Positions 1 through 64,000 of a stretch of 64,000 bases of DNA are shown here, one piece after another. Origin of the DNA: Thalia democratica (taxonomy: Eukaryota). Under the pieces are notes generated by a model. That model was not told the origin of the DNA, searched no databases, and was given only the letters and a program-made list of their open reading frames with translations. Position 1 is the first letter of the stretch; every line of letters starts with the position of its first letter. The DNA is taken from contig OZ241827.1 of assembly GCA_965202585.1 (NCBI GenBank), forward strand, positions 13,330,001 to 13,394,000, written 5' to 3'. The position numbers and the translations under genes are program-made.

Positions 1-1413
1 TAGTTATTACATTGTTGATGTAAAAGATAGTTCTCAAGTATAGTTTAAATGTTTTATCTTATCAAAAGGATGTAAAAAATCATTCAAGAGACATCAAAAG
101 AGTGTAAAAATAATGTAAATATTACGGGTTAGATATATACACCTTTTTAAGCAAACTACAGCAGTTAAAGTCACAAAAACAGGTCAAAATCTTAAAAAGG
201 TGTTTTTATAGCCTTAAAATAAGTTTAACAAAAATTTCTACAATTTTGATAAATTAAAATTAACATTATATGTTTCAATTAATTTTTTAATTCATAACTT
301 TCGTAGAACTTAAAATATATTAAGATAGAAGTTTTAGAATCTTTGTATTTTTTATAAAGACTTTTTGCGGTTATGTTAAAATTTATTTAAAATTCTATAA
401 TTACCATGGTGGTAAAATGATGTAATTTTTTAAGTATTTTAGTTGTGCTAAATTAAATATTTATAATAAACGTATATACAAAGTGCACTTTTGAAATATC
501 AATTTCAGATGTAAAGTAAAATTAACAAACAATCTTGATTTAATTTATCACAATAAAATAAAACAATCTATGTAAATGTCTGACTAATGACTTAAAAAAG
601 ACAAATTAAATTTTTTCATGTTATTTTTATCCAATTATACGCTTTAAGTATTGATTAAATTTTGTGGTTTATAATAAATCTCGGTCTTACAACAAAGTTT
701 TTGTCTTTCTATAATCATAATCCAGTAAAATTAACAGATGAAAGTTTTTTTTTAATTGACAATTTATCAAATTAAAAAAAAAATATTATGTTTTTTTTTA
801 AACTTGTGATAGATTTTTAACTAATTTATGTTAAAATTTTTAAGAACATTTTAATTGTGATTAAAAAACTTAAATACAGATGGTGACACTAATATTTAAT
901 TTTTTTAGTATTCATAAATGTTAGACATTACTATAAAATTAGTATGAAAAAACTTTTATGATTATTGACTATTAATTCAAACGTTGTTACAAAACACTAA
1001 GTAAAGACAAAGGTATAATAAAACAAACAAAAGTACAGAATAAAATATCAACTTTAGCTATAACCAAATAACTATGAACCAAAATTGTACGCTCTACATT
1101 GTATTTTAGTTTTTCAAATATAACTGCAACATTTTTTTGTTTGCCGACATTTTATTAAACACAATATTTACTCGTGATAGGTCAGCCACAATAAAAGTAA
1201 TAGGTGCTAACAACGAGTTGATTATTTTTAGAAAATTTAAACTGCAATGTTTCAACTGCAACCAACGCAACGCAACTTTTGGTTGTCAACTGTTAATTAT
1301 AACACTATTTCAAAACACATAGTAAACACAAAATGTTCTTGTAAGCGGTCAGCCACAATAGAATTAGTACGTGTTCCCAACTTAACCAACTTGCCAGTCA
1401 AACAAATACTTAC

Positions 1414-1544
1414 ATGAACACAGGAAGCTACTCATCGAACGAGTATATCTTGAGTTTGTTTACATATATGCCCAATTGACACATTTCCATTTAGTTGGTG
1501 CGCTCGTGTAAGTGTCAGGATAGTGCCGGGGTACGAGATTTATA
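1414..1544 (-). promoter_or_regulatory. Paralogous TATA promoter and non-coding first exon; predicted to serve a gene left of the window
   Basis: TATAAA at 1544-1539, putative start ~1513, donor CAT|GTAAGT at 1414/1413. Homologous to 37012-37153. Confidence 0.55.
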
Positions 1545-2890
1545 CGTAACCTGGTTTAGAACGTATCTTCACGTTTTTTCTTGTGGGCTTTATTAACTAA
1601 TAAATCGCAAACTCGTATTTTACCTTTAATTTTGTTTTGGTGTCAATACACACTCTATAATCTTTATATGATTGAAAACAATTTTTTTCAACTCGTTGCT
1701 TTATTTTTACGTAAAAATAATAATAAATTTGTTGAGATTACCTAGTGACTGTTTTGATAAATTTATGTATTAAGTTGCTTTATACGATAATAGAGTAAAA
1801 ACTTAACTAGTATTTGCTAACTGGGATACGTGATTCATTTATGAAACTTTTTCACGTTTTTTACCAAATTTGATAACGTAAACGTCTCGTAAACTTAAAG
1901 TTTGTTTTAGTATCAATATACACACTAAAACTCGAAAAATAACTTGATAAGGGCTTTAATGTTACAGCTGCGTTTTACATGCAATTTTGTTTAATATTTT
2001 CTAGTAGCTCTAAATCATAAGCTTAAATATTAAATATATAAAGAAAAGTTAACTAATATTTTCTAAAAAAACACAAAATAAACTAAGACTATAAACATAA
2101 TCAAACAAATTTTTGATATTAAATTTAACATGCTGCATTAAAACTGTTTATGTTTCAATATAAAATAGCTTCAAATTAATGTTTTAACTAATAAAATTGC
2201 TTTTAAGTAATATCACTCATGAATTCAGTAACTATTTTATCATTACTCACAAATCTCCTACTTAGAAAATAGTTAAGCCATTTCCTGTTTTTCTACTGAT
2301 TATTAAACATTGATAACCAAAAAACAGCTAATTAATCTTTTATTAAATTTAAAATGTCATTAACATTGTAAAACTCTAACAGATAGCGAAGCTAATTAAT
2401 ATCTTTTATACTCGATCTAAAAAAAAATGTATTTAGTAGTTATAAACTCGAAAATAAAAAATAAAAACTTTAGAAGCAACATCTCATTTACTTTAAAACA
2501 TCAAACAACTAATTAATACATAAAAAATAATTTTCTACTTAACAAAAAACTTATGTTCTATAACTTAAGAAACTGTTTTAACTAAAACATAGTGTTGTTT
2601 TAATCACTTTGTTTACAAAAACAAACTAACCAAAAGTGCAACGCTGTGCAAGACCCATCCAACTTGTTGTAAAAACAAAATAAATAAATAACAACTTTCA
2701 AGTTTGGAAATTACTACCAACCGAACTCGTTCCGGAGCTTTGTACTGCCTCTATTTACACCGTGAAAGATTATCAAAACAAAATAAATTTAGTAGGCGCT
2801 TTTGTATGTGGGATTACTAAAAGCTTTATGTAGAGTGTTTTTACACAACAACTGGTACTGGTAGCTTCTTGTGGTTCCACTGGTGAAAAC

Positions 2891-2902
2891 TGAACTTGAC
2901 CT
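2891..2902 (-). promoter_or_regulatory. DR0-type nuclear receptor response element (AGGTCA-AGTTCA); also 38230-38241
   Basis: TGAACTTGACCT is identical in copies 1 and 2 while the sequence to its right diverges. Confidence 0.45.
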
Positions 2903-5199
2903 ATGTGTAGGTCTGTTTTTACAGTTAATTTTACAATATTAATAACCAGAATAAGTTAAGTATTTTATTATTAATAGAACGTAACATAAATTTTTACAGT
3001 TGCTACAAACCTGAAAACTTAACTGAACCCTTTTTTAGTACTAGACTGATGTTTTCGAAAGCAAATACTATATTTTGCTTATAGAATTTTTGAACTTTTG
3101 CTTAAAGTTGTAGGTAAAATAAATTTATTTACTTTTCATATTTTAACTTTTAACAAATATTTTTATTTTATCTATGCATTAGATTTAAAAGAAAAAAAGT
3201 TAATGTGCAACCTAAAAAGTTTATGTATTCATTTTAAAAGATTTGTGCAAAAATAAAAGGACAGCAAATTTTATCCTGTGAAAAAATTATAATTCTGGGA
3301 ACAAACATCTGGTGCCAAACAATTTCTTACAAGTTATGTGTGTTTTATATTTAATCAATTTAATTCAGCCTTGTCAAAACGTTTCTCCATAAAGCTAAAC
3401 GTAAATGGTTTTAACTTTTTCAATTTTTAAAATCAGCTTAAAAATCAAAAGTGTTTTCTTTTTTAACTGAGGTTTATAGCAGTCTTATTGAAGTACAAAA
3501 ATATGTCAAATGCTAAAAAACTTCATTTTATTTTTTTATTCATGTGATGTAACTGTATTGGAAAAACGTGGTATTATTTGACAATCCTACAACTTGAGTT
3601 TTAAATAAAATGTGATAACTATTAAATATACTTATAAAAAACTTTGTTTATTGTTAGTAACCATTTAAATTTTTTAGAATTATATTAACCTAAGTTTTTA
3701 TATTTTATAATTTTTATAGAAATTTCTAAATTAAACTACAAAATTTTACTAACAGCTAAAAAAAATTAATACAATTTTTAAATAGTTTTTGGAATATTAA
3801 AACTGTTGTTTAAAAATCTGGTAAATAAAAAAAACTTCGAAATTGTAGCTTTTGTAGAACATTTACTTCTTGCAGTGAGTTTTAACTTTTTATGTTTGAA
3901 TAAAATGTTTGTTTAAACAGATAAAAACAATTTTTGTTTAACAGAAAACTAGTTGTTTAAGTTTAGCTTAATTTATTTAAAATAATTTTACGTACGAAAA
4001 GTTGTAAAGAAAATTTGATCTTCGATTTCGAAAGAAATAAAAACATTTGATGTGATTCGAAAATAGCACGACCGCTTTTATATAATACCAATGCTTAAAC
4101 GACACCAAAAACACATTAAAGTGTTTTCTAAATTAATTACAATGTCATCATAATTGTTACAAAACAAAACCATTAACCGAAAAGATTAGTTAATTTAATC
4201 GACTGCTTTTTTGTTCATGCTGGTCAAATGACAAATATTTTTACGGATTTCACGGAAAGTTAATCTCTAATTATATCTCAATTAATTAAATTATATAATC
4301 TATTTTTGGTCACAAAATATAAAACTTTTTAAATATTGCTTCAACTTTGTAACTACTGCAAAAAAAAGCACAAGCTATAAAGCGTTTTTTTTTTATTCTT
4401 AGCAAATTATTAAATCAGTTGACATTATACTATGTTATTTTTCAAGTTAAGACAAAACTAATTAAGCTGTGTTTTTATCACTTTCTAAATTGTTGTCATT
4501 ATTTAAAGCTGGGAAAAACACCCGACTAAATTTCTTAACTTTTTATTAACTATTTTGTTAACGTAAAGTACTTATAAAAAGTTTAAGTATCAAGTAAAGT
4601 TTACAAAACAATATAACACTCCTGAAAAAGTTGACATACATGAAATTTTGATATTTGTAGCAAAATCTAAACTAAATCAAAACCACCATAAAATAAGGGT
4701 TTGAAAATAAAACAATTACTGGCTTTTGTTTAAAATAACTGCTAACCCGCAAACAGCTGATTGTAAATTACAGTCATTAGCTTTAGACAAACGTCAATTG
4801 AAGATGGTAAACCCTTTATAATTGCTTTCTAATGAAACGTATTTAGTTAAAGAAGTTTTATGTAAACAAAATTAAGCTGTTTGGAATAGTTTTTAATATG
4901 TTCTTGTATGAAAACCAAAAGTTTCTTGTTATTTAAAACTAAAAGAAAAAGTTAAAAGATGTGCTTTAAATAATTTTTTTTTAAGTTAAGAAAGGTATAT
5001 AAAATGACCTTGAAGATCTAATAGAAAACAATAAAATTGGAATATGACTTATCATGCTCACTATGTATTTGAGTTTTAAACTAACAGTTATAGTTTACAA
5101 GCTTATTATAACTATTCAAACAGGAAAAAACTAAAGTTGAGGTAATTAGTATTTATCTTGTTCATTGGTTTTTCTGCAAATTTATTTATCTTGATACTT

Positions 5200-5600
5200 T
5201 TAATATCAAAAATTTTAGAAACAAGATTATAGCAATGTAAAATAAAATATAACTGACAAAAAAAGCAAACTTTTTGGTTGCTGTAAATTTTAAACAATAA
5301 AATTATGATAAAACGTTTATCTCGATATAATCACTAAACAATTGAAATATTATATAACATAATTATTATATTAGCTCAGTATAATCAAAATAATTAATAA
5401 AATAACTAAAGTTATAGCAACTCGTCTTGATTTAATTTGTTGTTTGTTCACAGATTTATTTAAACTTAATACATTTTATATCAAAAATGTTATTAAAAAA
5501 ATTGTAGCATTGTAAAATAAAATATAACTTATAATAACAGCAAACTTTTTGGTTACGGTAAATTTAATAAGAAAAAAATATGATAAAACTCTTATCTTTT
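5200..5600 (+). repeat. Local ~280-bp degenerate tandem duplication specific to copy 1
   Basis: ATATCAAAAA...GCA(A/T)TGTAAAATAAAATATAACT...GCAAACTTTTTGGTT...ATGATAAAAC occurs at ~5200-5330 and ~5477-5600. It is single in copies 2 and 3. Confidence 0.75.
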
Positions 5601-6293
5601 TTAATTTAAAAAAAAAGAAATAAATTTTAAACAAACATCATAAATTTAATGTAACTTATAACATTTATTATCTTGTAATTTAATGTACATTACAAGATAA
5701 TAAAATAATACTTTGATTAGTACTAGCTACAATAAAAATATAGTTTTATATCATAAACCATTTCAGTATAAAGAAAAATACTTTGATTAAGATTTTAATA
5801 AAATGTTTTGCATAAAATTGTAATTGGTAGAAAAATTAAAAGAAAAATTTGATTAATTAGGTAACTAAAACGGTTTTTTGTTTACAAAAATGAAACCTTT
5901 AAACAATATAAATATGTTTTAAATTTGTTCTGTTTACTGACACAATAAAACTTGAATAAAAATTCAACTAAAATGATCTAATAAAGGTTGTTGATTGCAC
6001 GCAATAATTGTTCACATAAGTTTTAAAAATTAGCAAAATATCAAAAATTTATAAGTATCATATTTATATAAAAGAAGCATAAGTATAACAGTATATATGT
6101 CTAAATTTGTTCACTACGAAAGTATAAATTAAATCAATAATAACTTAGGTAAATATTTCAATTAATAATAAATACAGTTTTTTAAACGACAATAATTAAG
6201 TGAAATATTTTATAGAACTCCATACGAAATAAAAATGCTGCAATTTTAAGCCTAAATGTGTTTTGTTACATTTAAGACCTGAAAACGGTACGT

Positions 6294-6301
6294 TGACGTA
6301 A
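6294..6301. promoter_or_regulatory. CRE/bZIP-like site TGACGTAA conserved in all three copies (40725-40732, 50578-50585)
   Basis: GTACGTTGACGTAACA is invariant in the three copies. Confidence 0.4.
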
Positions 6302-9300
6302 CAGTTAAAATGATTTAAAAGTAAGAAACGAAAATTAATTTAAAAAATACTCAACTAACGTATTTTAAACTTAATTTTTTACTTTTGTTATTTTACTTGT
6401 ACTACTTATTAAAAAAAATTCAAAGTATAAGATAACACGAAACGAACAGACTAAAACTTCAAATAAAGTCTAAAATTCAAAAAGTTTTCATTAAAATAAA
6501 TTTTTCCTAAGTAATCCAAAAACAAGACTACTTTGCTTATTGTTTACAGTAAACGTGCTAAATTTCTTAAATAAACATGTAACAATATTTAATGTTTGAG
6601 AAAAGATCGTTTACTTAAGTAAAAATAGGCAAAGCTGAGTAGAAATGGAATTAAATAGTTTAATCCAAGTCAGATTTAGCACAAGCACCTGCTTCAAGGA
6701 CAAGTTTTGTTGGAGAAACTAAAAACTTCTAAATTTCGTATCAAACTTGTAGAATATTTTGATGTGATTTTTTTCTTCTATGTCTAACTTTAAGCAAGCT
6801 AAAAGGTTTAATTTTATAACTTGAAACATTTAAGTTAGTTCCTAAAATTTTTAATCACGAAAACTGTTTGCTGTTGTAAAGTAGTTTGGAAAATTTTTCT
6901 TTTATTTTACTCAATTTACTTAAGCAACTAACTGTTAACGTAATACATTTGCCTTCAAATTTAGTATTAGATTTGCATTTTAATCTTAAATCACAATTAA
7001 AATATAAAAGCTAGTATGGCATTTTTTATCAAATTACTTTTTTACATTTAAAGAAATAGTAAAACTAAACTTTTCTATATGTTTTAAAACAAGTCAAAGT
7101 ATAACAAATTTATGTGACTATTATTTTTCTTTTGAATTAAAATATTAATAAACTGTAGAGTAGAACTTTTTATAAAGCAAACATTTGTATTTTGATTTTT
7201 AATTGAAATATGTCAATTTAAAAAAAATAAATTCAATCTATTAAGGACATTTGTTTTATTGTTCATATTTAGATTTATTGTTTGTTGCTGATATTTTGGC
7301 TTTGTAAAACCGAACCACGTTTTCGAAAAAATTAATGATGATAAAACAAAGTTTGAACTTTTCGTTTTAAGTAAGCTGTTTACTTTAAATAAATCAACCA
7401 TTCTATTATAGTAAATTTTTAATAATGTTTAGTTAAGTACTTTACACGAACTTATCAATGAATAAACGCATAGTTTTTTTTGTGTTCATTCTTACTTTGT
7501 ACAAATAGAACTTAATATAAGTTATATGGTATTAAAGCTTGTGGCTGTACTATAAAATGGTTGATAAAGTTTAGGTAGTTTTTCTCGCTATAACAGTACT
7601 TGTGTGCATACTTAACAACTAGAAACAGTATTTAAACATATACAATAGTTTTTAGAAAAAACTTATTAGACTAAGATTTTTTGATTGTGCTAGCCATAAA
7701 CTGGTATATAGTTAAAAATAAACTTCTTAAGGTTTCCAAAACAATTCGGTAAAAAGATAATGAAACTGTTAATCTTATTAACGTGATTTTTAAGGGTAAA
7801 AATATGAACAATAAGTGTTAGCTAATTGTACTATTTAATCTTTCTTAGCTAACACTGTTTTGAGATCTAGTTTTTGTTCTTGAAGTTTAGTATCAACTTT
7901 ATCAAATTTCAAAAGAAGTAAGAGTTGGTACAGTTTACCAATATACATAAACAGTACATAAAGTTTTTAATTTTTTTAAAGTTGTATTAGCCTAAATTAA
8001 TTTTTATAAAGACTGTTTGAGACTACACTTTTAAAATATTGATATTATTAAGGTTTAGAACTGCTGCTACTAACATTTAACTTTTCATTACCTTTATAAA
8101 ATTAATAATATAAAGGTTAATAATTTTTATTAAATTAAATTTGTGCGTAAAAAAAATTAAAATTAAAAATACTAGCTTTTGTAATACAATACAAAGGATA
8201 ATGATTTTCTGAAAAAACAACCCTACTATACGTACTATTTGTATAAATTTCAACTTGATATTGTATAAATAACACACAGAAACGCGTTAAATATTGATTT
8301 AGCAGTTTTAAACAAACGTCAAATTTAACGAAACTTACTTATTACTATAAACATTAGCTTTTTTACTAGAGGTTTGTAATTGACATAAACATGCTAAGAG
8401 TGTCAAGTTAAGCTGATTCTCGTATAATATACATGATAATTCGTGAAATAACGTCAAATATTTATTCTCAAAATTTAAATACTTTTTAAGGTAAGGCATT
8501 GTTGAAAGCTTGAGGTAAGAAATTAAATATATTTTTTGACAAATCGAACAAAGTATATTTCTTATTGTTCATTAATAAAGTCAATTAACTTAAGTTTATG
8601 AAATTAAAAATCAAGCTTGACAACAAATTAAATAAATTTATTGTAAGAAAATTTGAAATATTATTTTAAATATAGAGAAAATCATTTTAATGTTTTTACG
8701 AAATTTTAAACTTACTTCATTTATTAGTTTTTATCAAAACTTTTAACCATTGTTTTCTTTAACGACTAAAACCAGCATGTAAAATAAAAAAAAAATCTAA
8801 CTATTTTTGTATTCAGACAGTGAATAACTACAAAAACTTTTTAATAATTTACATTATATGGTGAAGTTGCTTATTTGTGTACAATTAAACCTACAAGTTT
8901 AAAAGATTACTATTAAGTATTTTTTATTCCTCTGCATCCTATATGACATCATCAAGATTCGCTAACTCTTAATTTTTTGGAATAACTAATGTAAACATTA
9001 AAAAATTTTAAATATTACTTGTAAAATAAATTTAAAAAATAACGAGTATACTTATTTTTCTAGATAACAATATTGATAACGTTTGCTTATCACTTAGTCT
9101 TAGATAAACAAATAAAGTAATTTTAAATAAATTCTTAAAAACACAAGTTAACTTGTTTTACAGTTTTATATAATTAAAACTTAAACCAGTTTTTAATTCA
9201 ATAAGCTGGTATCAATTTTTCTTAAAAAACTAGCTTATAAAATGTGTCTTAATATGTAATAAATTACTAAGTATAGTAAATGCTAAAGGAACATTAAAAC

Positions 9301-12300
9301 TTAAGTTTTTTAATCAACTAGCACATTAATTTTAAATGGATTTTATTATGTGTTGTACAATTTTATGATAAGTGAACTTACTATTTTAAGTTTCATTGAT
9401 AACCTAGTTTTTATAGCAAAATTATATACATAATTTTTTTTAATTAGCTTAACAATCTGTTTCAGAAATATCAAATACAATAAAATGTTTCATTTTTTTC
9501 ATATTATAAGAATAGACACAGAGAAATAAAAACTCAAAATAAATAGTATTTTTTTAATTCTAACCTGTTTATTTTTATTTTGTTATTTTTTTTATCATTA
9601 TAATTATTGAACTTTATTGTCAAACGAAGGACCTAGGCATTAAAACCTAAGCAACTTAAACTGTAAGACACTAGCATTAAAATAAAACATATTACAGTAT
9701 TGAAATAAACAAAAAACTTTTACAAAGTACAAACTGAAAAAACTCAAACTTTTATAACTAAAATATTTAAACAACTCGAAAGCTGTTAATTTTCAAATAT
9801 ATATTCCAAAACAATAGTCTTTAGCACCTCTTGTCAAAGTCTTTCAGATTCTGGCTCGAAATTCTAGGAACTATCCTGAAGATATAAGTCAACTATTCTT
9901 CATCAAACAAGAAATTTTAAAACGGCATTTATTTTTAACTTTAGATATAAATTTTCTTGATGTAGAATATTGATCTCAACAAATATTCGTTATTCATCAA
10001 TTTTTCAAAGTTTTACTACGGCATATTTAGTTAGAAATTACTTCAAATATGTGGTAGCAACAATTTATAAATCTAGCTTACCAATCAACTCAGCATCCAA
10101 TAATTTTAGAATCTAAAGTCTCAAGCACATTGACAATAGACCGGCAAAAAATCAAAATAAAATAGTATTTAAGATCTACTTTAACTATTATTTTCTGTTG
10201 TACCTTTTTGAAACCAAGAACAAAATAGTAATTTCGAGTAAAACTTTAAGCACTTTGTAATAAATAGATTATTCATCATTAGTTTTCTTCAAAATTTGAT
10301 AAATTAAATTACGGCCAAATAAAATGTTTTTTTGTCATTAAGGTCATTTAAACACGATTACATAATATAACTAACTCAATTTATTTCTGAGAACTTGTGA
10401 AACTTTCATTAAATAAAAACTGTACATATAGTGCAAAATAAATCACCTGCTATTAATAATTTTAAAAATAGTTCGATCAATTTGTGATTAATAATTTTTT
10501 TCACCATTAAGGTCATTGATTAAGAATAAGTTGTATAAATAACTCAACTAAAAAAAATACTTTTAAAACTTTTAAAAAGTGTGTTAATGTTAAAACTAAA
10601 ATGTGCGAAACCATATATGTTGTGATAAATATAAAGTTATGCTGGTACTGACACCCACAATGGTTCAGTTTAGACTTATTTCAAGGAAAACAAACAACAT
10701 ACAGACTATTCTTGCTAACATTTATTACTTTGCGGTTTTAAACAAAGATAAATTTAGGTCACCAAAAATAAAGTATTAACTTGCTAGTGATATTACCGCA
10801 CAATTTTAATATTATTGAAATAAAAATGTTATTACATATATTATTAGTTTTAACTTCAATTTTTGTTATTTTCATAAATTTTAAAAATATATTATGTAAA
10901 TTTAAAGAACTTAAAAAAGGTTTTGTATCTTAACAATTATAAAAAAATGCTTTAAATAACAAAATAATATTTCATACAAAAATATAAAGTTTGATTTAGT
11001 TATTAAAAAAAAATAATAAAATATTTTGTACAAAGCATTAGAAATACTATTGTCTATCTTTAAACTATTTTATTTATAAATGACTTAAACTTCTTAAATT
11101 TATTCTATTTGATTTCTTTATTTACTGTGTTTAATATAGTTATAATCCTTTTTTTACAAATTGAAAAAACTTAAAAAATGGTTTTGTGTCTTTAAATTAA
11201 TATAGAAAAGCGTTGTAGATAACTTTACAGTATTTTAAATATAAATACACGACTTGATTTGCCAATTATTTAGTAGTAAATAAAAAAAAATGTTTTAAGT
11301 TAAATATTAAAAGTATTTTTAAATATGTCTTAAAATGTCTTAAACTAAAATTTTTACTTATCATATTCAAATTAGTTTTGTTTAATACGATTACTTTTTT
11401 GTAAGTATAAATTTTCTCATTGCTAAACAAGCCTATATTAAATTTTAACTTAATTAAAGAAATTACAAAGTTTGATTAACAAAATCTACCTCAAGTTACT
11501 TTCGTTTGTTTCCTGTTTATATAACTACAATGCTACAAATTAACGACTGTTTTTTTTTTTTTGCTTTTTTGGTAAAAGTTTAACTTGCTTTATATTTTAA
11601 CTTATGGTTTATTCCAATTAATACCATTTACTGAATGTAGGCTCTAGAGAACAATTAAAATTGTATTGAAAACAACGCCATACCAAAATAAACTTTGAAT
11701 TGTTTTTTTTTGGTAAAATTATTTATACATGTGCTTATATTTTAAACTTGGTTTGAATCCTTTTATCTAATGTCAAATTAAAGCTTTGATTGTACTTCCT
11801 ATCAGCAAATTATGTATTTAAGCTTTCTAATCTTTTAAACTAACGTACCACACTGCAATTGGATAATATTATTTTACGGTGAGACTAATTTCTTTTTTTT
11901 TTTTCAAACTGTAATTCGGTGATACCGTTATTTATTTTATGTTATTATTTTTAAAATTTTAGACTAGTTGCTTTTTTTTCGCGAAGTAACTTATAAACTA
12001 TGCCGTGTTTTTCCATAAAACACTGGCAAACTCACATTTTTACGATAAACTAAAACAAAGTTCAAGGTATATGTTACAAATTTTAGCCTTATGCACTGAT
12101 TAAAAAAATAACATTGAACATAAACTATTACAAAAAATGCAATCTGTTTAAATTACCTCTAAAATGATAATAATTATAATTTGTTCTAATTATTAAAATA
12201 GATTTTACTTCTTACTTTCAGTTTTTATTACTTTCTTTTCACTTTTAGGCTAGTTAAATTTGTTTTCAATGTAAACTTTTTTTTAAGTTAGAATTATACA

Positions 12301-13855
12301 ATAATCATAAAGTACCAAGTATTAAGTCACAACAATTAAAATTATTTTATTATGATTAAAATCATACAAGTTTTCAAATATAAGATTGAAATATAAAACT
12401 GCTTAATAAGTTAAAAAATTTAAAGTATTTCGAAAGTTTACGTAATACTCTTGGCGATAGGCGGTACTTTAGTTATAAGGGAACTAAAAAGCCCTTAACT
12501 TAACATTTTTTAAATATAGTTTAGTTAGATTTAAACATCGCAATTGCAACCAATCGTTTTTAAACAAAACTTTAATAAAAAATAAGGATTATAACTTATT
12601 AATAAAATCACTATTTTGTTTTGATTTTTTAGATCGGAGAATCACTCCAATACTCCGACCGAGGCGACGCCTATAGACCAAACTACTAAAATTTATTAAA
12701 CTATTTTAGAAATTTTGGAAACTTTATTGTAAACATTACTGTCAAAGATATTGTTAAAACGTTTTTGAAAAAAAAACCTCAGTTTATTATTTGGTTTGGT
12801 TGGTAATAATTACAAAGAAAGAGATTTTGTCAATTATACTAAAGGTTTATACTTGAGTGTTCCGGAGGCTTTAATGAAATTTCGAAAAACGCAACAATTT
12901 ATAACTTTTATAGTTATTTTGTTCAAAATTTTAGTTTTGTTAAATTTGACATAATGATGTTATTATAGAGCTAAGTTGTGGAACACGAAAAAAGAAATTT
13001 TTTTTTTTTTCAAATAAGTCGACTAATTCAAATTTAACTTTACATAATTTCCGGAAACAAATGCGTTTTATGAAATTATCTACTTAATTTAGTAATCTTT
13101 TCTAAAGGGTATTTTCATGTGACTTCTTCAGAATTTTAACGCAAGTTTGAAGCTAAGTATTTTAAGTTGAAATTACTTATTTTATTTTTTAATATGCAAA
13201 CCGCATGATCTACTTACTAAAAAATCGGTTTAACGTTTCACTAAAACATTACTGAAGCTAAAACATTTACTAAAACTTTAAGCTATGATTAAATTATTCA
13301 CTTAAAAGATTATTCTAATCTTTAACATCCTAATTAAAATTTACATGGTTCTACTTACTTTTATGTTCTTAAAATATGAAATATAGTTTTTATATTAATT
13401 TTGTACTTCTTAAACATTTTTACTACGCTTGTTTGCTAAGTTAATAATAAAATAATTTGTTATAAATATTTGCCTTTTTACTAAATTAAAGGTATATTAG
13501 TTACATAATCTTTTACATACTATAAAGGAAAAAAAAGAAGTATTACACATTTCGTAATATTAATTTAAAAAAAAATTGTAATGCAAATATTGAAAAATGT
13601 TTTCACAAAAGTATTGTTTTTTCAGTGATCTAAAAACTTTTTTTGAAAAATAATATAAACTCTTATAATGGCAACTAATTATGACGTTATAAAAGTTTAT
13701 AAAAAAAAAACTACTTCAGCTTTATGAGAATACGTTTGTATTAATAAGAAAATTTTTTAATAAATTTTTTAATAAAATACAAAACGTTTAGACTTAATCA
13801 TTTAAGTAGAAGGAACAGATATGTTTGAGTTATATTATGTTGCTCTGATATCATA

Positions 13856-13863
13856 TGACGTCA
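13856..13863. promoter_or_regulatory. CRE palindrome TGACGTCA; also 47390-47397, one mismatch at 57388-57395
   Basis: Perfect CRE at the homologous position in copies 1 and 2. Another perfect CRE is at 27305-27312 in NR intron 2. Confidence 0.45.
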
Positions 13864-15369
13864 TCACGCGTCACTACTAAATAATGTATATTTATATTAT
13901 ATCTACTTTTAAACTTAAATATAACCTTTTTTAACAAAAACTATGGAAAATAAAAAGAGTACAACTTGTTAAAGAAGTTTAGGTTTATAAAAATATTCGA
14001 TTATTGAAATAAACTTATAATTTTCAAATATAAAAAGGTAATTAAATATATAGAAAAGCCATACAAAAGACAATACTATAACTTTTTCGCTTATAGAAAA
14101 TGTCGACATAATTCACTTGGGCCACAATTTTGCATATCAGTAAAAAAAGCTCAATCTTTCAAATAAAGTTTCCATATTTCCATTATTGGACCACCGGGTT
14201 GCAACTTCTCTGCAAACTGGATACTCGGGTTCCGTTCTTATTAAAACTAGCCGCATTTTTTAAGTAACCGAAGAAAGCTGCAGTCGTCAACATGCAATCA
14301 GTCATCATAAATATTCAAATGAAGTCGAAACCAGGGTTTCAGTTTACTGAGAGTCTACGGTCTAACTACTCGAAACATATGATCAAACTTGTCAATAAAA
14401 ATACTAATGCAAACTGATCAACAGTTAAAACTAAACTGTTTATTTTGTTAAGTATTTAGTAAAACGAGCATAAAACTATGAGTAATTATAGATGTTATAA
14501 CAAAATTTTCCAAAAGTTGTTAAAGTTTTTCCTGTGTGTAGTGAACTTTACTACCTTTATTTGAATTCTTATATTAGTTTTTGAAACCTAAAATACTTAA
14601 GTTGTGTAACATAGTCTTCATGTTTTACACAAAGCATAACAAGTATTTTGAAAACTCTATGTTTAATAAAATAAATGTCTTTAGATATTTTTTATTTTTA
14701 TTGTTCGAACTTTGTTTTAACTTATAAAACTCAAAGAAATAAACTCCAGTAATTAATATTACAATTTTATTCAGTCACAATAAGTTTTTGAAATTTTAAT
14801 TGGACATAATTTTTCAATATAGAACCAAGTTAATTAATTTTTGTATTTTTTAATGTTTTTAAAGTATAATTGTTTCATTTGTGACCAAATATAATATTTG
14901 AAAATAAATTCGACATACACCAAAATGAGGTAAGATATATATAAAATTGATGATCACTTAAATGTTCAACTTAAATAAGTTTGTGCACGCAAAGTATGCA
15001 CAAGATGCATTAAGACTAATCAACTGAAGTTATATATTATTCTAATAACTTTATTGTTTAAAGTAAACTCTAAAGTCATAAAAAAATAAAGATAAAAGTA
15101 GCTTTACATAAAACCCTAAGTTTAATTAAAAATATTAAATGACTTAACTAATAAAAGTTTATTAAAAAATTACACAGACTATCATTAAAAATGTGAGGTT
15201 ATAGCTTTTTACGTAATTAATTCGATTACATTCTAAAAAACTTAAGATATTTGTGAATGTGGTCGTAATTTAACAGGTATTGAGCTTATTGTCAGTTAAA
15301 ATTTCACATCAAAATATTTTTAAGGCGTCAATAAGTTGGTCAAAAATTTTAATAACTACAAAATAAAAC

Positions 15370-15381
15370 TGACCTTGAACT
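15370..15381 (-). promoter_or_regulatory. DR0 / TCAAGGTCA-type nuclear receptor element (AGTTCA-AGGTCA); also 59087-59098
   Basis: TGACCTTGAACT is identical in copies 1 and 3. Confidence 0.45.
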
Positions 15382-15823
15382 AGGGATAGTTTAGTAAACA
15401 TCAAGTTTCAAAAATAAGAATAATCAAGTTAGTACTAATTTATTTATTTAATTTAAACAAAAAGTGTGAGAAAGTTCTTGTTTAAAAGGTCAACTTTTAT
15501 ATTTATTAAGTTCAGCTAGAGTAATATTTAGTTACATTGTTTTATTTATTTTGTGTTTTATGCGTTTATAACATTTCTATAGTCTAATATTGATATTTAA
15601 CATTAGAGTCGAATTTAAATTTGATTGGATTTCCTTAAAACTTAGATTTAGTAAACAATATTACATAATGAAACACAATTTTATAATATACTTTTTAAAA
15701 TATAAACTTTTTTTTAAGAGTGTTTACCTTTTGTACAAGTAAACTTTCCAAAATGAATATTTTTTATAATTCAGATAAGTTTTATAACAAACTAAAGACT
15801 TTTTTTTATTTTTTTTTTATAGA

Positions 15824-15933
15824 TTATTGAACGACAAAAAACCTGAAATATTTGGTCTTAGGATCTTCTGCATAAAGAACCTCTCGGTTATCGAATTGAA
15901 CACCAAGGATACCTTCTAACGTCTTGTTTAGGA
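15824..15933 (-). CDS. Candidate short terminal exon of the NR gene (VLNKTLEGILGVQFDNREVLYAEDPKTKYFRFFVVQ*)
   Basis: The only non-repeat, non-MITE GC-enriched island I found downstream of exon 3. CAG acceptor at 15936-15934. Open only in phase 1, the phase exon 3 needs. Stop at 15826-15824, AATAAA at 15810-15805 (inside a T/A run, so weak). A plus-strand reading of similar length is also possible. Confidence 0.3.
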
Positions 15934-16156
15934 CTGTTTGGTTGGTTAAAACGCAATTAAATACAGACCAGTTTTGCAAAATACTGTTCCATAAAACTCA
16001 AAAGATTATTTTTGTTTAAAGACTTATTCACTTTACTATGAACTATAAACCTATCAAAAAAACCATAAAAAATGTCGAGTAAAGCAACCTTTTCAGCTAC
16101 TTTTGTGTAATTTTAAGTATAACATTGTTAACAAGGATGCATAATATGTTTTAAAC

Positions 16157-16331
16157 CAGTGCTTCTGAAACTTTTTCTAGTGGCGGAACCCTTTTTCAAA
16201 GTTTAACTTTTCCGCGGAACCCCTAATTTTAATTTTACGTAAAACGTTTAATTAAATAAATGTTCTTTTTTAAATTTCGAAAAGCTTCGCGAAACCCTAA
16301 GGTTCCGCGGAACCCCATTTCAGAAGCACTG
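16157..16331. mobile_element. 175-bp hAT-type MITE
   Basis: Perfect 14-bp TIR CAGTGCTTCTGAAA...TTTCAGAAGCACTG. Perfect 8-bp TSD TTTTAAAC (16149-16156 and 16332-16339). Internal GCGGAACCC repeats and the palindrome GGTTCCGCGGAACC. Confidence 0.95.
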
Positions 16332-19300
16332 TTTTAAACAATATTTAAAAGTAATACTTTCGAAGATTTTAAGTCTTTAATTTGATTATTAGATATAAGT
16401 TTAACTAGTTTATACTTTGTAAATTATTTTCAGTGCTTTTTTGATAAATAACTTTCTTCATACTAACATCTTTAAAATTCTATAACATATTTTTCGTTTT
16501 AAAATAAGTATTTGTTTTATAGTTCAAACCAAAATTTCAAATAAATCTATAAGCTTTATTTAACAGATGAGGGAATATCAGCTTAAATGTAGCATATTTA
16601 ATTAATAATTTTAGACTTTTAGACTAAATTTAAATGATTTTACTGTTTGAAATTCGCACATTCTTAAATTACGGAAAAAAAACCAACTTTTGTTTAAATA
16701 AGAGATATAACGTTTTTATCACATATACCTTTCAAAAACAGTTTAGGAACTTTAAGTTTAAAGTAAAAACTATTTTCAGTATAAGATTTAGCCATAAAAG
16801 CAAACAATAAAGTTTTTTTTTTCCTGTAATTTAAATAAGCTTAAATTTAGACTTTAACAGTAAAAACTTTTATTACTTTGAATATTTAGCAATAAGCTAA
16901 AGATTTAGTAAAAAAACTAGCAACCATTTCTGTAAATGAAATTAAATTAGTTGTATTTTAATATTTAAGAAAAACGTCAGTTTTTTCATATCTACAAAAT
17001 AAATCATATGAAGTTTTATAATATCAAGACTTATTAACAATATAAACTTTTTAAATGTCAAGCTATATAGAAAATTAATATGAAAATTTTATTTCATCAG
17101 TTACATATATAAAAATTAAGTTTTAATTAAAATCATATTAATAGTTTTGGTAGTTCTTAGAATAGAAGAGAAAGAAAGCATATCTAATTGTTTTTTAATA
17201 AACTAACTTGTATAAGAAATTATGTAAAAATTTATTAAACTTTTAAAGAAGATTTTTTTTTGTTTTACTAAAATCTCTAACTCACGAAGCTTTTTTCAAG
17301 CTTAGAGCATGTTTTTTCAAAAGTTTGTATTGAACTAAAAAATACTGAATTTAAACACAAATAATTTCTATTCATACTGATATAGGTATCATCGCACACT
17401 TGTAATCTCAAAAAAAAAAGTTAAAACGTTCTATTTCTAAACTGAAATTATTTTACATTACAAAAATTAAATATAAATTAGCTTATAATCGTAATTTAAT
17501 GATGATGTAAGATATGCCTTAATACTGATAACAAGACATTATCTTGGAAACTTGTTAATTAGAAACTAATTCTGATTTACTTTTATAAAAACGAGATAAT
17601 TTAATTTCAAATTTAAGCGTTTAACCCTTTACAATGAAAACATTTTTTTTTGTATCTTGATTAAAATAATTTCATGAGTTTTATGTCAACTTAATAAAAG
17701 ATAGGTATTTTTACTATAATTATCACACGATACAGTGACTTTAATATAGCTACAAGACTTATGTGTATAACCAGTTTACAACTTATCTCTAAACTATCAT
17801 GAAATAATTTTAAACTTTAATTTAAATATTAAAATAACAAGTTTTACTACATAAAACACAAGTTGTTCACAATTAAAATTTTATAGATAATTTTTTTAAC
17901 TGTTTTTTGGCAATTTAGTAACTCTGGTTTTTATTAATTGTTTAATTTTACATAATTTTTGCTATAATGGACTAGAATAAATTACTAAATTTTTAGAGAT
18001 TTGAGATATTTTAAAATTCTATTATCAAGAAGAAAAGTCATTTAAAAAACGACACATGTAGAAAATACAAATACCATTTCTAAAATAATAAACTAAACAT
18101 GGATGCATTATGTTTTATATGAAACTAATATTTTACAGGCGCTTGGTATTGAAAACAAAGTATAATCTAAAGTCTAAACCATTTTAAAAACTATAGTTGA
18201 TTATCCATAAAAATTATTGTAGTATAAATGTTTCCGTTTATTTTTTCATTGTAAAGTTTAGTACATAACGCAATAAATTTATAGCTCTGTTTATTTATAA
18301 GGTAACGACAAACAACTATTTGTGGCTGCTACAATTGAAAGTGAAGTTTACTAAGTTATTTACCTGAATCTTTTATTCAATTGTACTTGAATTTTGTACA
18401 TAATAATCAAAGTCCTGTAAAACATCTGATTAAGTAAAACTAGTTTAATTGATATTTTTTATTTGTTTTTAAGTTTACATATTTTTTGTTAAAAATGTGT
18501 ACTAGTTGAAATAAAAATAGTTGCTTTAAACTAGTTTAAATAAACTTTTGTTTTTGCAGATTAATCATAGACTTTTGATAAATTACTTTTTTAATATTAT
18601 ATTCACTAAAAAAAGAATTCTAAAAAATTCATTATAACAACAGGTTTACATTGTTTTAATATGTTTTTAAAAGACATGAACGTATTACTTTTAGTATTTA
18701 AATCAAATTAAAGTCTAATTAGCAGTTATTAAAATGTAACTAGTCAACAATAAAACCACGATAAATCGATATTTAATGGTTTTGGTACAGCTTATTTAGA
18801 AAATATTTAACAAAACTTTTAACAAAATATACTGTCTTTTAAACGTATTCTTATGTTTTAAAACAAATATTATAGTTTAAATTTATAAACTAGCTGTAGA
18901 AGAAGTTAGGTCATAAAATTATGTTTGTTGTAATGTAATGGTTTAACTTAATTTCAAAATTTTAATAAGAAGACTTAGAAATCAAAATTTTTCTGTTCAC
19001 ACTGTTTTAACACAAATAAAGATTGTGTAATACTTTATTATAGATAGAAGTGTTGAGAGCATTAATTACTCTTAAAGTATTCAAATTCTTAACTGTAGAC
19101 TAACGTTCAAAATCCAAAACCAAACAAAATTAAATAAAAATAGTTGTTATAGTAAAAGCTTCTACAACTATTTAATGTAGTTAAAACTGTTTATGATTTT
19201 TAAAACTTAATAATTTAAACATGTTTTTAGTGAACATTAGTTTTTAATTAGGTAATACATAGTTATTTTAAAATACTTTCAAAAATATGGTAATTTTAAG

Positions 19301-22300
19301 ATAAATTTTTGTTGTAACTAGAAAATTATTTAAGTCGTAACAATTTTAATAAGTACTATTTAGTATAGTATAATTTTCTCGTTAATTAAATGGCGAATAT
19401 TTATATAAAAGGACTTAAATCAACTTTTAGACAAATATAATTTAAAAAATACTAGCTGATAAAATAGTTTTCGTAGTATACACTTTATACATACTTATTT
19501 ACTTTGAAGTTTTTAATTATGTTTTATTTTGTAGAAAATATGTATACTAAATTAAAAATCAGAGACACTTAGGCAACTAAATATAATTTTAATTTATATT
19601 TAGAGTTTTAGTATGGTTTACAAGTATGTCATAACATTTAAAAAAAAAACGTGGAGAATTATTAAAATGAATTTACTTTATGTTTTATACATGATGAAAA
19701 TACGGTTTTTAATATTCAACTTATTTTGTTGTTTCCACTAAGAACTAAGTATCAATTAAATTAGTTTGGCATAGAACTAATTTTTGTATTTAAAACAAAT
19801 ATGCACATAATTTCAATCTTTAATTTTGTATCTATATATTTTGAGATAGAAGATTCTTTTACAAAAAAAAAAGTTGTCAGTAAAAATATAGTATTTTTGT
19901 TTAAAACACATATATTTGTAACAAAAAATACCCAAAATTATTAAGTTATACGGATTTATATACCCTATGAATTTCAAAATTAACAATCAATCACAAAACA
20001 TTTAATTTTTTTTTTTCACATGTTTGTATTATTATCTAAAAAGTAACGGAAAAACTGCCCAATTAAAAAAAAAATAAAATAAGTAAAAAAGTAAAAAAAT
20101 ACTTTAAGTTTAGTTTAAAATAACTTAAAGTTTTGGTTTTTACTTATTATTGAACACCTAATTAAAATTTTCTCCAAAAAGTAATGTTTTTTACTAGTCT
20201 TAGTACGTTATTTTAAGAAATGACTTCACAGTGTTTTAAAGTATTTATAAACACATATCACTTTAAGTAATTAATTCTAAGTAAAGAGGAAGATAAAGTC
20301 CCTGAATTAGCGGTGATTAGATTGTAACTAGTCATACTTTAAGCATGATAAATTGATAATTAATGGTTTAATTCAGTTTATTTTGAAAATATTTTAATCT
20401 ATGTACATTTCATAAATCACAATAACACGTAAACTAGCTTGACTGTTGACATGACAAAAACTAACTTTGAAAAATATTTTAGATACATCATGATATTTTA
20501 GATAACTGTGATACGGTTTAAAACGTTTAAAGCAATTACTAAAACTTATGATAAGTATTCGTTTTCTACAAATAAAAGTTTAATATCTGGATGTTTTTCG
20601 TTTTAATGAAACACTTTTTAATTAGTTAATAAAATGAAGCAATACACAAACTCAGCCAGATTTTAAATAATAAATAAAAGTAAATACTGACACTAAATTT
20701 GAAGACAATTAAGTTTTTCAGAAACCAATATAAGAAAAGATTAATTGATTAAAAATTCCTTTAACTTCAGCTGTAAATTTTCGAAATAATGTTTAAAGAG
20801 TTTATTAAGTTCAAAACTTTACATTGGCTGTAAATGTATGTTTCACTGTAAACATTTAGTTTTCTAAAATTGATGTTTTATATTTTAGATTTGACAGTGG
20901 TAAAGGTGTAGATGTATAAATAAATTCTTTTACAAGTTATTTTTTTTATTTTTTGAAGTAAAAATGCTTAAACTTAGTTTATAAACTATTAATATATAGT
21001 TATACACATAATTAAGATAATTTATTAAAGCTGCTGTTGATTCATTTAGAAAAAATTATAATTTTTTTTCTTAACTAAAATGTTTATTTTAGTAAATTTA
21101 CAGTGATCAAGTATTTATTTGTAGTCAACAATATTTTTACTTACCAGTAAAGTTTCTGAATACTTTAATGTATTATATCCTTTTAAAAAGTGTTTATTAT
21201 TAAAAATAAAAATCATTTTCAGGTAACTTACATAAAACATAAGGATTGTAATAATTCAAATTTAGCTTCTTACGACTATTCACAACACTCTAGTTCTACA
21301 TGTGCGTTTTATTTTCTCATAATAAACCACATCAAAAAATTAATCTTGCTGCACTATTAACTTTATAATTTTGCAAAAGCAAAGAAATTCTAACATAAAA
21401 TTGTTTTCACTAAACAAATTTCTGTAAGATTTTTTTCTAAATATCAATAGCTAATAACGTTATTTTAGTGTTATGATTATACAAATCATTATGTTAGTGC
21501 AATAGTTATTTTGTAAACACATTTTATTTTTTAGTTTACGTCTTATTTAAATATTGTACAACCTTTCCTTCTTTTGTGAAAATTTAATCTTTTAAACACT
21601 AAGTATTTCGCTTTAAATATTATAAACTTATATATTTTGCGTACGATGAACTATTTTTGGATTAAACTCAAATAAATGTTTGAAAACTAGTTAATAAAAA
21701 CATTAAAGTAAAATTTGTGGATAATAAACTTGCACAAACTCTCAACAGATAAATTTTAACTATTTTTTTTTTTAAGTTGTTTACTTAATTTTGTATTTAA
21801 ATATTTAAACATTTACTTATGTCTTCTAACACATCTAGAACAATGTAAAAACTTAGCGGTTTTCATTTACGTCGAAATTTATCTCAGTTATTTTTATTAC
21901 TGTAAATTTTTAGTTTTGTTAATAGCAGTTCTGATAAACACTAAAGTTTTAACTGTGTCTGTTTAAGCTTTATTCATATGGTCAACATTTCAATAGAAAA
22001 TAACTTTTTATCAGAATGTTTTTAGATATGAGGTAGTGGTAAAAGATTTGATGTTTACATTGAATACAATTTTTTTAGTTTTTCTAAGTAAAAATTTTTC
22101 ATTTACAGAATTTTTAAAACTAATTGATACGAATCTTGCTTAATTTATTTTAAAAAATTAGTTGGTGTGTCGGAGCGTTTAATTTATTTCCGTTTAGTTG
22201 TTTATCAAATATTTTTTATCATTTTTCTATGTAAATTACGCAGTAATCGGCGTTTTATGGTTTGATGTTTAGGAAACTCTATATAGAAGTTTTAAAGTTC

Positions 22301-25300
22301 TTTCTGAGAGCCTAAGCTGTGTATGTCGATAGATAAACAATACTTTAGGTATTTGAATAATAATTTGCTACTTACTAAAACAACACTGGGTTTCAAGAAT
22401 GTTTAGAAATAAAATGTAAAATATATCCTTCGGTAATGCAAAAGTTTAATCTGCAGTTTGTTTTTTTGGTTTGATGGTTCTTATTTTCAATCATTTACAG
22501 TTTTCAGATTTTTTTTTTGCATAACTGACAAACATTTTTAAACTGTATTGGTCTTTTGTTTTTTTTTTTGCATTATTCAATGATGTCGTTTTAATCGTAA
22601 ATTGGGACCTTATTTTTCAAGAGAATAATTATAAACGTAGAGTATATTATTTTAACTTCATTTTCCTAGCTAAACAAATACTTTTAATATTAAACTCAAT
22701 AAGATTTAAAAGTAAGAAACCATAAGAATAAGAAGTTCAGAAACAACCGTTTATTTATACTACCACAGTTTTACTGCTAAGCAGCTAACGACTTTATATA
22801 TAAAAAGATAGGAAGATAGTTATAGGTAATTAGTAACTTTTTGAAAATTATTTATAAGTATTAGTAGTTCTTGGCACACAAATTTAACTTAAATACAACA
22901 AAGTTAAGCATTTACGACAAATTAAAATAACTTAAATTAAAAGGACGAGTCAAAAAGTATACAATAAATAACATTAAAAGTAGCACGATCTGAAGTTAGG
23001 GCACAGGGCATAATTAAGTATGAAACCATATTATTTTCGATTCTCTATTAGCAATAACTCAAATTGTAGCAACTCTAGCTACAGTTATGCAATTTTTCTT
23101 GAAAAAATTACAAAAAAAAATATTAACTAATTTTAGTTTAAGTTTTTGTTATTTTATTTTAATTTAATTTTTTTAAATATTTAATTTAAGTTAACTTTTT
23201 TGATATATTTACTAGTAAATTATGACTTAGACTCTTATACTGATAAAGAAAACTAATTTTGATTAGTTTTTTATTATAATTAAGTGTTTACTACTGTAAT
23301 TACTGTTTAAATATTTAATTAAACTAAATAAGTAATAATAATGGTTTCACGCTTTTTGTGTGGTTTTTGATATTATTAAATTGAGTTTATTCAGTTTGCG
23401 GGTGGTTGACTTAAAGGTATTGATTTTTTATTCTATCTTAACTTCGTGATAAGATTTTAATCTACTTTTTATTATTGATTTCATAGACTGCTTGGTTTTA
23501 GTTTTAATACGATTAAATCATTTGTTGGTCAATAGTGCGAATTACAAAACTAAATGTTTTTATAGAAACTTTATTTAAAGTGCGCATTTTATTTTATTTC
23601 ATATGGTAATTTAAACTTTTTTAGGTAAAAATGACGTGATTAAATTTTTCTCCATAAAACGCTGCTAACCCCTGTTTTATAGATTGAACTAAATGTTTTA
23701 GACGATCTTGGTTTTGCTTAAAGCACTTAATAAGTTTTAAACACCTAATTTATTGACTAATATTCGTTAAGTTATTTTAAATGTAAACTGATGTTTTATT
23801 TTAAGAATTGTAAAATAAAGCTAAATTTTAGCTACAGTAGCCTACCGAATAGGAACGAACTTCCAGTAAGGTACGCACTTTTTAACCGAAAAACACTGTT
23901 TTTAAAATGCTATTTTTTTCACCTTGAAATTTTGAAAACAACCCTAGAATTACTGATACAGAATTATTTTACTACAACATAAACTATACTTTATTAAATT
24001 TATATATATCAAAACTAAAATAACAAGAAAAAAAGTATGGACTTTAAATTTGTATATCAATTCCAATATTCAAAACAAAAATATTACAGCGTATTTATTT
24101 AACGAGAGTACGAATAGTGCAATTAAATTTTCATACTCTATGATTAAAAAATAGGAATAAAAATTAAATAAACTAAAATAATGAACAGTGCAATTAACAT
24201 TTACATATCCATTGATTGAAACATAGCTGTATAAAGTTTATTAAAATAAAACCTAAAATAATATTTAGATAAACAAAGACAATGAGCAGTGTAATTTGAA
24301 AGTTCATACCCATGATTTCCACATAAATGTAAAGAACGTATATAAAAGCGAAATTAACGAAAAATAAAAACATTGCCATTGGAATTTTTTGTAACTAATG
24401 ATTAAAAAAAAAAAGTTACTAAAAGCTTCAAAAATTGTTACTTAATAAATAAATAAACAAATAAGTGTCTTAGTATAAGTTTTTGTGGTAGTTAAATATG
24501 AAAACCCTATTTTTGCAATTTAAATTTTTAACAGAGTACTAGTACTTTGATAATATTGTTATAATATTTTACCTGCATTTACAAAAGTGCATTATTGAAG
24601 ATAAAAAACAATTAAATTTTCATACTAAATCATTATAACTGAGGTAGAAACACACAAAACTAAATGCTGGATATGTTTTCAAATATTGAGGCTTTGGACA
24701 AAAGCAATAGCTTCATGAAACATTACTACCAGTAAGATTTGCATACAGCAGTAAGAACGGTAACTTTGTGTACTTTTGAATAAATATTGAGGCTGTGTAG
24801 ATAATCTATTGTTGAAGATTATTTGATTATTTCCCTTTGGTACGCACAGCTGTTAAAATATTAAGTATTTAATGTTATACATAAAGTAAAAATTTAAAAA
24901 ATAAACTAAGGCTGTTGAAAACTTAAATCGCTTGATAGTTTATGTAAAAAAAGTTTTGTTTTGTTTTCCTTCGGTACGGACAGCTGTAAAAATATAGTTT
25001 TTTTTTTTTAAGTTTTACAGAAAGCTGTTACTTAAAACTAAATGAACAATAATACTTAAAAAATAAAAGCAGGTTGTTAAAATAAAGTAATATATGTTAG
25101 TTTTTATTTATTTTTTTGTAGTTTAGTACGAGGTTAATCAACTTCAGAAGTATTACCAATAGTTGAAAAAACAAATTTTGGTAATATATATGTTTTTTTA
25201 ATTTATACACACTTTTTTGTAGTTTTTTGCAAAGTTAATCAGTTTTAGAAGTTTGTGTACTCGTAGCTGAGGGCTTAACATGCTAAACATACAAGAACTA

Positions 25301-26557
25301 CAAGGTTCAAGAATATCAAGTCCAAAGTTTAACAATCAAAATCTAATGTACGTGTCTTAAAAGTTTTGTTTCAAAATGAATTTTGCTTAGAACAGCTGCT
25401 TATATACGATCAAAGGTTATAAATTTTGTCCTGCTAAAATTTTTGGTGTTATAAATACTTTATGCTGTCAATCATATTGGTTTTAGTTTTTAGCTTTTGT
25501 TGAACGTGCTTTGCTTTAAGTTTCATATTAATGAAAAATAAAAGTTATAAATTACTTTAGCATATGGTGCATTAATTTAAAAATTAGACTGTTCATAATA
25601 CATGTATTAAATATTAAACGGCTACGTATTATTTTATATAAGTATGATTGTTTTTTGTAAGTATCATACAAAATTATTACAGATTAATAGCCTAACAACG
25701 CTTACTTTTACTTTATTTTTTAGTTAGTCCACAATAGCCTTGAAGGTTTTAGATATATATAAAGAAAACCAAAGTCTTTCTTTCTTAAACATATGTTTTA
25801 TTTTTTATTGCATTCAAAATTTTATTATAAATTGTCACTAATACCTTTGTAGTAAAACAATAAGTTTATGTAACAAACATACTTTTTGTAATATATAATG
25901 ATTGTTTTATGTTTACAACTAAATCTTTTTTTTAAAGTTCACTTAAGTTTGGAACGAATTGTTTATGTTAAGTTCTAAAATTAAAAAATTAAAAATTGAA
26001 ATAGTAAAAACTTGCTTTTTTGGTTTGTAAAAACTCTACTAAACGAACTTAAAAAAATTTACTTTTTTTTTTTCAAACCGCTGTACCACTTTGTTCTTAA
26101 TAAAACAATCAAACCACATCAGATAAATAACAAAGCATACTAAATAATTATCTCAAAAAAATATCTTTATTATTTTTCAAAACAATTATAATTGCTGTAA
26201 AAACATATAACTTATTGATGTTTGTTTAACACTTTGCCATAAAATAAATTCTAAAAAAAACAACTTGTATTTAAGATATATATAATATAGTATTCTTTGT
26301 CTAAATACCTTTAGTGCAATGTTTGTTTTGCGCTCAGTTCTTATATCTAACATAAATATTATTTTGAAAAATTTATATCACATATATTAATTTCTTTGAA
26401 AACAAGTTTTTATAATGATGTTTAGTTATCAAAATTGTAATTAATTATGACAAAGAAATTGAAATTTATAAAAGGTTTATTTAAAAACTAAACGGTCCCT
26501 GATATGTGATAAACAAGTTTAAGAAAATATAGCAGAATAGTTAATAGAATTTCAAAC

Positions 26558-26785
26558 AACAAACCTGATTAAATAATTCTCACCCTGGTAAACTTATGAT
26601 ACATGATTACATATACGCATATATATATAAGTGAATATTCTGGATAAATACAAACAAACATAATTTAAACATTCCCACCCTTATACACTTTGATAAACTT
26701 ATAAAATTGTATATTGTTTGTATATTATATATCTATAAACAAACCTGATTTAACCATTCCGACCCTGATACACTTCTGATACCTG
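26558..26785 (-). repeat. Degenerate tandem copies of the exon 3 3' end and donor
   Basis: 26558-26605 matches 26738-26785 at 39/48 ungapped. 26653-26690 matches 26738-26775 at 33/38. Confidence 0.88.
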
Positions 26786-26874
26786 CAATGAGCGCAATGT
26801 GTTCTCGTCTTCTTACTTATCAGGCAATTCTCCTTCGCGCTACACCTGTACTTGGCTTTCTTCTGTACACTTCT
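26745..26874 (-). CDS. NR coding exon 3: second zinc finger (130 nt); not in the supplied ORF track
   Basis: TTACAG acceptor. Translation [43 protein letters not shown]+G with four zinc-ligand cysteines. GTTTGT donor at 26744 (phase 1). Confidence 0.95.
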
Positions 26875-29800
26875 CTGTAATAAATAATTTATATTATGTA
26901 TTTACAAAAACTTTAATTAATTTTTTTGTATACTTCTCTTAAGTATAAACTTAATCTAATTTAAATACTGTATTATTAAAATTTTGCTCTGCTTTTTATG
27001 CTTTCTGTAATAAAACAAAAAACTTTAATGCTATAACTTAAGAAACTTTTAGCTTGTCTTCTAAACTCTTTTATTTAGCACAATAAAAATAGTAATAATT
27101 AATTTATATGTTTTATTTATAAAACTTGTACTAGTCTTCTTTTGCATACTCAACTCCAATGAGATAAAAATACATAAAAAAGAAATATACTTTATTTTAG
27201 TTGTTCTAATATACATTATTGATATCAAAATTATTTGCCTAACACTGTTGTCCTGTGTTAATGAAATAGTTATTTTTCTGCATGCTTCTCTGCAATTACA
27301 AATATGACGTCATATAAAACATTCATCACTAGTTTGTAATTCTTTATTTAGACATGCGCGCTGTTAAATTGATGTTAAACGACTTCTTTGTTTAGACTTG
27401 ATACAGATTTAAAAGCTTTATTCTTTTAGTGACTTATCTTACATTCTTAGAAAATGTATTTTTAAATCTTTTCAAATTTTAATAAACTTCAGGTAAACTT
27501 TATTTAACTTTTATAAAATAAGGAATATTTTTTTCCTATCACTTTCCTTGTTCATTATAAAGCTTAGAACTTTATTATAAAACAACTAAATATTAATATA
27601 ATATACGGCTTAAAACAGTACATTATTAATGAAAATAATTTTTTTTCAAAGAAATTAAGCTAATAAGTTTTAAAATTGTAAAGTATAACTAAATAAAAAA
27701 AAAAGTAAAATCAATATTTCATACGACTCAGTTAAAACATATATTTTGAAAATAAATTATAAACAAAAAAAGAGCAGTTTGGAAACGTGACAAGAATGTA
27801 TCAATAACAAATTAAAATCAGAACAGTTCAAACACAATTACTGATATGGTAACGATGATTGGGAAATAAGTGTGAAATGTAAATTAAACTGCTTTTTGAT
27901 GTACTGATAATTTTCTGACAAAAATGTTTTGAGTAAAAAAAAATTAAACTTTGATATTACTTCAAAGTTTTATCATGTGAAGCCTTATGTTAGATGTATT
28001 TTATGAATATGTGAAAAAGCATAAACAACTAAATTGTATTAGATTTTCGTAAAAACATTGTAAATATAAACAAAATGTTTATTTTTATTTTAAACAACAT
28101 GTGCTTGTTTATCGTAATCGTCAAACATACAAAACAAATGATGAACAGCTTTATTTCAATAGTAAGTTTTCACAGATTTTATTGCATTTTTTTAAACAAA
28201 TTTTAAATTGGTTGTTTATATTTTATTAATATTATTTTGACATAAAACAACTGTTTATAAGTAAAAAAATGTCTGAAGATTAAATAAATAAAGATGTTTT
28301 ATTAAATCAGTCATATGCGTCATAAATATAAAACTATTCTAACGTGGGAAAAAAAAAACTTATCTTGATTGATAAATCCTTTAATTTTTATTTAAAAAGT
28401 TTTTATTCTTTTTATTTTTACAAATTATGATTACTTATTAAATTGATTTAAAAGTTTATACTGTTTGATTTAAATACTAACTGTTATTAAATCGTTAGAA
28501 ATTTTCTAGGCTTAGTTTCTGGGAAGTATATTATTTATTTAATATTTAAATAATATTAATTTCTATAAAACTTTATCTCATTCAGCAGTTTTTATAACTT
28601 TACTTTTGACAAAAAAGTTTATATTAGTCATTAAGTAAATTTTAAATTAAATTAAAATTAAAACATATAATCTTGTTTAGTCGATATGTATTTTTGAGCT
28701 ACAAAAGTAAAAAAATCTGTTAATGCATAAAGATTGATTGTATATATGTTTTGTAGTTTTATGCTTCGAAAATATTCTATTTGTAGCTTTTTTATATTGG
28801 TTTGATGACATTTTTTAAACAAGCGATGATTCATGAAATTTTTTAAATTTGTTTAAAATAGAATTTCTTAGAAATACTAATTTACCTTTATTAAATTCAT
28901 GTAATGAGTAATATACGACAACATTTAGATTAATTTTGAGCCAAAAAAATTGTGTACACTACTTTGTGTAAAGAAAATAAAATTTTAAGCCACATCATTT
29001 TGTTAAAATGTTTTAAATTTAAACGGTACAAAATTTTTATATTCAATACTTTTATTCAATATTTCAAATACTTTTGGAAAAAAATTAAAATCTAATTTTT
29101 TACTTTGATAAAAGCTTTAAAACTCAATAACAAAAAGTGTTACAAAAGTTTAATACTATAAATAAATTTATAGATATAGGTTAACTTATAAAAGTCATGA
29201 AATGCATTTAGCGTTTAATAGAGACTATTTATAGTTAAGTTTATAACAATAAACAGTATTATGGCTGACATAAATATTTTTTTTTTAAATTTTGGCTGTA
29301 AAAAGCATTACTTAAAACTTTATACCAGAACTCAAACGTTAGAGTGTAAATTAAATTAATATACTAGTTTATAGTAACAATTCGTTTGTAGAAAAACGAA
29401 TTAAATTTTAGTTGGTGGCTATGTTCAGAACATGAAGGTACAGCATAATCAAAAATATTATCTGTTTTGTTTCTGAGAAAATAGTTGTATTTAAATTAGT
29501 TTATGTAAACACTGGTTTAACTGACTAAATAAAAGTTCGTCTACGTTGAGAAACCCATTGTACTTACGAAAACATAGATACTTTATTAATAATTAAAAGA
29601 TATTTTTGGCTACATAAGATGTATATTATTTAGAATATTTGAGCCATTTAAAACATAATAGTTTTAAAAGGTAAATTCCCTTACCTTTAAAAACCCTTAA
29701 CATCTCTCGCACGCAATTCAAAAATGGTTACACAGCATTAACTTATAATATACAACATTGAACACTTATCTAAAAACTTTTAAAATATATATTTAAAAAA

Positions 29801-32800
29801 TTTTAAACAAAACTGTTAACTAACTTTGTTAATTTAAACAAAAATAATTTCCCTTTCCGAAAAAGGAACAAAATTTATTTCAAAACTAACATTTTTTTTA
29901 CAAAATAAAATCCCATACTTTGAAAAACCCCTTGAAATATTCAAACAGAAAACTCAAGAATTACAAAAAAAAAATAGAAGACTAAAATTAATACCAAATA
30001 ATTAGTTTTTAATAAATAAACTAAAGTAAATATGTAAACTTTTTAAATAAAACAAATAAATCCCCTACCTTGAAAAATCCTTTGCATCCCTCGCACGCCA
30101 GCACGCCGTAATGCTGCCACCTGGCGGAATCTCCGCAAACGGTGCACACCGTCGCCCCGAAACCCCCGTAACCACCCAGATACGAGGTGGTGGTTGTGAA
30201 GGAGGGGTGCACGTCGTTAAGGTGGCAGGTGAACGTGGGGTGCTTGTTGCCATGGGTGATTATGTGGGGGTAGGGTTGCGAGGGGGTTATCTTAGGTGTT
30301 TCCCCTCCGCTGGGGTTTGCAACCTGAAAAGGGGTAACAATTAAAGTTTATTAAAATAATTTATTTACCTTTTTATTAAAATTATGACTTACAAAAGTTC
30401 TGTCACATTTTTTTGTTTTTGTTTTTTTTTTTCATTATATAAAAAATGTGCTTCTTTAGAAGCGTATCTAAGAAGATGTTCATTGCAAACACAAATAGTT
30501 TAATTAAAAATTCGATACAAAAAAAAGCTTAAATTAACTTTAGCTTAGAAAATTGTACTATTTTTGCACCTTTTGGCAAAATTCTTTTAAATTCTATGTT
30601 GCAATGTTAAAATACTATTTTGATACTTTTAGACTATCTCTTAAAACTTATGCTTATAAAACTAGAGCCTGTAATAAAGAAACAAAATGATTTACAAGCG
30701 AAAAGAAAAGTTTTACTATTATCAAATACTCATTTTACTTTGCATAATTACTGTAATATCTTATTTTTTACTTACATTATACGTTTTATTTCAGATTTAA
30801 GGTCTTCTTTATTAAAAAAACGATTTTTATTTTTTGAAACAAAAAAAAAATACATGAGTAACAAAAGAAGTTAGAATTGTATTTGAACCCTGCAAAAGTA
30901 CTTATTGAAAAGCAGTAATGACAATTATATGAGTTCGGCATTGTATTTATTAAAACATAATAACATGACAACATTGTAACTTGCTTTTAATTGAGTACAA
31001 AGTTCAAAAAGTAATTTGCTTTCTTTTTAGATTTTAAATATATATTATAACCTTGATTTTCAAAGGAAACTTTTTTGAGTATACTTTTTAAATAAAAAGC
31101 TGAGTTTATAAAATTATTGTCAAAAGTATCAGATATTTATTTTATTTTCTATAAAGATTTTGCTGCTACTTTCTATATTTAACGAATCAAATGTTTTTTT
31201 CTAAAACATTCAGCTTTAGCTTATATAATGTTTTAAATCTAAAACAGTATATGTTTAAAATTTAACAAATAAGAAACCCTATTTATTTGCAAATACAGAT
31301 ATAATTTATTGATTAAAAATCAACAGGTTTTGTTCACAGATAATAATAAATGAGGAAAGAACAAGATTTAAATAATTCTACAATTACATAAAAGCTGTAC
31401 TTGATTTATTGGAAGTATTTATTAAAAACTTTAAAACAAGTTTGTTTTAAACATTCTTAATTAAGTTAATTATTTTATCAACTATTAAACTATGTGTAAA
31501 CATTTTTCTCCAAGTTACTTGTAAATATATTTTTTTACTTGAACATATGAAAACTCATTTTCAAGCAAAAGCTCTCAATTTTGTTTTACAAAATAAAAGA
31601 TCAACAACCAAAACAAATAAATTATAAAATAGTAAAACACACCTTTCTTATGTTATTATATAGATAGTTTTATATATTTAATAAGTAGCACCAGCTTAAT
31701 TAAAACTTTTTTCAAACAAAAAAAATTAAATAAGTTCCTTAAACCATTCTCTTACTATTTTATTACGTTTTAACCATCTAATTAGTTTAATGTGTATATT
31801 TATGAATCAGTCAATACGCAAAAAGACATAACTTTCTAGTTTTTACAAAAAAAAAAAAAACAATCAACCTAAACAAAACTACTAAAAAACAACATCAACA
31901 ACTCACCCTTCTAGTGAAAATAGTAGAAATAATGTTTAGCATTAACTTAAAAGTTTTATAAATAAAGTTATAAAGCAACAAAACTCACACTCCTGATAAA
32001 GTTGCTGATCTTCTCTTCGAACTGGTCCGAAGGCTTGAAGCTTTTCAGGCTCGGCTCGCAAACGTATCGTTGGGAGAAACCCCCTCCTGAAACTTTCCGC
32101 TTCGCTGGTTTCACCGCCTTGAACGCCGTTGCCTGGTAACCTGAATTCTCAGGCTCGCTCCTGAACGACGAGATCGAGTTCACAGGGATCAGCTCGTTGC
32201 TATGGATATGTTCGTTGCTATAGTGATTATTGGATTCTGGGGGTGGTGGGGGTGTCGTCAGGGGTCGGCTGATCTCAGGGATGAGCTCCCGGTGGGGAGA
32301 ATTGATGCCGGAGGAGAAGAAGACGTCGGAGCTCAATTGAGCCTGATGGTTGTAAATAGACCTCTGTGACGTCATAGACGATACTTCTTCGTCTTTTGAG
32401 GAGAAGAACGCTTCTCCCAGCTCGATCATCGGGACCTCAATGTCGTCAAACAAGGAGCTTTTAATTTTAGGGGCTTCCCGGATACTGGAAACCTGCGGCT
32501 CGTACATGCTCAGGTCGAGCGGGTTGTCACCCCTTAAGGTTTCGTTCGAGGGAATTTTCCCTTCTGGGGATGAGGAGCACATGCTGACGATGTCGTCGTA
32601 GCTGCAATCCGATTGGTTTCTATGGAAACAGGTCGAAAGGTTGACGTCCTGCGACCCATGCACCCTCCTAGTGGCGGACCCCGCGAAAGTTTTGGCGGGT
32701 AACTTGGGGTCGCGTCGCGTGGCAACGAAGATGTTGCTGCCAAGCGACGGGTCGAAGTCCTGGTCGAATATGTCGTCGAAGAGGAGACCCCTGGTGGTGG

Positions 32801-32858
32801 AAATTGTCGCCCCCTGGTGGTAGCACCTGTCGTCGTTTGTAAACTCGCTCTTCAGCAT
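26745..32858 (-). CDS. NR4A: Divergent NR4A-type nuclear receptor, spliced model join(32858-31989, 30323-30069, 26874-26745); 418 codons + 1 nt, 3' end unresolved
   Basis: Three GC-rich exons join in frame via GT-AG introns (phases 0, 0, then a phase-1 donor). DBD reads [26 protein letters not shown]|[43 protein letters not shown]. The QHYGV, CEGCKG P-box, VQKxAKYxC and GMVK motifs match the NR4A pattern ([27 protein letters not shown]...GMVKE). The introns after FFK and after GMVKx give the 43-codon+1 (130-nt) second-finger exon I recall from vertebrate NR4A genes. Symbol is family-level only. Confidence 0.85.
29674..30098 (-). repeat. Degenerate tandem copies of the exon 2 3' end (P-box region) and donor
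   Basis: 29674-29714 matches 30058-30098 at 34/41 ungapped. 29911-29936 matches 30061-30086 at 21/26. Confidence 0.88.
30069..30323 (-). CDS. NR coding exon 2: end of A/B domain and first zinc finger with P-box (85 codons)
   Basis: TTTTCAG acceptor (AG at 30325-30324). Open frame [11 protein letters not shown]...[33 protein letters not shown] donor at 30068. Confidence 0.95.
31989..32858 (-). CDS. NR coding exon 1: N-terminal A/B domain (290 aa)
   Basis: Long GC-rich ORF 32858-31968 in AT-rich flanks. ATG in an AAATAAAATG context. GTGAGT donor at 31988-31983 after ...NFIRS (phase 0), matching the phase of the next exon. Confidence 0.9.
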
Positions 32859-35269
32859 TTTATTTTATACAAACAAGTTTGTTAATTTTCGAAACTAATA
32901 TCTGTGTATGTTGTTTACAAATACTAATTTTGCTTTTTAAAATTTCAGACTATTTATTTGCTAACTGTTTAAATTTTTATTTTAGATAAACAACTTTTAG
33001 ATGCAAAGATCACAAGTATGCTATACTTTATGGAAAATACTTAAATTATCCTGGTAAGAATTTCACTTTAATCTTTTGCAGAATTTGAAATGGGTAAAAG
33101 ATGTAGAATTAATATATATTACACTTATTTATTGTGTATTAGTTCATATATGGTAGTAAAACTTATGAGAAATTATTATCAAAATACATCAAAGCTTTAA
33201 GTTTACAATAGCTATTGACTTATTAAAGTCACTGTTGTTTTTGAAATGTCGCATTTTATTTTACTGGGAAAGTAATATAAGTTTGAAATATCTTGTGTTT
33301 AAATAAAACGATTTTTAACTACAATTTTTATACAATGGTTGCACTTCTGCAAAACAAATAAGTTTATTTGATTATAACTTTAAACCCAACAACGTTGTTT
33401 TTTTTTAATTTTTAATGTTTTAAGGTACATTTTTTTTAATAATTGATTGAAGTTTATATCTTAAAACAAAATATTAAACACATGTATTGTTTATAGGATT
33501 TTACTTTTGATTATAATAACAACTTATCTAAACGCATTTTATAAATACCAAAAATTTGGTTTTAATTTGTAAAAATTTGATAATAAAGAAGATTAATGCC
33601 TTCTTAGTTTTTTTGTCAGTTATTTCCATAAGCCCACTTAAATTGCTTAAAAAAATATTATCACATTATAGTGTATGTTAACCATGAAATAAATACTTAG
33701 GTAAGTTTTTTATTAAAAATTGTGTTAGTTTTTTTTTAACTTTTTTTTATAGATGAAATATAAGTACATTACTATAACAGATAAATAACTTTAATGTACT
33801 AATCTAGAAGAATAATCAAAAAAAAGTCTGTACTTAATTTATAAAAACATTGACTAATGTGATAAAATACTAAATGATGTATACAAATTTTGAATCTAAA
33901 AAATTGCAAGCACAAGTATAAACAACGAAATTAGTATTTAGTTAAACTAGTCATTTTTTAAATCTTCACTACGTTTTTAGAGATAACATATATTAGATTT
34001 CGAAACGAATAATTAACTCTAAAGAACTAAACTAAAAAAATCGTTAAATAAAATGCATCTAACGTCAAAAAATTAAAATACTTGAAAAAATAAAATATGT
34101 AAACAAATTTTTGAAAATTAAAAAATGTATGCTCAAGTATAGCTAGTCAAATGAGATAGTAATATAAATTGTCGCTGAAAACATTGTTATTTCAAAATAT
34201 TTACTAATTTAGCCAAGGGCTAAACGCTACTTATTATTTTAACTGTACATTGTAGAAGCACACTGTTGGTAAAACAAATTGAACTTTAGCCTACTACCGA
34301 GAAGTTATGCTTTTGTTTTAATTAAACTTAACAAATTTTTTGTATGTCTTCACGTTATAAGTAAAATAGTTGAACAAAAAAGAAATAAAGATGTACTATA
34401 TAACAAAAACTAAAACAAGAAAAGGTTAAAAAAATTAATTACTAAAATTATCAAATTTTTTTGTTGTGTTTATTTTGATTAACTAACCATTTTTATCTCT
34501 TACTTTAGGTAGTTAAGTTAAGACTTAAAACTATAACGCATTCATAAATGCTATAGACAATTTTAAATTTGCCAAAAAAAATATTTAATCTCTTTTAATA
34601 GTTTTAAAGATTATAAAAAAAAATTAAGCTCCAATTTTTTTTTTAAAGAGTAAGGCACTCATTTTCATAGCTACTAAATTTGATTTTGTTAGACTAGTAT
34701 ACTTTAAATTCAAAAAAGAATACTTTAAAAGATTTATAACTTCACAATGCTGATTTTTTCTATCTTCACAAATTAAACAACAAATTTCATCAAAACAATT
34801 ATTAGACAACAAAAATTCAAAAAATTTAAGAACTTTTTCATAAGAATAAATTAATGTTATCTAAACTTGCTGAATTTTGAATTAAAAAATGCTTAATTGG
34901 TATTTTAAAGTCGCTGATAAACTCAATTTGACGCAGGACATTCTTTTTCTATAAACACTACTATATTAACCCATAAGTATAGTAAAAGTTATGAAATATT
35001 AACGAAAATATATGCTTTTGAACTTGTCTTTTTTTTCTACTTGTCTCACTAATCAGTCCCTTTTTTTAATTCTATAGTTGCAGCTTGAGAGAAATTTAGC
35101 GAAAATGCAATTTTATTTACATTTATTTAAAAACGAAGTTAAAAGTTTTGTTTACATTTAATGTTTAAAAGTAATTTATTTTTTATTTTTTCTCATGTAA
35201 ATCTAAAAAGAAACTTGCGAAAATCTTACAGTTTAACATCATACGTTAAATTACTTTTAACAATTTGTA

Positions 35270-38200
35270 GTTTTCAAATTACAGATGCAAATGATAGTTT
35301 TCATAATATTAAATGTTTCACCTTATAAAACTTAAAAAGAAAGTAAAAAATAGTATAAAAGTTATGGGCAAACTACACCCGCTAGAAATCGAAAAATTGA
35401 TCAAAATGTTTTAAAAGTGTATTTATAGACTTTTAAATATAGAAGGTTTGTGTGTTACTTTAAAAAATCTCTAAAATGTAACAATTAAAATTAAGGTTAT
35501 ATTTATTTTAATAATTTGTTAATTCAAAATTTTCGTAGAAATTAAAATATATGAAGAAAGAAGTTTCAGAATCTTAGTTTTTTTCTAAAAACTTTTTGCG
35601 GTTATGTTAAAATTTATTTAAAGTTCTATAATTACCATGGTGGTAAAATGATGTAACTTTTAAAGTATTTTAGTTGTGCTAAATTAAATATTTCTAATAA
35701 ACGTATACACAAAGTGTACTTTTGAGATATCATTTTAAGAGATGTAGTAAAATTAAACAAACAATCTTAATTTAGTTTATCATAGTTAAATAAAAAATCC
35801 AATGTAAATGTCTGACTTATGACTTAAAAAAGACAAATTAAATTTTTTCATGTTATTTTTATCCAATTATACGCTTTAAGTATTGATTAAATTTTGTTGT
35901 TTATATTAAATCTCGGTCTTACAATAAAGTTTTTGTCTTTAAAATCATAATCCAGTAAATTAACACAGTAGCTTATCAAATTAACAGATCGAAGTTTTTT
36001 TTTTTTAATTGACACTTTATCAAATTAGAATATAAATTAATAATTGTTTGGTTACTAAAAACTTATTATAGTTTTTTCACTAATTTGTTGTAATTTTTTT
36101 TAAGAACATCTGAAATTTGATAAAATAGATTGAAATGTAGAAGTCGACAGTAATACTTAGTTTTAATACACTTAGTTTAAGAAAATAAATTACGTTTTAT
36201 AAAGTAACCCTATTTTTATTAAATAAATACTAAAGTGCATTGCAAAATAAACTATTCAAAAAGAATTGGAAGCATAATAAACTTAAAACAGACTAAATTA
36301 AAATAACTATCTCGTTCAATGAAAAACATCTCATTAAAAAAAGTATTAAATGAAATATGTATTTTATAAAAGTTTGCGTTTTTAGACTAAAAAACTAAGC
36401 GTTAAGAGTGTTTTGAATTATTACTAACTTTAAATGTTACCGACTCAATGTCATTTTTTATTTTTAAAAACGAACAAGTAAGTTTCAACACAATCAATTA
36501 AAATATTGGTTTCTATTATCAGTTTGCAGTATTTAAAAACAATTGTTTTAAGTGCAAACAAACGCAATTTTCCTGCGTGACAGCGATTAATTTTAACACC
36601 ATTTCAAAACACCGCGTAATCAAAAAATAATATTAACAAAAGTAAAAAAAAACATTATTTTTGCTATGACTATAACCAAATAACTGCGAACTAAAATTTT
36701 ATGCACTATATAATTTTTTCTTCCCAAATGTAACTGCATAACTTTTTTAATTGCCGACTTTTAAGTAAACGAAGAAATTACTCATGAGTGGTCAGCCACA
36801 ATAGAAGTAATACGTGCTTCCAACGAGTTAATTATACTTAGAAAATTTTAAAAAACCATTGTTTCAACTGCAACCAACGCAACGCAATTTTCGATTGTCA
36901 ACCATTAATTTAAAACACCATTGACACAAAATGTTCTTGTAAGCGGTCAGCCACTTTAGAAGTTTAACGTGTTCCCAACTTAACCAAATTGCCAATCAAA
37001 CAAATACTTACATGAACGTAGGAAGCTACTCATCCGACCAGTATATCAAGAGTTTGTTTACATATATGCCCAATTGACACATCTCCACTTTACTGCTTGC
37101 TGTTGACAAAACTCGTGTAAGTGTCAGGATTGTGCCGGGGTACGAGCTTTATACGTGACACAATTTTGAAATTCTGTTTCACGTTTTTATCAAGTTTATT
37201 AACGTAAATTCCTCATAAGCTTTAGTTTTGTTTTGGTGTCAGTATGCACTCTAAAATTTCTTAAATACTTAATAAATTTTTTATGTTACAGCAATTTATT
37301 GTATTGCATTTTACGCAGTAACTATAATTAAAGAATTCTAATAGCTCTAAATTGAAATCTTAAATATTAAGAGCTTAAAAATAGAAGAAAATATGGTTAG
37401 TCTTTCTGAAAATAAACACAAGAAAACTAGGAGTATAAACATAATCAAACACGTTTTTGAAAATAACCTTAACCTGCTGTTTTAAAACTTTTGATGTTTC
37501 AACATAAAATAGCTTTTAACTTGTGTATTAAGTAATATAATAGCAATTAAGTACTATTACTTATAAATTCATTAATTATCATGTCATTATTCACAAGTCT
37601 CCTACTTATAAATTTTTCAGCCTTTTACTGTACTTAAACTGATTATTAAATAATATTAATTAAAAACTGGCTTTTTTAAGCTTATACTTAAAATTTGAAC
37701 TATTTACTTTGCTTGATATTGTAATATTCACATATGTAGTGCAGTTTATTAATGTTTTTTAAACTTATTTTAATTAAATATATGCGTTTTATACTCATAA
37801 CTTAAAACTTAAAAAATAACAAAATAAGCACTATCTCAATAACACTAAAATATCAAACAATTACCTATTTAACTAGAAGCTAATATTATGGTCTATTCTT
37901 AAGCAATTTTTTTTGCTAAACCATAATGTTTTCGCTAAATCACTTTGCTTGCAAAACAAAACAACCAAAATTGCAACGCCGTACAAGACCAATCCAACTT
38001 GTTGTATAAAGATAATAAATAAGTAACAACTTCCCAGTTTGGAAATTACTACCAGCAGAACTCGTTCCGGAGCTTTGTACTGCCTGTTTTTACAACATGA
38101 CAGATTATATAAACAAAATAAATGTAGTATGGCGCTTTTGTATGAGGGATTACTAAAATCTTTACTTAGCTTGTTTTTACACAACAATTGGTAACTGGTA

Positions 38201-41200
38201 GCTTCTTGTGGTTCCACTGGTGCAAAAACTGAACTTGACCTGGAAGCTGGTTTATTTTGACAGTTCAGTTTAAAATATTAAAGGTAAGTATTATTAGAAG
38301 TAGTAGAAAATAAGAAAATTAGTAAAATCAATATTTGGTAAAAATTTGAATATTATACTCACTACTTTTTACAACTAGACTCTGTTTGAAAAAGTAAACA
38401 GTATATTGTGCTTAAAGTTAAGGTAAAATAAATGTATTTGCTCTGCATGTTTTAGCTTTTATTACAACTTATTTTAATTATGCGTTAGATTTAACAGATA
38501 AAAAAAAAGTTAATGTCTTACTTGAAGCAGTTTATAATTTTGCTTCTATAGGAAAAAGTTTTGCGTAAAACTAAAAGGACAACAAATTTAATCCTGTGAA
38601 AGAATTATAATTCTTAGAACATCTGGTGCCAAACAATTTACTTATTAAAAGTTCTGTGTGTTTTCTGTTTAAACAATTTAATTCAGCCTTGTCAAAACGT
38701 TTCTCGTAAAGCTAAACGTAATTGGTTTTAACTTTTCTATTTTTTAAATCAGCTTAAAAAGCGAAAAAGTATTCTTTTCTAACTGAGGTTTATAACAGTC
38801 TCTTTTCGTTCGTTTAATCACTGTCTTGTTTTACTTATGTTGGTCAAATAAAAAATATCTTAACCTCTGAAGAGGTTATGATTAATGGTTTTTTAATTAC
38901 TTGTACATTATATAAAGTTTTTTAGTCACAATTAAAATAGCAATTTGTTATACAAATTAAACTCTTTCACCTTTATTAAAGTTTTGAACAAGCAGTTATG
39001 AAAAGGCTTAAAAGTATAACTTTGTAACTACTGACAAAAAAGCAAAAACTACAAAAGCCTTTTTTTTGATTGTTGCAAACTAAAAATGAAGCAACCTAAG
39101 AATAAAACTCTGTTAGTTTTTTTAAGTTAAGACAATACTAGGTTGATTGTAGTTTTATCACTATCTAAAATATTTCCATCGTTTAGAAAATTGTGTAAAA
39201 TGTTTTTCGTAATTTATATTAACTATTTTGCTAACACAAAGCACTGATTAAAAGTTTAAGTAAAAAGTAAAGTTTACAAAACAAAATAACAATCCTGAAA
39301 ATTTGACTTACACGAAATTTTGCTATTTTTAGCAAAATCTAAACTAAATCAAAACCACCATGAAATAAGGTTTTAAAAGATAAATCATCTACTGGCTTTT
39401 GTTTAAAATAACTGATAATCTGTAAATAGTTGATTGCAATTTATAGTAATTAGCTTTATAAAAACTTCTTTGAAGATGGTAAACCCTTTGATAATTGCTT
39501 TTTAATGTCCCGTAACAAATTTTACAAGTTTTATGTAAACAAAACTATGTGGTGTATTTCAGATCAGAGTTTAAATAGCATTTTAGATATTTTCTTGTAA
39601 AAAACCGCAATACTGTTGTTATTTTAAAAAAAATATAACTAGAACACGTGTTTTTAATAATAATTTTTAAATTTTGAAAAGGTTATATAAAATGACCTTA
39701 AATAATAATATAAAAACTAAAATTGGAACATGATTTATCATACTAACTAAAAGCTTAAGTTTTAAACTAACAGTTATAGTGTACTAACTCATTACAATTA
39801 ATAAAACTGAAAAAAAAAATAAAATCGAGTACTTAGTCTTTATTTAATTTATTATTATTATATAAAATTTTTTTATCTTGTTACTTTTTAAATAATAAAT
39901 GTCAAAAAGAAGATTGTGGCATTGTAAAATAAAATATCATTTACAAAAAAAGAAAAAAAATCACTTTACTAAATTGAATAAGATAAAAAGTTGATAAAAA
40001 ATTTATCTTGTTCTAATTACAAAACAATTGAAATAAATTTCAAACAAACGTCAGAAATTTAATAAAACTTACATTATAAGATTTTAATGATAATGTTTAT
40101 TACAATATAATGAAATAATACTTAGTTTATTATTAGCTGAAAAAAAATTAAGTTCATTTGCTATCAATATTCATTTCAATCTAAAAAATAACCCTTTGAT
40201 TGAGTTTTTGTTAAAATGTTATGCACAAGTATAAGATGAGTAGAAATAGCTTAAAAACTATGATTAATTTAAAACTAAAACAGGTTTTGCTTTTTTTTCA
40301 ACAATATAAAACCTTTCGCTAATACAAAAATGTGTCAAATATGTTTTTTTTTTGTTAATACTCTGCTAACAATATCAAAATTGAATAAAGATTTAACAAT
40401 AAAGCTTTAATAAAGAATTGCTAACTGCACGTTTAATATAGTATAAAAAATTCGCAAATTATCGAAACTAAGCTGATATTTTGAAAGCTTATTTAAAAGT
40501 GTTATTCTTTTTATTTAAAGGAAGTATAAGTAAAAAAGTAAATCTATTTGCATTTGTTCATTACGTAAGATAATTTTTAGTCTTATATGTCAAAGAATAA
40601 TAAATGTTTTTTTTAACGATAGTAATTAAGTGAAACATTTTTATAGAACTCAAAGCGTGATAAAAAACCTGCAATTTCAGTCTTAAGTGTATTTTGTTAC
40701 ATTTAACACATGAAAACAGTACGTTGACGTAACATTTAAAATGTTTATAAAAGTAGAAAATAATATAATTCCTAAAGTTAAACTAGCGTATTTTAAACTC
40801 TTTTTTTAATTTTTGTGAATATTTTTTTACTAGTTATAAAACAAATTCAAAGTTTAAGATAATATCAAAACGAACAGACTAGAACTACAATTAAGTTTAG
40901 AATCCCAAAAGATTTAATTAGAATAAATTTTTCTTAATTACATCAAAAATAAGGCTATTTTACTTGTTTTAAACAGTAAACGTGCTAAATATGTAACAGA
41001 CATGTCACAATAGTTAAAGTTTGAGAAAATACCGTTTACCCATGTGAAAACAGGAACAGGTGGGCAGAAATGGAATTAACAAGTTTAATCCGAGTCAGTT
41101 TTAGCGCAAGCACCTGCTTCTAGATTAATTTTTCTGACGGAGAAATTAAGTACTTTTCAAGAATTTTTGACCCAAACTAAATTAACTACTTTTTTTTCAC

Positions 41201-44200
41201 TTAGTTTCAATTTTTTGCACAATTTCAAACTTTAAATAAGCCAAAAAGTGTATTTTACAACTTGGTATGTATAGTTTAGTGTTTCTAATAAGTTAATTAC
41301 GTAAAACTGTTTCTTTTTTTCTACTAAACTTACTGAAGCAACTTTCTGCTAAAGTTAAAAATTTGTCTTTTAATTCAGTAAAGTTTTTTGTTCAATGTTA
41401 AATCACCAATTAAATTAAACAAAAGTTTTACTAACTTTATAATAAAGGTAAATGAAATCCTTATATGTGTTTTATTATAGTCTATAGCGGTTTCAATAAA
41501 CTAGTTTACATTACAACTAAAGAAATTATAGAGTTTTTAGTTAAGCCCTCTATCAAATACATTAGAACAAGTCAAAGTATTACAAAGGGATTTGTAAACC
41601 GTCATGCCATCAAATAATTTTTTATCAAACTTATGAAGTAAATATTTTTAAAAGGAAAACCTATAGTTACAAAAACAGGAAATAAATAATCTATTTAAAA
41701 CAACTCGTACATGAAAAAAGCAAATCTAGTCTATTTACAAATAAACAAACATTTCAAAGAATCACACGCAAGCTTTTATGTTAATGGTCATGAGGCAAAC
41801 CATTTAAATGGTCATTTATAAATCTGTTAACAGATTTGATTGACTTGATAACTTATTATCGACTTCTTTCAAAACAATTAAAGAAAACAAAGCAAAATGT
41901 TTAGTGGGTTTATTAGACTTTTATTTTCATTCCTACTTTATATAAACAGTACTTAGTATAGGTATTATAGAATGTATAATTTATGAATGTATTGTAAATA
42001 AATTTGTAACAGTTTAAGTAGTTTTTCTCCCTTAACAGTACCCATATACACACTTAACAAATAAAAACAATACTAAAACAAAAATTAGTTTCTAACAAAA
42101 CTTATCAGATAAGATTACTTTTCGTTGTGATAGCCATTAACTGGTATACAGTTAAAAATAAACTTTTAAAGTTTCCAAATCTTCTGAAACTCTAAAACGG
42201 TTAATCTTATTAACGTGATTTTTAAGGGTAAAAATAACAATAAAACGTTATAACTAATTGTTCCATATTTCTTTTTTAGCAAACATTTTGTTTAAGCTGT
42301 TTCTTTTTTGCAGTAAGGCTTAGTTTTACTTTGATAATGTTAGAATTTAAAAAGAGTAAGAGTTTGTGAAGTCAACTATATCATTGATAGATATAGAATA
42401 TTAACAAAAAAGGAAAAATAAAAATAGAGGTTTCATCTAAATTATATTTTGCTCTGAATGCCTTAAAACTAGGCTTTTAAAGTAGAAATGCTAATTGTTG
42501 ATCGACTTTTTGTGACTTCAAATAAGTTAGTGAATGATTTTATAAAATCAATTTGTGAATAAAAGTTTTTAAAGTAACATCCTGCTAACAATACGTGCTT
42601 GTTCTACAGATTTCAAACATGATGTTGTATAAATAACACACAAATACGTGTTTACCATTGAGTTTGCGGTCTTAAACAAACGTCAAAGTTTAACGCAACT
42701 TACTTATTATTATAAACATTAGCTTTTTTATTAGGTGCTTATTAATTGACTTAAACATGCCTGTTAAGCTGATTTTCGTATAATGTACATTTTAATTCAA
42801 GAAGTAACGTCAAATATCTCTACTAAGAACTTAAATACTTTTTAAGATTAGGCATTGATAAAAGCTTGCGGTAAGAAATCAAATATTGTTTTTGACACAT
42901 CGGATAACACATATTTCTTGTTGTTCATTATTAAAGTCAATTAACTTAAGTTTATAAAAATTTAAATCAAGCTTTTCAAGAAATCAAATGAATTTGTTTT
43001 AAGAATGTTTGATAAAAGTATTTTAAAGTTTTGTTTATTTTGAATAAATAAAAAAAATAGTTTTAATGTTTTTAGGTAATTAAAATTTGATTTCATATAT
43101 AAGTTTTTATCAAAAATTTTAATCATTGTTTTCTTTTACAGCCAAAACCAGTACGCTGAATAAAATGTTTTATTTTTAACAATTTCGGTGTTGAGAAAAA
43201 CTACAAAAACTTTTAAACAATTTAAACACATTTTATGGTGAAGTTTCTGATTTATCTAAGGTTGAACTTACAAATTTAAAAGACTACATATAAAGTTTTT
43301 TTTTTTCCGCATCCTATATGACATCATCAAGTTTCGCAACTGTTAAACTTTTAAATTTTAGAATAGTCAATACAAGCTTTACAACATTTATAATATTGTA
43401 AAGTATAGTTGATTATTTTTAATAACAGTATTTGTAACGATTGCTTGTCACTAAGTTTTAAGGATGTTCACAAAAAAATAATTTCAAATAAATTCTGGAA
43501 GAAACTGAATTAAACTTGTTTTACATCTTTATTTAACTACACCTTTTATAGTTTCTAATTCAATAAGGTTGTAGTTATTGAAAAAAGCTTGCACAACTGA
43601 GTTTAAGTATGTAACAAGTTATTAAGCATAAAATATGCTTAAAAAATACTAAGACTTAAGTTTTTAAAATGTTTTTTTTTTTTCTATGTGTTGTACATTT
43701 TTTTACATAAATGAACTTACTAAGTTACGTTTCGTGGAAACCTAATTTTTTAATAAATTTGTTTACAATTATTCTATAATTAGCTTAACAAGTTGTTTTA
43801 GAAATATCAGATACAAATATAATGTTTTTTGTTCTGCATTTTCAAACAAAAAAATGAAAATAAAAGTCCGAAATAAAACATAGAAATTTTAGATCAATTC
43901 TAACCTGTTTATTATTATTTTCTGATTTTTTTAAACTATTATTTTCTTTTGTACTTCTCTAAAGCCAAGGAATAAATATTGATTCAATAATTACTTAAAG
44001 CACTTTGTAATAAATAGATTAATCACCATTATTTCCTTTTAAATTTTGATAAATTAAATTGTGGACAAATGAATGTTTTTATTCCACCATAGTTATTAAA
44101 CCCGGTTATGTGATATACTTGACTTGATTTATTTTCGAAAACTTGTGAAACTTTCATTAAAAAAAAACTATATATATTGTGCAAAATAAATCACCTGTTG

Positions 44201-47200
44201 TCATTACCTTCAAGTATAGTTCGATCAAGTTGTGGCCAAATAAAGTGTTTTTTATTACCATTGAGGTTATTGAGTACAGTTATATTATATACATAATTTC
44301 CTAAAACGTGAGAAGTTTTAAAACAAATATACTAACCATACCTGTTGTGATAAATAAATGCTTAACCTGGTACTAACATTCAGAATGATTCTGTTTAGAT
44401 TTTATTTCGATCACAACAAACCACTTACAGACTGATCTTGCTAACATTTATAACATTGCGGTTTTTTACAAAAAATTTTAGGTCAATAGGAAGTTTATAC
44501 AAGAAGTATAAGTTTTCTAGTGATATTACCGCAAAGTTTTTATATTACTGATAAAAAAAGTTATTATACTTATAGTTTTAACTACAAGTTTTGTTGTTTG
44601 AAAAGTTTTAATAACTAATGATTTTATTTAAACCACTTTAATAAAAGTTTTGTTTGTTGAAATTTCTACATAAAATATTTTAAAGTTATTTTATAATATT
44701 TTCAACGAAATAATAATTTTGTTTTATTATAAAAAAAGGAAATGGAAATATTTTCTTTAAATATTAAGAGTATATTTTAGTGTATCTTAATACATTTTAA
44801 ATTGATATTTTAAATTAACTTACTTCATTACTTACATTTGACTTAATTACTTATTTTGTTTGAGATAGTTGTATCTGTTTTTTTATAAATTGAAAAAAAA
44901 GATGGAAATTGAAACAAGTAAAAAAAAGTTTTGTATCTTAAAATGATAACAGAATAGACACTCTTATTGCATTTTAGATATAAATACACTTTTTGAATTC
45001 CCATTTTTTAACGGTAAAAAAAATTTCTTTTATAATAACTATTAAAAGTTTTTTTTAAGTCTGTCTTAAAACACTTAAAATTAAAATTTTACTTATCATA
45101 CTCAAATTAATTTGCTCAACACGGTTTTTTTTTTAACTTTAAAATTTCTTTACAACTAAACAAGCTTATATTAAATTTTAAGTCAGTTAATAAAATTACA
45201 AACTTTGATTAACAAAACTTAAGTGACTTTTGTTTGTTTTCTGTTTGTATAACTACAATGCTACAAAATAAAAGCCGAATTTTTTTTTTGATTTTTTGTT
45301 AATGTATACCTTGTTTTAAACTACGATTTAATCCAATTGGTACCATCTACTGAATGGTGAAAGATCTAAAAAACAATAAAAATTGTATTCAAAACAATGT
45401 TATACCAAAATAAAGTTTTAATTGTTTTTTTATGTTTTGGTACAATTTTTATACACGTGCTAATATTTTAAACTTGGTTCAAATGCTTTTATCTAATGTC
45501 AAATTAAAGGTTTGATGGTACTTGGTATCAACAAATTATGCACTAAAGCTTTCTTATCTTTTAAACTAACGACCCATATATATTGGATAATCTTATTTTA
45601 CGGTAAAACTAATTTTGTTTCTTCCTTTTCAAAGGTGATACCTTTAACTATTTTATGCTGTTATTTAAAAAAAAATAGACTCCTTGCTTTTTTTTTTGTA
45701 AGTTACTTTGCCGTGTTTTCTGATTTAGTTATAAAAATAGATTTAACTTTCAGTTTATTACTTTTTTTTTACCTTTAGGATAATTGAATTTATTCTCGAT
45801 GTAAACTTTTTTTTTATGTTAGAATAATCTTTTAAACAATAATTATAAAGAACTAAGTATTTAGTCACAACATTTAAAATTATTTAATTGTGATTTAAAA
45901 TCGTACAAGTTTTCAAGTATAAGATTAAAATATAAAACTGCTTAATAATTAGACGAAATTAAAAAGCCATTAATTTAACATTTTTGAAAGTTAGTGTAGT
46001 AAGATATAAACGACGCAATTGCAACCAATCGTTTTTAACAAAGTTTTCTTAAAAAAAACGATTTTCAATTTTCTTTATAAGATTATAGCAAATTTATTGT
46101 TTTTCTAGCTCCAAAAATCTACTCCAATTCTTCAACCTACGCGATGCCTTTGGTACGTCAAATTACTAAAATTTATTAAACCATTTTAAAAACTTTAAAC
46201 TTTATGGTAAACATAAATGTTAAAAATAGTGTTCATACGTTTTTTGAGAAAAATATCAGTTTATTATTTGGTTTAGTTGGTTATAATCACGAAAAAAAAG
46301 CTTTTGTCAATCACAGTTTAATTTATAATTGAGTGTTTTGGAGCTTTAATTAAATTGCGAAAAACATAATATTTAAAAACTATTATAATTATTTTATTTA
46401 AAATTTTATTTTTTGTTAAATTTGATATAATAAGATTTTTTTTTGAGCTAAGTTGTGGCACGCTAAAAAAGAAAAGTTTTTTTTTTCTCAAATAATTCGG
46501 CTAATTTATATTTTATTATATGTGATTTCCGGAAATAAATGCGTTTTATGAAATTATCTACTTAAATTAGTAATCTTATCTTGAAGGGATTTTAATGTGA
46601 CTTCTTCAAAAATTTTAATGTAAGTTTGAAGCTTATATTTTAAGTTTAATTTAGTATGCAAATTGCATGATCTACTTACTATTTAATCGGTTTAACGATT
46701 CACTATAACATTTACTAAAACTTTAACTATGATTAAAATACTTAATTAAAAGTTTATTTAATCTTTTACGTCCTAATTAAAATTCACATGGTTTTACTTA
46801 CTTTTATGTTTTTAAAATCAGATGTGTAGTTGTTATATTAACTTTGTACTTTCGAAGAAAAAAATATTATGTTTGTTTAGTTTAAAAAGATTACATTAGT
46901 TTTTAATAACTGCTTTCTATTGAACTATAATTTTTAAAGATCCGAAAGTTTGTTTTTTAAGAAGTAGAAAATAAAAACTTAATGTATTCCACATTCAGTA
47001 ACAGTTATTTTGAAAAGTCTTATACTCCAATGATTAGAAATACTGTTTGTCAAAACGGTTTTAAGTTAGCCATAGACAATTTTTGAAAATAAATATTCAT
47101 ACTTGTATTTAACAAACGATAGCAGTTTTAAACCAATGAACAAAATAATACTTGACATTTAAAAATAAACAAACAATTAAAGTTTTGACTAACTGTAGAA

Positions 47201-48395
47201 ATAGCAAGTAGTGGAAACTCATTACGACGTCATAAAAGTTTCTAAGCAACATCAGCTACCTGAGCGTTGTATAAAAAAAAATTAAAAGCACATTTTTTAA
47301 ATATTTTTTTAAATAGATGACAAAACGTCTATACATAGTCGTTGAAACATTAGAAACAAGTATGTTTGATTTATATTATTTTGTGCATATGACGTCAATA
47401 CGCGTCGTCACTAAAATTGTTAAAAACTTCTAGTTAAACTGCTTTTAAACTTCGTTATTACTTGTTTAACAAAAGCAATTAAAATAAAAAGCCTGCAACT
47501 CATTCAAAGCGTTTTAGACATGTAAAATAATTTAGTCTTAAGTCTTTAAAATAAAAAGATGATTAGTCATCATTTAAAGCCTTAAAAAGACAATAGTATA
47601 ACGTTGACAGAAAATATCGGTGTAAGTCATTAGAGCCATGCGTATCAGTGAAAAAGTCGATCTTTCAAACAAGATTTCATAATGTATATTGGTCCAACAG
47701 GTTGCTACTTCTCTGCAAACTGATACTCGGGTTTCTGCAAACTGAAACTAGTCGCACGTAATCGATGCAACCGTAGAAAGCTACAGTCGTCAATATGCAA
47801 TCATCATAAATATTCTAATGAGGTCGAAACCCGGGTTTCAGTCTGTTGATAGTCTACGGTCTGCTTATCCAAAAGATAAGACCAAAAGTTGACAATATTT
47901 AACCAGTACAAAATAATCAACATTAAAATTGAATTACGTATTATGTTTCAGCATTTAGTAAAACAAGCAGGAGATAGTTAGTACTTACAGCTTGTATAGT
48001 ATAACTTATAAAAAGTTGATTTAAGTTTTTTACGATGTCAAGCGAACTTTACTACTTTTAGTTGAATTTTCATATCAGCTTATGAAACCTAAAACATTTT
48101 AATTGTGTAAAGTAGACATAATAATTTACATTAAGCACAAGAAGGATGTTGAAAACTAATTTAATAAAATAAATTTCTTTATATATTATTTGTTCAAAAT
48201 TTTTTTAAAACGATACTCAATAAACAAACAGCAGTAATAACTATGAAGATTTATTGTACCACAATAAGTTTACAAAACTGTTTATGACTTTAACTGTTAG
48301 CATAAAGTTTTAAACAAAGTCTAAGTAATATCAATTTTATTAGGTTTATAATTACCTAATTTTAATTGAAAAATAGTTATTTAGAATCAAACTCT
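35270..48395 (+). repeat. Large non-coding segmental repeat, copy 2 (upstream region of the NR gene)
   Basis: Matches copy 1 positions ~1-14900, lacking ~3490-4190. Matches copy 3 from ~38800 onward at about 85-95% by eye. Confidence 0.93.
37012..37153 (-). promoter_or_regulatory. Putative TATA promoter and non-coding first exon of the NR gene
   Basis: Minus-strand TATAAA at 37153-37148. Putative start ~31 nt downstream at ~37122 (GACACTT). GC-enriched ~110-nt segment ending in CAT|GTAAGT at 37012/37011. Lies ~4.1 kb upstream of the ATG exon. All three elements are preserved in copy 1. Confidence 0.6.
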
Positions 48396-48519
48396 TCTTA
48401 CACGAGTAAAGGGTAAAACTGGTTAATTGGTTAGTTGGTTAAGGGGTTAATGCTATATGTGCGATAATCTATATACAAAAGCAGAGTCAATGATTTGACT
48501 AAAAAATATAACTATATAA

Positions 48520-51500
48520 CATTTTTTTTATTTGATTTTAAAAATAGTTCGACCGCTTATATATCAAACCAATGCTTAAACGACACCAAAACCACATTAA
48601 GATATTTCAAAATTGATAACATTGTCATCATAATTGTTACAAAACAAAACTTTAAACCAATATGATTAATTCGCTTAATCACTGTCTTGTTTTATTTACA
48701 TTGGTCAAGTGAAAACTATTTTAGTCTTCGAAAAGGTTATCTTTAATAATTTTTAAATACTCGTACATTATACAATGTGTTTTTGGTCACAATTAAAACA
48801 GTAATTTGTAGTACAAATTAAACTTTTTTACCTTTATTAAAATTTTGAATAAGCAGTTATAAATAGCTTTACAAAGTAAAACTTTTTAACTATTGACAAA
48901 AAAGCACCATCTTTAAAAGCGTTTTTAAATTGTGGCAAACTAAAAATAAAAGCACCTAACAATCAATAGCTAATATACTTTGCTATTTTTTTAGTTTGTG
49001 TTTTTATCACTATCCAAAATGTTGCTATCTTTTCAAAAGCTGTGTAAAGATTTTTTTCGTAATTTGTATTGATTATTTTACTAACACAAATACTGATCAA
49101 AAGTTTATGTAATAACTTAATAAGTAAAGTTTACAAAACAAAATAACATTCCTGAAAAATTTATAGACATAAAACTTTGCTATTTTTAGCAAAATCTAAG
49201 CTAAATTAAAACCACCATGAAATAAGGACTTTAAAGGTTAAACAATTACTGGCTTTTGTTTAAAATAACTACTAACCTGCAAATAGTTGAGTGTAAGTTA
49301 CAGTCATTAGCTTTATAAAAACGTCATTTGAAGATGGTAAACCCTTTCATAATTGCTTACTAATGTCCTGTGTTAAATTTTACAAGTTTTATGTAAACAA
49401 AATTAAGCGGTGTATTTCAGATCAAAGTTTAAATGGCATTTTAGATATTTTCTTGTAAATAACCGAAATACTGTTGTTATTTAAAAAAAAGTATAACTAG
49501 AACACGTGCTTTGAATAATAATTTTTAAATTTTGAAAAGGTTATATAAAATGACCTTGAATAATAATAGAAAAACTAAAATTGCAACATGAATTACCATA
49601 CTAACTATAAGCTTAAGTTTTAAACTAACAGTTATAGTGTACTAACACATTACAATTAATAAAACTAGAAAAATTAAATTAAGTCGAGTACTTGGTCTTT
49701 ATTTAATTTATTGGTATTATAGAAAATTTATCTCGATACTTTATAAATAACAAATGTCAAAAAGAAGATTGTGGCATTGTAAAATAAAATACATTTACAA
49801 AAAAAGTAAATAATTTACTTTATTAAATTAAATAAGATAAAAAGTTGATAAAACATTTATCTTGTTCTAATTACAAAACAAATTAAATAAATTTTAAACA
49901 AACGTCAGAAATTTAATAAAACTTACATTATAAGATTTAATGATAATGTTTATTACAATACAATGAAATAATATTTAGTTTCTTATTAGCTGAAAAAAAA
50001 TTAAGTTCATTTGCTATCAATATTCATTTCAATCTAAAGCACAACCCTTTGATTGAATTTTTGTTAAAATGGTATGCACAAATATAAGATGAGTAGAAAT
50101 AGCTTAAAAACTATGACTAATTTAAAACTAAAACAGGTTTTGCTTTTTTTTCAACAAAATAAAACCTTTCGCTAATACAAGTATGCGTCAATGTTTTATT
50201 TTTTATTGATTTATACACTGCTAACAACATAAAAATTGAATAAAGATTTAACAATAAAGCTTTAATAAAGAATTGCTAACTGCAGGTTTAATATAGTTTA
50301 AAAATTCGCAAATTATCGAAAACAAGATGATGTTTTGAAAGCTTATTTAAAAGTGTTATTATATTTACATAAAGGAAGTAGATGTAAAACAGTAAATCTA
50401 TCTGCATTTGTTCATTACGTAAGATAATTTTTAATCTTATATGTCAAAGAATAATAAATATTTTTTTAAGGATAGTAATTAAGTGAAACATTTTTATAGA
50501 AATCCAAGCGTGATAAAAAACCTGCAATTTCAATCTTAAGTGTATTTTGTTACATTTAACACTTGAAAACAGTACGTTGACGTAACAGTTAAAATGTTTA
50601 TAAAAGTAGAAAATAATATAATTTCAAAAGTTAAACTAGCGTATTTTAAACTCTTTTCTAACCTTTGTTAATATTTTTTTTACTAGTTATAAAACAAGTT
50701 CAAAGTTTAAGATAATATCAAAACGAACAGACTAGAACTACAATTAAAGTTTAGAATCCCAAAAGATATAATTAGAATAAATTTTCCTTAAGTACATCAA
50801 AAATAAGGCTATTTTACTTGTTTTAAACAGTAAACGTGCTAAATATGTAAAACAGACATGTCACAATAGTTAAAGTTTGAGAAAATACCGTTTACTCATG
50901 TGAAAATAGGCACAGGTGGCAGAAATGGAATTAACAAGTTTAATCCAAATCAAATGTCAATTTTAGCACAAGCACCTGCTTCAAGATTAATTTTTCTGAC
51001 GGAGAAATTAAGTACTTTTCAAGTATTTCAACCCAAATTAAATTAAATACATTTTTTTCATTTAGGTTCAATTTTTTTGCACAATTCTAAACTTTAAATA
51101 AGCCAAAAAAATTTTACAACTTGGTATATTTGATTTAGTGTTTTAAAAAAATAATTACGTAGACTGTTTCTTTTTTTCTACTAAACTTACTAAAGCAACT
51201 TTCTGCTAAATTTAAAAATTTGCCTTTTAATTCAGTTAAAGTTTTTTTTCAATGTTAAATCACCACTTAAATTAAACAAAAGTTTTACTAACTTCATAAT
51301 AAAGGTGTTTGAAATCCTTATATGTGTTTTATTGAAGTCTTTAGCGGTTTCAATAAGCTAGTTTACATTGAAATTAAAGAAATTAAAGAATTTTTAGTTT
51401 ACCCTTTATCAAATACTTTAAAACAAGTCAAAGTATTACAAAGGGATTTTTAAACCGTCATGCTATTAAATAAGTTTTTAAAGAAACTTATAAAGTAAAT

Positions 51501-54500
51501 ATTTATAAAAGGGAAACCTATAGTTACAAAAACAGGAAATAAATAATCTATTCAAAACAACTCGAACATGAAAAAAGCAAATTTAGTCTATTTACAAATA
51601 AACAAACATTTCAAAGAATCACACGCAAGCTTTTGTGTTAATGGCCATGAGGCAATCCATTTAAATGGTCATTTAAAAATCTGTTAACAGATTTTATTGA
51701 CTTGATAACTTATTATTGACTTCTTTCAAAACAATAAAAGACAACAAAGCAAAATGTTTAGTGGGATTTTTAGGCTTTTATTTTCATTCCTTTTTTTTAT
51801 AAACAGTACTTAGTATAGGTATTATAGTATGTATAATTTATGAATGTTCTGTGAATAAATTTGTAACAGTTTAAGTAGTTTTTCGCCCTTTAACAGTACT
51901 CATATACACACTTAACAGGTAAAAACAATACTAAAACAAAAATTAGTTTCTAACAAAACTTATCAGATTAGATTACTTTTCGTTGTGATAGCCATTAATT
52001 GGTATACAGTTAAAAATAAACTTTTAAAGTTTCCAAATCTTCTGAAACTCTAAAACTGTTAATCTTATTAACGTGATTTTTAAGGGTAAAAATAACATTA
52101 AAACGTTATAACTAATTGTTCTCACATTTCTTTTTTAGCAAAAATTTTGGTTATTGTTGTTGTTTATGGTTGTTTCTTTTTTGTTGTAAGGCTTAGTTTT
52201 ACTTTGATATTGCTAGAATTTAAAAAGAGTGAGAGTTTGTGAAGTTAACTATATTATTGATAGATATAGTATATTAACAAAAAAGGAAAAATAAAAATAG
52301 AAGTTTTATTTAAACTATATTTTGTTCTAAATGCCTTAAAACTAGGCTTTTAAAGTAGAAATACTAATTGTTAATCACTTTTTTGTGACTTCAAATAAAT
52401 TAGTTAATGATTTTATAAAATCAATTATTGAACAAAAGTTTTTTAAATAACATCCTACTAACAATTCTCATTGTTCTACAATTTTCAAACTTGATGTTGT
52501 ATAAATAACACACAAATAAGTGTATAACATTGAGTTTGCGGTTTTAAACAAACGTCAAAATTTTACGCAACTTACTTAGTACTATAAATATAAGTTTTTT
52601 ATTGGTGGTTTTAAATTGACTTAAACATGGTTACAGTGCCTGTTTAAGCTTATTTTCGTTTAATGTACATTTTATTCAAGAAATCAAGTCTAATATCTTT
52701 ACTCAGAACTTAAATACTTTTTAAGATTAGACATTGATAAAAGGTTGAGGTAAGAAATCAAATATTGTTTTTGACACATCGGATAAAACATATTTCTTGT
52801 TGTTCATTATTAAAGTCAATTAACTTAAGTTTATAAAAACTTAAATCAAACTAATCAAAAAATCAAATGAATTTGTTTTAAGAATTTTTGATAAAAGTAT
52901 TTTAAAGTTTTGTTTATTTTGAAGGAAGAAAAAAAAATTTTTAATGTTTTTAGGTAATTAAAATTTTATTTCATTTATAAGTTTTTTTTAAAAATTTTAA
53001 TCATTGTTTTCTTTTACAGCCAAAACCAGCACGTAGAATAAAACGTTTTTTTTAACAATTTCGGTGTTCAGAAAAACTACAAAACCTTTTAAACAATTTA
53101 AACACATTTTAGGGTGAAGTTTCTGATTTATCTAAGGTTGAACTTACAATTTTAAAAGACTACATATAATTTTTTTTTTCCGCATCCTTTATGACATCAT
53201 GAAGCTTCGCAACTGTTATACTCTTAATTTTTATAATAGTCAATATTGATAATATTGTAAAGTATAGTTGATTATTTTTAATAACAGTGTTTGTAACGAT
53301 TGCTTATCACTAAGTTTTAAGGATGTTCACAGAAAATAATTTCAAATAAATTCTGGAAGAAACTGAATTAAACTTGTTTTACATCTTTATTTAACTACAC
53401 CTTTTATAGTTTCTAATTCAATAAGTTTGTAGTTATTAATAAAAAACTTGCAAAACTGAGTTTTAGTATGTAACAAGTTATTATAACTAAGACTAAAGTT
53501 TTTAAAATGTTTTTTTTTATATGTGTTAAACATTGTTGACATGAATGAACTTACTAAGTTACGTTTTGTGGAAACCTGATTTTTTAGTAAAGTTATTTAC
53601 ATTTATTCTATAATTAACTTAACAAGTTGTTTTAGAAATATCAAATACAAATATGTTGTTTTTTGTTCTGCATTTTAAAATAAAAAAATAAAAATAAAAG
53701 CCCGAAATAAAACAGAGAAATATTTGATAAATTTTAACATGTTTAATATTATTTTCTGATTATTTTTAAACTATTATTTTCTTTTGTACTTCTCTAAAAC
53801 AAAGGAATAAAATATTTGATTCAATAACTACTTAAAGCACTTTGTAATAAATAGATTAATCACCATTATTTCTTTTTAAATGATGATAATTTAAATTGTG
53901 GACAAATGAATGTTTCTATTTCACCAAGGTCATTAAACCCGGTTATGTAATATACTTAACTTGATTTATTTCCGAAAAATTGTGAAACTTTCTTTAAAAA
54001 AACTCTATACATTGTGAAAAGTAAATCACCTGTTGTCATTACCTTCAAGCATAGTTCGATCAAGTTGTGGCTAAATAAAGTGTTTTTTAATACCATTGAG
54101 GTTATTGAGTACAATTATATTATACACATCATTTCCTAAAACATGAAAAGTTTTTAAACAAATGTGTTAACCATACCTGTTGTGATACATTAATGCTTAA
54201 CCTGGTACTAACATCCAAAATTATTCAGTTTAAATTTTATTTCGATCACAACAAACCACTTACAGACTGATCTTGCTAACTTTTATAACTTTTCGATTTT
54301 AAACAAAAAAAAAATTAGGTCAACAGGAAGTTTCTACAAGAAATATAAGTTTTCTAGTGATATTACTGCATAGTTTTTATAATACTGAAAAAAAAAGTTA
54401 TTATACTTATAGTTTTAACTACAAGTTTTGTTATTTAACAAATTTGTTAAACTAATGATTTTATTTAAAACACTTTAATAAAAATTTTGTTTGTTGAAAT

Positions 54501-57500
54501 TTATACATAAATTTTTTGAAAATTATTTTATAGTATTTTTAACAAAATAACAGTTTTGCTTTATAATAAAAAAAAGGGAAATGAAAATTATTTTGTGGAA
54601 ATAATGAGAGTATCTTTGAGTGTATCTTAATACATCTTGAATTTATATTTTAAATTAACCAACTTTAATTAATTACATTCGACTTAATTACTTATTTTGT
54701 TTGAGATAGTTATATTTGTTTTTTTATAAATTGAAAAAAAGATGTAAACTGAAACAAGTAAAAAAGTTTTGTGTCTTAAAATGAATACTGAATAGACATT
54801 TTTATTGCATTTTAGATATAAATATACTTTTTGATTTCCCGTTTTTTAACGATAAGAAAAAAATGTTCTTTTATAATAACTATTAAAAGTATTTTTTAAG
54901 TGTGTCTTAAAACACTTAAACTTACAATTTTACTTATCATACTCAAATTTATTTTGCTCAACACGATTTTTTTTTATAGTTTTAAATTTTTTTCATAACT
55001 AAACAAGCCAAAATTAACTAAGTATTAACTAACTTTAATTTTAGGACAGTTAATAAAATTACAAACTTGGATTAACAAAACTTAAGTGGCTTTTGTTTGT
55101 TTTCTGTTTATATAACTACAATGCTAGAAATTAAAAGCTCTATTTTTCTTTTGCTTTTTTGTTAAACTAAACCTTATTTTAAACTACCGATTTAATCCAA
55201 TTGGTACCATCTACTGAATAGTGAAAGATCTAAAAAACAATAAAAATTGTATTGAAAACAATGTTATACCAAAATAAACTTTAAATTTTTTTTTGTTTTT
55301 GTTTTGGTACAATTTTTATACACGTGCTAATATTTTAAACTTGGTTTAAATTCTTTTATCTAATGTCAAGTTAAAGCTTTGATGGTACTTCTTATCAGCA
55401 AATTATGCACTGAAGCTTTATAATCTTATAAACTAACGACCCACCTACATTGGACCTACCTTTAACTATTTTATGCTGTTATTTTAAAAATTTTAGTCTC
55501 CTTGCTTTTTTTTTGTAAGTTACTTAAAAACCTTTGCCGTGTTTTTTATAAAACACCAGCAAACTGACATTTTTATGATTTACTAATACAAAGTTTAAGG
55601 TAGTATATGTCATAAAGTTTAGACTTATTCACTGATTAAAAAAATTGCATTAAAATTAAACCACAACAAAAAATTCAATTTGATTAGATTACCTCTAAAA
55701 AGATTAAGAAAATATGCTTTAGTTATAAAAATAGATTTAACTTTCAGTTTATTCTTTTTTGTTTCACCTTTAGGCTAATTGAATTTATTTTCGATGTAAA
55801 CTTTTTTTTATGTTAGAATAATTTTAAACAATAATTATAAAGAACTAAGTGTTTAGTCACATCATTTAAAAATACTTAATTGTGATTTCAAATCATAAAA
55901 GTTTTCAAGTATAAGATTGAAATATAAAACTGCTTAATAACTAGATGGAATTAAAAAGCCATTAATTTAACATTTTTGAAAGTTAGTGTAGTAAGATATA
56001 AACGACGCAATTGCAACCAATCGTTTTTAACAAAGTTTTCTTAAAAAAAACGATTTTCAATTTTCTTTATAAGATTATAGCAAATTTATTGTTTTTCTAG
56101 CTCGAAAAATCTACTCCAATTCTTCAACCTACGCGATGCCTTTGGTACGTCAAATTACTAAATTTTATTAAACCATTTTAAAAACTTTAAACTTTATGGT
56201 AAACATAAATGTTAAAAATAGTGTTCATACGTTTTTTGAGAAAAATATCAGTTTATTATTTGGTTTAGTTGGTTATAATCACGAAAAAAAAGCTTTTGTC
56301 AATCACAGTTAAATTTATAATTGAGTGTTTTGGAGCTTTAATTAAATTGCGAAAAACATAATATTTAAAAACTTTTATAATTATTTTATTTAAAATTTTA
56401 TTTTTTGTTAAATTTGATATAATAAGATTTTTTTGAGCTAAGTTGTGGCACGCTAAAAAAGAAAAGTTTTTTTTTTCTCAAATAATTCGGCTAATTTGTA
56501 TTTAATTATATGTGATTTCCGGAAATAAATGCGTTTCATGAAATTATCTACTTAAATTAGTAATCTTATCTTGAAGGGATTTTAGTGTGACTTCTTCAAA
56601 AATTTTAATGTAAGTTTGAAGCTTATATTTTAAGTTTAATTTAGTATGCAAATTGCATGATCTACTTACTATTTAAACGGTTTAACGTTTCACTAAAACA
56701 TTAACTAAAACTTTAAGCTATGATTAAAATATTCAATTAAAAGTTTATTTAATCTTTTACATTCTTATTAAAATTCACATGGTTTTACTTACCTTTATGT
56801 TTTTTAAAATCAGTTTTGTAGTTGTTATATTAACTTTGTACTTCCAAAAAATGTTATGTTTATTTAGTTTAAATAGATTACATTAGTTATTAATATTTTC
56901 TTTCTTTTGAACTATAATTTTTAAAGATTCGAAAAGTTTTATTTTTAAAGAAGTAGAAAATAAAAACTTAATGTATTCCACATTCAGTAACAGTTATTTC
57001 GAAAAGTCTTATACTCCGATGATTAAAAATACTGTTTGTAAAAACGGTTTTAAGTTAGCCATAGACTATAGTTTGAAAATAAATATTTATACTTGTATTT
57101 AACAAACAGTAGCAGTTCTGAAGCAATGAACAAAACACTACTTGACATTTAAAAATAAAAACATCTAAAATGTTGACTAACTGTAGAAATAGCAAATAGT
57201 GGCAACTCATTACGACGCCATAAAAGTTTCTAAGCAACATTAGCTACCTGAGCGTTGTACAAATAAAAAGAATTAAAAGCACTCTTTTTAATATTTATTT
57301 AAATAGATGACAAAACGTCTATACATGGTCATTAAAGTATCAGAAACAAGTATGTTTGACTTATATTATTTTGTTCTGTACCCATTATGACGACATCACT
57401 CGTCGTCACTAAATAATAATTAAATTTCAGTTAACCTGCTTATAAACTTAGTTATTAGTTGTTAAACAAAAAGAATGAAAATAAAAAGCCTGCAACTCAT

Positions 57501-59330
57501 TCAAAGTGTTTTAGATTTGTAAAAAATAAAAGATTAAAAAAAAAATAATAATAAAATAGTCTTAAGTAGACTTACAATTATTAAATAAAAGATTATAAGT
57601 CATCATGTAAAGCCTTAAAAAGACAATAGTATAACGTTGACAGAAAGTATCGGTGTAAGTCATTAAGCCATGCTAATCAGTGAAAAAAGGTCGATCTTTC
57701 AAACAAGATTTCATAATGTATATTGGACAAACAGGTTGCTACTTCTCAGCAAACTGATACTCGGGTTTTTGCAAACTGAGAAAGGTCGCACGTAATCGAT
57801 GTAACCGTAGAAAGCTGCACTCGTTAATCTACAATCATCAAAAATATTCTAATGGGAACGAAACCTGGGTTTCAGTCTGTTGAGAGTCTACGGCGTAATT
57901 ACGTAAAAGATAATATCAAAAATTGACTATGTTTAACTAGTACAAAATAGTCAACAATTTAAGTTGAAGAACTGTTTATTTTGTTAAGTAATTTGTCAAA
58001 CTATCACAAGTTTATTAACATTTATAGATTGGATGCATTTTTAAAGTTATCTAAAGATTTTCCTGTGTAAAGTGAATTCTACTACCTTTAGTTGAACTTC
58101 TATATTAGTTTATTAAATAAAACATATTTTAATTGTGCTATTTTAGCATAAAATTATAAGTGTATTGGCTTGTATACTTTAACTTTTTAAACTGATTAAA
58201 GTTATTTTTTCATATGGACATTAAGCTTTATTACCTTTAGTTGAATTTTTATATAAGTTTATAAAGTCTAGAATATTTTATTTGTGTAAGATAAATTTAA
58301 CATTTTTATACGTAGCAATATAAGCATTTTAAAAACTCTTTGTTTGATAACGCAAAATCTTTTCAAATTTTTTTATTCAAGACTTCCGGGATTTTATAAA
58401 AACAATACTCAAATAAAGAAGCTGTAGTATTTGCTATTACAATTTGTTGTGTCACAATAAGTTTACAGAACTACTTAAAACTTTATTTTAACATAAGTTT
58501 TCAATATATTATAAAAACTTTAAATTGTGCCTAAAACGTACTTTTAATGTTATTATATGTATAGTTATTTATTCAAACTTAAAAACTTAAATTGAAATTA
58601 ATTTCAAATTGCATTAAAAATAAAATGTACAAAGAATTTATAATCACTAAGCTTTTCAACTTTAATAAGTATGTGCATGTAAAATATGCAAAATAAAATA
58701 CCTAGACTAACAAACTGAAATTATATAATATTCTAATAATTTTACTGTGTTTAAGTCTGTAGTCGTAAAAAAAAAACAAAGATAAAACTAGCATTATAGA
58801 AAATACTAAGTTTAGATTGGAACTATTTATTGACTTAACTCACATAATTTAAAAAAAAAAAACACAACTTGGTAGTTTTGAATAAAATCACAAAAATATC
58901 ATAAAAAATGTGAGGTTATGGGTTTTTACGTAATTATTTCGATTACATTCTCAAAGACATATGGTATTTGTTTAATGTGGTCGTAATTTAACACGTATTG
59001 AGCTTATTGTAAGTTAAAATTTCAGATCAAAATATTTTTGAGGCGCCAATAAGTTGGTCAGAAAATTAATAACTACAAAATAGAACTGACCTTGAACTAG
59101 GGATGGTTTATTAGTTGTCTAGTTTGTAAAACTAGAGAATCTAGCTATCACTAATTTATTTCCTAATACTGTAAAAAACATTTCAGATAATTGTTTTATA
59201 AAAGTAAAATATTTATCACTATTTTAATATGTAAAATTAGAGTAGAATTTAGTACTTTCGTTTTACTTATTTACTAGTCCATGACTTATCAGTAATTACT
59301 ATAGTATAATACTAATTAAAAAAATCGAAT
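48520..59330 (+). repeat. Large non-coding segmental repeat, copy 3 (partial tandem duplicate lacking the promoter block)
   Basis: Begins at sequence homologous to copy 1 ~4040 (GACCGCTT...AATGCTTAAACGACACCAAAA) and runs to homologs of ~15400-15620. Offset to copy 2 is ~10 kb. Confidence 0.93.
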
Positions 59331-60195
59331 ACTATGTTTTAAACAACATTATAGGTAATATTTTAAAAATTTTTAGGTCTTTAATATAAATACTTAATAG
59401 ACAATTACCTATTTTATATTTTATTCACTATTTGCTGTGCTTTACTTTAACCAATAATCTTTATCGTACAAGTATCTATAGAGTTTTATAATATATAATT
59501 TTTTCATTAAAATAGATATTTGTTTCGTATTCGAAACGAGAATTTTAAATAAGACTATAAAATAAGGAAATTTAAACTTATATTTAGCAAAAATAATACT
59601 TATATTCACAGTAGATAATAAGATTGTAGTAACACTAAGTTTATGTAATTATTTAGATTCTTCTTTTTTATCTGTTGTTTTCTAAATCGTGATAAAATGA
59701 TAGTTAATAACCCAATTAAAACAGATTTATCTATATTTTATAAATTACTATAAGTACTTAAATAATAATGAAGTTTTTTTAGATATGAGTTAAAGAGATC
59801 AATTAGTAATAACAAAACGCTTTTCTAAGTTGATTTGTTTTGAATTTGAAGTGTGTTTTCATTTTAAGAAAAAAAAATTAAAAAAAAAGTGTCTGTTTAT
59901 CAATTATTATTAAATTTGCACTTATGCACTATAATTTTAAATGATGTTATTATCCCGTTTTGTTTGTAACGGAGTATTTTATACACAGCTTAAAAACTAT
60001 TTATATATACATATATATAATAATAGAATTAGTTAAAATAAATCAAATTCAACAAAGGCCACTTAAAGGACTTTGACATAGTTTACTGTGAATTGTCGAA
60101 TTCAAAAAAACAGTACAATTGTTTCATACAAGTAATAAAATTTCTTATAATCCTCAGCTATTTAAATTCGAATTGAACTGTACTGTAGTTTACAC

Positions 60196-63100
60196 CAGGG
60201 GCGTCGCGTGGGGTGGCACACTGGAGCTGCAGTCCCACCTATTCAAAAAAAAAAGAAGAAAAAAGAAAATTTCCCTTTATTCAGTTTTCCTGCTTTTTTT
60301 CATTGAACTTAACGATAAATTTGTTAGTTTTTCAAATTTTACATTCAGTTTTCAAATATTCGTTAAATGGCTGGCGCTGCAAGCTAAAACTGTGTGTGCT
60401 GCATTTTAAACATATACAAATTTCCTATACAAAAAGTTGTTGAAAAGATTATTTTTAGAGCTGCATTCAATGCAGCGCTGTGTGAATTAAACTGAATATA
60501 AAGAATATAGTAAATATGAATACACTGTTAACTAGTTTTTGAACATTATACATTGAAACAACTATTGGATGTAAACAACTTGAATACAGTGAAAGTAAAG
60601 TTTAGTTTTTGAGGTGAAAGTTGCAAGATCAAAACCCAGTGGTCAACACATATATACAAAAAAAAACTATAATAAGTTAAAAGTTCTAACAAGTTTATAA
60701 AGGACATTATTAAAAAAAATTCAAAACTCAATAAATTTATGTGTGTTTTATTGACAATTCTTTAAAAAATGGTCATTAATTGTTATTTTTTTCATATATC
60801 ATAATTTTTTATTCCAGATTACCTTTAAGTAAAAGAAAAAAAAGGCTACCTATCTTATTTACATAAAATAATTGAACTTCTTTTAAATATAAGTAATTTT
60901 GATTTTTGATAACTTTTAGTATTAAAATAAGCAATATGTAACTGCAAGTTTTAAATGTAACTGCCTTATATTGATAATAAAATTTGCATAAAAAATAAAA
61001 GTTTTCAAGTTGAGATCTACAACCTAAAGTTTTCTGAACTTAATGTAAAAATATTTAGAACAAGAATATGATAGAATATATAAAAAAAAAATTTTTAACT
61101 AAAAACTTAAAAAAATCTAATTATTTTGCTAAAAAACTTGGTTAACAATTGCTTAAAATAAAGGAAAAGGTAAGATATAGTGAAACATTTTTTTTTTCCA
61201 GTAAAGTTCCTCACAGAAAGAACCTGTTGTTGCTTTAGTTTTATTTTAAGCATTTATTTGATTCTGATCAAAAAAAAAAATAAAATAACTCTGAAACCAC
61301 TCCATGATTTCTGTATAAATAAACTTATACCAACCTGTATTAAAACTTACAAGTTTTATCTATTTATTTTAAATGAAAAAGTTATTTAAGGTATAAAGTA
61401 TATAGAAAGTTTGTTAAGGACATAGGGGGTCTATCATTTTTTTATAACAAAAATTAGCACTCAAAATTATATGAAAGCGTTACTTATATATTACAAGATA
61501 CTTTTCACATTGAATAAAAAAAATAACTGTGAAATATCAGTACCGTGTAAAAATTTTCACAAATAGTTCAACATAATGAATTTTTTAGGTTGTTTTAAAA
61601 AATAACAACATGCAAACTACAAATTATAGTGAATTGACTGTGGATCAGCTTAAACGCCTTGATATAAATGCTTTGTCTGAAGTTGAAAAGCTCAAGTTAA
61701 AAAACAGTAGATCAACACCAAATATTTCAAATACCCAAGAGTGTACATCAAGAGGTTTGAAGTTTATTATATGACTAAGCTGAAAGTTAGAACTATATGA
61801 AAAAAGTTAATCATATTAAAATATGTGTTTGTTACTTTGAAAAGAAATTATATCATGAGGAAAAAGTTATTATGTTTACAAAGATTATTGCAGTTTTAAC
61901 TAAAATATTAGCTTTATAACTTAAAGTCTTTAGAGCTAAGGCATTTTTGAAACATTGTTTCATCTTATAATATTTTTTAGCTGAGATTATAGCAAAGGAG
62001 AAATTTTTCGAGCTTTTTTATATATTTACTTTTCAGGTATTTATAGTTTTATCAACATCAGTTTTTGTAACAACTATAGCACTCAAATAATGAGAATGAA
62101 GAGTTTTTTATTAATAGAGTGTGTAGATTTTTTTTTTCTAAAAAAAGATAGTTTTGTTTTGTGTTTTTTATTAATATGTGTTGTTGTTAAGTATTAAAGT
62201 TTATATGTTACTTTAAAACTTTTAATTTTTATAGTTTGCAAATAGTAAACAACTTAAAATGTTTTAATTTATTTTTGATTCTCTGTAGTGAATTTCTTTT
62301 GAATAAACTTTTTATTCTATTTTTTTCAGCTACATTATATGTTTTTAGTTAGTATTTCATTAATTAGATGCTAATGTAAATAGATAATTTTACAAATTTT
62401 AGTTTTGTTAGTCATCAAATTAAAAACTATCACATAGATTTTGCTTTATTTGTTAATTTTGTATATTTAAACTAATTCTGAATTAACTTCAATTATATTT
62501 TTATTAAAAGTTATTTGTTTTATATAAATATTTTTTGATAGTAGATAAAATTTTTAAAGGTTATTTTACAACTTGTAGTTATTTAGTTTGCAAACAAAGA
62601 CCTTTTAAAAAAAATTTGCTTTATTTGTTTATTATCTATATTGAAAGCTAATTCTGACTAAATTTTGATTTTTACTTTTTTATAAATGATTTTAAATTAT
62701 ATATGTTTTTAAACGTAAGTAGAATTTTATTTAATTTTTTTAGTGTGTAAAACTAATTTAAAAATGAATTCAGTTTTTTTACTGCTGTAAAATTAATAAT
62801 TTTTTCAAGACCTTTGCATTGTTAAAGTTTTTAAAGGAAATTCCTTCTAGTGTGATTTTTTTTCAATTATAATGTTATTTTTTACTAGTGAAAAATAAGT
62901 AAGTAACTCAAAAGAAACAAAGTTACTGTTTAAAGCAATTTGTTTTTAGTTGCTTTAAGAGTTTCTTTACTTTTTGAGTTAACTTTATGGTCTACAAAAA
63001 AATTATTAATGATATTTTTTGATCCGTAACTTTATTTTGCTCAACATATTTTCTTTTTTTTTTTTGTTTGTAAAACCATTCATGCTCAGATAGTTAAATA

Positions 63101-63543
63101 CGTAGTTTTTAAATCTTTTTAAAAGTTGTATTGTAAGAAGTTATTTAAAAATGAAAAATAACAATTTTTTTAATCTTCGAAAAAAAAACTTATTTTGCAC
63201 TTATATATTATTTATGACAATACATACAAACATTTTATCAATGTATGATATATTGTAAATTAATGCACTGCATTATGATAAATATTTTTAGCAACATAGT
63301 AATCTATTTCCTTCATAAAATACTGTAAAACAAATTTCTCGTATGTTTGAAAATAAGTATAAAATATATTTTTTAAGTATGTTTTTTTATTCATAACAAG
63401 AAGCATTTAAGCTAATATCTTAAACACTTTTAGCTTAAAAATTTCCCTTGAGTTTTATTTTAATGTTTCAAATTGGGGGATTTTTTTAAGTTGACAACTC
63501 AATCTGCAGCACCCCCTAACAAAAATACCACGCGACGCCACTG
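60196..63543. mobile_element. 3348-bp non-autonomous hAT DNA transposon (Tip100-like termini)
   Basis: 16-bp TIR CAG(G/T)GGCGTCGCGTGG with one mismatch. Perfect 8-bp TSD GTTTACAC (60188-60195 and 63544-63551). Subterminal GCTGCA repeats. No intact transposase ORF. Confidence 0.92.
61610..61774 (+). pseudogene. Possible N-terminal remnant of a hAT transposase (54 aa)
   Basis: MQTTNYSELTVDQLKRLDINALSEVEKLKLKNSRSTPNISNTQECTSRGLKFII* lies inside the hAT element after a TTTTTTAG acceptor-like site, and is less AT-biased than its flanks. Resemblance to ZnF_TTF-type hAT transposase N-termini is from memory only. Confidence 0.3.
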
Positions 63544-64000
63544 GTTTACACTAAATACACATGTTGCACAAAAAACACTATTACGTAATTTTAGACTTTT
63601 TTTTTGTTTGTATCTAGTTGTGAAAAATAAACTTAGTTTAATGTTTCTAAAATACTTATATTTTAGTAATACTCTCAGTAGAAGCTGATTTTTTTATAAA
63701 TGACCTGTTTACCTTTGCAAAAACTATTAAAGTAAGGCTTTTTATAAGATGCGGTAATTTATTTATAATTTGCATATTGTTTTCATAACTTGCAACATCA
63801 TAATTCAGATTATGAAGTTGTACATAATCAAAAAAACAAGAAAATCTCTACAAATTTATAACTATTAAAAATTAAAGTTTAATAAGAAGGTTTAAATTTA
63901 TTGTAAAATATTCTATAAATTATTTTAGGAACAATTTTATTGTATCCAAGTTATATTTATGTAAAACAGATGATTGGTAAATGTTTTTTTATTAATTTTA

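What the first reader, a model, noticed from the sequence alone, without database searches (positions are those of the whole stretch)
1..15620. Copy 1 looks like the whole upstream region of a second nuclear-receptor paralog just left of the window
Homology to copy 2 runs to the first bases of the window (17~35284, offset ~35.27 kb). It includes the TATA/first-exon/donor block, which points leftwards out of the window. Applying the same offset to the ATG at 32858 predicts a paralogous ATG exon about 2.4 kb left of position 1. The locus would then be a tandem NR4A-like cluster with duplicated ~15-kb regulatory regions. NR4A is usually single-copy in invertebrates (Hr38, nhr-6).
Basis: partly seen in the sequence, partly recalled or inferred. 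Interest (0 to 1): 0.75.

Follow-up and report, generated by a model that had tools for sequence, protein, structure and literature searches.

The report
Tandem array of truncated nuclear receptors
The first 15 kb of the window is the upstream DNA of a neighbouring copy of the window's hormone-receptor-like gene, as predicted, and the two genes are part of a tandem array of nine such copies, all lacking the hormone-binding half, in a tunicate genome.

Summary
Copy 1 (window 1-15463) is collinear with copy 2 (35463-48191): 10.2 kb aligned at 77% identity. The homology continues past the left edge of the window.

A paralogous ATG exon lies 2.15 kb left of position 1 (2.4 kb was predicted). It is followed by its own two zinc-finger exons and a 23-nt last exon.

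The locus is larger than two genes. Nine units of 35-54 kb lie at contig C2 13.25-13.56 Mb plus contig C486. Eight are intact and one is frameshifted. dN/dS is 0.06-0.4, and a marine metatranscriptome contig joins exons 1, 2 and 3.

Copy-1 DNA occurs only inside this cluster. It diverges at about the neutral rate, except for three conserved blocks; window 328-760 is 91.5% identical across units, as conserved as the coding exon.

The genes are not NR4A orthologues. They belong to a tunicate-wide family without a ligand-binding domain (Ciona, Phallusia, Styela, Clavelina, Oikopleura). NR4A is the nearest canonical DNA-binding domain. A canonical NR4A candidate lies on contig C10.

An earlier follow-up of this scan (s1-291880) had already described the window's gene as DNA-binding-only. 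The array, its history and the conserved upstream block are new here. Interest is moderate.

The parts
1..15463 (-). Copy 1. It is the distal 15.5 kb of the 27-kb intergenic region upstream of paralog g3, whose ATG is at window -2148 (outside the window, C2:13327852).
   Evidence: It is collinear with the upstream region of every unit in the 264-kb contig, including inverted copies. It is 77% identical to copy 2. It is found only in this cluster. It has no ORF of 90 aa or more and no Rfam match.
328..760 (-). Conserved non-coding block A, 2.5-2.9 kb upstream of the g3 ATG. It carries TATA-like motifs and a CCACCATG|GTAATT donor-like motif on the minus strand. It is a candidate core promoter or 5' non-coding exon, or an enhancer.
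   Evidence: Mean pairwise identity across six units is 91.5% with 2% gaps. The flanks are 77-79% identical with 14-38% gaps, and coding exon 1 is 92.4%. Transcription was not tested.
15464..24826 (-). Region downstream of the window gene g4: about 330 nt of conserved 3' UTR, then 3' intergenic DNA. It is partly shared between units (16626-21433, 23333-24826) and has two unit-specific stretches (15464-16625, 21434-23332).
24827..24849 (-). g4 last exon, 23 nt. With the G that ends exon 3 it encodes AVRTKGK followed by a stop.
   Evidence: The acceptor TTTTAACAG is conserved. The peptide is identical in six copies, with only synonymous differences. Transcript-derived relatives end AVRVKSQ*, AVRVKSR* and AVRAKR*.
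26746..26874 (-). g4 exon 3, the second zinc finger.
   Evidence: PF00105, 49 bits. The best PDB hits are NR4A2 and NR4A1. The donor TCAG|GTTTGT is conserved in five of six copies (GTTTAT in g6), and sequence diverges right after it.
30069..30323 (-). g4 exon 2: linker plus the first zinc finger, with P-box EGCKG.
   Evidence: PF00105, 41 bits. The exon boundaries are supported by a spliced RNA contig laid on paralog g3.
31989..32858 (-). g4 exon 1: the ATG and the 290-aa N-terminal domain, including a PLDLS motif and the QDVNL family motif.
32859..35462 (-). Proximal upstream region of g4. It corresponds to window -2147..229 of g3 and holds conserved blocks C (33132-33277) and B (34147-34347) and an acceptor-like ACACAG about 50 nt before the ATG.
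35463..48191 (-). Copy 2, the upstream region of g4. The block A counterpart is at 35560-36013. The B sub-repeat starts at 38809.
48541..59161 (-). Copy 3, a younger tandem duplicate of the B part of copy 2 (89% identity, JC 0.116).

Best explanation
Window 1-15463 is the distal part of the intergenic DNA upstream of the next member (g3) of a tandem array. The array was made by repeated segmental duplication of a whole 35-54-kb unit: a gene of 8-13 kb plus 27-41 kb of intergenic DNA. It holds nine units. Six are head-to-tail on the minus strand of C2 (ATGs at 13252832, 13289265, 13327852, 13362858, 13416797, 13460227). Two are inverted (exon 1 starting at 13508335 and 13556939). One is on the unplaced contig C486. 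Each unit carries its own four exons and encodes a protein of about 425 aa: a 290-aa N-terminal domain, a nuclear-receptor DNA-binding domain, and a tail of 16 residues after the core DBD motif (its last seven, AVRTKGK, come from the tiny last exon). There is no ligand-binding domain. All of this is shown. Eight copies are intact and under purifying selection, and the family is transcribed and spliced as modelled; this is also shown. The genes belong to a tunicate-wide LBD-less 'NR-like' family whose DBD is nearest to NR4A, and the expansion is specific to this lineage (shown at the level of the sequences available). What follows is inferred. The proteins act as ligand-independent, DNA-binding-only transcription factors on AGGTCA-type half-sites. 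They probably act as repressors or competitors, because all nine copies and two metagenome-derived relatives keep a PLDLS CtBP-type motif. Most of copy 1 is neutrally drifting duplicated DNA. The three conserved blocks (328-760 in the window, plus two more just left of it) are the parts likely to act as promoter, 5' exon or enhancers.
For: Exon 1 has nine copies in the genome, and exons 2 and 3 are found next to each of them. Collinear homology covers nearly the whole unit. The last exon encodes an identical peptide in six copies with only synonymous changes. For exon 1, dN/dS is 0.13-0.40 and dS is 0.07-0.31. For the DBD part, dN/dS is 0.06-0.19. One copy, g5, has a frameshift with two TGA codons. 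A 547-nt contig from a marine metatranscriptome joins exon 3, exon 2 and exon 1 at the predicted junctions, at 94-96% identity. There is no PF00104 match on C2 nearer than 38.9 Mb. The nearest proteins among 1.84 billion are LBD-less tunicate proteins at 64-71% identity, followed by true NR4A at 57-64%. In the DBD tree the NR-like family and NR4A form separate clades (100/98), and the copies of this genome are monophyletic (93/96). The trees of exon 1 with flanks and of the exon-1 codons group the copies as (g1,g5), (g2,g4), (g3,g6), (g8,(g7,g9)), and place all nine in one group apart from a Tara metagenome homologue on a midpoint-rooted tree, where that homologue is a flagged long branch and the grouping has no support value. 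PLDLS is present in all nine copies and in P0001 and P0002.
Against: The RNA contig is only 94-96% identical to g3, so it proves expression of the family, not of g3 or g4. There is no RNA evidence for the 5' end, so the role of block A is untested. DNA binding, the repressor role and CtBP binding are untested, and the PLDLS motif is absent from ascidian relatives. The protein lacks the A-box that NR4A uses for monomer binding, so its target site is uncertain. Copy number in other tunicates was not measured.
Confidence: 0.85

Rival explanations
1. Copy 1, 2 and 3 are copies of a large transposable element or dispersed or satellite repeat that merely sits near the gene. Homology would then say nothing about a neighbouring paralog.
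For: The genome is repeat-rich, according to papers on salp genomes. Copies 2 and 3 are tandem.
Against: All three probes from copy 1 hit only the cluster, C486 and C1597, apart from four matches of about 100-150 bp. Homology is collinear with the gene exons in every unit. There are no long ORFs.
Confidence: 0.02
2. The array is an assembly artefact: uncollapsed haplotypes or mis-joined duplicates of one or two real genes.
For: One unit sits on an unplaced contig (C486). Salp assemblies are reported to retain haplotigs.
Against: The units differ by 8-28% in sequence and by many indels, far more than alleles would. They have distinct unit-specific stretches. Contigs from DNA-like runs of organism A match the g3 stretch with zero differences.
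Confidence: 0.04
3. The units are variable 5' cassettes, protocadherin-style, that splice to a shared downstream constant region carrying a ligand-binding domain.
For: Styela and Clavelina relatives have isoforms with different N-terminal regions joined to the same DBD.
Against: Every unit has its own DBD exons and its own terminal exon with a conserved stop and 3' UTR block. There is no PF00104 signal within 25 Mb on C2. Transcript contigs of relatives end right after the DBD.
Confidence: 0.03
4. Most copies are decaying duplicates with no function. Only one gene matters, and the conserved blocks reflect gene conversion rather than selection.
For: One copy (g5) is broken. The exon-only tree is star-like with short branches while the flanks resolve well, which is compatible with conversion in the exons. 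The g4-g8 pair has dN/dS 0.89 at dS 0.07.
Against: Eight of nine copies keep open frames in all exons, with dS up to 0.3 and dN/dS 0.06-0.4. The synonymous-only variation in the last exon is hard to obtain by conversion alone.
Confidence: 0.1

Closest known systems
Tunicate LBD-less 'NR-like' nuclear receptors: Phallusia mammillata A0A6F9DMT5, Ciona intestinalis XP_026691557, C. savignyi H2YUF8, Styela clava LOC120341980, Clavelina lepadiformis LOC143468248, Oikopleura dioica CBY22780
   Same: They share the DBD signature [24 protein letters not shown] ... KKTRTHC ... CRYQKC and the YGGFG motif before the DBD. Several ascidian members share the N-terminal motif of the (R/K)(R/K)W..QDV(N/S)LA type (the copies here read [12 protein letters not shown]). 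They have only PF00105 and no PF00104, and the DBD sits near the C-terminus.
   Different: In this genome the tail after the DBD is cut to 16 residues, against 29-110 in ascidians and Oikopleura. Three transcript contigs of unnamed organisms also have the short tail. The PLDLS motif is specific to this genome's lineage. There are nine tandem copies here; the ascidian hits looked like one locus per species, but that was not counted.
NR4A (NGFI-B/Nurr1/NOR1, Hr38, NHR-6)
   Same: It is the nearest canonical DBD: second finger 64% identical, PDB top four hits all NR4A, 46.5-43.8 bits against RAR at 40. It has P-box EGCKG and a VVRT-like T-box start.
   Different: There is no LBD and no A-box (GRRGRLPSK). 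It forms a separate clade from NR4A. A separate NR4A candidate with LBD pieces is on C10:21266806-21269291.
Drosophila Knirps/Knrl/Eagle (NR0A), LBD-less nuclear receptors that recruit CtBP (from general knowledge)
   Same: The architecture is a DBD without an LBD, plus a PxDLS-type CtBP motif, which suggests a ligand-independent repressor.
   Different: In the copies here the DBD is near the C-terminus. No sequence relationship beyond the superfamily was tested. CtBP binding is untested.
Lineage-specific tandem expansions of nuclear receptors, for example the HNF4-derived receptors of nematodes cited in PMC7827873
   Same: A single receptor type is multiplied by local duplication within one lineage.
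   Different: The scale is much smaller (nine copies). The units are very large (35-54 kb) and the whole intergenic landscape is duplicated with the gene.

Membership tests
Nuclear receptor superfamily | C4-type double zinc-finger DBD (PF00105) with eight cysteines spaced C-x2-C-x13-C-x2-C and C-x5-C-x9-C-x2-C | tested here: met
   PF00105 scores 40.8 bits on exon 2 and 49.2 bits on exon 3 against a cut-off of 21.1. The regex for the full spacing matched in g1-g6.
Nuclear receptor superfamily | Ligand-binding domain (PF00104) | tested here: not met
   The protein ends 16 residues after the core DBD motif. The genome-wide PF00104 search gives no match on C2 nearer than 38.9 Mb. Relatives have only PF00105.
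NR4A subfamily | DBD most similar to NR4A among canonical receptors | tested here: met
   The top four PDB hits of exon 3 are NR4A2 and NR4A1. After the tunicate family, the next hits in 1.84 billion proteins are NR4A proteins. The first finger does not discriminate.
NR4A subfamily | C-terminal extension with T-box and A-box (VVRTDSLKGRRGRLPSK type), needed for monomer binding to the NBRE | tested here: not met
   Only AVRTKGK follows GMVKS, then a stop. The NR4A representatives keep the xGRRGRLxSK-type extension (SGRRGRLPSK/SGRRGRLSSK in P0068/P0090/P0075).
NR4A subfamily | Groups inside the NR4A clade (orthology) | tested here: not met
   In the DBD tree NR4A (5 sequences) and the NR-like family (15) form separate clades, 100/98. 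The alignment is short (84 columns) and there is no other outgroup. A separate NR4A candidate lies on C10.
Tunicate LBD-less 'NR-like' family | Shared DBD signature, YGGFG pre-DBD motif, N-terminal QDV(N/S)L motif, DBD near the C-terminus, no LBD | tested here: met
   The short-tail subclade has 99/99 support.
Tandem segmental-duplication gene array | Repeated units that are collinear across gene and intergenic DNA, adjacent on one chromosome, with each gene complete | tested here: met
NR0A (Knirps-type) | Specific relationship to the arthropod Knirps DBD and kni-box | not tested
   Only the architecture and a PLDLS motif resemble it. No Knirps sequence was compared.

The most novel reading that the evidence does not exclude
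The array could be a lineage-specific battery of Knirps-like, CtBP-recruiting DNA-binding-only repressors. Each would sit behind its own diverged 27-41-kb regulatory landscape but share one strongly conserved promoter block, and each would be deployed in different stages or tissues of the complex thaliacean life cycle. That would be a new case of a nuclear receptor turned into a multi-copy ligand-independent patterning system in a chordate.
Probability: 0.1. Interest if true: 0.7.

Novelty: new member of a known kind. Interest (0 to 1): 0.4.

Why it matters
Tunicates are usually described as having a reduced nuclear-receptor set: 17 genes in Ciona (PMC7827873). Here one unusual receptor type, lacking the ligand-binding half, has been multiplied to nine copies, eight of them kept under purifying selection. 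That points to a lineage-specific use of ligand-independent receptor-derived transcription factors in a pelagic chordate. The array is also useful material for other questions. It is a dated series of duplicated 35-54-kb units. In it, neutral decay of intergenic DNA stands out against three conserved non-coding blocks that are candidate promoters or enhancers. GC-rich exons (GC3 0.70) also sit in 22% GC surroundings.

Tried and rejected
- **More flanking sequence.** Full gene models therefore exist for six of the nine units. The other three rest on exon-by-exon matches.
- **Exon 1 protein search.** It found only two short metagenome ORFs and no annotated protein of this species.
- **Pfam on exon 1 and on a 57-aa open segment at 24682-24852.** Nothing was found. 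That segment proved to hold the 23-nt last exon and 3' UTR rather than a domain.
- **Rfam on 1-16000.** No match.
- **Literature.** Four full-text searches found no description of this family's lack of an LBD or of a salp receptor array. The two salp and tunicate genome papers do not mention nuclear receptors.
- **RNA reads.** Only one RNA run held any of the stretch, and only as contigs. It gave no coverage upstream of the g3 ATG beyond one trace bin, so the putative first exon could not be tested.
- **Rejected explanations.** Dispersed repeat, assembly artefact and shared distant LBD (see rival explanations).
Full report
**1. Observation**

The window is 23% GC and has no gaps. Self-BLAST shows that 230-15445 is collinear with 35463-48191 at 72-84% identity. 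From 4060 onward it is also collinear with 48541-59161. Copies 2 and 3 are themselves a younger tandem duplication of about 9.4 kb at 89-92% identity. Summed, copy 1 against copy 2 gives 10.2 kb aligned at 77.1% identity, covering 64% of copy 1, with a Jukes-Cantor distance of 0.27. Copy 2B against copy 3 gives 89.2% and 0.116.

**2. Where the window lies and what is to its left**

The window is G000:C2:13330001-13394000 in an 802-Mb assembly. I fetched 100 kb on each side. I joined the pieces into a 264-kb contig.

A genome-wide search with the 290-aa ATG exon (window 31989-32858, minus strand) found nine copies:
- C2 minus strand: 13251963, 13288399, 13326986, 13361989 (the window's own copy), 13415934 and 13459361.
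- C2 plus strand: 13508335 and 13556939.
- Contig C486: 38626, plus strand.

The copy at 13326986-13327852 corresponds to window -3014..-2148.

tblastn on the 264-kb contig shows that each of the six units there has exon 1, zinc-finger exon 2 and zinc-finger exon 3 in order. For the left neighbour g3 these lie at -2148..-3014, -4984..-5238 and -8822..-8950. Genome searches with exons 2 and 3 find them next to the other three copies as well, plus one solo exon-3-like match at C2:13639577.

Homology between the g3 and g4 units runs without a break across the window edge.

**3. Gene model**

Exon boundaries:
- Exon 1 ends at a GTGAGT donor.
- Exon 2 (30323-30069) runs from a TTTTCAG acceptor to AAG|GTAGGG. 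It carries the first finger, with P-box EGCKG.
- Exon 3 (26874-26746) carries the second finger and ends TCAG|GTTTGT in phase 1.

Pfam zf-C4 matches both finger exons. In all six copies the sequence diverges immediately after the exon-3 donor, so a further exon is required.

I aligned the only block downstream of exon 3 that is shared by all six units. This revealed a conserved acceptor (TTTTAACAG) followed by 23 nt. Together with the G carried over from exon 3, these read AVRTKGK-stop in every copy. All differences between copies are synonymous. In the window this exon is 24849-24827. About 330 nt of conserved 3' UTR follows.

The protein is about 425 aa: N-terminal domain, DBD, and a tail of 16 residues after the core DBD motif, the last seven of them from the tiny last exon. 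This agrees with the earlier follow-up note s1-291880, which I used as a lead and re-derived independently.

**4. No ligand-binding domain**

No GC-rich or conserved open segment resembling an LBD lies in the unit. A genome-wide PF00104 search finds LBD exons on C4, C5, C6, C8, C477 and at C2 38.9 Mb, but none near 13.2-13.7 Mb.

**5. Are the copies alive?**

Eight of the nine exon-1 copies are open. The exception is g5 (13415934), which has a frameshifted stretch with two TGA codons. It has also lost the AG of the acceptor-like site before the ATG.

Selection measures:

| Region | dN/dS | dS |
|---|---|---|
| Exon 1, intact copies | 0.13-0.40 (one young pair, g4-g8: 0.89 at dS 0.07) | 0.07-0.31 |
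| Exons 2-4 (DBD part) | 0.06-0.19 | 0.11-0.29 |

The DBD itself is nearly invariant.

One RNA run, a marine metatranscriptome, holds a 547-nt contig. Its pieces lie on exon 2 and exon 1 of g3. Its overhang is the reverse complement of the start of exon 3. It is therefore a spliced exon 1-2-3 transcript, at 94-96% identity. This shows that the family is transcribed and spliced as modelled. It does not show which copy is expressed.

**6. History of the array**

A maximum-likelihood tree of exon 1 plus 1.5 kb on each side resolves the copies as (g1,g5), (g2,g4), (g3,g6) and (g8,(g7,g9)), all at 100% support. In the exon-1 codon tree all nine copies fall in one group apart from a Tara Oceans metagenome homologue (P0002, 59% aa identity), but that tree is midpoint-rooted, the homologue is a flagged long branch, and the grouping carries no support value.

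The chromosomal order is g1 g2 g3 g4 g5 g6, so the pairing suggests that a three-gene block was duplicated and then rearranged. The expansion may post-date the split from that relative, but the tree does not prove it.

Gene spans are 7.9-12.7 kb and intergenic spans are 27-41 kb.

**7. What copy 1 is**

Copy 1 is collinear with the upstream region of every unit, including the inverted ones. It occurs nowhere else in the genome apart from four matches of about 100-150 bp. It has no long ORF and no Rfam match.

Its divergence from copy 2 (JC 0.27) is at or above the synonymous divergence of g3 and g4 (0.11-0.23). Most of it therefore behaves as neutrally drifting duplicated DNA.

A six-unit alignment of the 6.5 kb upstream of the ATG shows three exceptions:

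| Block | g3 (window coordinates) | g4 (window coordinates) | Mean pairwise identity | Gaps |
|---|---|---|---|---|
| A | 328-760 | 35560-36013 | 91.5% | 2% |
| B | -605..-806 | 34147-34347 | 88% | 0% |
| C | -1671..-1816 | 33132-33277 | 86% | 1% |

For comparison, the flanks of block A are 77-79% identical with 14-38% gaps, and coding exon 1 is 92.4% identical.

On the gene strand, block A contains TATA-like motifs followed by CCACCATG|GTAATT. It is clearly constrained or homogenised, but I have no RNA evidence that it is an exon.

**8. Family assignment**

The second finger best matches NR4A2 and NR4A1 among solved structures (46.5-43.8 bits, against RAR at 40 and RXR at 37.6). The first finger does not discriminate.

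I searched 1.84 billion representative proteins with exon 3. The top of the list is taken by multi-stretch proteins at 40-51% identity. Among proteins that match in a single stretch, the closest (64-71% identity) are these:
- Phallusia mammillata 'NR-like nuclear receptor'.
- Ciona intestinalis 'nuclear receptor isoform X1/X2'.
- Ciona savignyi H2YUF8.
- Styela clava LOC120341980.
- Clavelina lepadiformis LOC143468248.
- An Oikopleura dioica protein.
- Three transcript contigs of unnamed organisms, which end AVRVKSQ, AVRVKSR and AVRAKR, just like the copies here.

All of these have PF00105 only.

The next best hits are true NR4A proteins of nematodes, a hemichordate and a fish, at 57-64% identity.

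In a DBD tree the LBD-less family and NR4A are separate clades (100/98). The short-tail forms are a subclade (99/99), and this genome's copies are monophyletic (93/96). The alignment has only 84 columns and no third subfamily, so the sister relationship to NR4A is not proven.

Exon 1 shares an N-terminal motif with several ascidian members: [12 protein letters not shown] here, against the (R/K)(R/K)W..QDV(N/S)LA type in ascidians. A PLDLS motif is present in all nine copies and in both metagenome-derived relatives of exon 1, but not in the other relatives.

A canonical NR4A candidate lies on C10:21266806-21269291. Its DBD sits in a 609-aa open frame, followed by three collinear weak matches to a hemichordate NR4A LBD.

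All nearest relatives are tunicates. This fits earlier notes calling the genome a salp. The assembly size is close to the 790.7 Mb reported for Thalia democratica. I did not verify the species.

**9. Mechanism**

Shown:
- A DBD-only receptor-type protein.
- Multiple conserved copies.
- Transcription of the family.

Inferred from general knowledge of nuclear receptors:
- The EGCKG P-box implies binding to AGGTCA-type half-sites.
- Without an LBD the proteins must act independently of ligand.
- Without the NR4A A-box, high-affinity monomer binding to the extended NBRE is doubtful.
- The PLDLS motif suggests CtBP-dependent repression, as in Drosophila Knirps.

I put the repressor or competitor reading at about 35-40%. 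The structural reading (tandem array of whole units, with copy 1 as the upstream DNA of g3) I put at about 85-90%.

**10. Verdict**

Lineage-specific tandem expansions of receptors and LBD-less receptors are both known kinds. The tunicate family is present in databases, though I found no paper describing it. The window's gene had already been characterised in this scan. New here are the nine-unit array, its duplication history, the selection evidence and the conserved upstream block. Interest is moderate.

Noticed in passing
L023:5800-6200 (window -4200..-3800, intron 1 of g3): A very high-copy repeat. Contig word depth is 3.6-6.9 x 10^5, against about 10^2 in the flanks, in three DNA-like runs. 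A 946-nt contig of organism B skips 5927-6198, so the insertion is absent there.
   Followed up: partly
window 26650-26700 and the same place in five other units: About 80-100 nt downstream of exon 3, every unit carries an 'echo' of the last 35 nt or so of exon 3, including the donor (…AGAAGTGTATAAGGGTGGGAATGATTAAATCAGGT). Its meaning is unknown.
   Followed up: partly
window 24827-32858: There is a sharp composition contrast. Exons are 44-59% GC (GC3 of exon 1 is 0.70), while introns and intergenic DNA are 21-23% GC. This may reflect GC-biased gene conversion between paralogs or the high GC3 reported for thaliaceans (PMC13746493).
   Followed up: no
G000:C2:13404100-13416797 (unit g5, window 74100-86797): This is the pseudogene copy. 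Exon 1 has a frameshifted stretch with two TGA codons. The acceptor-like AG before the ATG is lost. The gene span is the longest (12.7 kb). The DBD exons are still intact.
   Followed up: partly
G000:C10:21266806-21269291: Candidate canonical NR4A gene. Both zinc fingers are contiguous in a 609-aa open frame, with no intron between the fingers. Three collinear weak matches to a hemichordate NR4A LBD follow.
   Followed up: partly
G000:C2:13639577-13639705 (+): A solo exon-3-like match (93% aa identity) about 75 kb beyond the last full unit. No exon 1 or exon 2 was found beside it. It may be a fragment of a tenth unit.
   Followed up: no
window 38809-48191 and 48670-58155: The roughly 9.4-kb B sub-repeat of the intergenic region is tandemly doubled in this unit (89% identity). 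By genome matches it is also doubled in the units of g7, g8 and C486, but it is single in g1, g2, g3 and g5.
   Followed up: partly
window 60198-63544, 21434-23332, 15464-16625: These stretches have no homologue anywhere in the 264-kb region. They are unit-specific insertions, or deletions elsewhere. Their content was not examined.
   Followed up: no
P0032/P0033 (Styela clava) and P0047/P0048 (Clavelina lepadiformis): In two ascidians the single LBD-less receptor locus gives isoforms with entirely different N-terminal domains joined to the same DBD exons. Only one isoform of each pair carries the QDV(N/S)L motif shared with the copies here.
   Followed up: no

Follow-up and report, generated by a model that had tools for sequence, protein, structure and literature searches.

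A nuclear receptor gene of the salp Thalia democratica without a ligand-binding domain, very probably a member of an NR4A-derived tunicate family

A 64-kb stretch of the Thalia democratica genome (hereafter, the window) carries on its minus strand the N-terminal and DNA-binding parts of a receptor resembling NR4A (NGFI-B/Nur77, Nurr1, NOR1, HR38), and the question that it raises is how such a gene ends when no ligand-binding domain (LBD) lies in reach. A sequence-only reading of the window had proposed an LBD-less receptor ending at 15824 or by read-through to GLFIDI and a stop, duplicated 5′ cassettes sharing a distant LBD, or a decaying partial duplicate. Judged on sequence comparison, the locus very probably contains a complete four-exon gene for a receptor of approximately 425 amino acids (aa) with a DNA-binding domain (DBD) only, the salp member of a tunicate family of LBD-less, NR4A-derived receptors.

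The three GC-rich exons of the earlier reading proved to be real and to span 32858 to 26745, as had been reported; their boundaries were corrected to 32858-31989, 30323-30069, and 26874-26745, and all are intact in reading frame and splice sites. Their GC content of 45-59 % stands against a local background of approximately 22 %. Exon 1 (GC 54 %) is an open frame with the start codon and a 290-aa N-terminal domain, and it ends at the phase-0 donor AGT/gtgagt. Exon 2 (85 aa, GC 59 %), which is of phase 0 at both ends (acceptor ttttcag, donor AAG/gtaggg), terminates in the first zinc finger and the P-box. Exon 3 (130 nt, GC 45 %; acceptor ttacag) encodes the second zinc finger (RSVQKK...) and ends on the first base of a codon that is split at the weak phase-1 donor CAG/gtttgt. 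Pfam zf-C4 (PF00105) matched exon 2 with an E value of 8e-11 and exon 3 with one of 5e-14. A regular expression applied to the spliced model confirmed the two C4 zinc fingers of a nuclear receptor, with all eight Cys residues canonically spaced (Cx2Cx13Cx2C ... Cx5Cx9Cx2Cx4C) and an intact P-box, EGCKG.

The closest known DBDs are those of NR4A proteins, by PDB comparison (NR4A2 and NR4A1 at 46.8 bits, RAR at 40.6), by database search, in which they were the best matches outside the tunicate family, and by tree. The P-box, the motifs RxVQKxAKY and VGMVK, and the intron after GMVK(E/S) are likewise shared with NR4A. In contrast to NR4A, the window gene lacks hinge, LBD, and AF-2. When HMMs of the NR4A and RXR LBDs were run against all 3,733 open fragments that a six-frame translation of the 64 kb gives, the best E values were 1.2-2.7, and no C-terminal LBD (PF00104) could be assigned to the gene; 17 of 18 held-out 40-aa LBD pieces, used as a sensitivity control, ranked above every window fragment. 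The scan bears out the earlier view of an NR4A-derived receptor with no LBD in reach: LBD exons were detected neither between 15620 and 26745, where that view would have been overturned by them, nor hidden in the duplicated blocks 4343-15551 and 39018-59272. The remaining open reading frames (ORFs) of at least 75 aa in the window gave no Pfam match, and an Rfam scan of the window matched nothing.

The earlier reading had seen no hinge or LBD exon downstream of exon 3 and had overlooked a short terminal coding exon, 1.9 kb away on the minus strand (24849-24827). This exon 4 has the acceptor ttttaacag at 24849, reads CT GTG CGT ACC AAA GGG AAA TAA with its stop at 24827, and is followed by the 3′ UTR. 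It completes the split codon of exon 3 as Ala, giving a protein that ends ...GMVKS-AVRTKGK. Across the 26.7 kb downstream of exon 3, its full pattern has a single match; 300 simulated sequences yielded none. The four-exon model encodes 425 aa, with 15 residues between the last Cys of the DBD and the stop, a tail as long as those of P0018 and P0025; all four exons are open, and every intron is GT-AG. An ORF at 15827-15997, considered as the end of the gene, has neither a Pfam match nor similarity to the tails of the family and is not needed given exon 4. A CCTCAAT-like motif spotted by eye in the 3′ UTR found no support in the transcripts of relatives, with which the 3′ UTR had short matches at chance level only.

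The junction of exon 4 (copy B) occurs a second time 134 bp upstream. Copy A (24983-24940, minus strand) has an acceptor at 24983 with a good tract, tatatttttacag, and splicing to it would give a 432-aa product with the tail AVRTEGKQNKTFFT. Copy A may serve as an alternative acceptor or represent a duplicate of the junction within the intron; in both cases, the product has no LBD. An LBD-less receptor with an end other than copy B is the most serious of the alternatives, albeit an unlikely one: the acceptor of copy A is reached first, and if the intron after exon 3 were retained, read-through would meet a stop after 6 codons. Copy B is nevertheless preferred: its tail reads A-V-R-x-K-x-x-stop, like those of the homologues, and is as long as theirs, extending 15 residues beyond the last Cys. 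The read-through tail has no homologue, and the position of the intron is conserved with Ciona. Hence, the LBD-less NR4A descendant of the earlier reading stands, while both of the ends that it proposed give way to the acceptor at 24849, which the exon 3 donor fits. With two tandem acceptor copies, the C-terminus may lie at 425 or at 432 aa.

Homologues of the gene were retrieved as 17 proteins from Ciona, Phallusia, Styela, Clavelina, Oikopleura, and environmental/Logan contigs. Every one of the 17 carries PF00105 only, and an LBD, of the NR4A type or otherwise, is present in none. They include Q1RLF6/XP_026691558 of Ciona intestinalis, CAB3264439 of Phallusia mammillata (named "NR-like nuclear receptor"), LOC120341980 of Styela clava, LOC143468248 of Clavelina lepadiformis, and CBY22780 of Oikopleura dioica. 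In a DBD tree, the family, with the window gene included, formed a single clade (100/98) within NR4A (98/95 for NR4A plus family), and the window gene grouped with short-tailed transcripts (100/99). The salp protein shares with the family a DBD at the C-terminal side, the first-finger signature, YGGFG before the first Cys, and KKTRT(H/Q)C in the second finger (...KKTRTHC..CRYQKC), as well as motifs of the N-terminal domain. A full-length alignment showed the latter to be H-x-G-x-QDV-x-L, KR(K/R)VS (KRKVS in the window gene), and, before the DBD, HP.V. The family differs from NR4A in having ARW for AAC, VLA for VRT, and KKTRTH for KRRRNR.

Gene structure is shared as well. The positions and phases of the introns in the Ciona locus are identical to those in the window: GFFK is followed by an intron of phase 0 and GM(I/V)K(N/S) by one of phase 1, and the last exon bears the stop. 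The last exon of Ciona starts with VVRTD, encoded by (G)TT GTC AGA ACC GAC, and contains the stop and no LBD; exon 4 of the window is homologous to its beginning. The Ciona gene is single-copy, and the next gene is unrelated and lies on the opposite strand. In three relatives, four contigs of spliced transcripts extend across the N-terminal domain and the DBD and end in AVRVKSR, AVRVKSQ, or AVRAKR. The ascidian members differ from the salp protein in that VVRTD is followed by a basic stretch resembling the A-box and by another 60-110 residues, whereas the salp protein stops after AVRTKGK; the D-box and the N-terminal domain of the salp have also diverged from those of the other tunicate members.

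Oikopleura has one family member and, in addition, a canonical NR4A with an LBD, so the family is an NR4A paralogue. A search for canonical NR4A in ascidians and salps with the LBD of the Oikopleura NR4A returned the query alone. The family appears, in these searches, to be restricted to tunicates so far. The earlier statement that no such arrangement is known for NR4A was too strong, since homologues are already present in public databases under generic annotation, to which the window gene adds the salp member; a search of the literature found no description of a tunicate LBD-less NR4A-like family.

Exon 1 provides evidence on whether the gene is maintained. Protein searches with it yielded two genomic contigs of the TARA metagenomes, L001 (89 % aa identity) and L002 (59 %), and no transcript-derived protein. 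Both have the same start and have kept the donor, and all indels are in-frame. The dN/dS of exon 1 is 0.34-0.62 against the two homologues and 0.34-0.36 against L002; it covers this one of the three exons, the only one for which close homologues were found. These comparisons indicate that purifying selection acts on exon 1, and the ratio is not near 1, the value that the earlier reading associated with an untranscribed gene. Exon 1 also contains the CtBP-type motif that had been noticed before: PLDLS (residues 113-117; 32522-32508, minus strand) is found at the aligned position in three of three sequences (the window gene, L001, and L002) and is missing there from the rest of the family.

A decaying or untranscribed partial duplicate, as the earlier reading also considered, is improbable in the light of these data. 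The gene does lie in a duplicated region, its exon 3 donor is weak, and degenerate copies of junctions surround its exons: two copies of the 3′ end of exon 3 with its donor can be read in the downstream intron (26700-26550, minus strand), and a family DBD HMM matched weakly at 26610-26732 (E 0.26). Transcript matches are missing too, both in the protein search with exon 1 and in an exact search of metagenome_contigs for the spliced exon 2/3 junction, which gave 0 matches. Against this stand the four open exons, the GT-AG introns, the intact eight Cys and P-box, the exon 1 record of selection with its conserved start and donor, and a tail as long as in expressed homologues.

The surroundings of the gene are repetitive. 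Self-BLAST showed that its upstream region (35368-48271) matches the left 15.5 kb of the window (151-15551) at approximately 70-80 % identity, and that a sub-block, 38809-48314, has a tandem copy at 48670-58504 with 88 % identity. The HMM scan revealed no coding fragments of a DBD or LBD in 151-15551, a block that probably flanks a tandem paralogue on its 5′ side, the exons of that paralogue lying left of the window. The earlier assignment of the left 15.6 kb to the upstream region of another gene holds insofar as this is a diverged copy; the paralogue itself is only probable. The locus is tandemly duplicated in units of approximately 33 kb, and for this reason, at least one paralogue probably lies left of the window.

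Variable cassettes of promoter, N-terminal domain, and DBD that splice to a common set of LBD exons beyond the window, in the manner of the UGT1A and clustered-protocadherin loci, would suit the tandemly duplicated upstream region, the phase-1, phase-compatible donor of exon 3, and the lack of an LBD in the window, but they are very improbable here. Unlike in those loci, constant exons are not shared, and each unit closes with a homologous, stop-bearing exon of its own (stop at 24827, 1.9 kb downstream); the spliced transcripts of relatives end at the homologous tail, and no retrieved family member has an LBD (0 of 17), including the single-copy Ciona gene with its unrelated neighbor.

The DBD-only four-exon gene invites comparison with the NR0A group (Knirps, Knrl, and Eagle of insects; ODR-7), which has the same architecture. 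Knirps represses via a CtBP-binding PMDLS motif, which the PLDLS of the salp protein resembles. The origin of the salp gene is considered to be independent of the knirps group because its nearest DBD relatives are NR4A: the window DBD nests in NR4A, and its family is found in tunicates only. According to a 2021 review, the DBD-only NR0A genes disappeared early in the chordate lineage (PMC7827873).

The predicted protein combines a long N-terminal domain, in which motifs are conserved, with an intact NR4A-like DBD of two fingers and a 15-residue tail that ends directly behind the T-box. It may bind as a monomer to AGGTCA-type half-sites, and its output would be governed by the N-terminal domain instead of by a ligand or AF-2. 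In NR4A, the T/A-box extension (VVRTD...RGR...) reads the 5′ AA of the NBRE; the salp tail stops after AVRTKGK and does not have the A-box needed for this AA extension. As the basic A-box of the ascidian members and of NR4A is absent from the salp tail, the binding-site preference of the salp protein may differ. The conservation of PLDLS in the salp lineage suggests recruitment of CtBP, in which case the protein would repress constitutively or act as a competitor at NR4A/half-site elements.

In conclusion, the puzzle of the missing LBD has an ordinary answer, an overlooked short terminal exon in a gene whose family is already present in public protein sets. For annotation, the lesson is that coding exons of approximately 20 nt in a very AT-rich genome escape GC-based detection and call for a homology-guided search. 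The family matters for nuclear receptor evolution as a chordate DBD-only receptor from NR4A that exists beside a canonical NR4A in Oikopleura. To this, the salp copy contributes a tail shorter than any other in the family, a CtBP motif specific to its lineage, and a locus duplicated in tandem. A bolder proposal, which we put forward tentatively, is that this is an apparently undescribed tunicate NR4A paralogue whose LBD disappeared no later than the base of the tunicates; it would have been kept in ascidians, larvaceans, and salps, and in salps it would have been reduced to a bare DBD, gained a CtBP motif, and undergone tandem duplication. If this is true, that lineage would represent an independent re-invention of the Knirps design in chordates, possibly as a ligand-independent antagonist at NR4A-type sites.

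The window has a GC content of about 22 %, interrupted by a few GC-rich islands. The receptor gene lies on the minus strand, and its three coding exons are confirmed as placed by the sequence-only reading, whose outer coordinates are exact. Exon 1 (32858-31989) carries an open frame of 290 amino acids, with the PLDLS motif at 32522-32508 (minus strand), and ends at the donor AGT/gtgagt in phase 0. Exon 2 (30323-30069; acceptor ttttcag, donor AAG/gtaggg, phase 0) and exon 3 (26874-26745; acceptor ttacag, donor CAG/gtttgt, phase 1, the coding part plus one base) are the zinc-finger exons, both of which matched Pfam zf-C4. Two degenerate tandem copies of the end of exon 3 and its donor, reading ...gggtgggaatgtttaaattatgtttgtttg and ...cagggtgagaattatttaatcaggtttgttg, are located in the intron at 26550-26700 (minus strand), adjoining the real junction.

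The terminal exon was found using the transcripts of relatives. Four contigs of 1.8-3 kb (L003 to L006) carry three of the family proteins, and as the N-terminal domain and the DNA-binding domain (DBD) are contiguous in each, they represent spliced transcripts. Their coding sequences end in GMIRS-AVRVKSR, GMIRS-AVRVKSQ or GMVRG-AVRAKR, followed by a stop and a 3' UTR of 0.5-1.4 kb. Since the phase-1 donor of exon 3 leaves a G, a homologous last exon was expected to read AG/C. GT. CG. Two places on the minus strand of the downstream 26.7 kb matched this pattern, 134 bp apart. The match with its acceptor at 24849 (ttttaacag/CT GTG CGT ACC AAA GGG AAA TAA) encodes AVRTKGK and a stop, and the one at 24983 (tttttacag/CT GTC CGT ACC GAA GGA AAA ...) encodes AVRTEGKQNKTFFT and a stop. 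The full pattern of an acceptor followed by A-V-R-x-K-x-x-stop occurred once in the real 26.7 kb; 300 first-order Markov simulations of that sequence yielded no instance. The protein obtained via the 24849 acceptor, our preferred exon 4, has 425 residues, 15 of them past the last DBD cysteine, the same as in the family members P0018 and P0025. The ends proposed earlier for the protein, at 15824 or by read-through, were thus wrong, as exon 4 at 24849 supplies a homologous, stop-bearing tail. The second match, at 24940-24983 (minus strand), is a degenerate tandem copy of the exon 4 acceptor and tail, beside the real one in the intron. L006 (JGI 3300019016, a metatranscriptome), the transcript of P0062, combines a coding sequence of 38 % GC with UTRs of 14-25 % GC; its source is probably a further pelagic tunicate of very high AT content. 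The P0062 tail, AVRAKR, lacks one residue compared with that of the window gene.

The Ciona locus L007 has the same arrangement. Its inter-finger intron (TTC AAG/gtaatg ... tttcag/CGA TCC) is in phase 0 after GFFK and its last intron (AAA AAC G/gtaagc ... ttttcag/TT GTC AGA ACC GAC) is in phase 1; positions and phases of both introns equal those of the window gene. Exon 4 (CT GTG CGT ACC AAA) is therefore the homologue of the first part of the last exon in Ciona. That Ciona exon, VVRTDVQSRRKAAKTK..., runs for 102 residues to its stop without a ligand-binding domain (LBD), and the neighbouring gene beyond it is unrelated and on the opposite strand.

The sequences that follow the DBD in 23 NR4A and 10 RXR proteins served to build LBD HMMs, which were run against every stop-free six-frame fragment of the window with at least 12 amino acids (3,733 in all). 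No LBD-like fragment was present in the 64 kb, the best E-values (2.7 for the NR4A and 1.2 for the RXR model) being noise. When the NR4A model was rebuilt without three proteins and their LBDs were added as 40-residue pieces, 17 of the 18 pieces ranked above all fragments of the window, and 15 of these had E <1e-4. A DBD model recovered exons 2 and 3 only, with a weak match on the degenerate intronic exon 3 copy. The scan and its held-out control thus bear out that the window lacks an LBD.

When exon 3 was searched with full HMMER against 1.8 billion representatives, the closest single-domain matches (63-70 % identity) were proteins with the DBD at their C-terminal end; canonical NR4A proteins with PF00104, among them one from Oikopleura dioica (P0174), came next. 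The relatives and the window gene have in common YGGFG before the first cysteine, an 11-residue stretch in finger 1 and KKTRT(H/Q)C in finger 2. Cluster look-up identified as members Ciona intestinalis "nuclear receptor" (XP_026691558, also Q1RLF6), Ciona savignyi H2YUF8, Phallusia mammillata "NR-like nuclear receptor", Styela clava LOC120341980, Clavelina lepadiformis LOC143468248, Oikopleura dioica CBY22780 and several Logan and JGI sequences. All members retrieved contain PF00105 only and, within the database searches made, all are from tunicates. Full-length alignment revealed the family-wide N-terminal motifs (R/K)-x-H-x-G-x-QDV-x-L, PMI..GEA and KR(K/R)VS, and a common HP.V motif immediately N-terminal to the DBD. 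In a maximum-likelihood tree of 43 proteins and 83 DBD columns, 13 LBD-less tunicate sequences formed one clade (support 100/98), in which the window gene clusters with three short-tailed transcripts (100/99). This clade is nested in one with all NR4A/HR38 sequences (98/95), with RXR, NR5A and NR8 outside; the order of branches inside NR4A was not separated, as expected from so few columns. The best PDB-sequence matches of exon 3 are the NR4A2 and NR4A1 DBDs, and with the tree these support the derivation from NR4A that had been proposed. In O. dioica, a canonical NR4A with an LBD (P0174, 625 aa) coexists with an LBD-less member (P0165/P0037, about 420 aa); the family is therefore paralogous to NR4A rather than being just the NR4A of tunicates. 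A word-based search with the very diverged Oikopleura NR4A LBD matched the query only.

The idea of several promoter-DBD cassettes sharing one distant LBD is not supported, as the gene has its own stop-bearing exon 4. Self-BLAST did reveal duplication: the segment 151-15551 matches 35368-48271 as a copy of 70-80 % identity, and 38809-48314 recurs as a tandem repeat at 48670-58504 with 88 % identity. On the gene strand, an upstream block, a promoter-proximal block, exons 1-4 and about 9 kb of unduplicated sequence are followed by a second pair of upstream and promoter-proximal blocks continuing past the left edge. Such an order would be expected if the whole locus, in units of about 33 kb, had been duplicated in tandem and a paralogue lay just beyond the left edge of the window. 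HMM, Pfam and Rfam scans of the duplicated blocks showed no DBD, LBD or other features. The tandemly repeated block of about 9.5 kb that lies upstream of the gene (38809-48314/48670-58504) is non-coding, without ORF content, and its 88 % tandem copy is much younger than the copy of about 73 % at 4343-15551. All three copies share conserved, GC-richer islands (47601-47900, 57651-57925 and 14101-14425), which are candidate regulatory elements. Two islands of about 40 % GC (36851-37250/1251-1650 and 37926-38275/2626-2925) are conserved between the locus copies, 4-5 kb upstream of the start codon, and may represent 5' non-coding exons, promoters or enhancers; the putative promoter had been placed at 37122.

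Decay of a partial duplicate is not supported either. Homologues of exon 1 occur on two TARA Oceans metagenome contigs, with amino acid identities of 89 % (L001) and 59 % (L002); start codon and donor are kept and every indel is a multiple of three. Values of dN/dS (Nei-Gojobori) were 0.62 against the close L001, with 45 differences in total, and 0.34-0.36 in the two comparisons involving the distant L002. Exon 1 is thus under purifying selection. Both contigs (TARA_SAMEA2732231 scaffold_83178 and ERR599259 k127_1161204, respectively) are about 1 kb long and hold just the GC-rich exon 1. L001, the 5' flank of which is also close to that of the window, probably represents this gene in a closely related organism, and L002 could be the tandem paralogue or come from another salp species. 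PLDLS is kept in both homologues and is absent from the aligned position in the rest of the family.

In conclusion, the parts of the sequence-only reading that hold are an LBD-less receptor and its NR4A origin; the ends it proposed were wrong, and neither a shared LBD nor decay is supported. The window gene adds a new and somewhat derived member to a family that public databases already list under generic names. Searches of openly accessible full texts turned up no account of such a tunicate gene, NR4A-like and LBD-less, and an earlier description in subscription papers, such as the 2003 Ciona survey, is possible. A 2021 review, citing that survey for the count, gives 17 nuclear receptor genes for Ciona and reports an early loss of NR0A genes in chordates (PMC7827873).

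The protein consists of an N-terminal domain, a DBD with intact zinc-binding and P-box residues, and a 15-residue tail. An EGCKG P-box reads AGGTCA-type half-sites, and the salp protein, which has this P-box, would do the same. Lacking an LBD, it would be free of ligand control and would have neither AF-2 nor an LBD-mediated partnership with RXR; its activity would therefore have to come from the N-terminal domain. In ascidian members, VVRTD is kept together with a basic stretch similar to the A-box of NR4A, the element that reads the AA extension of the NBRE. The salp protein stops ahead of the basic stretch and may therefore recognise the half-site alone, with weaker preferences for its flanks. 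PLDLS is of the classic CtBP-binding type, and Knirps, an insect DBD-only receptor, represses through PMDLS. On the basis of this parallel, the function rated most likely, albeit tentatively, is that of a constitutive repressor or competitor.
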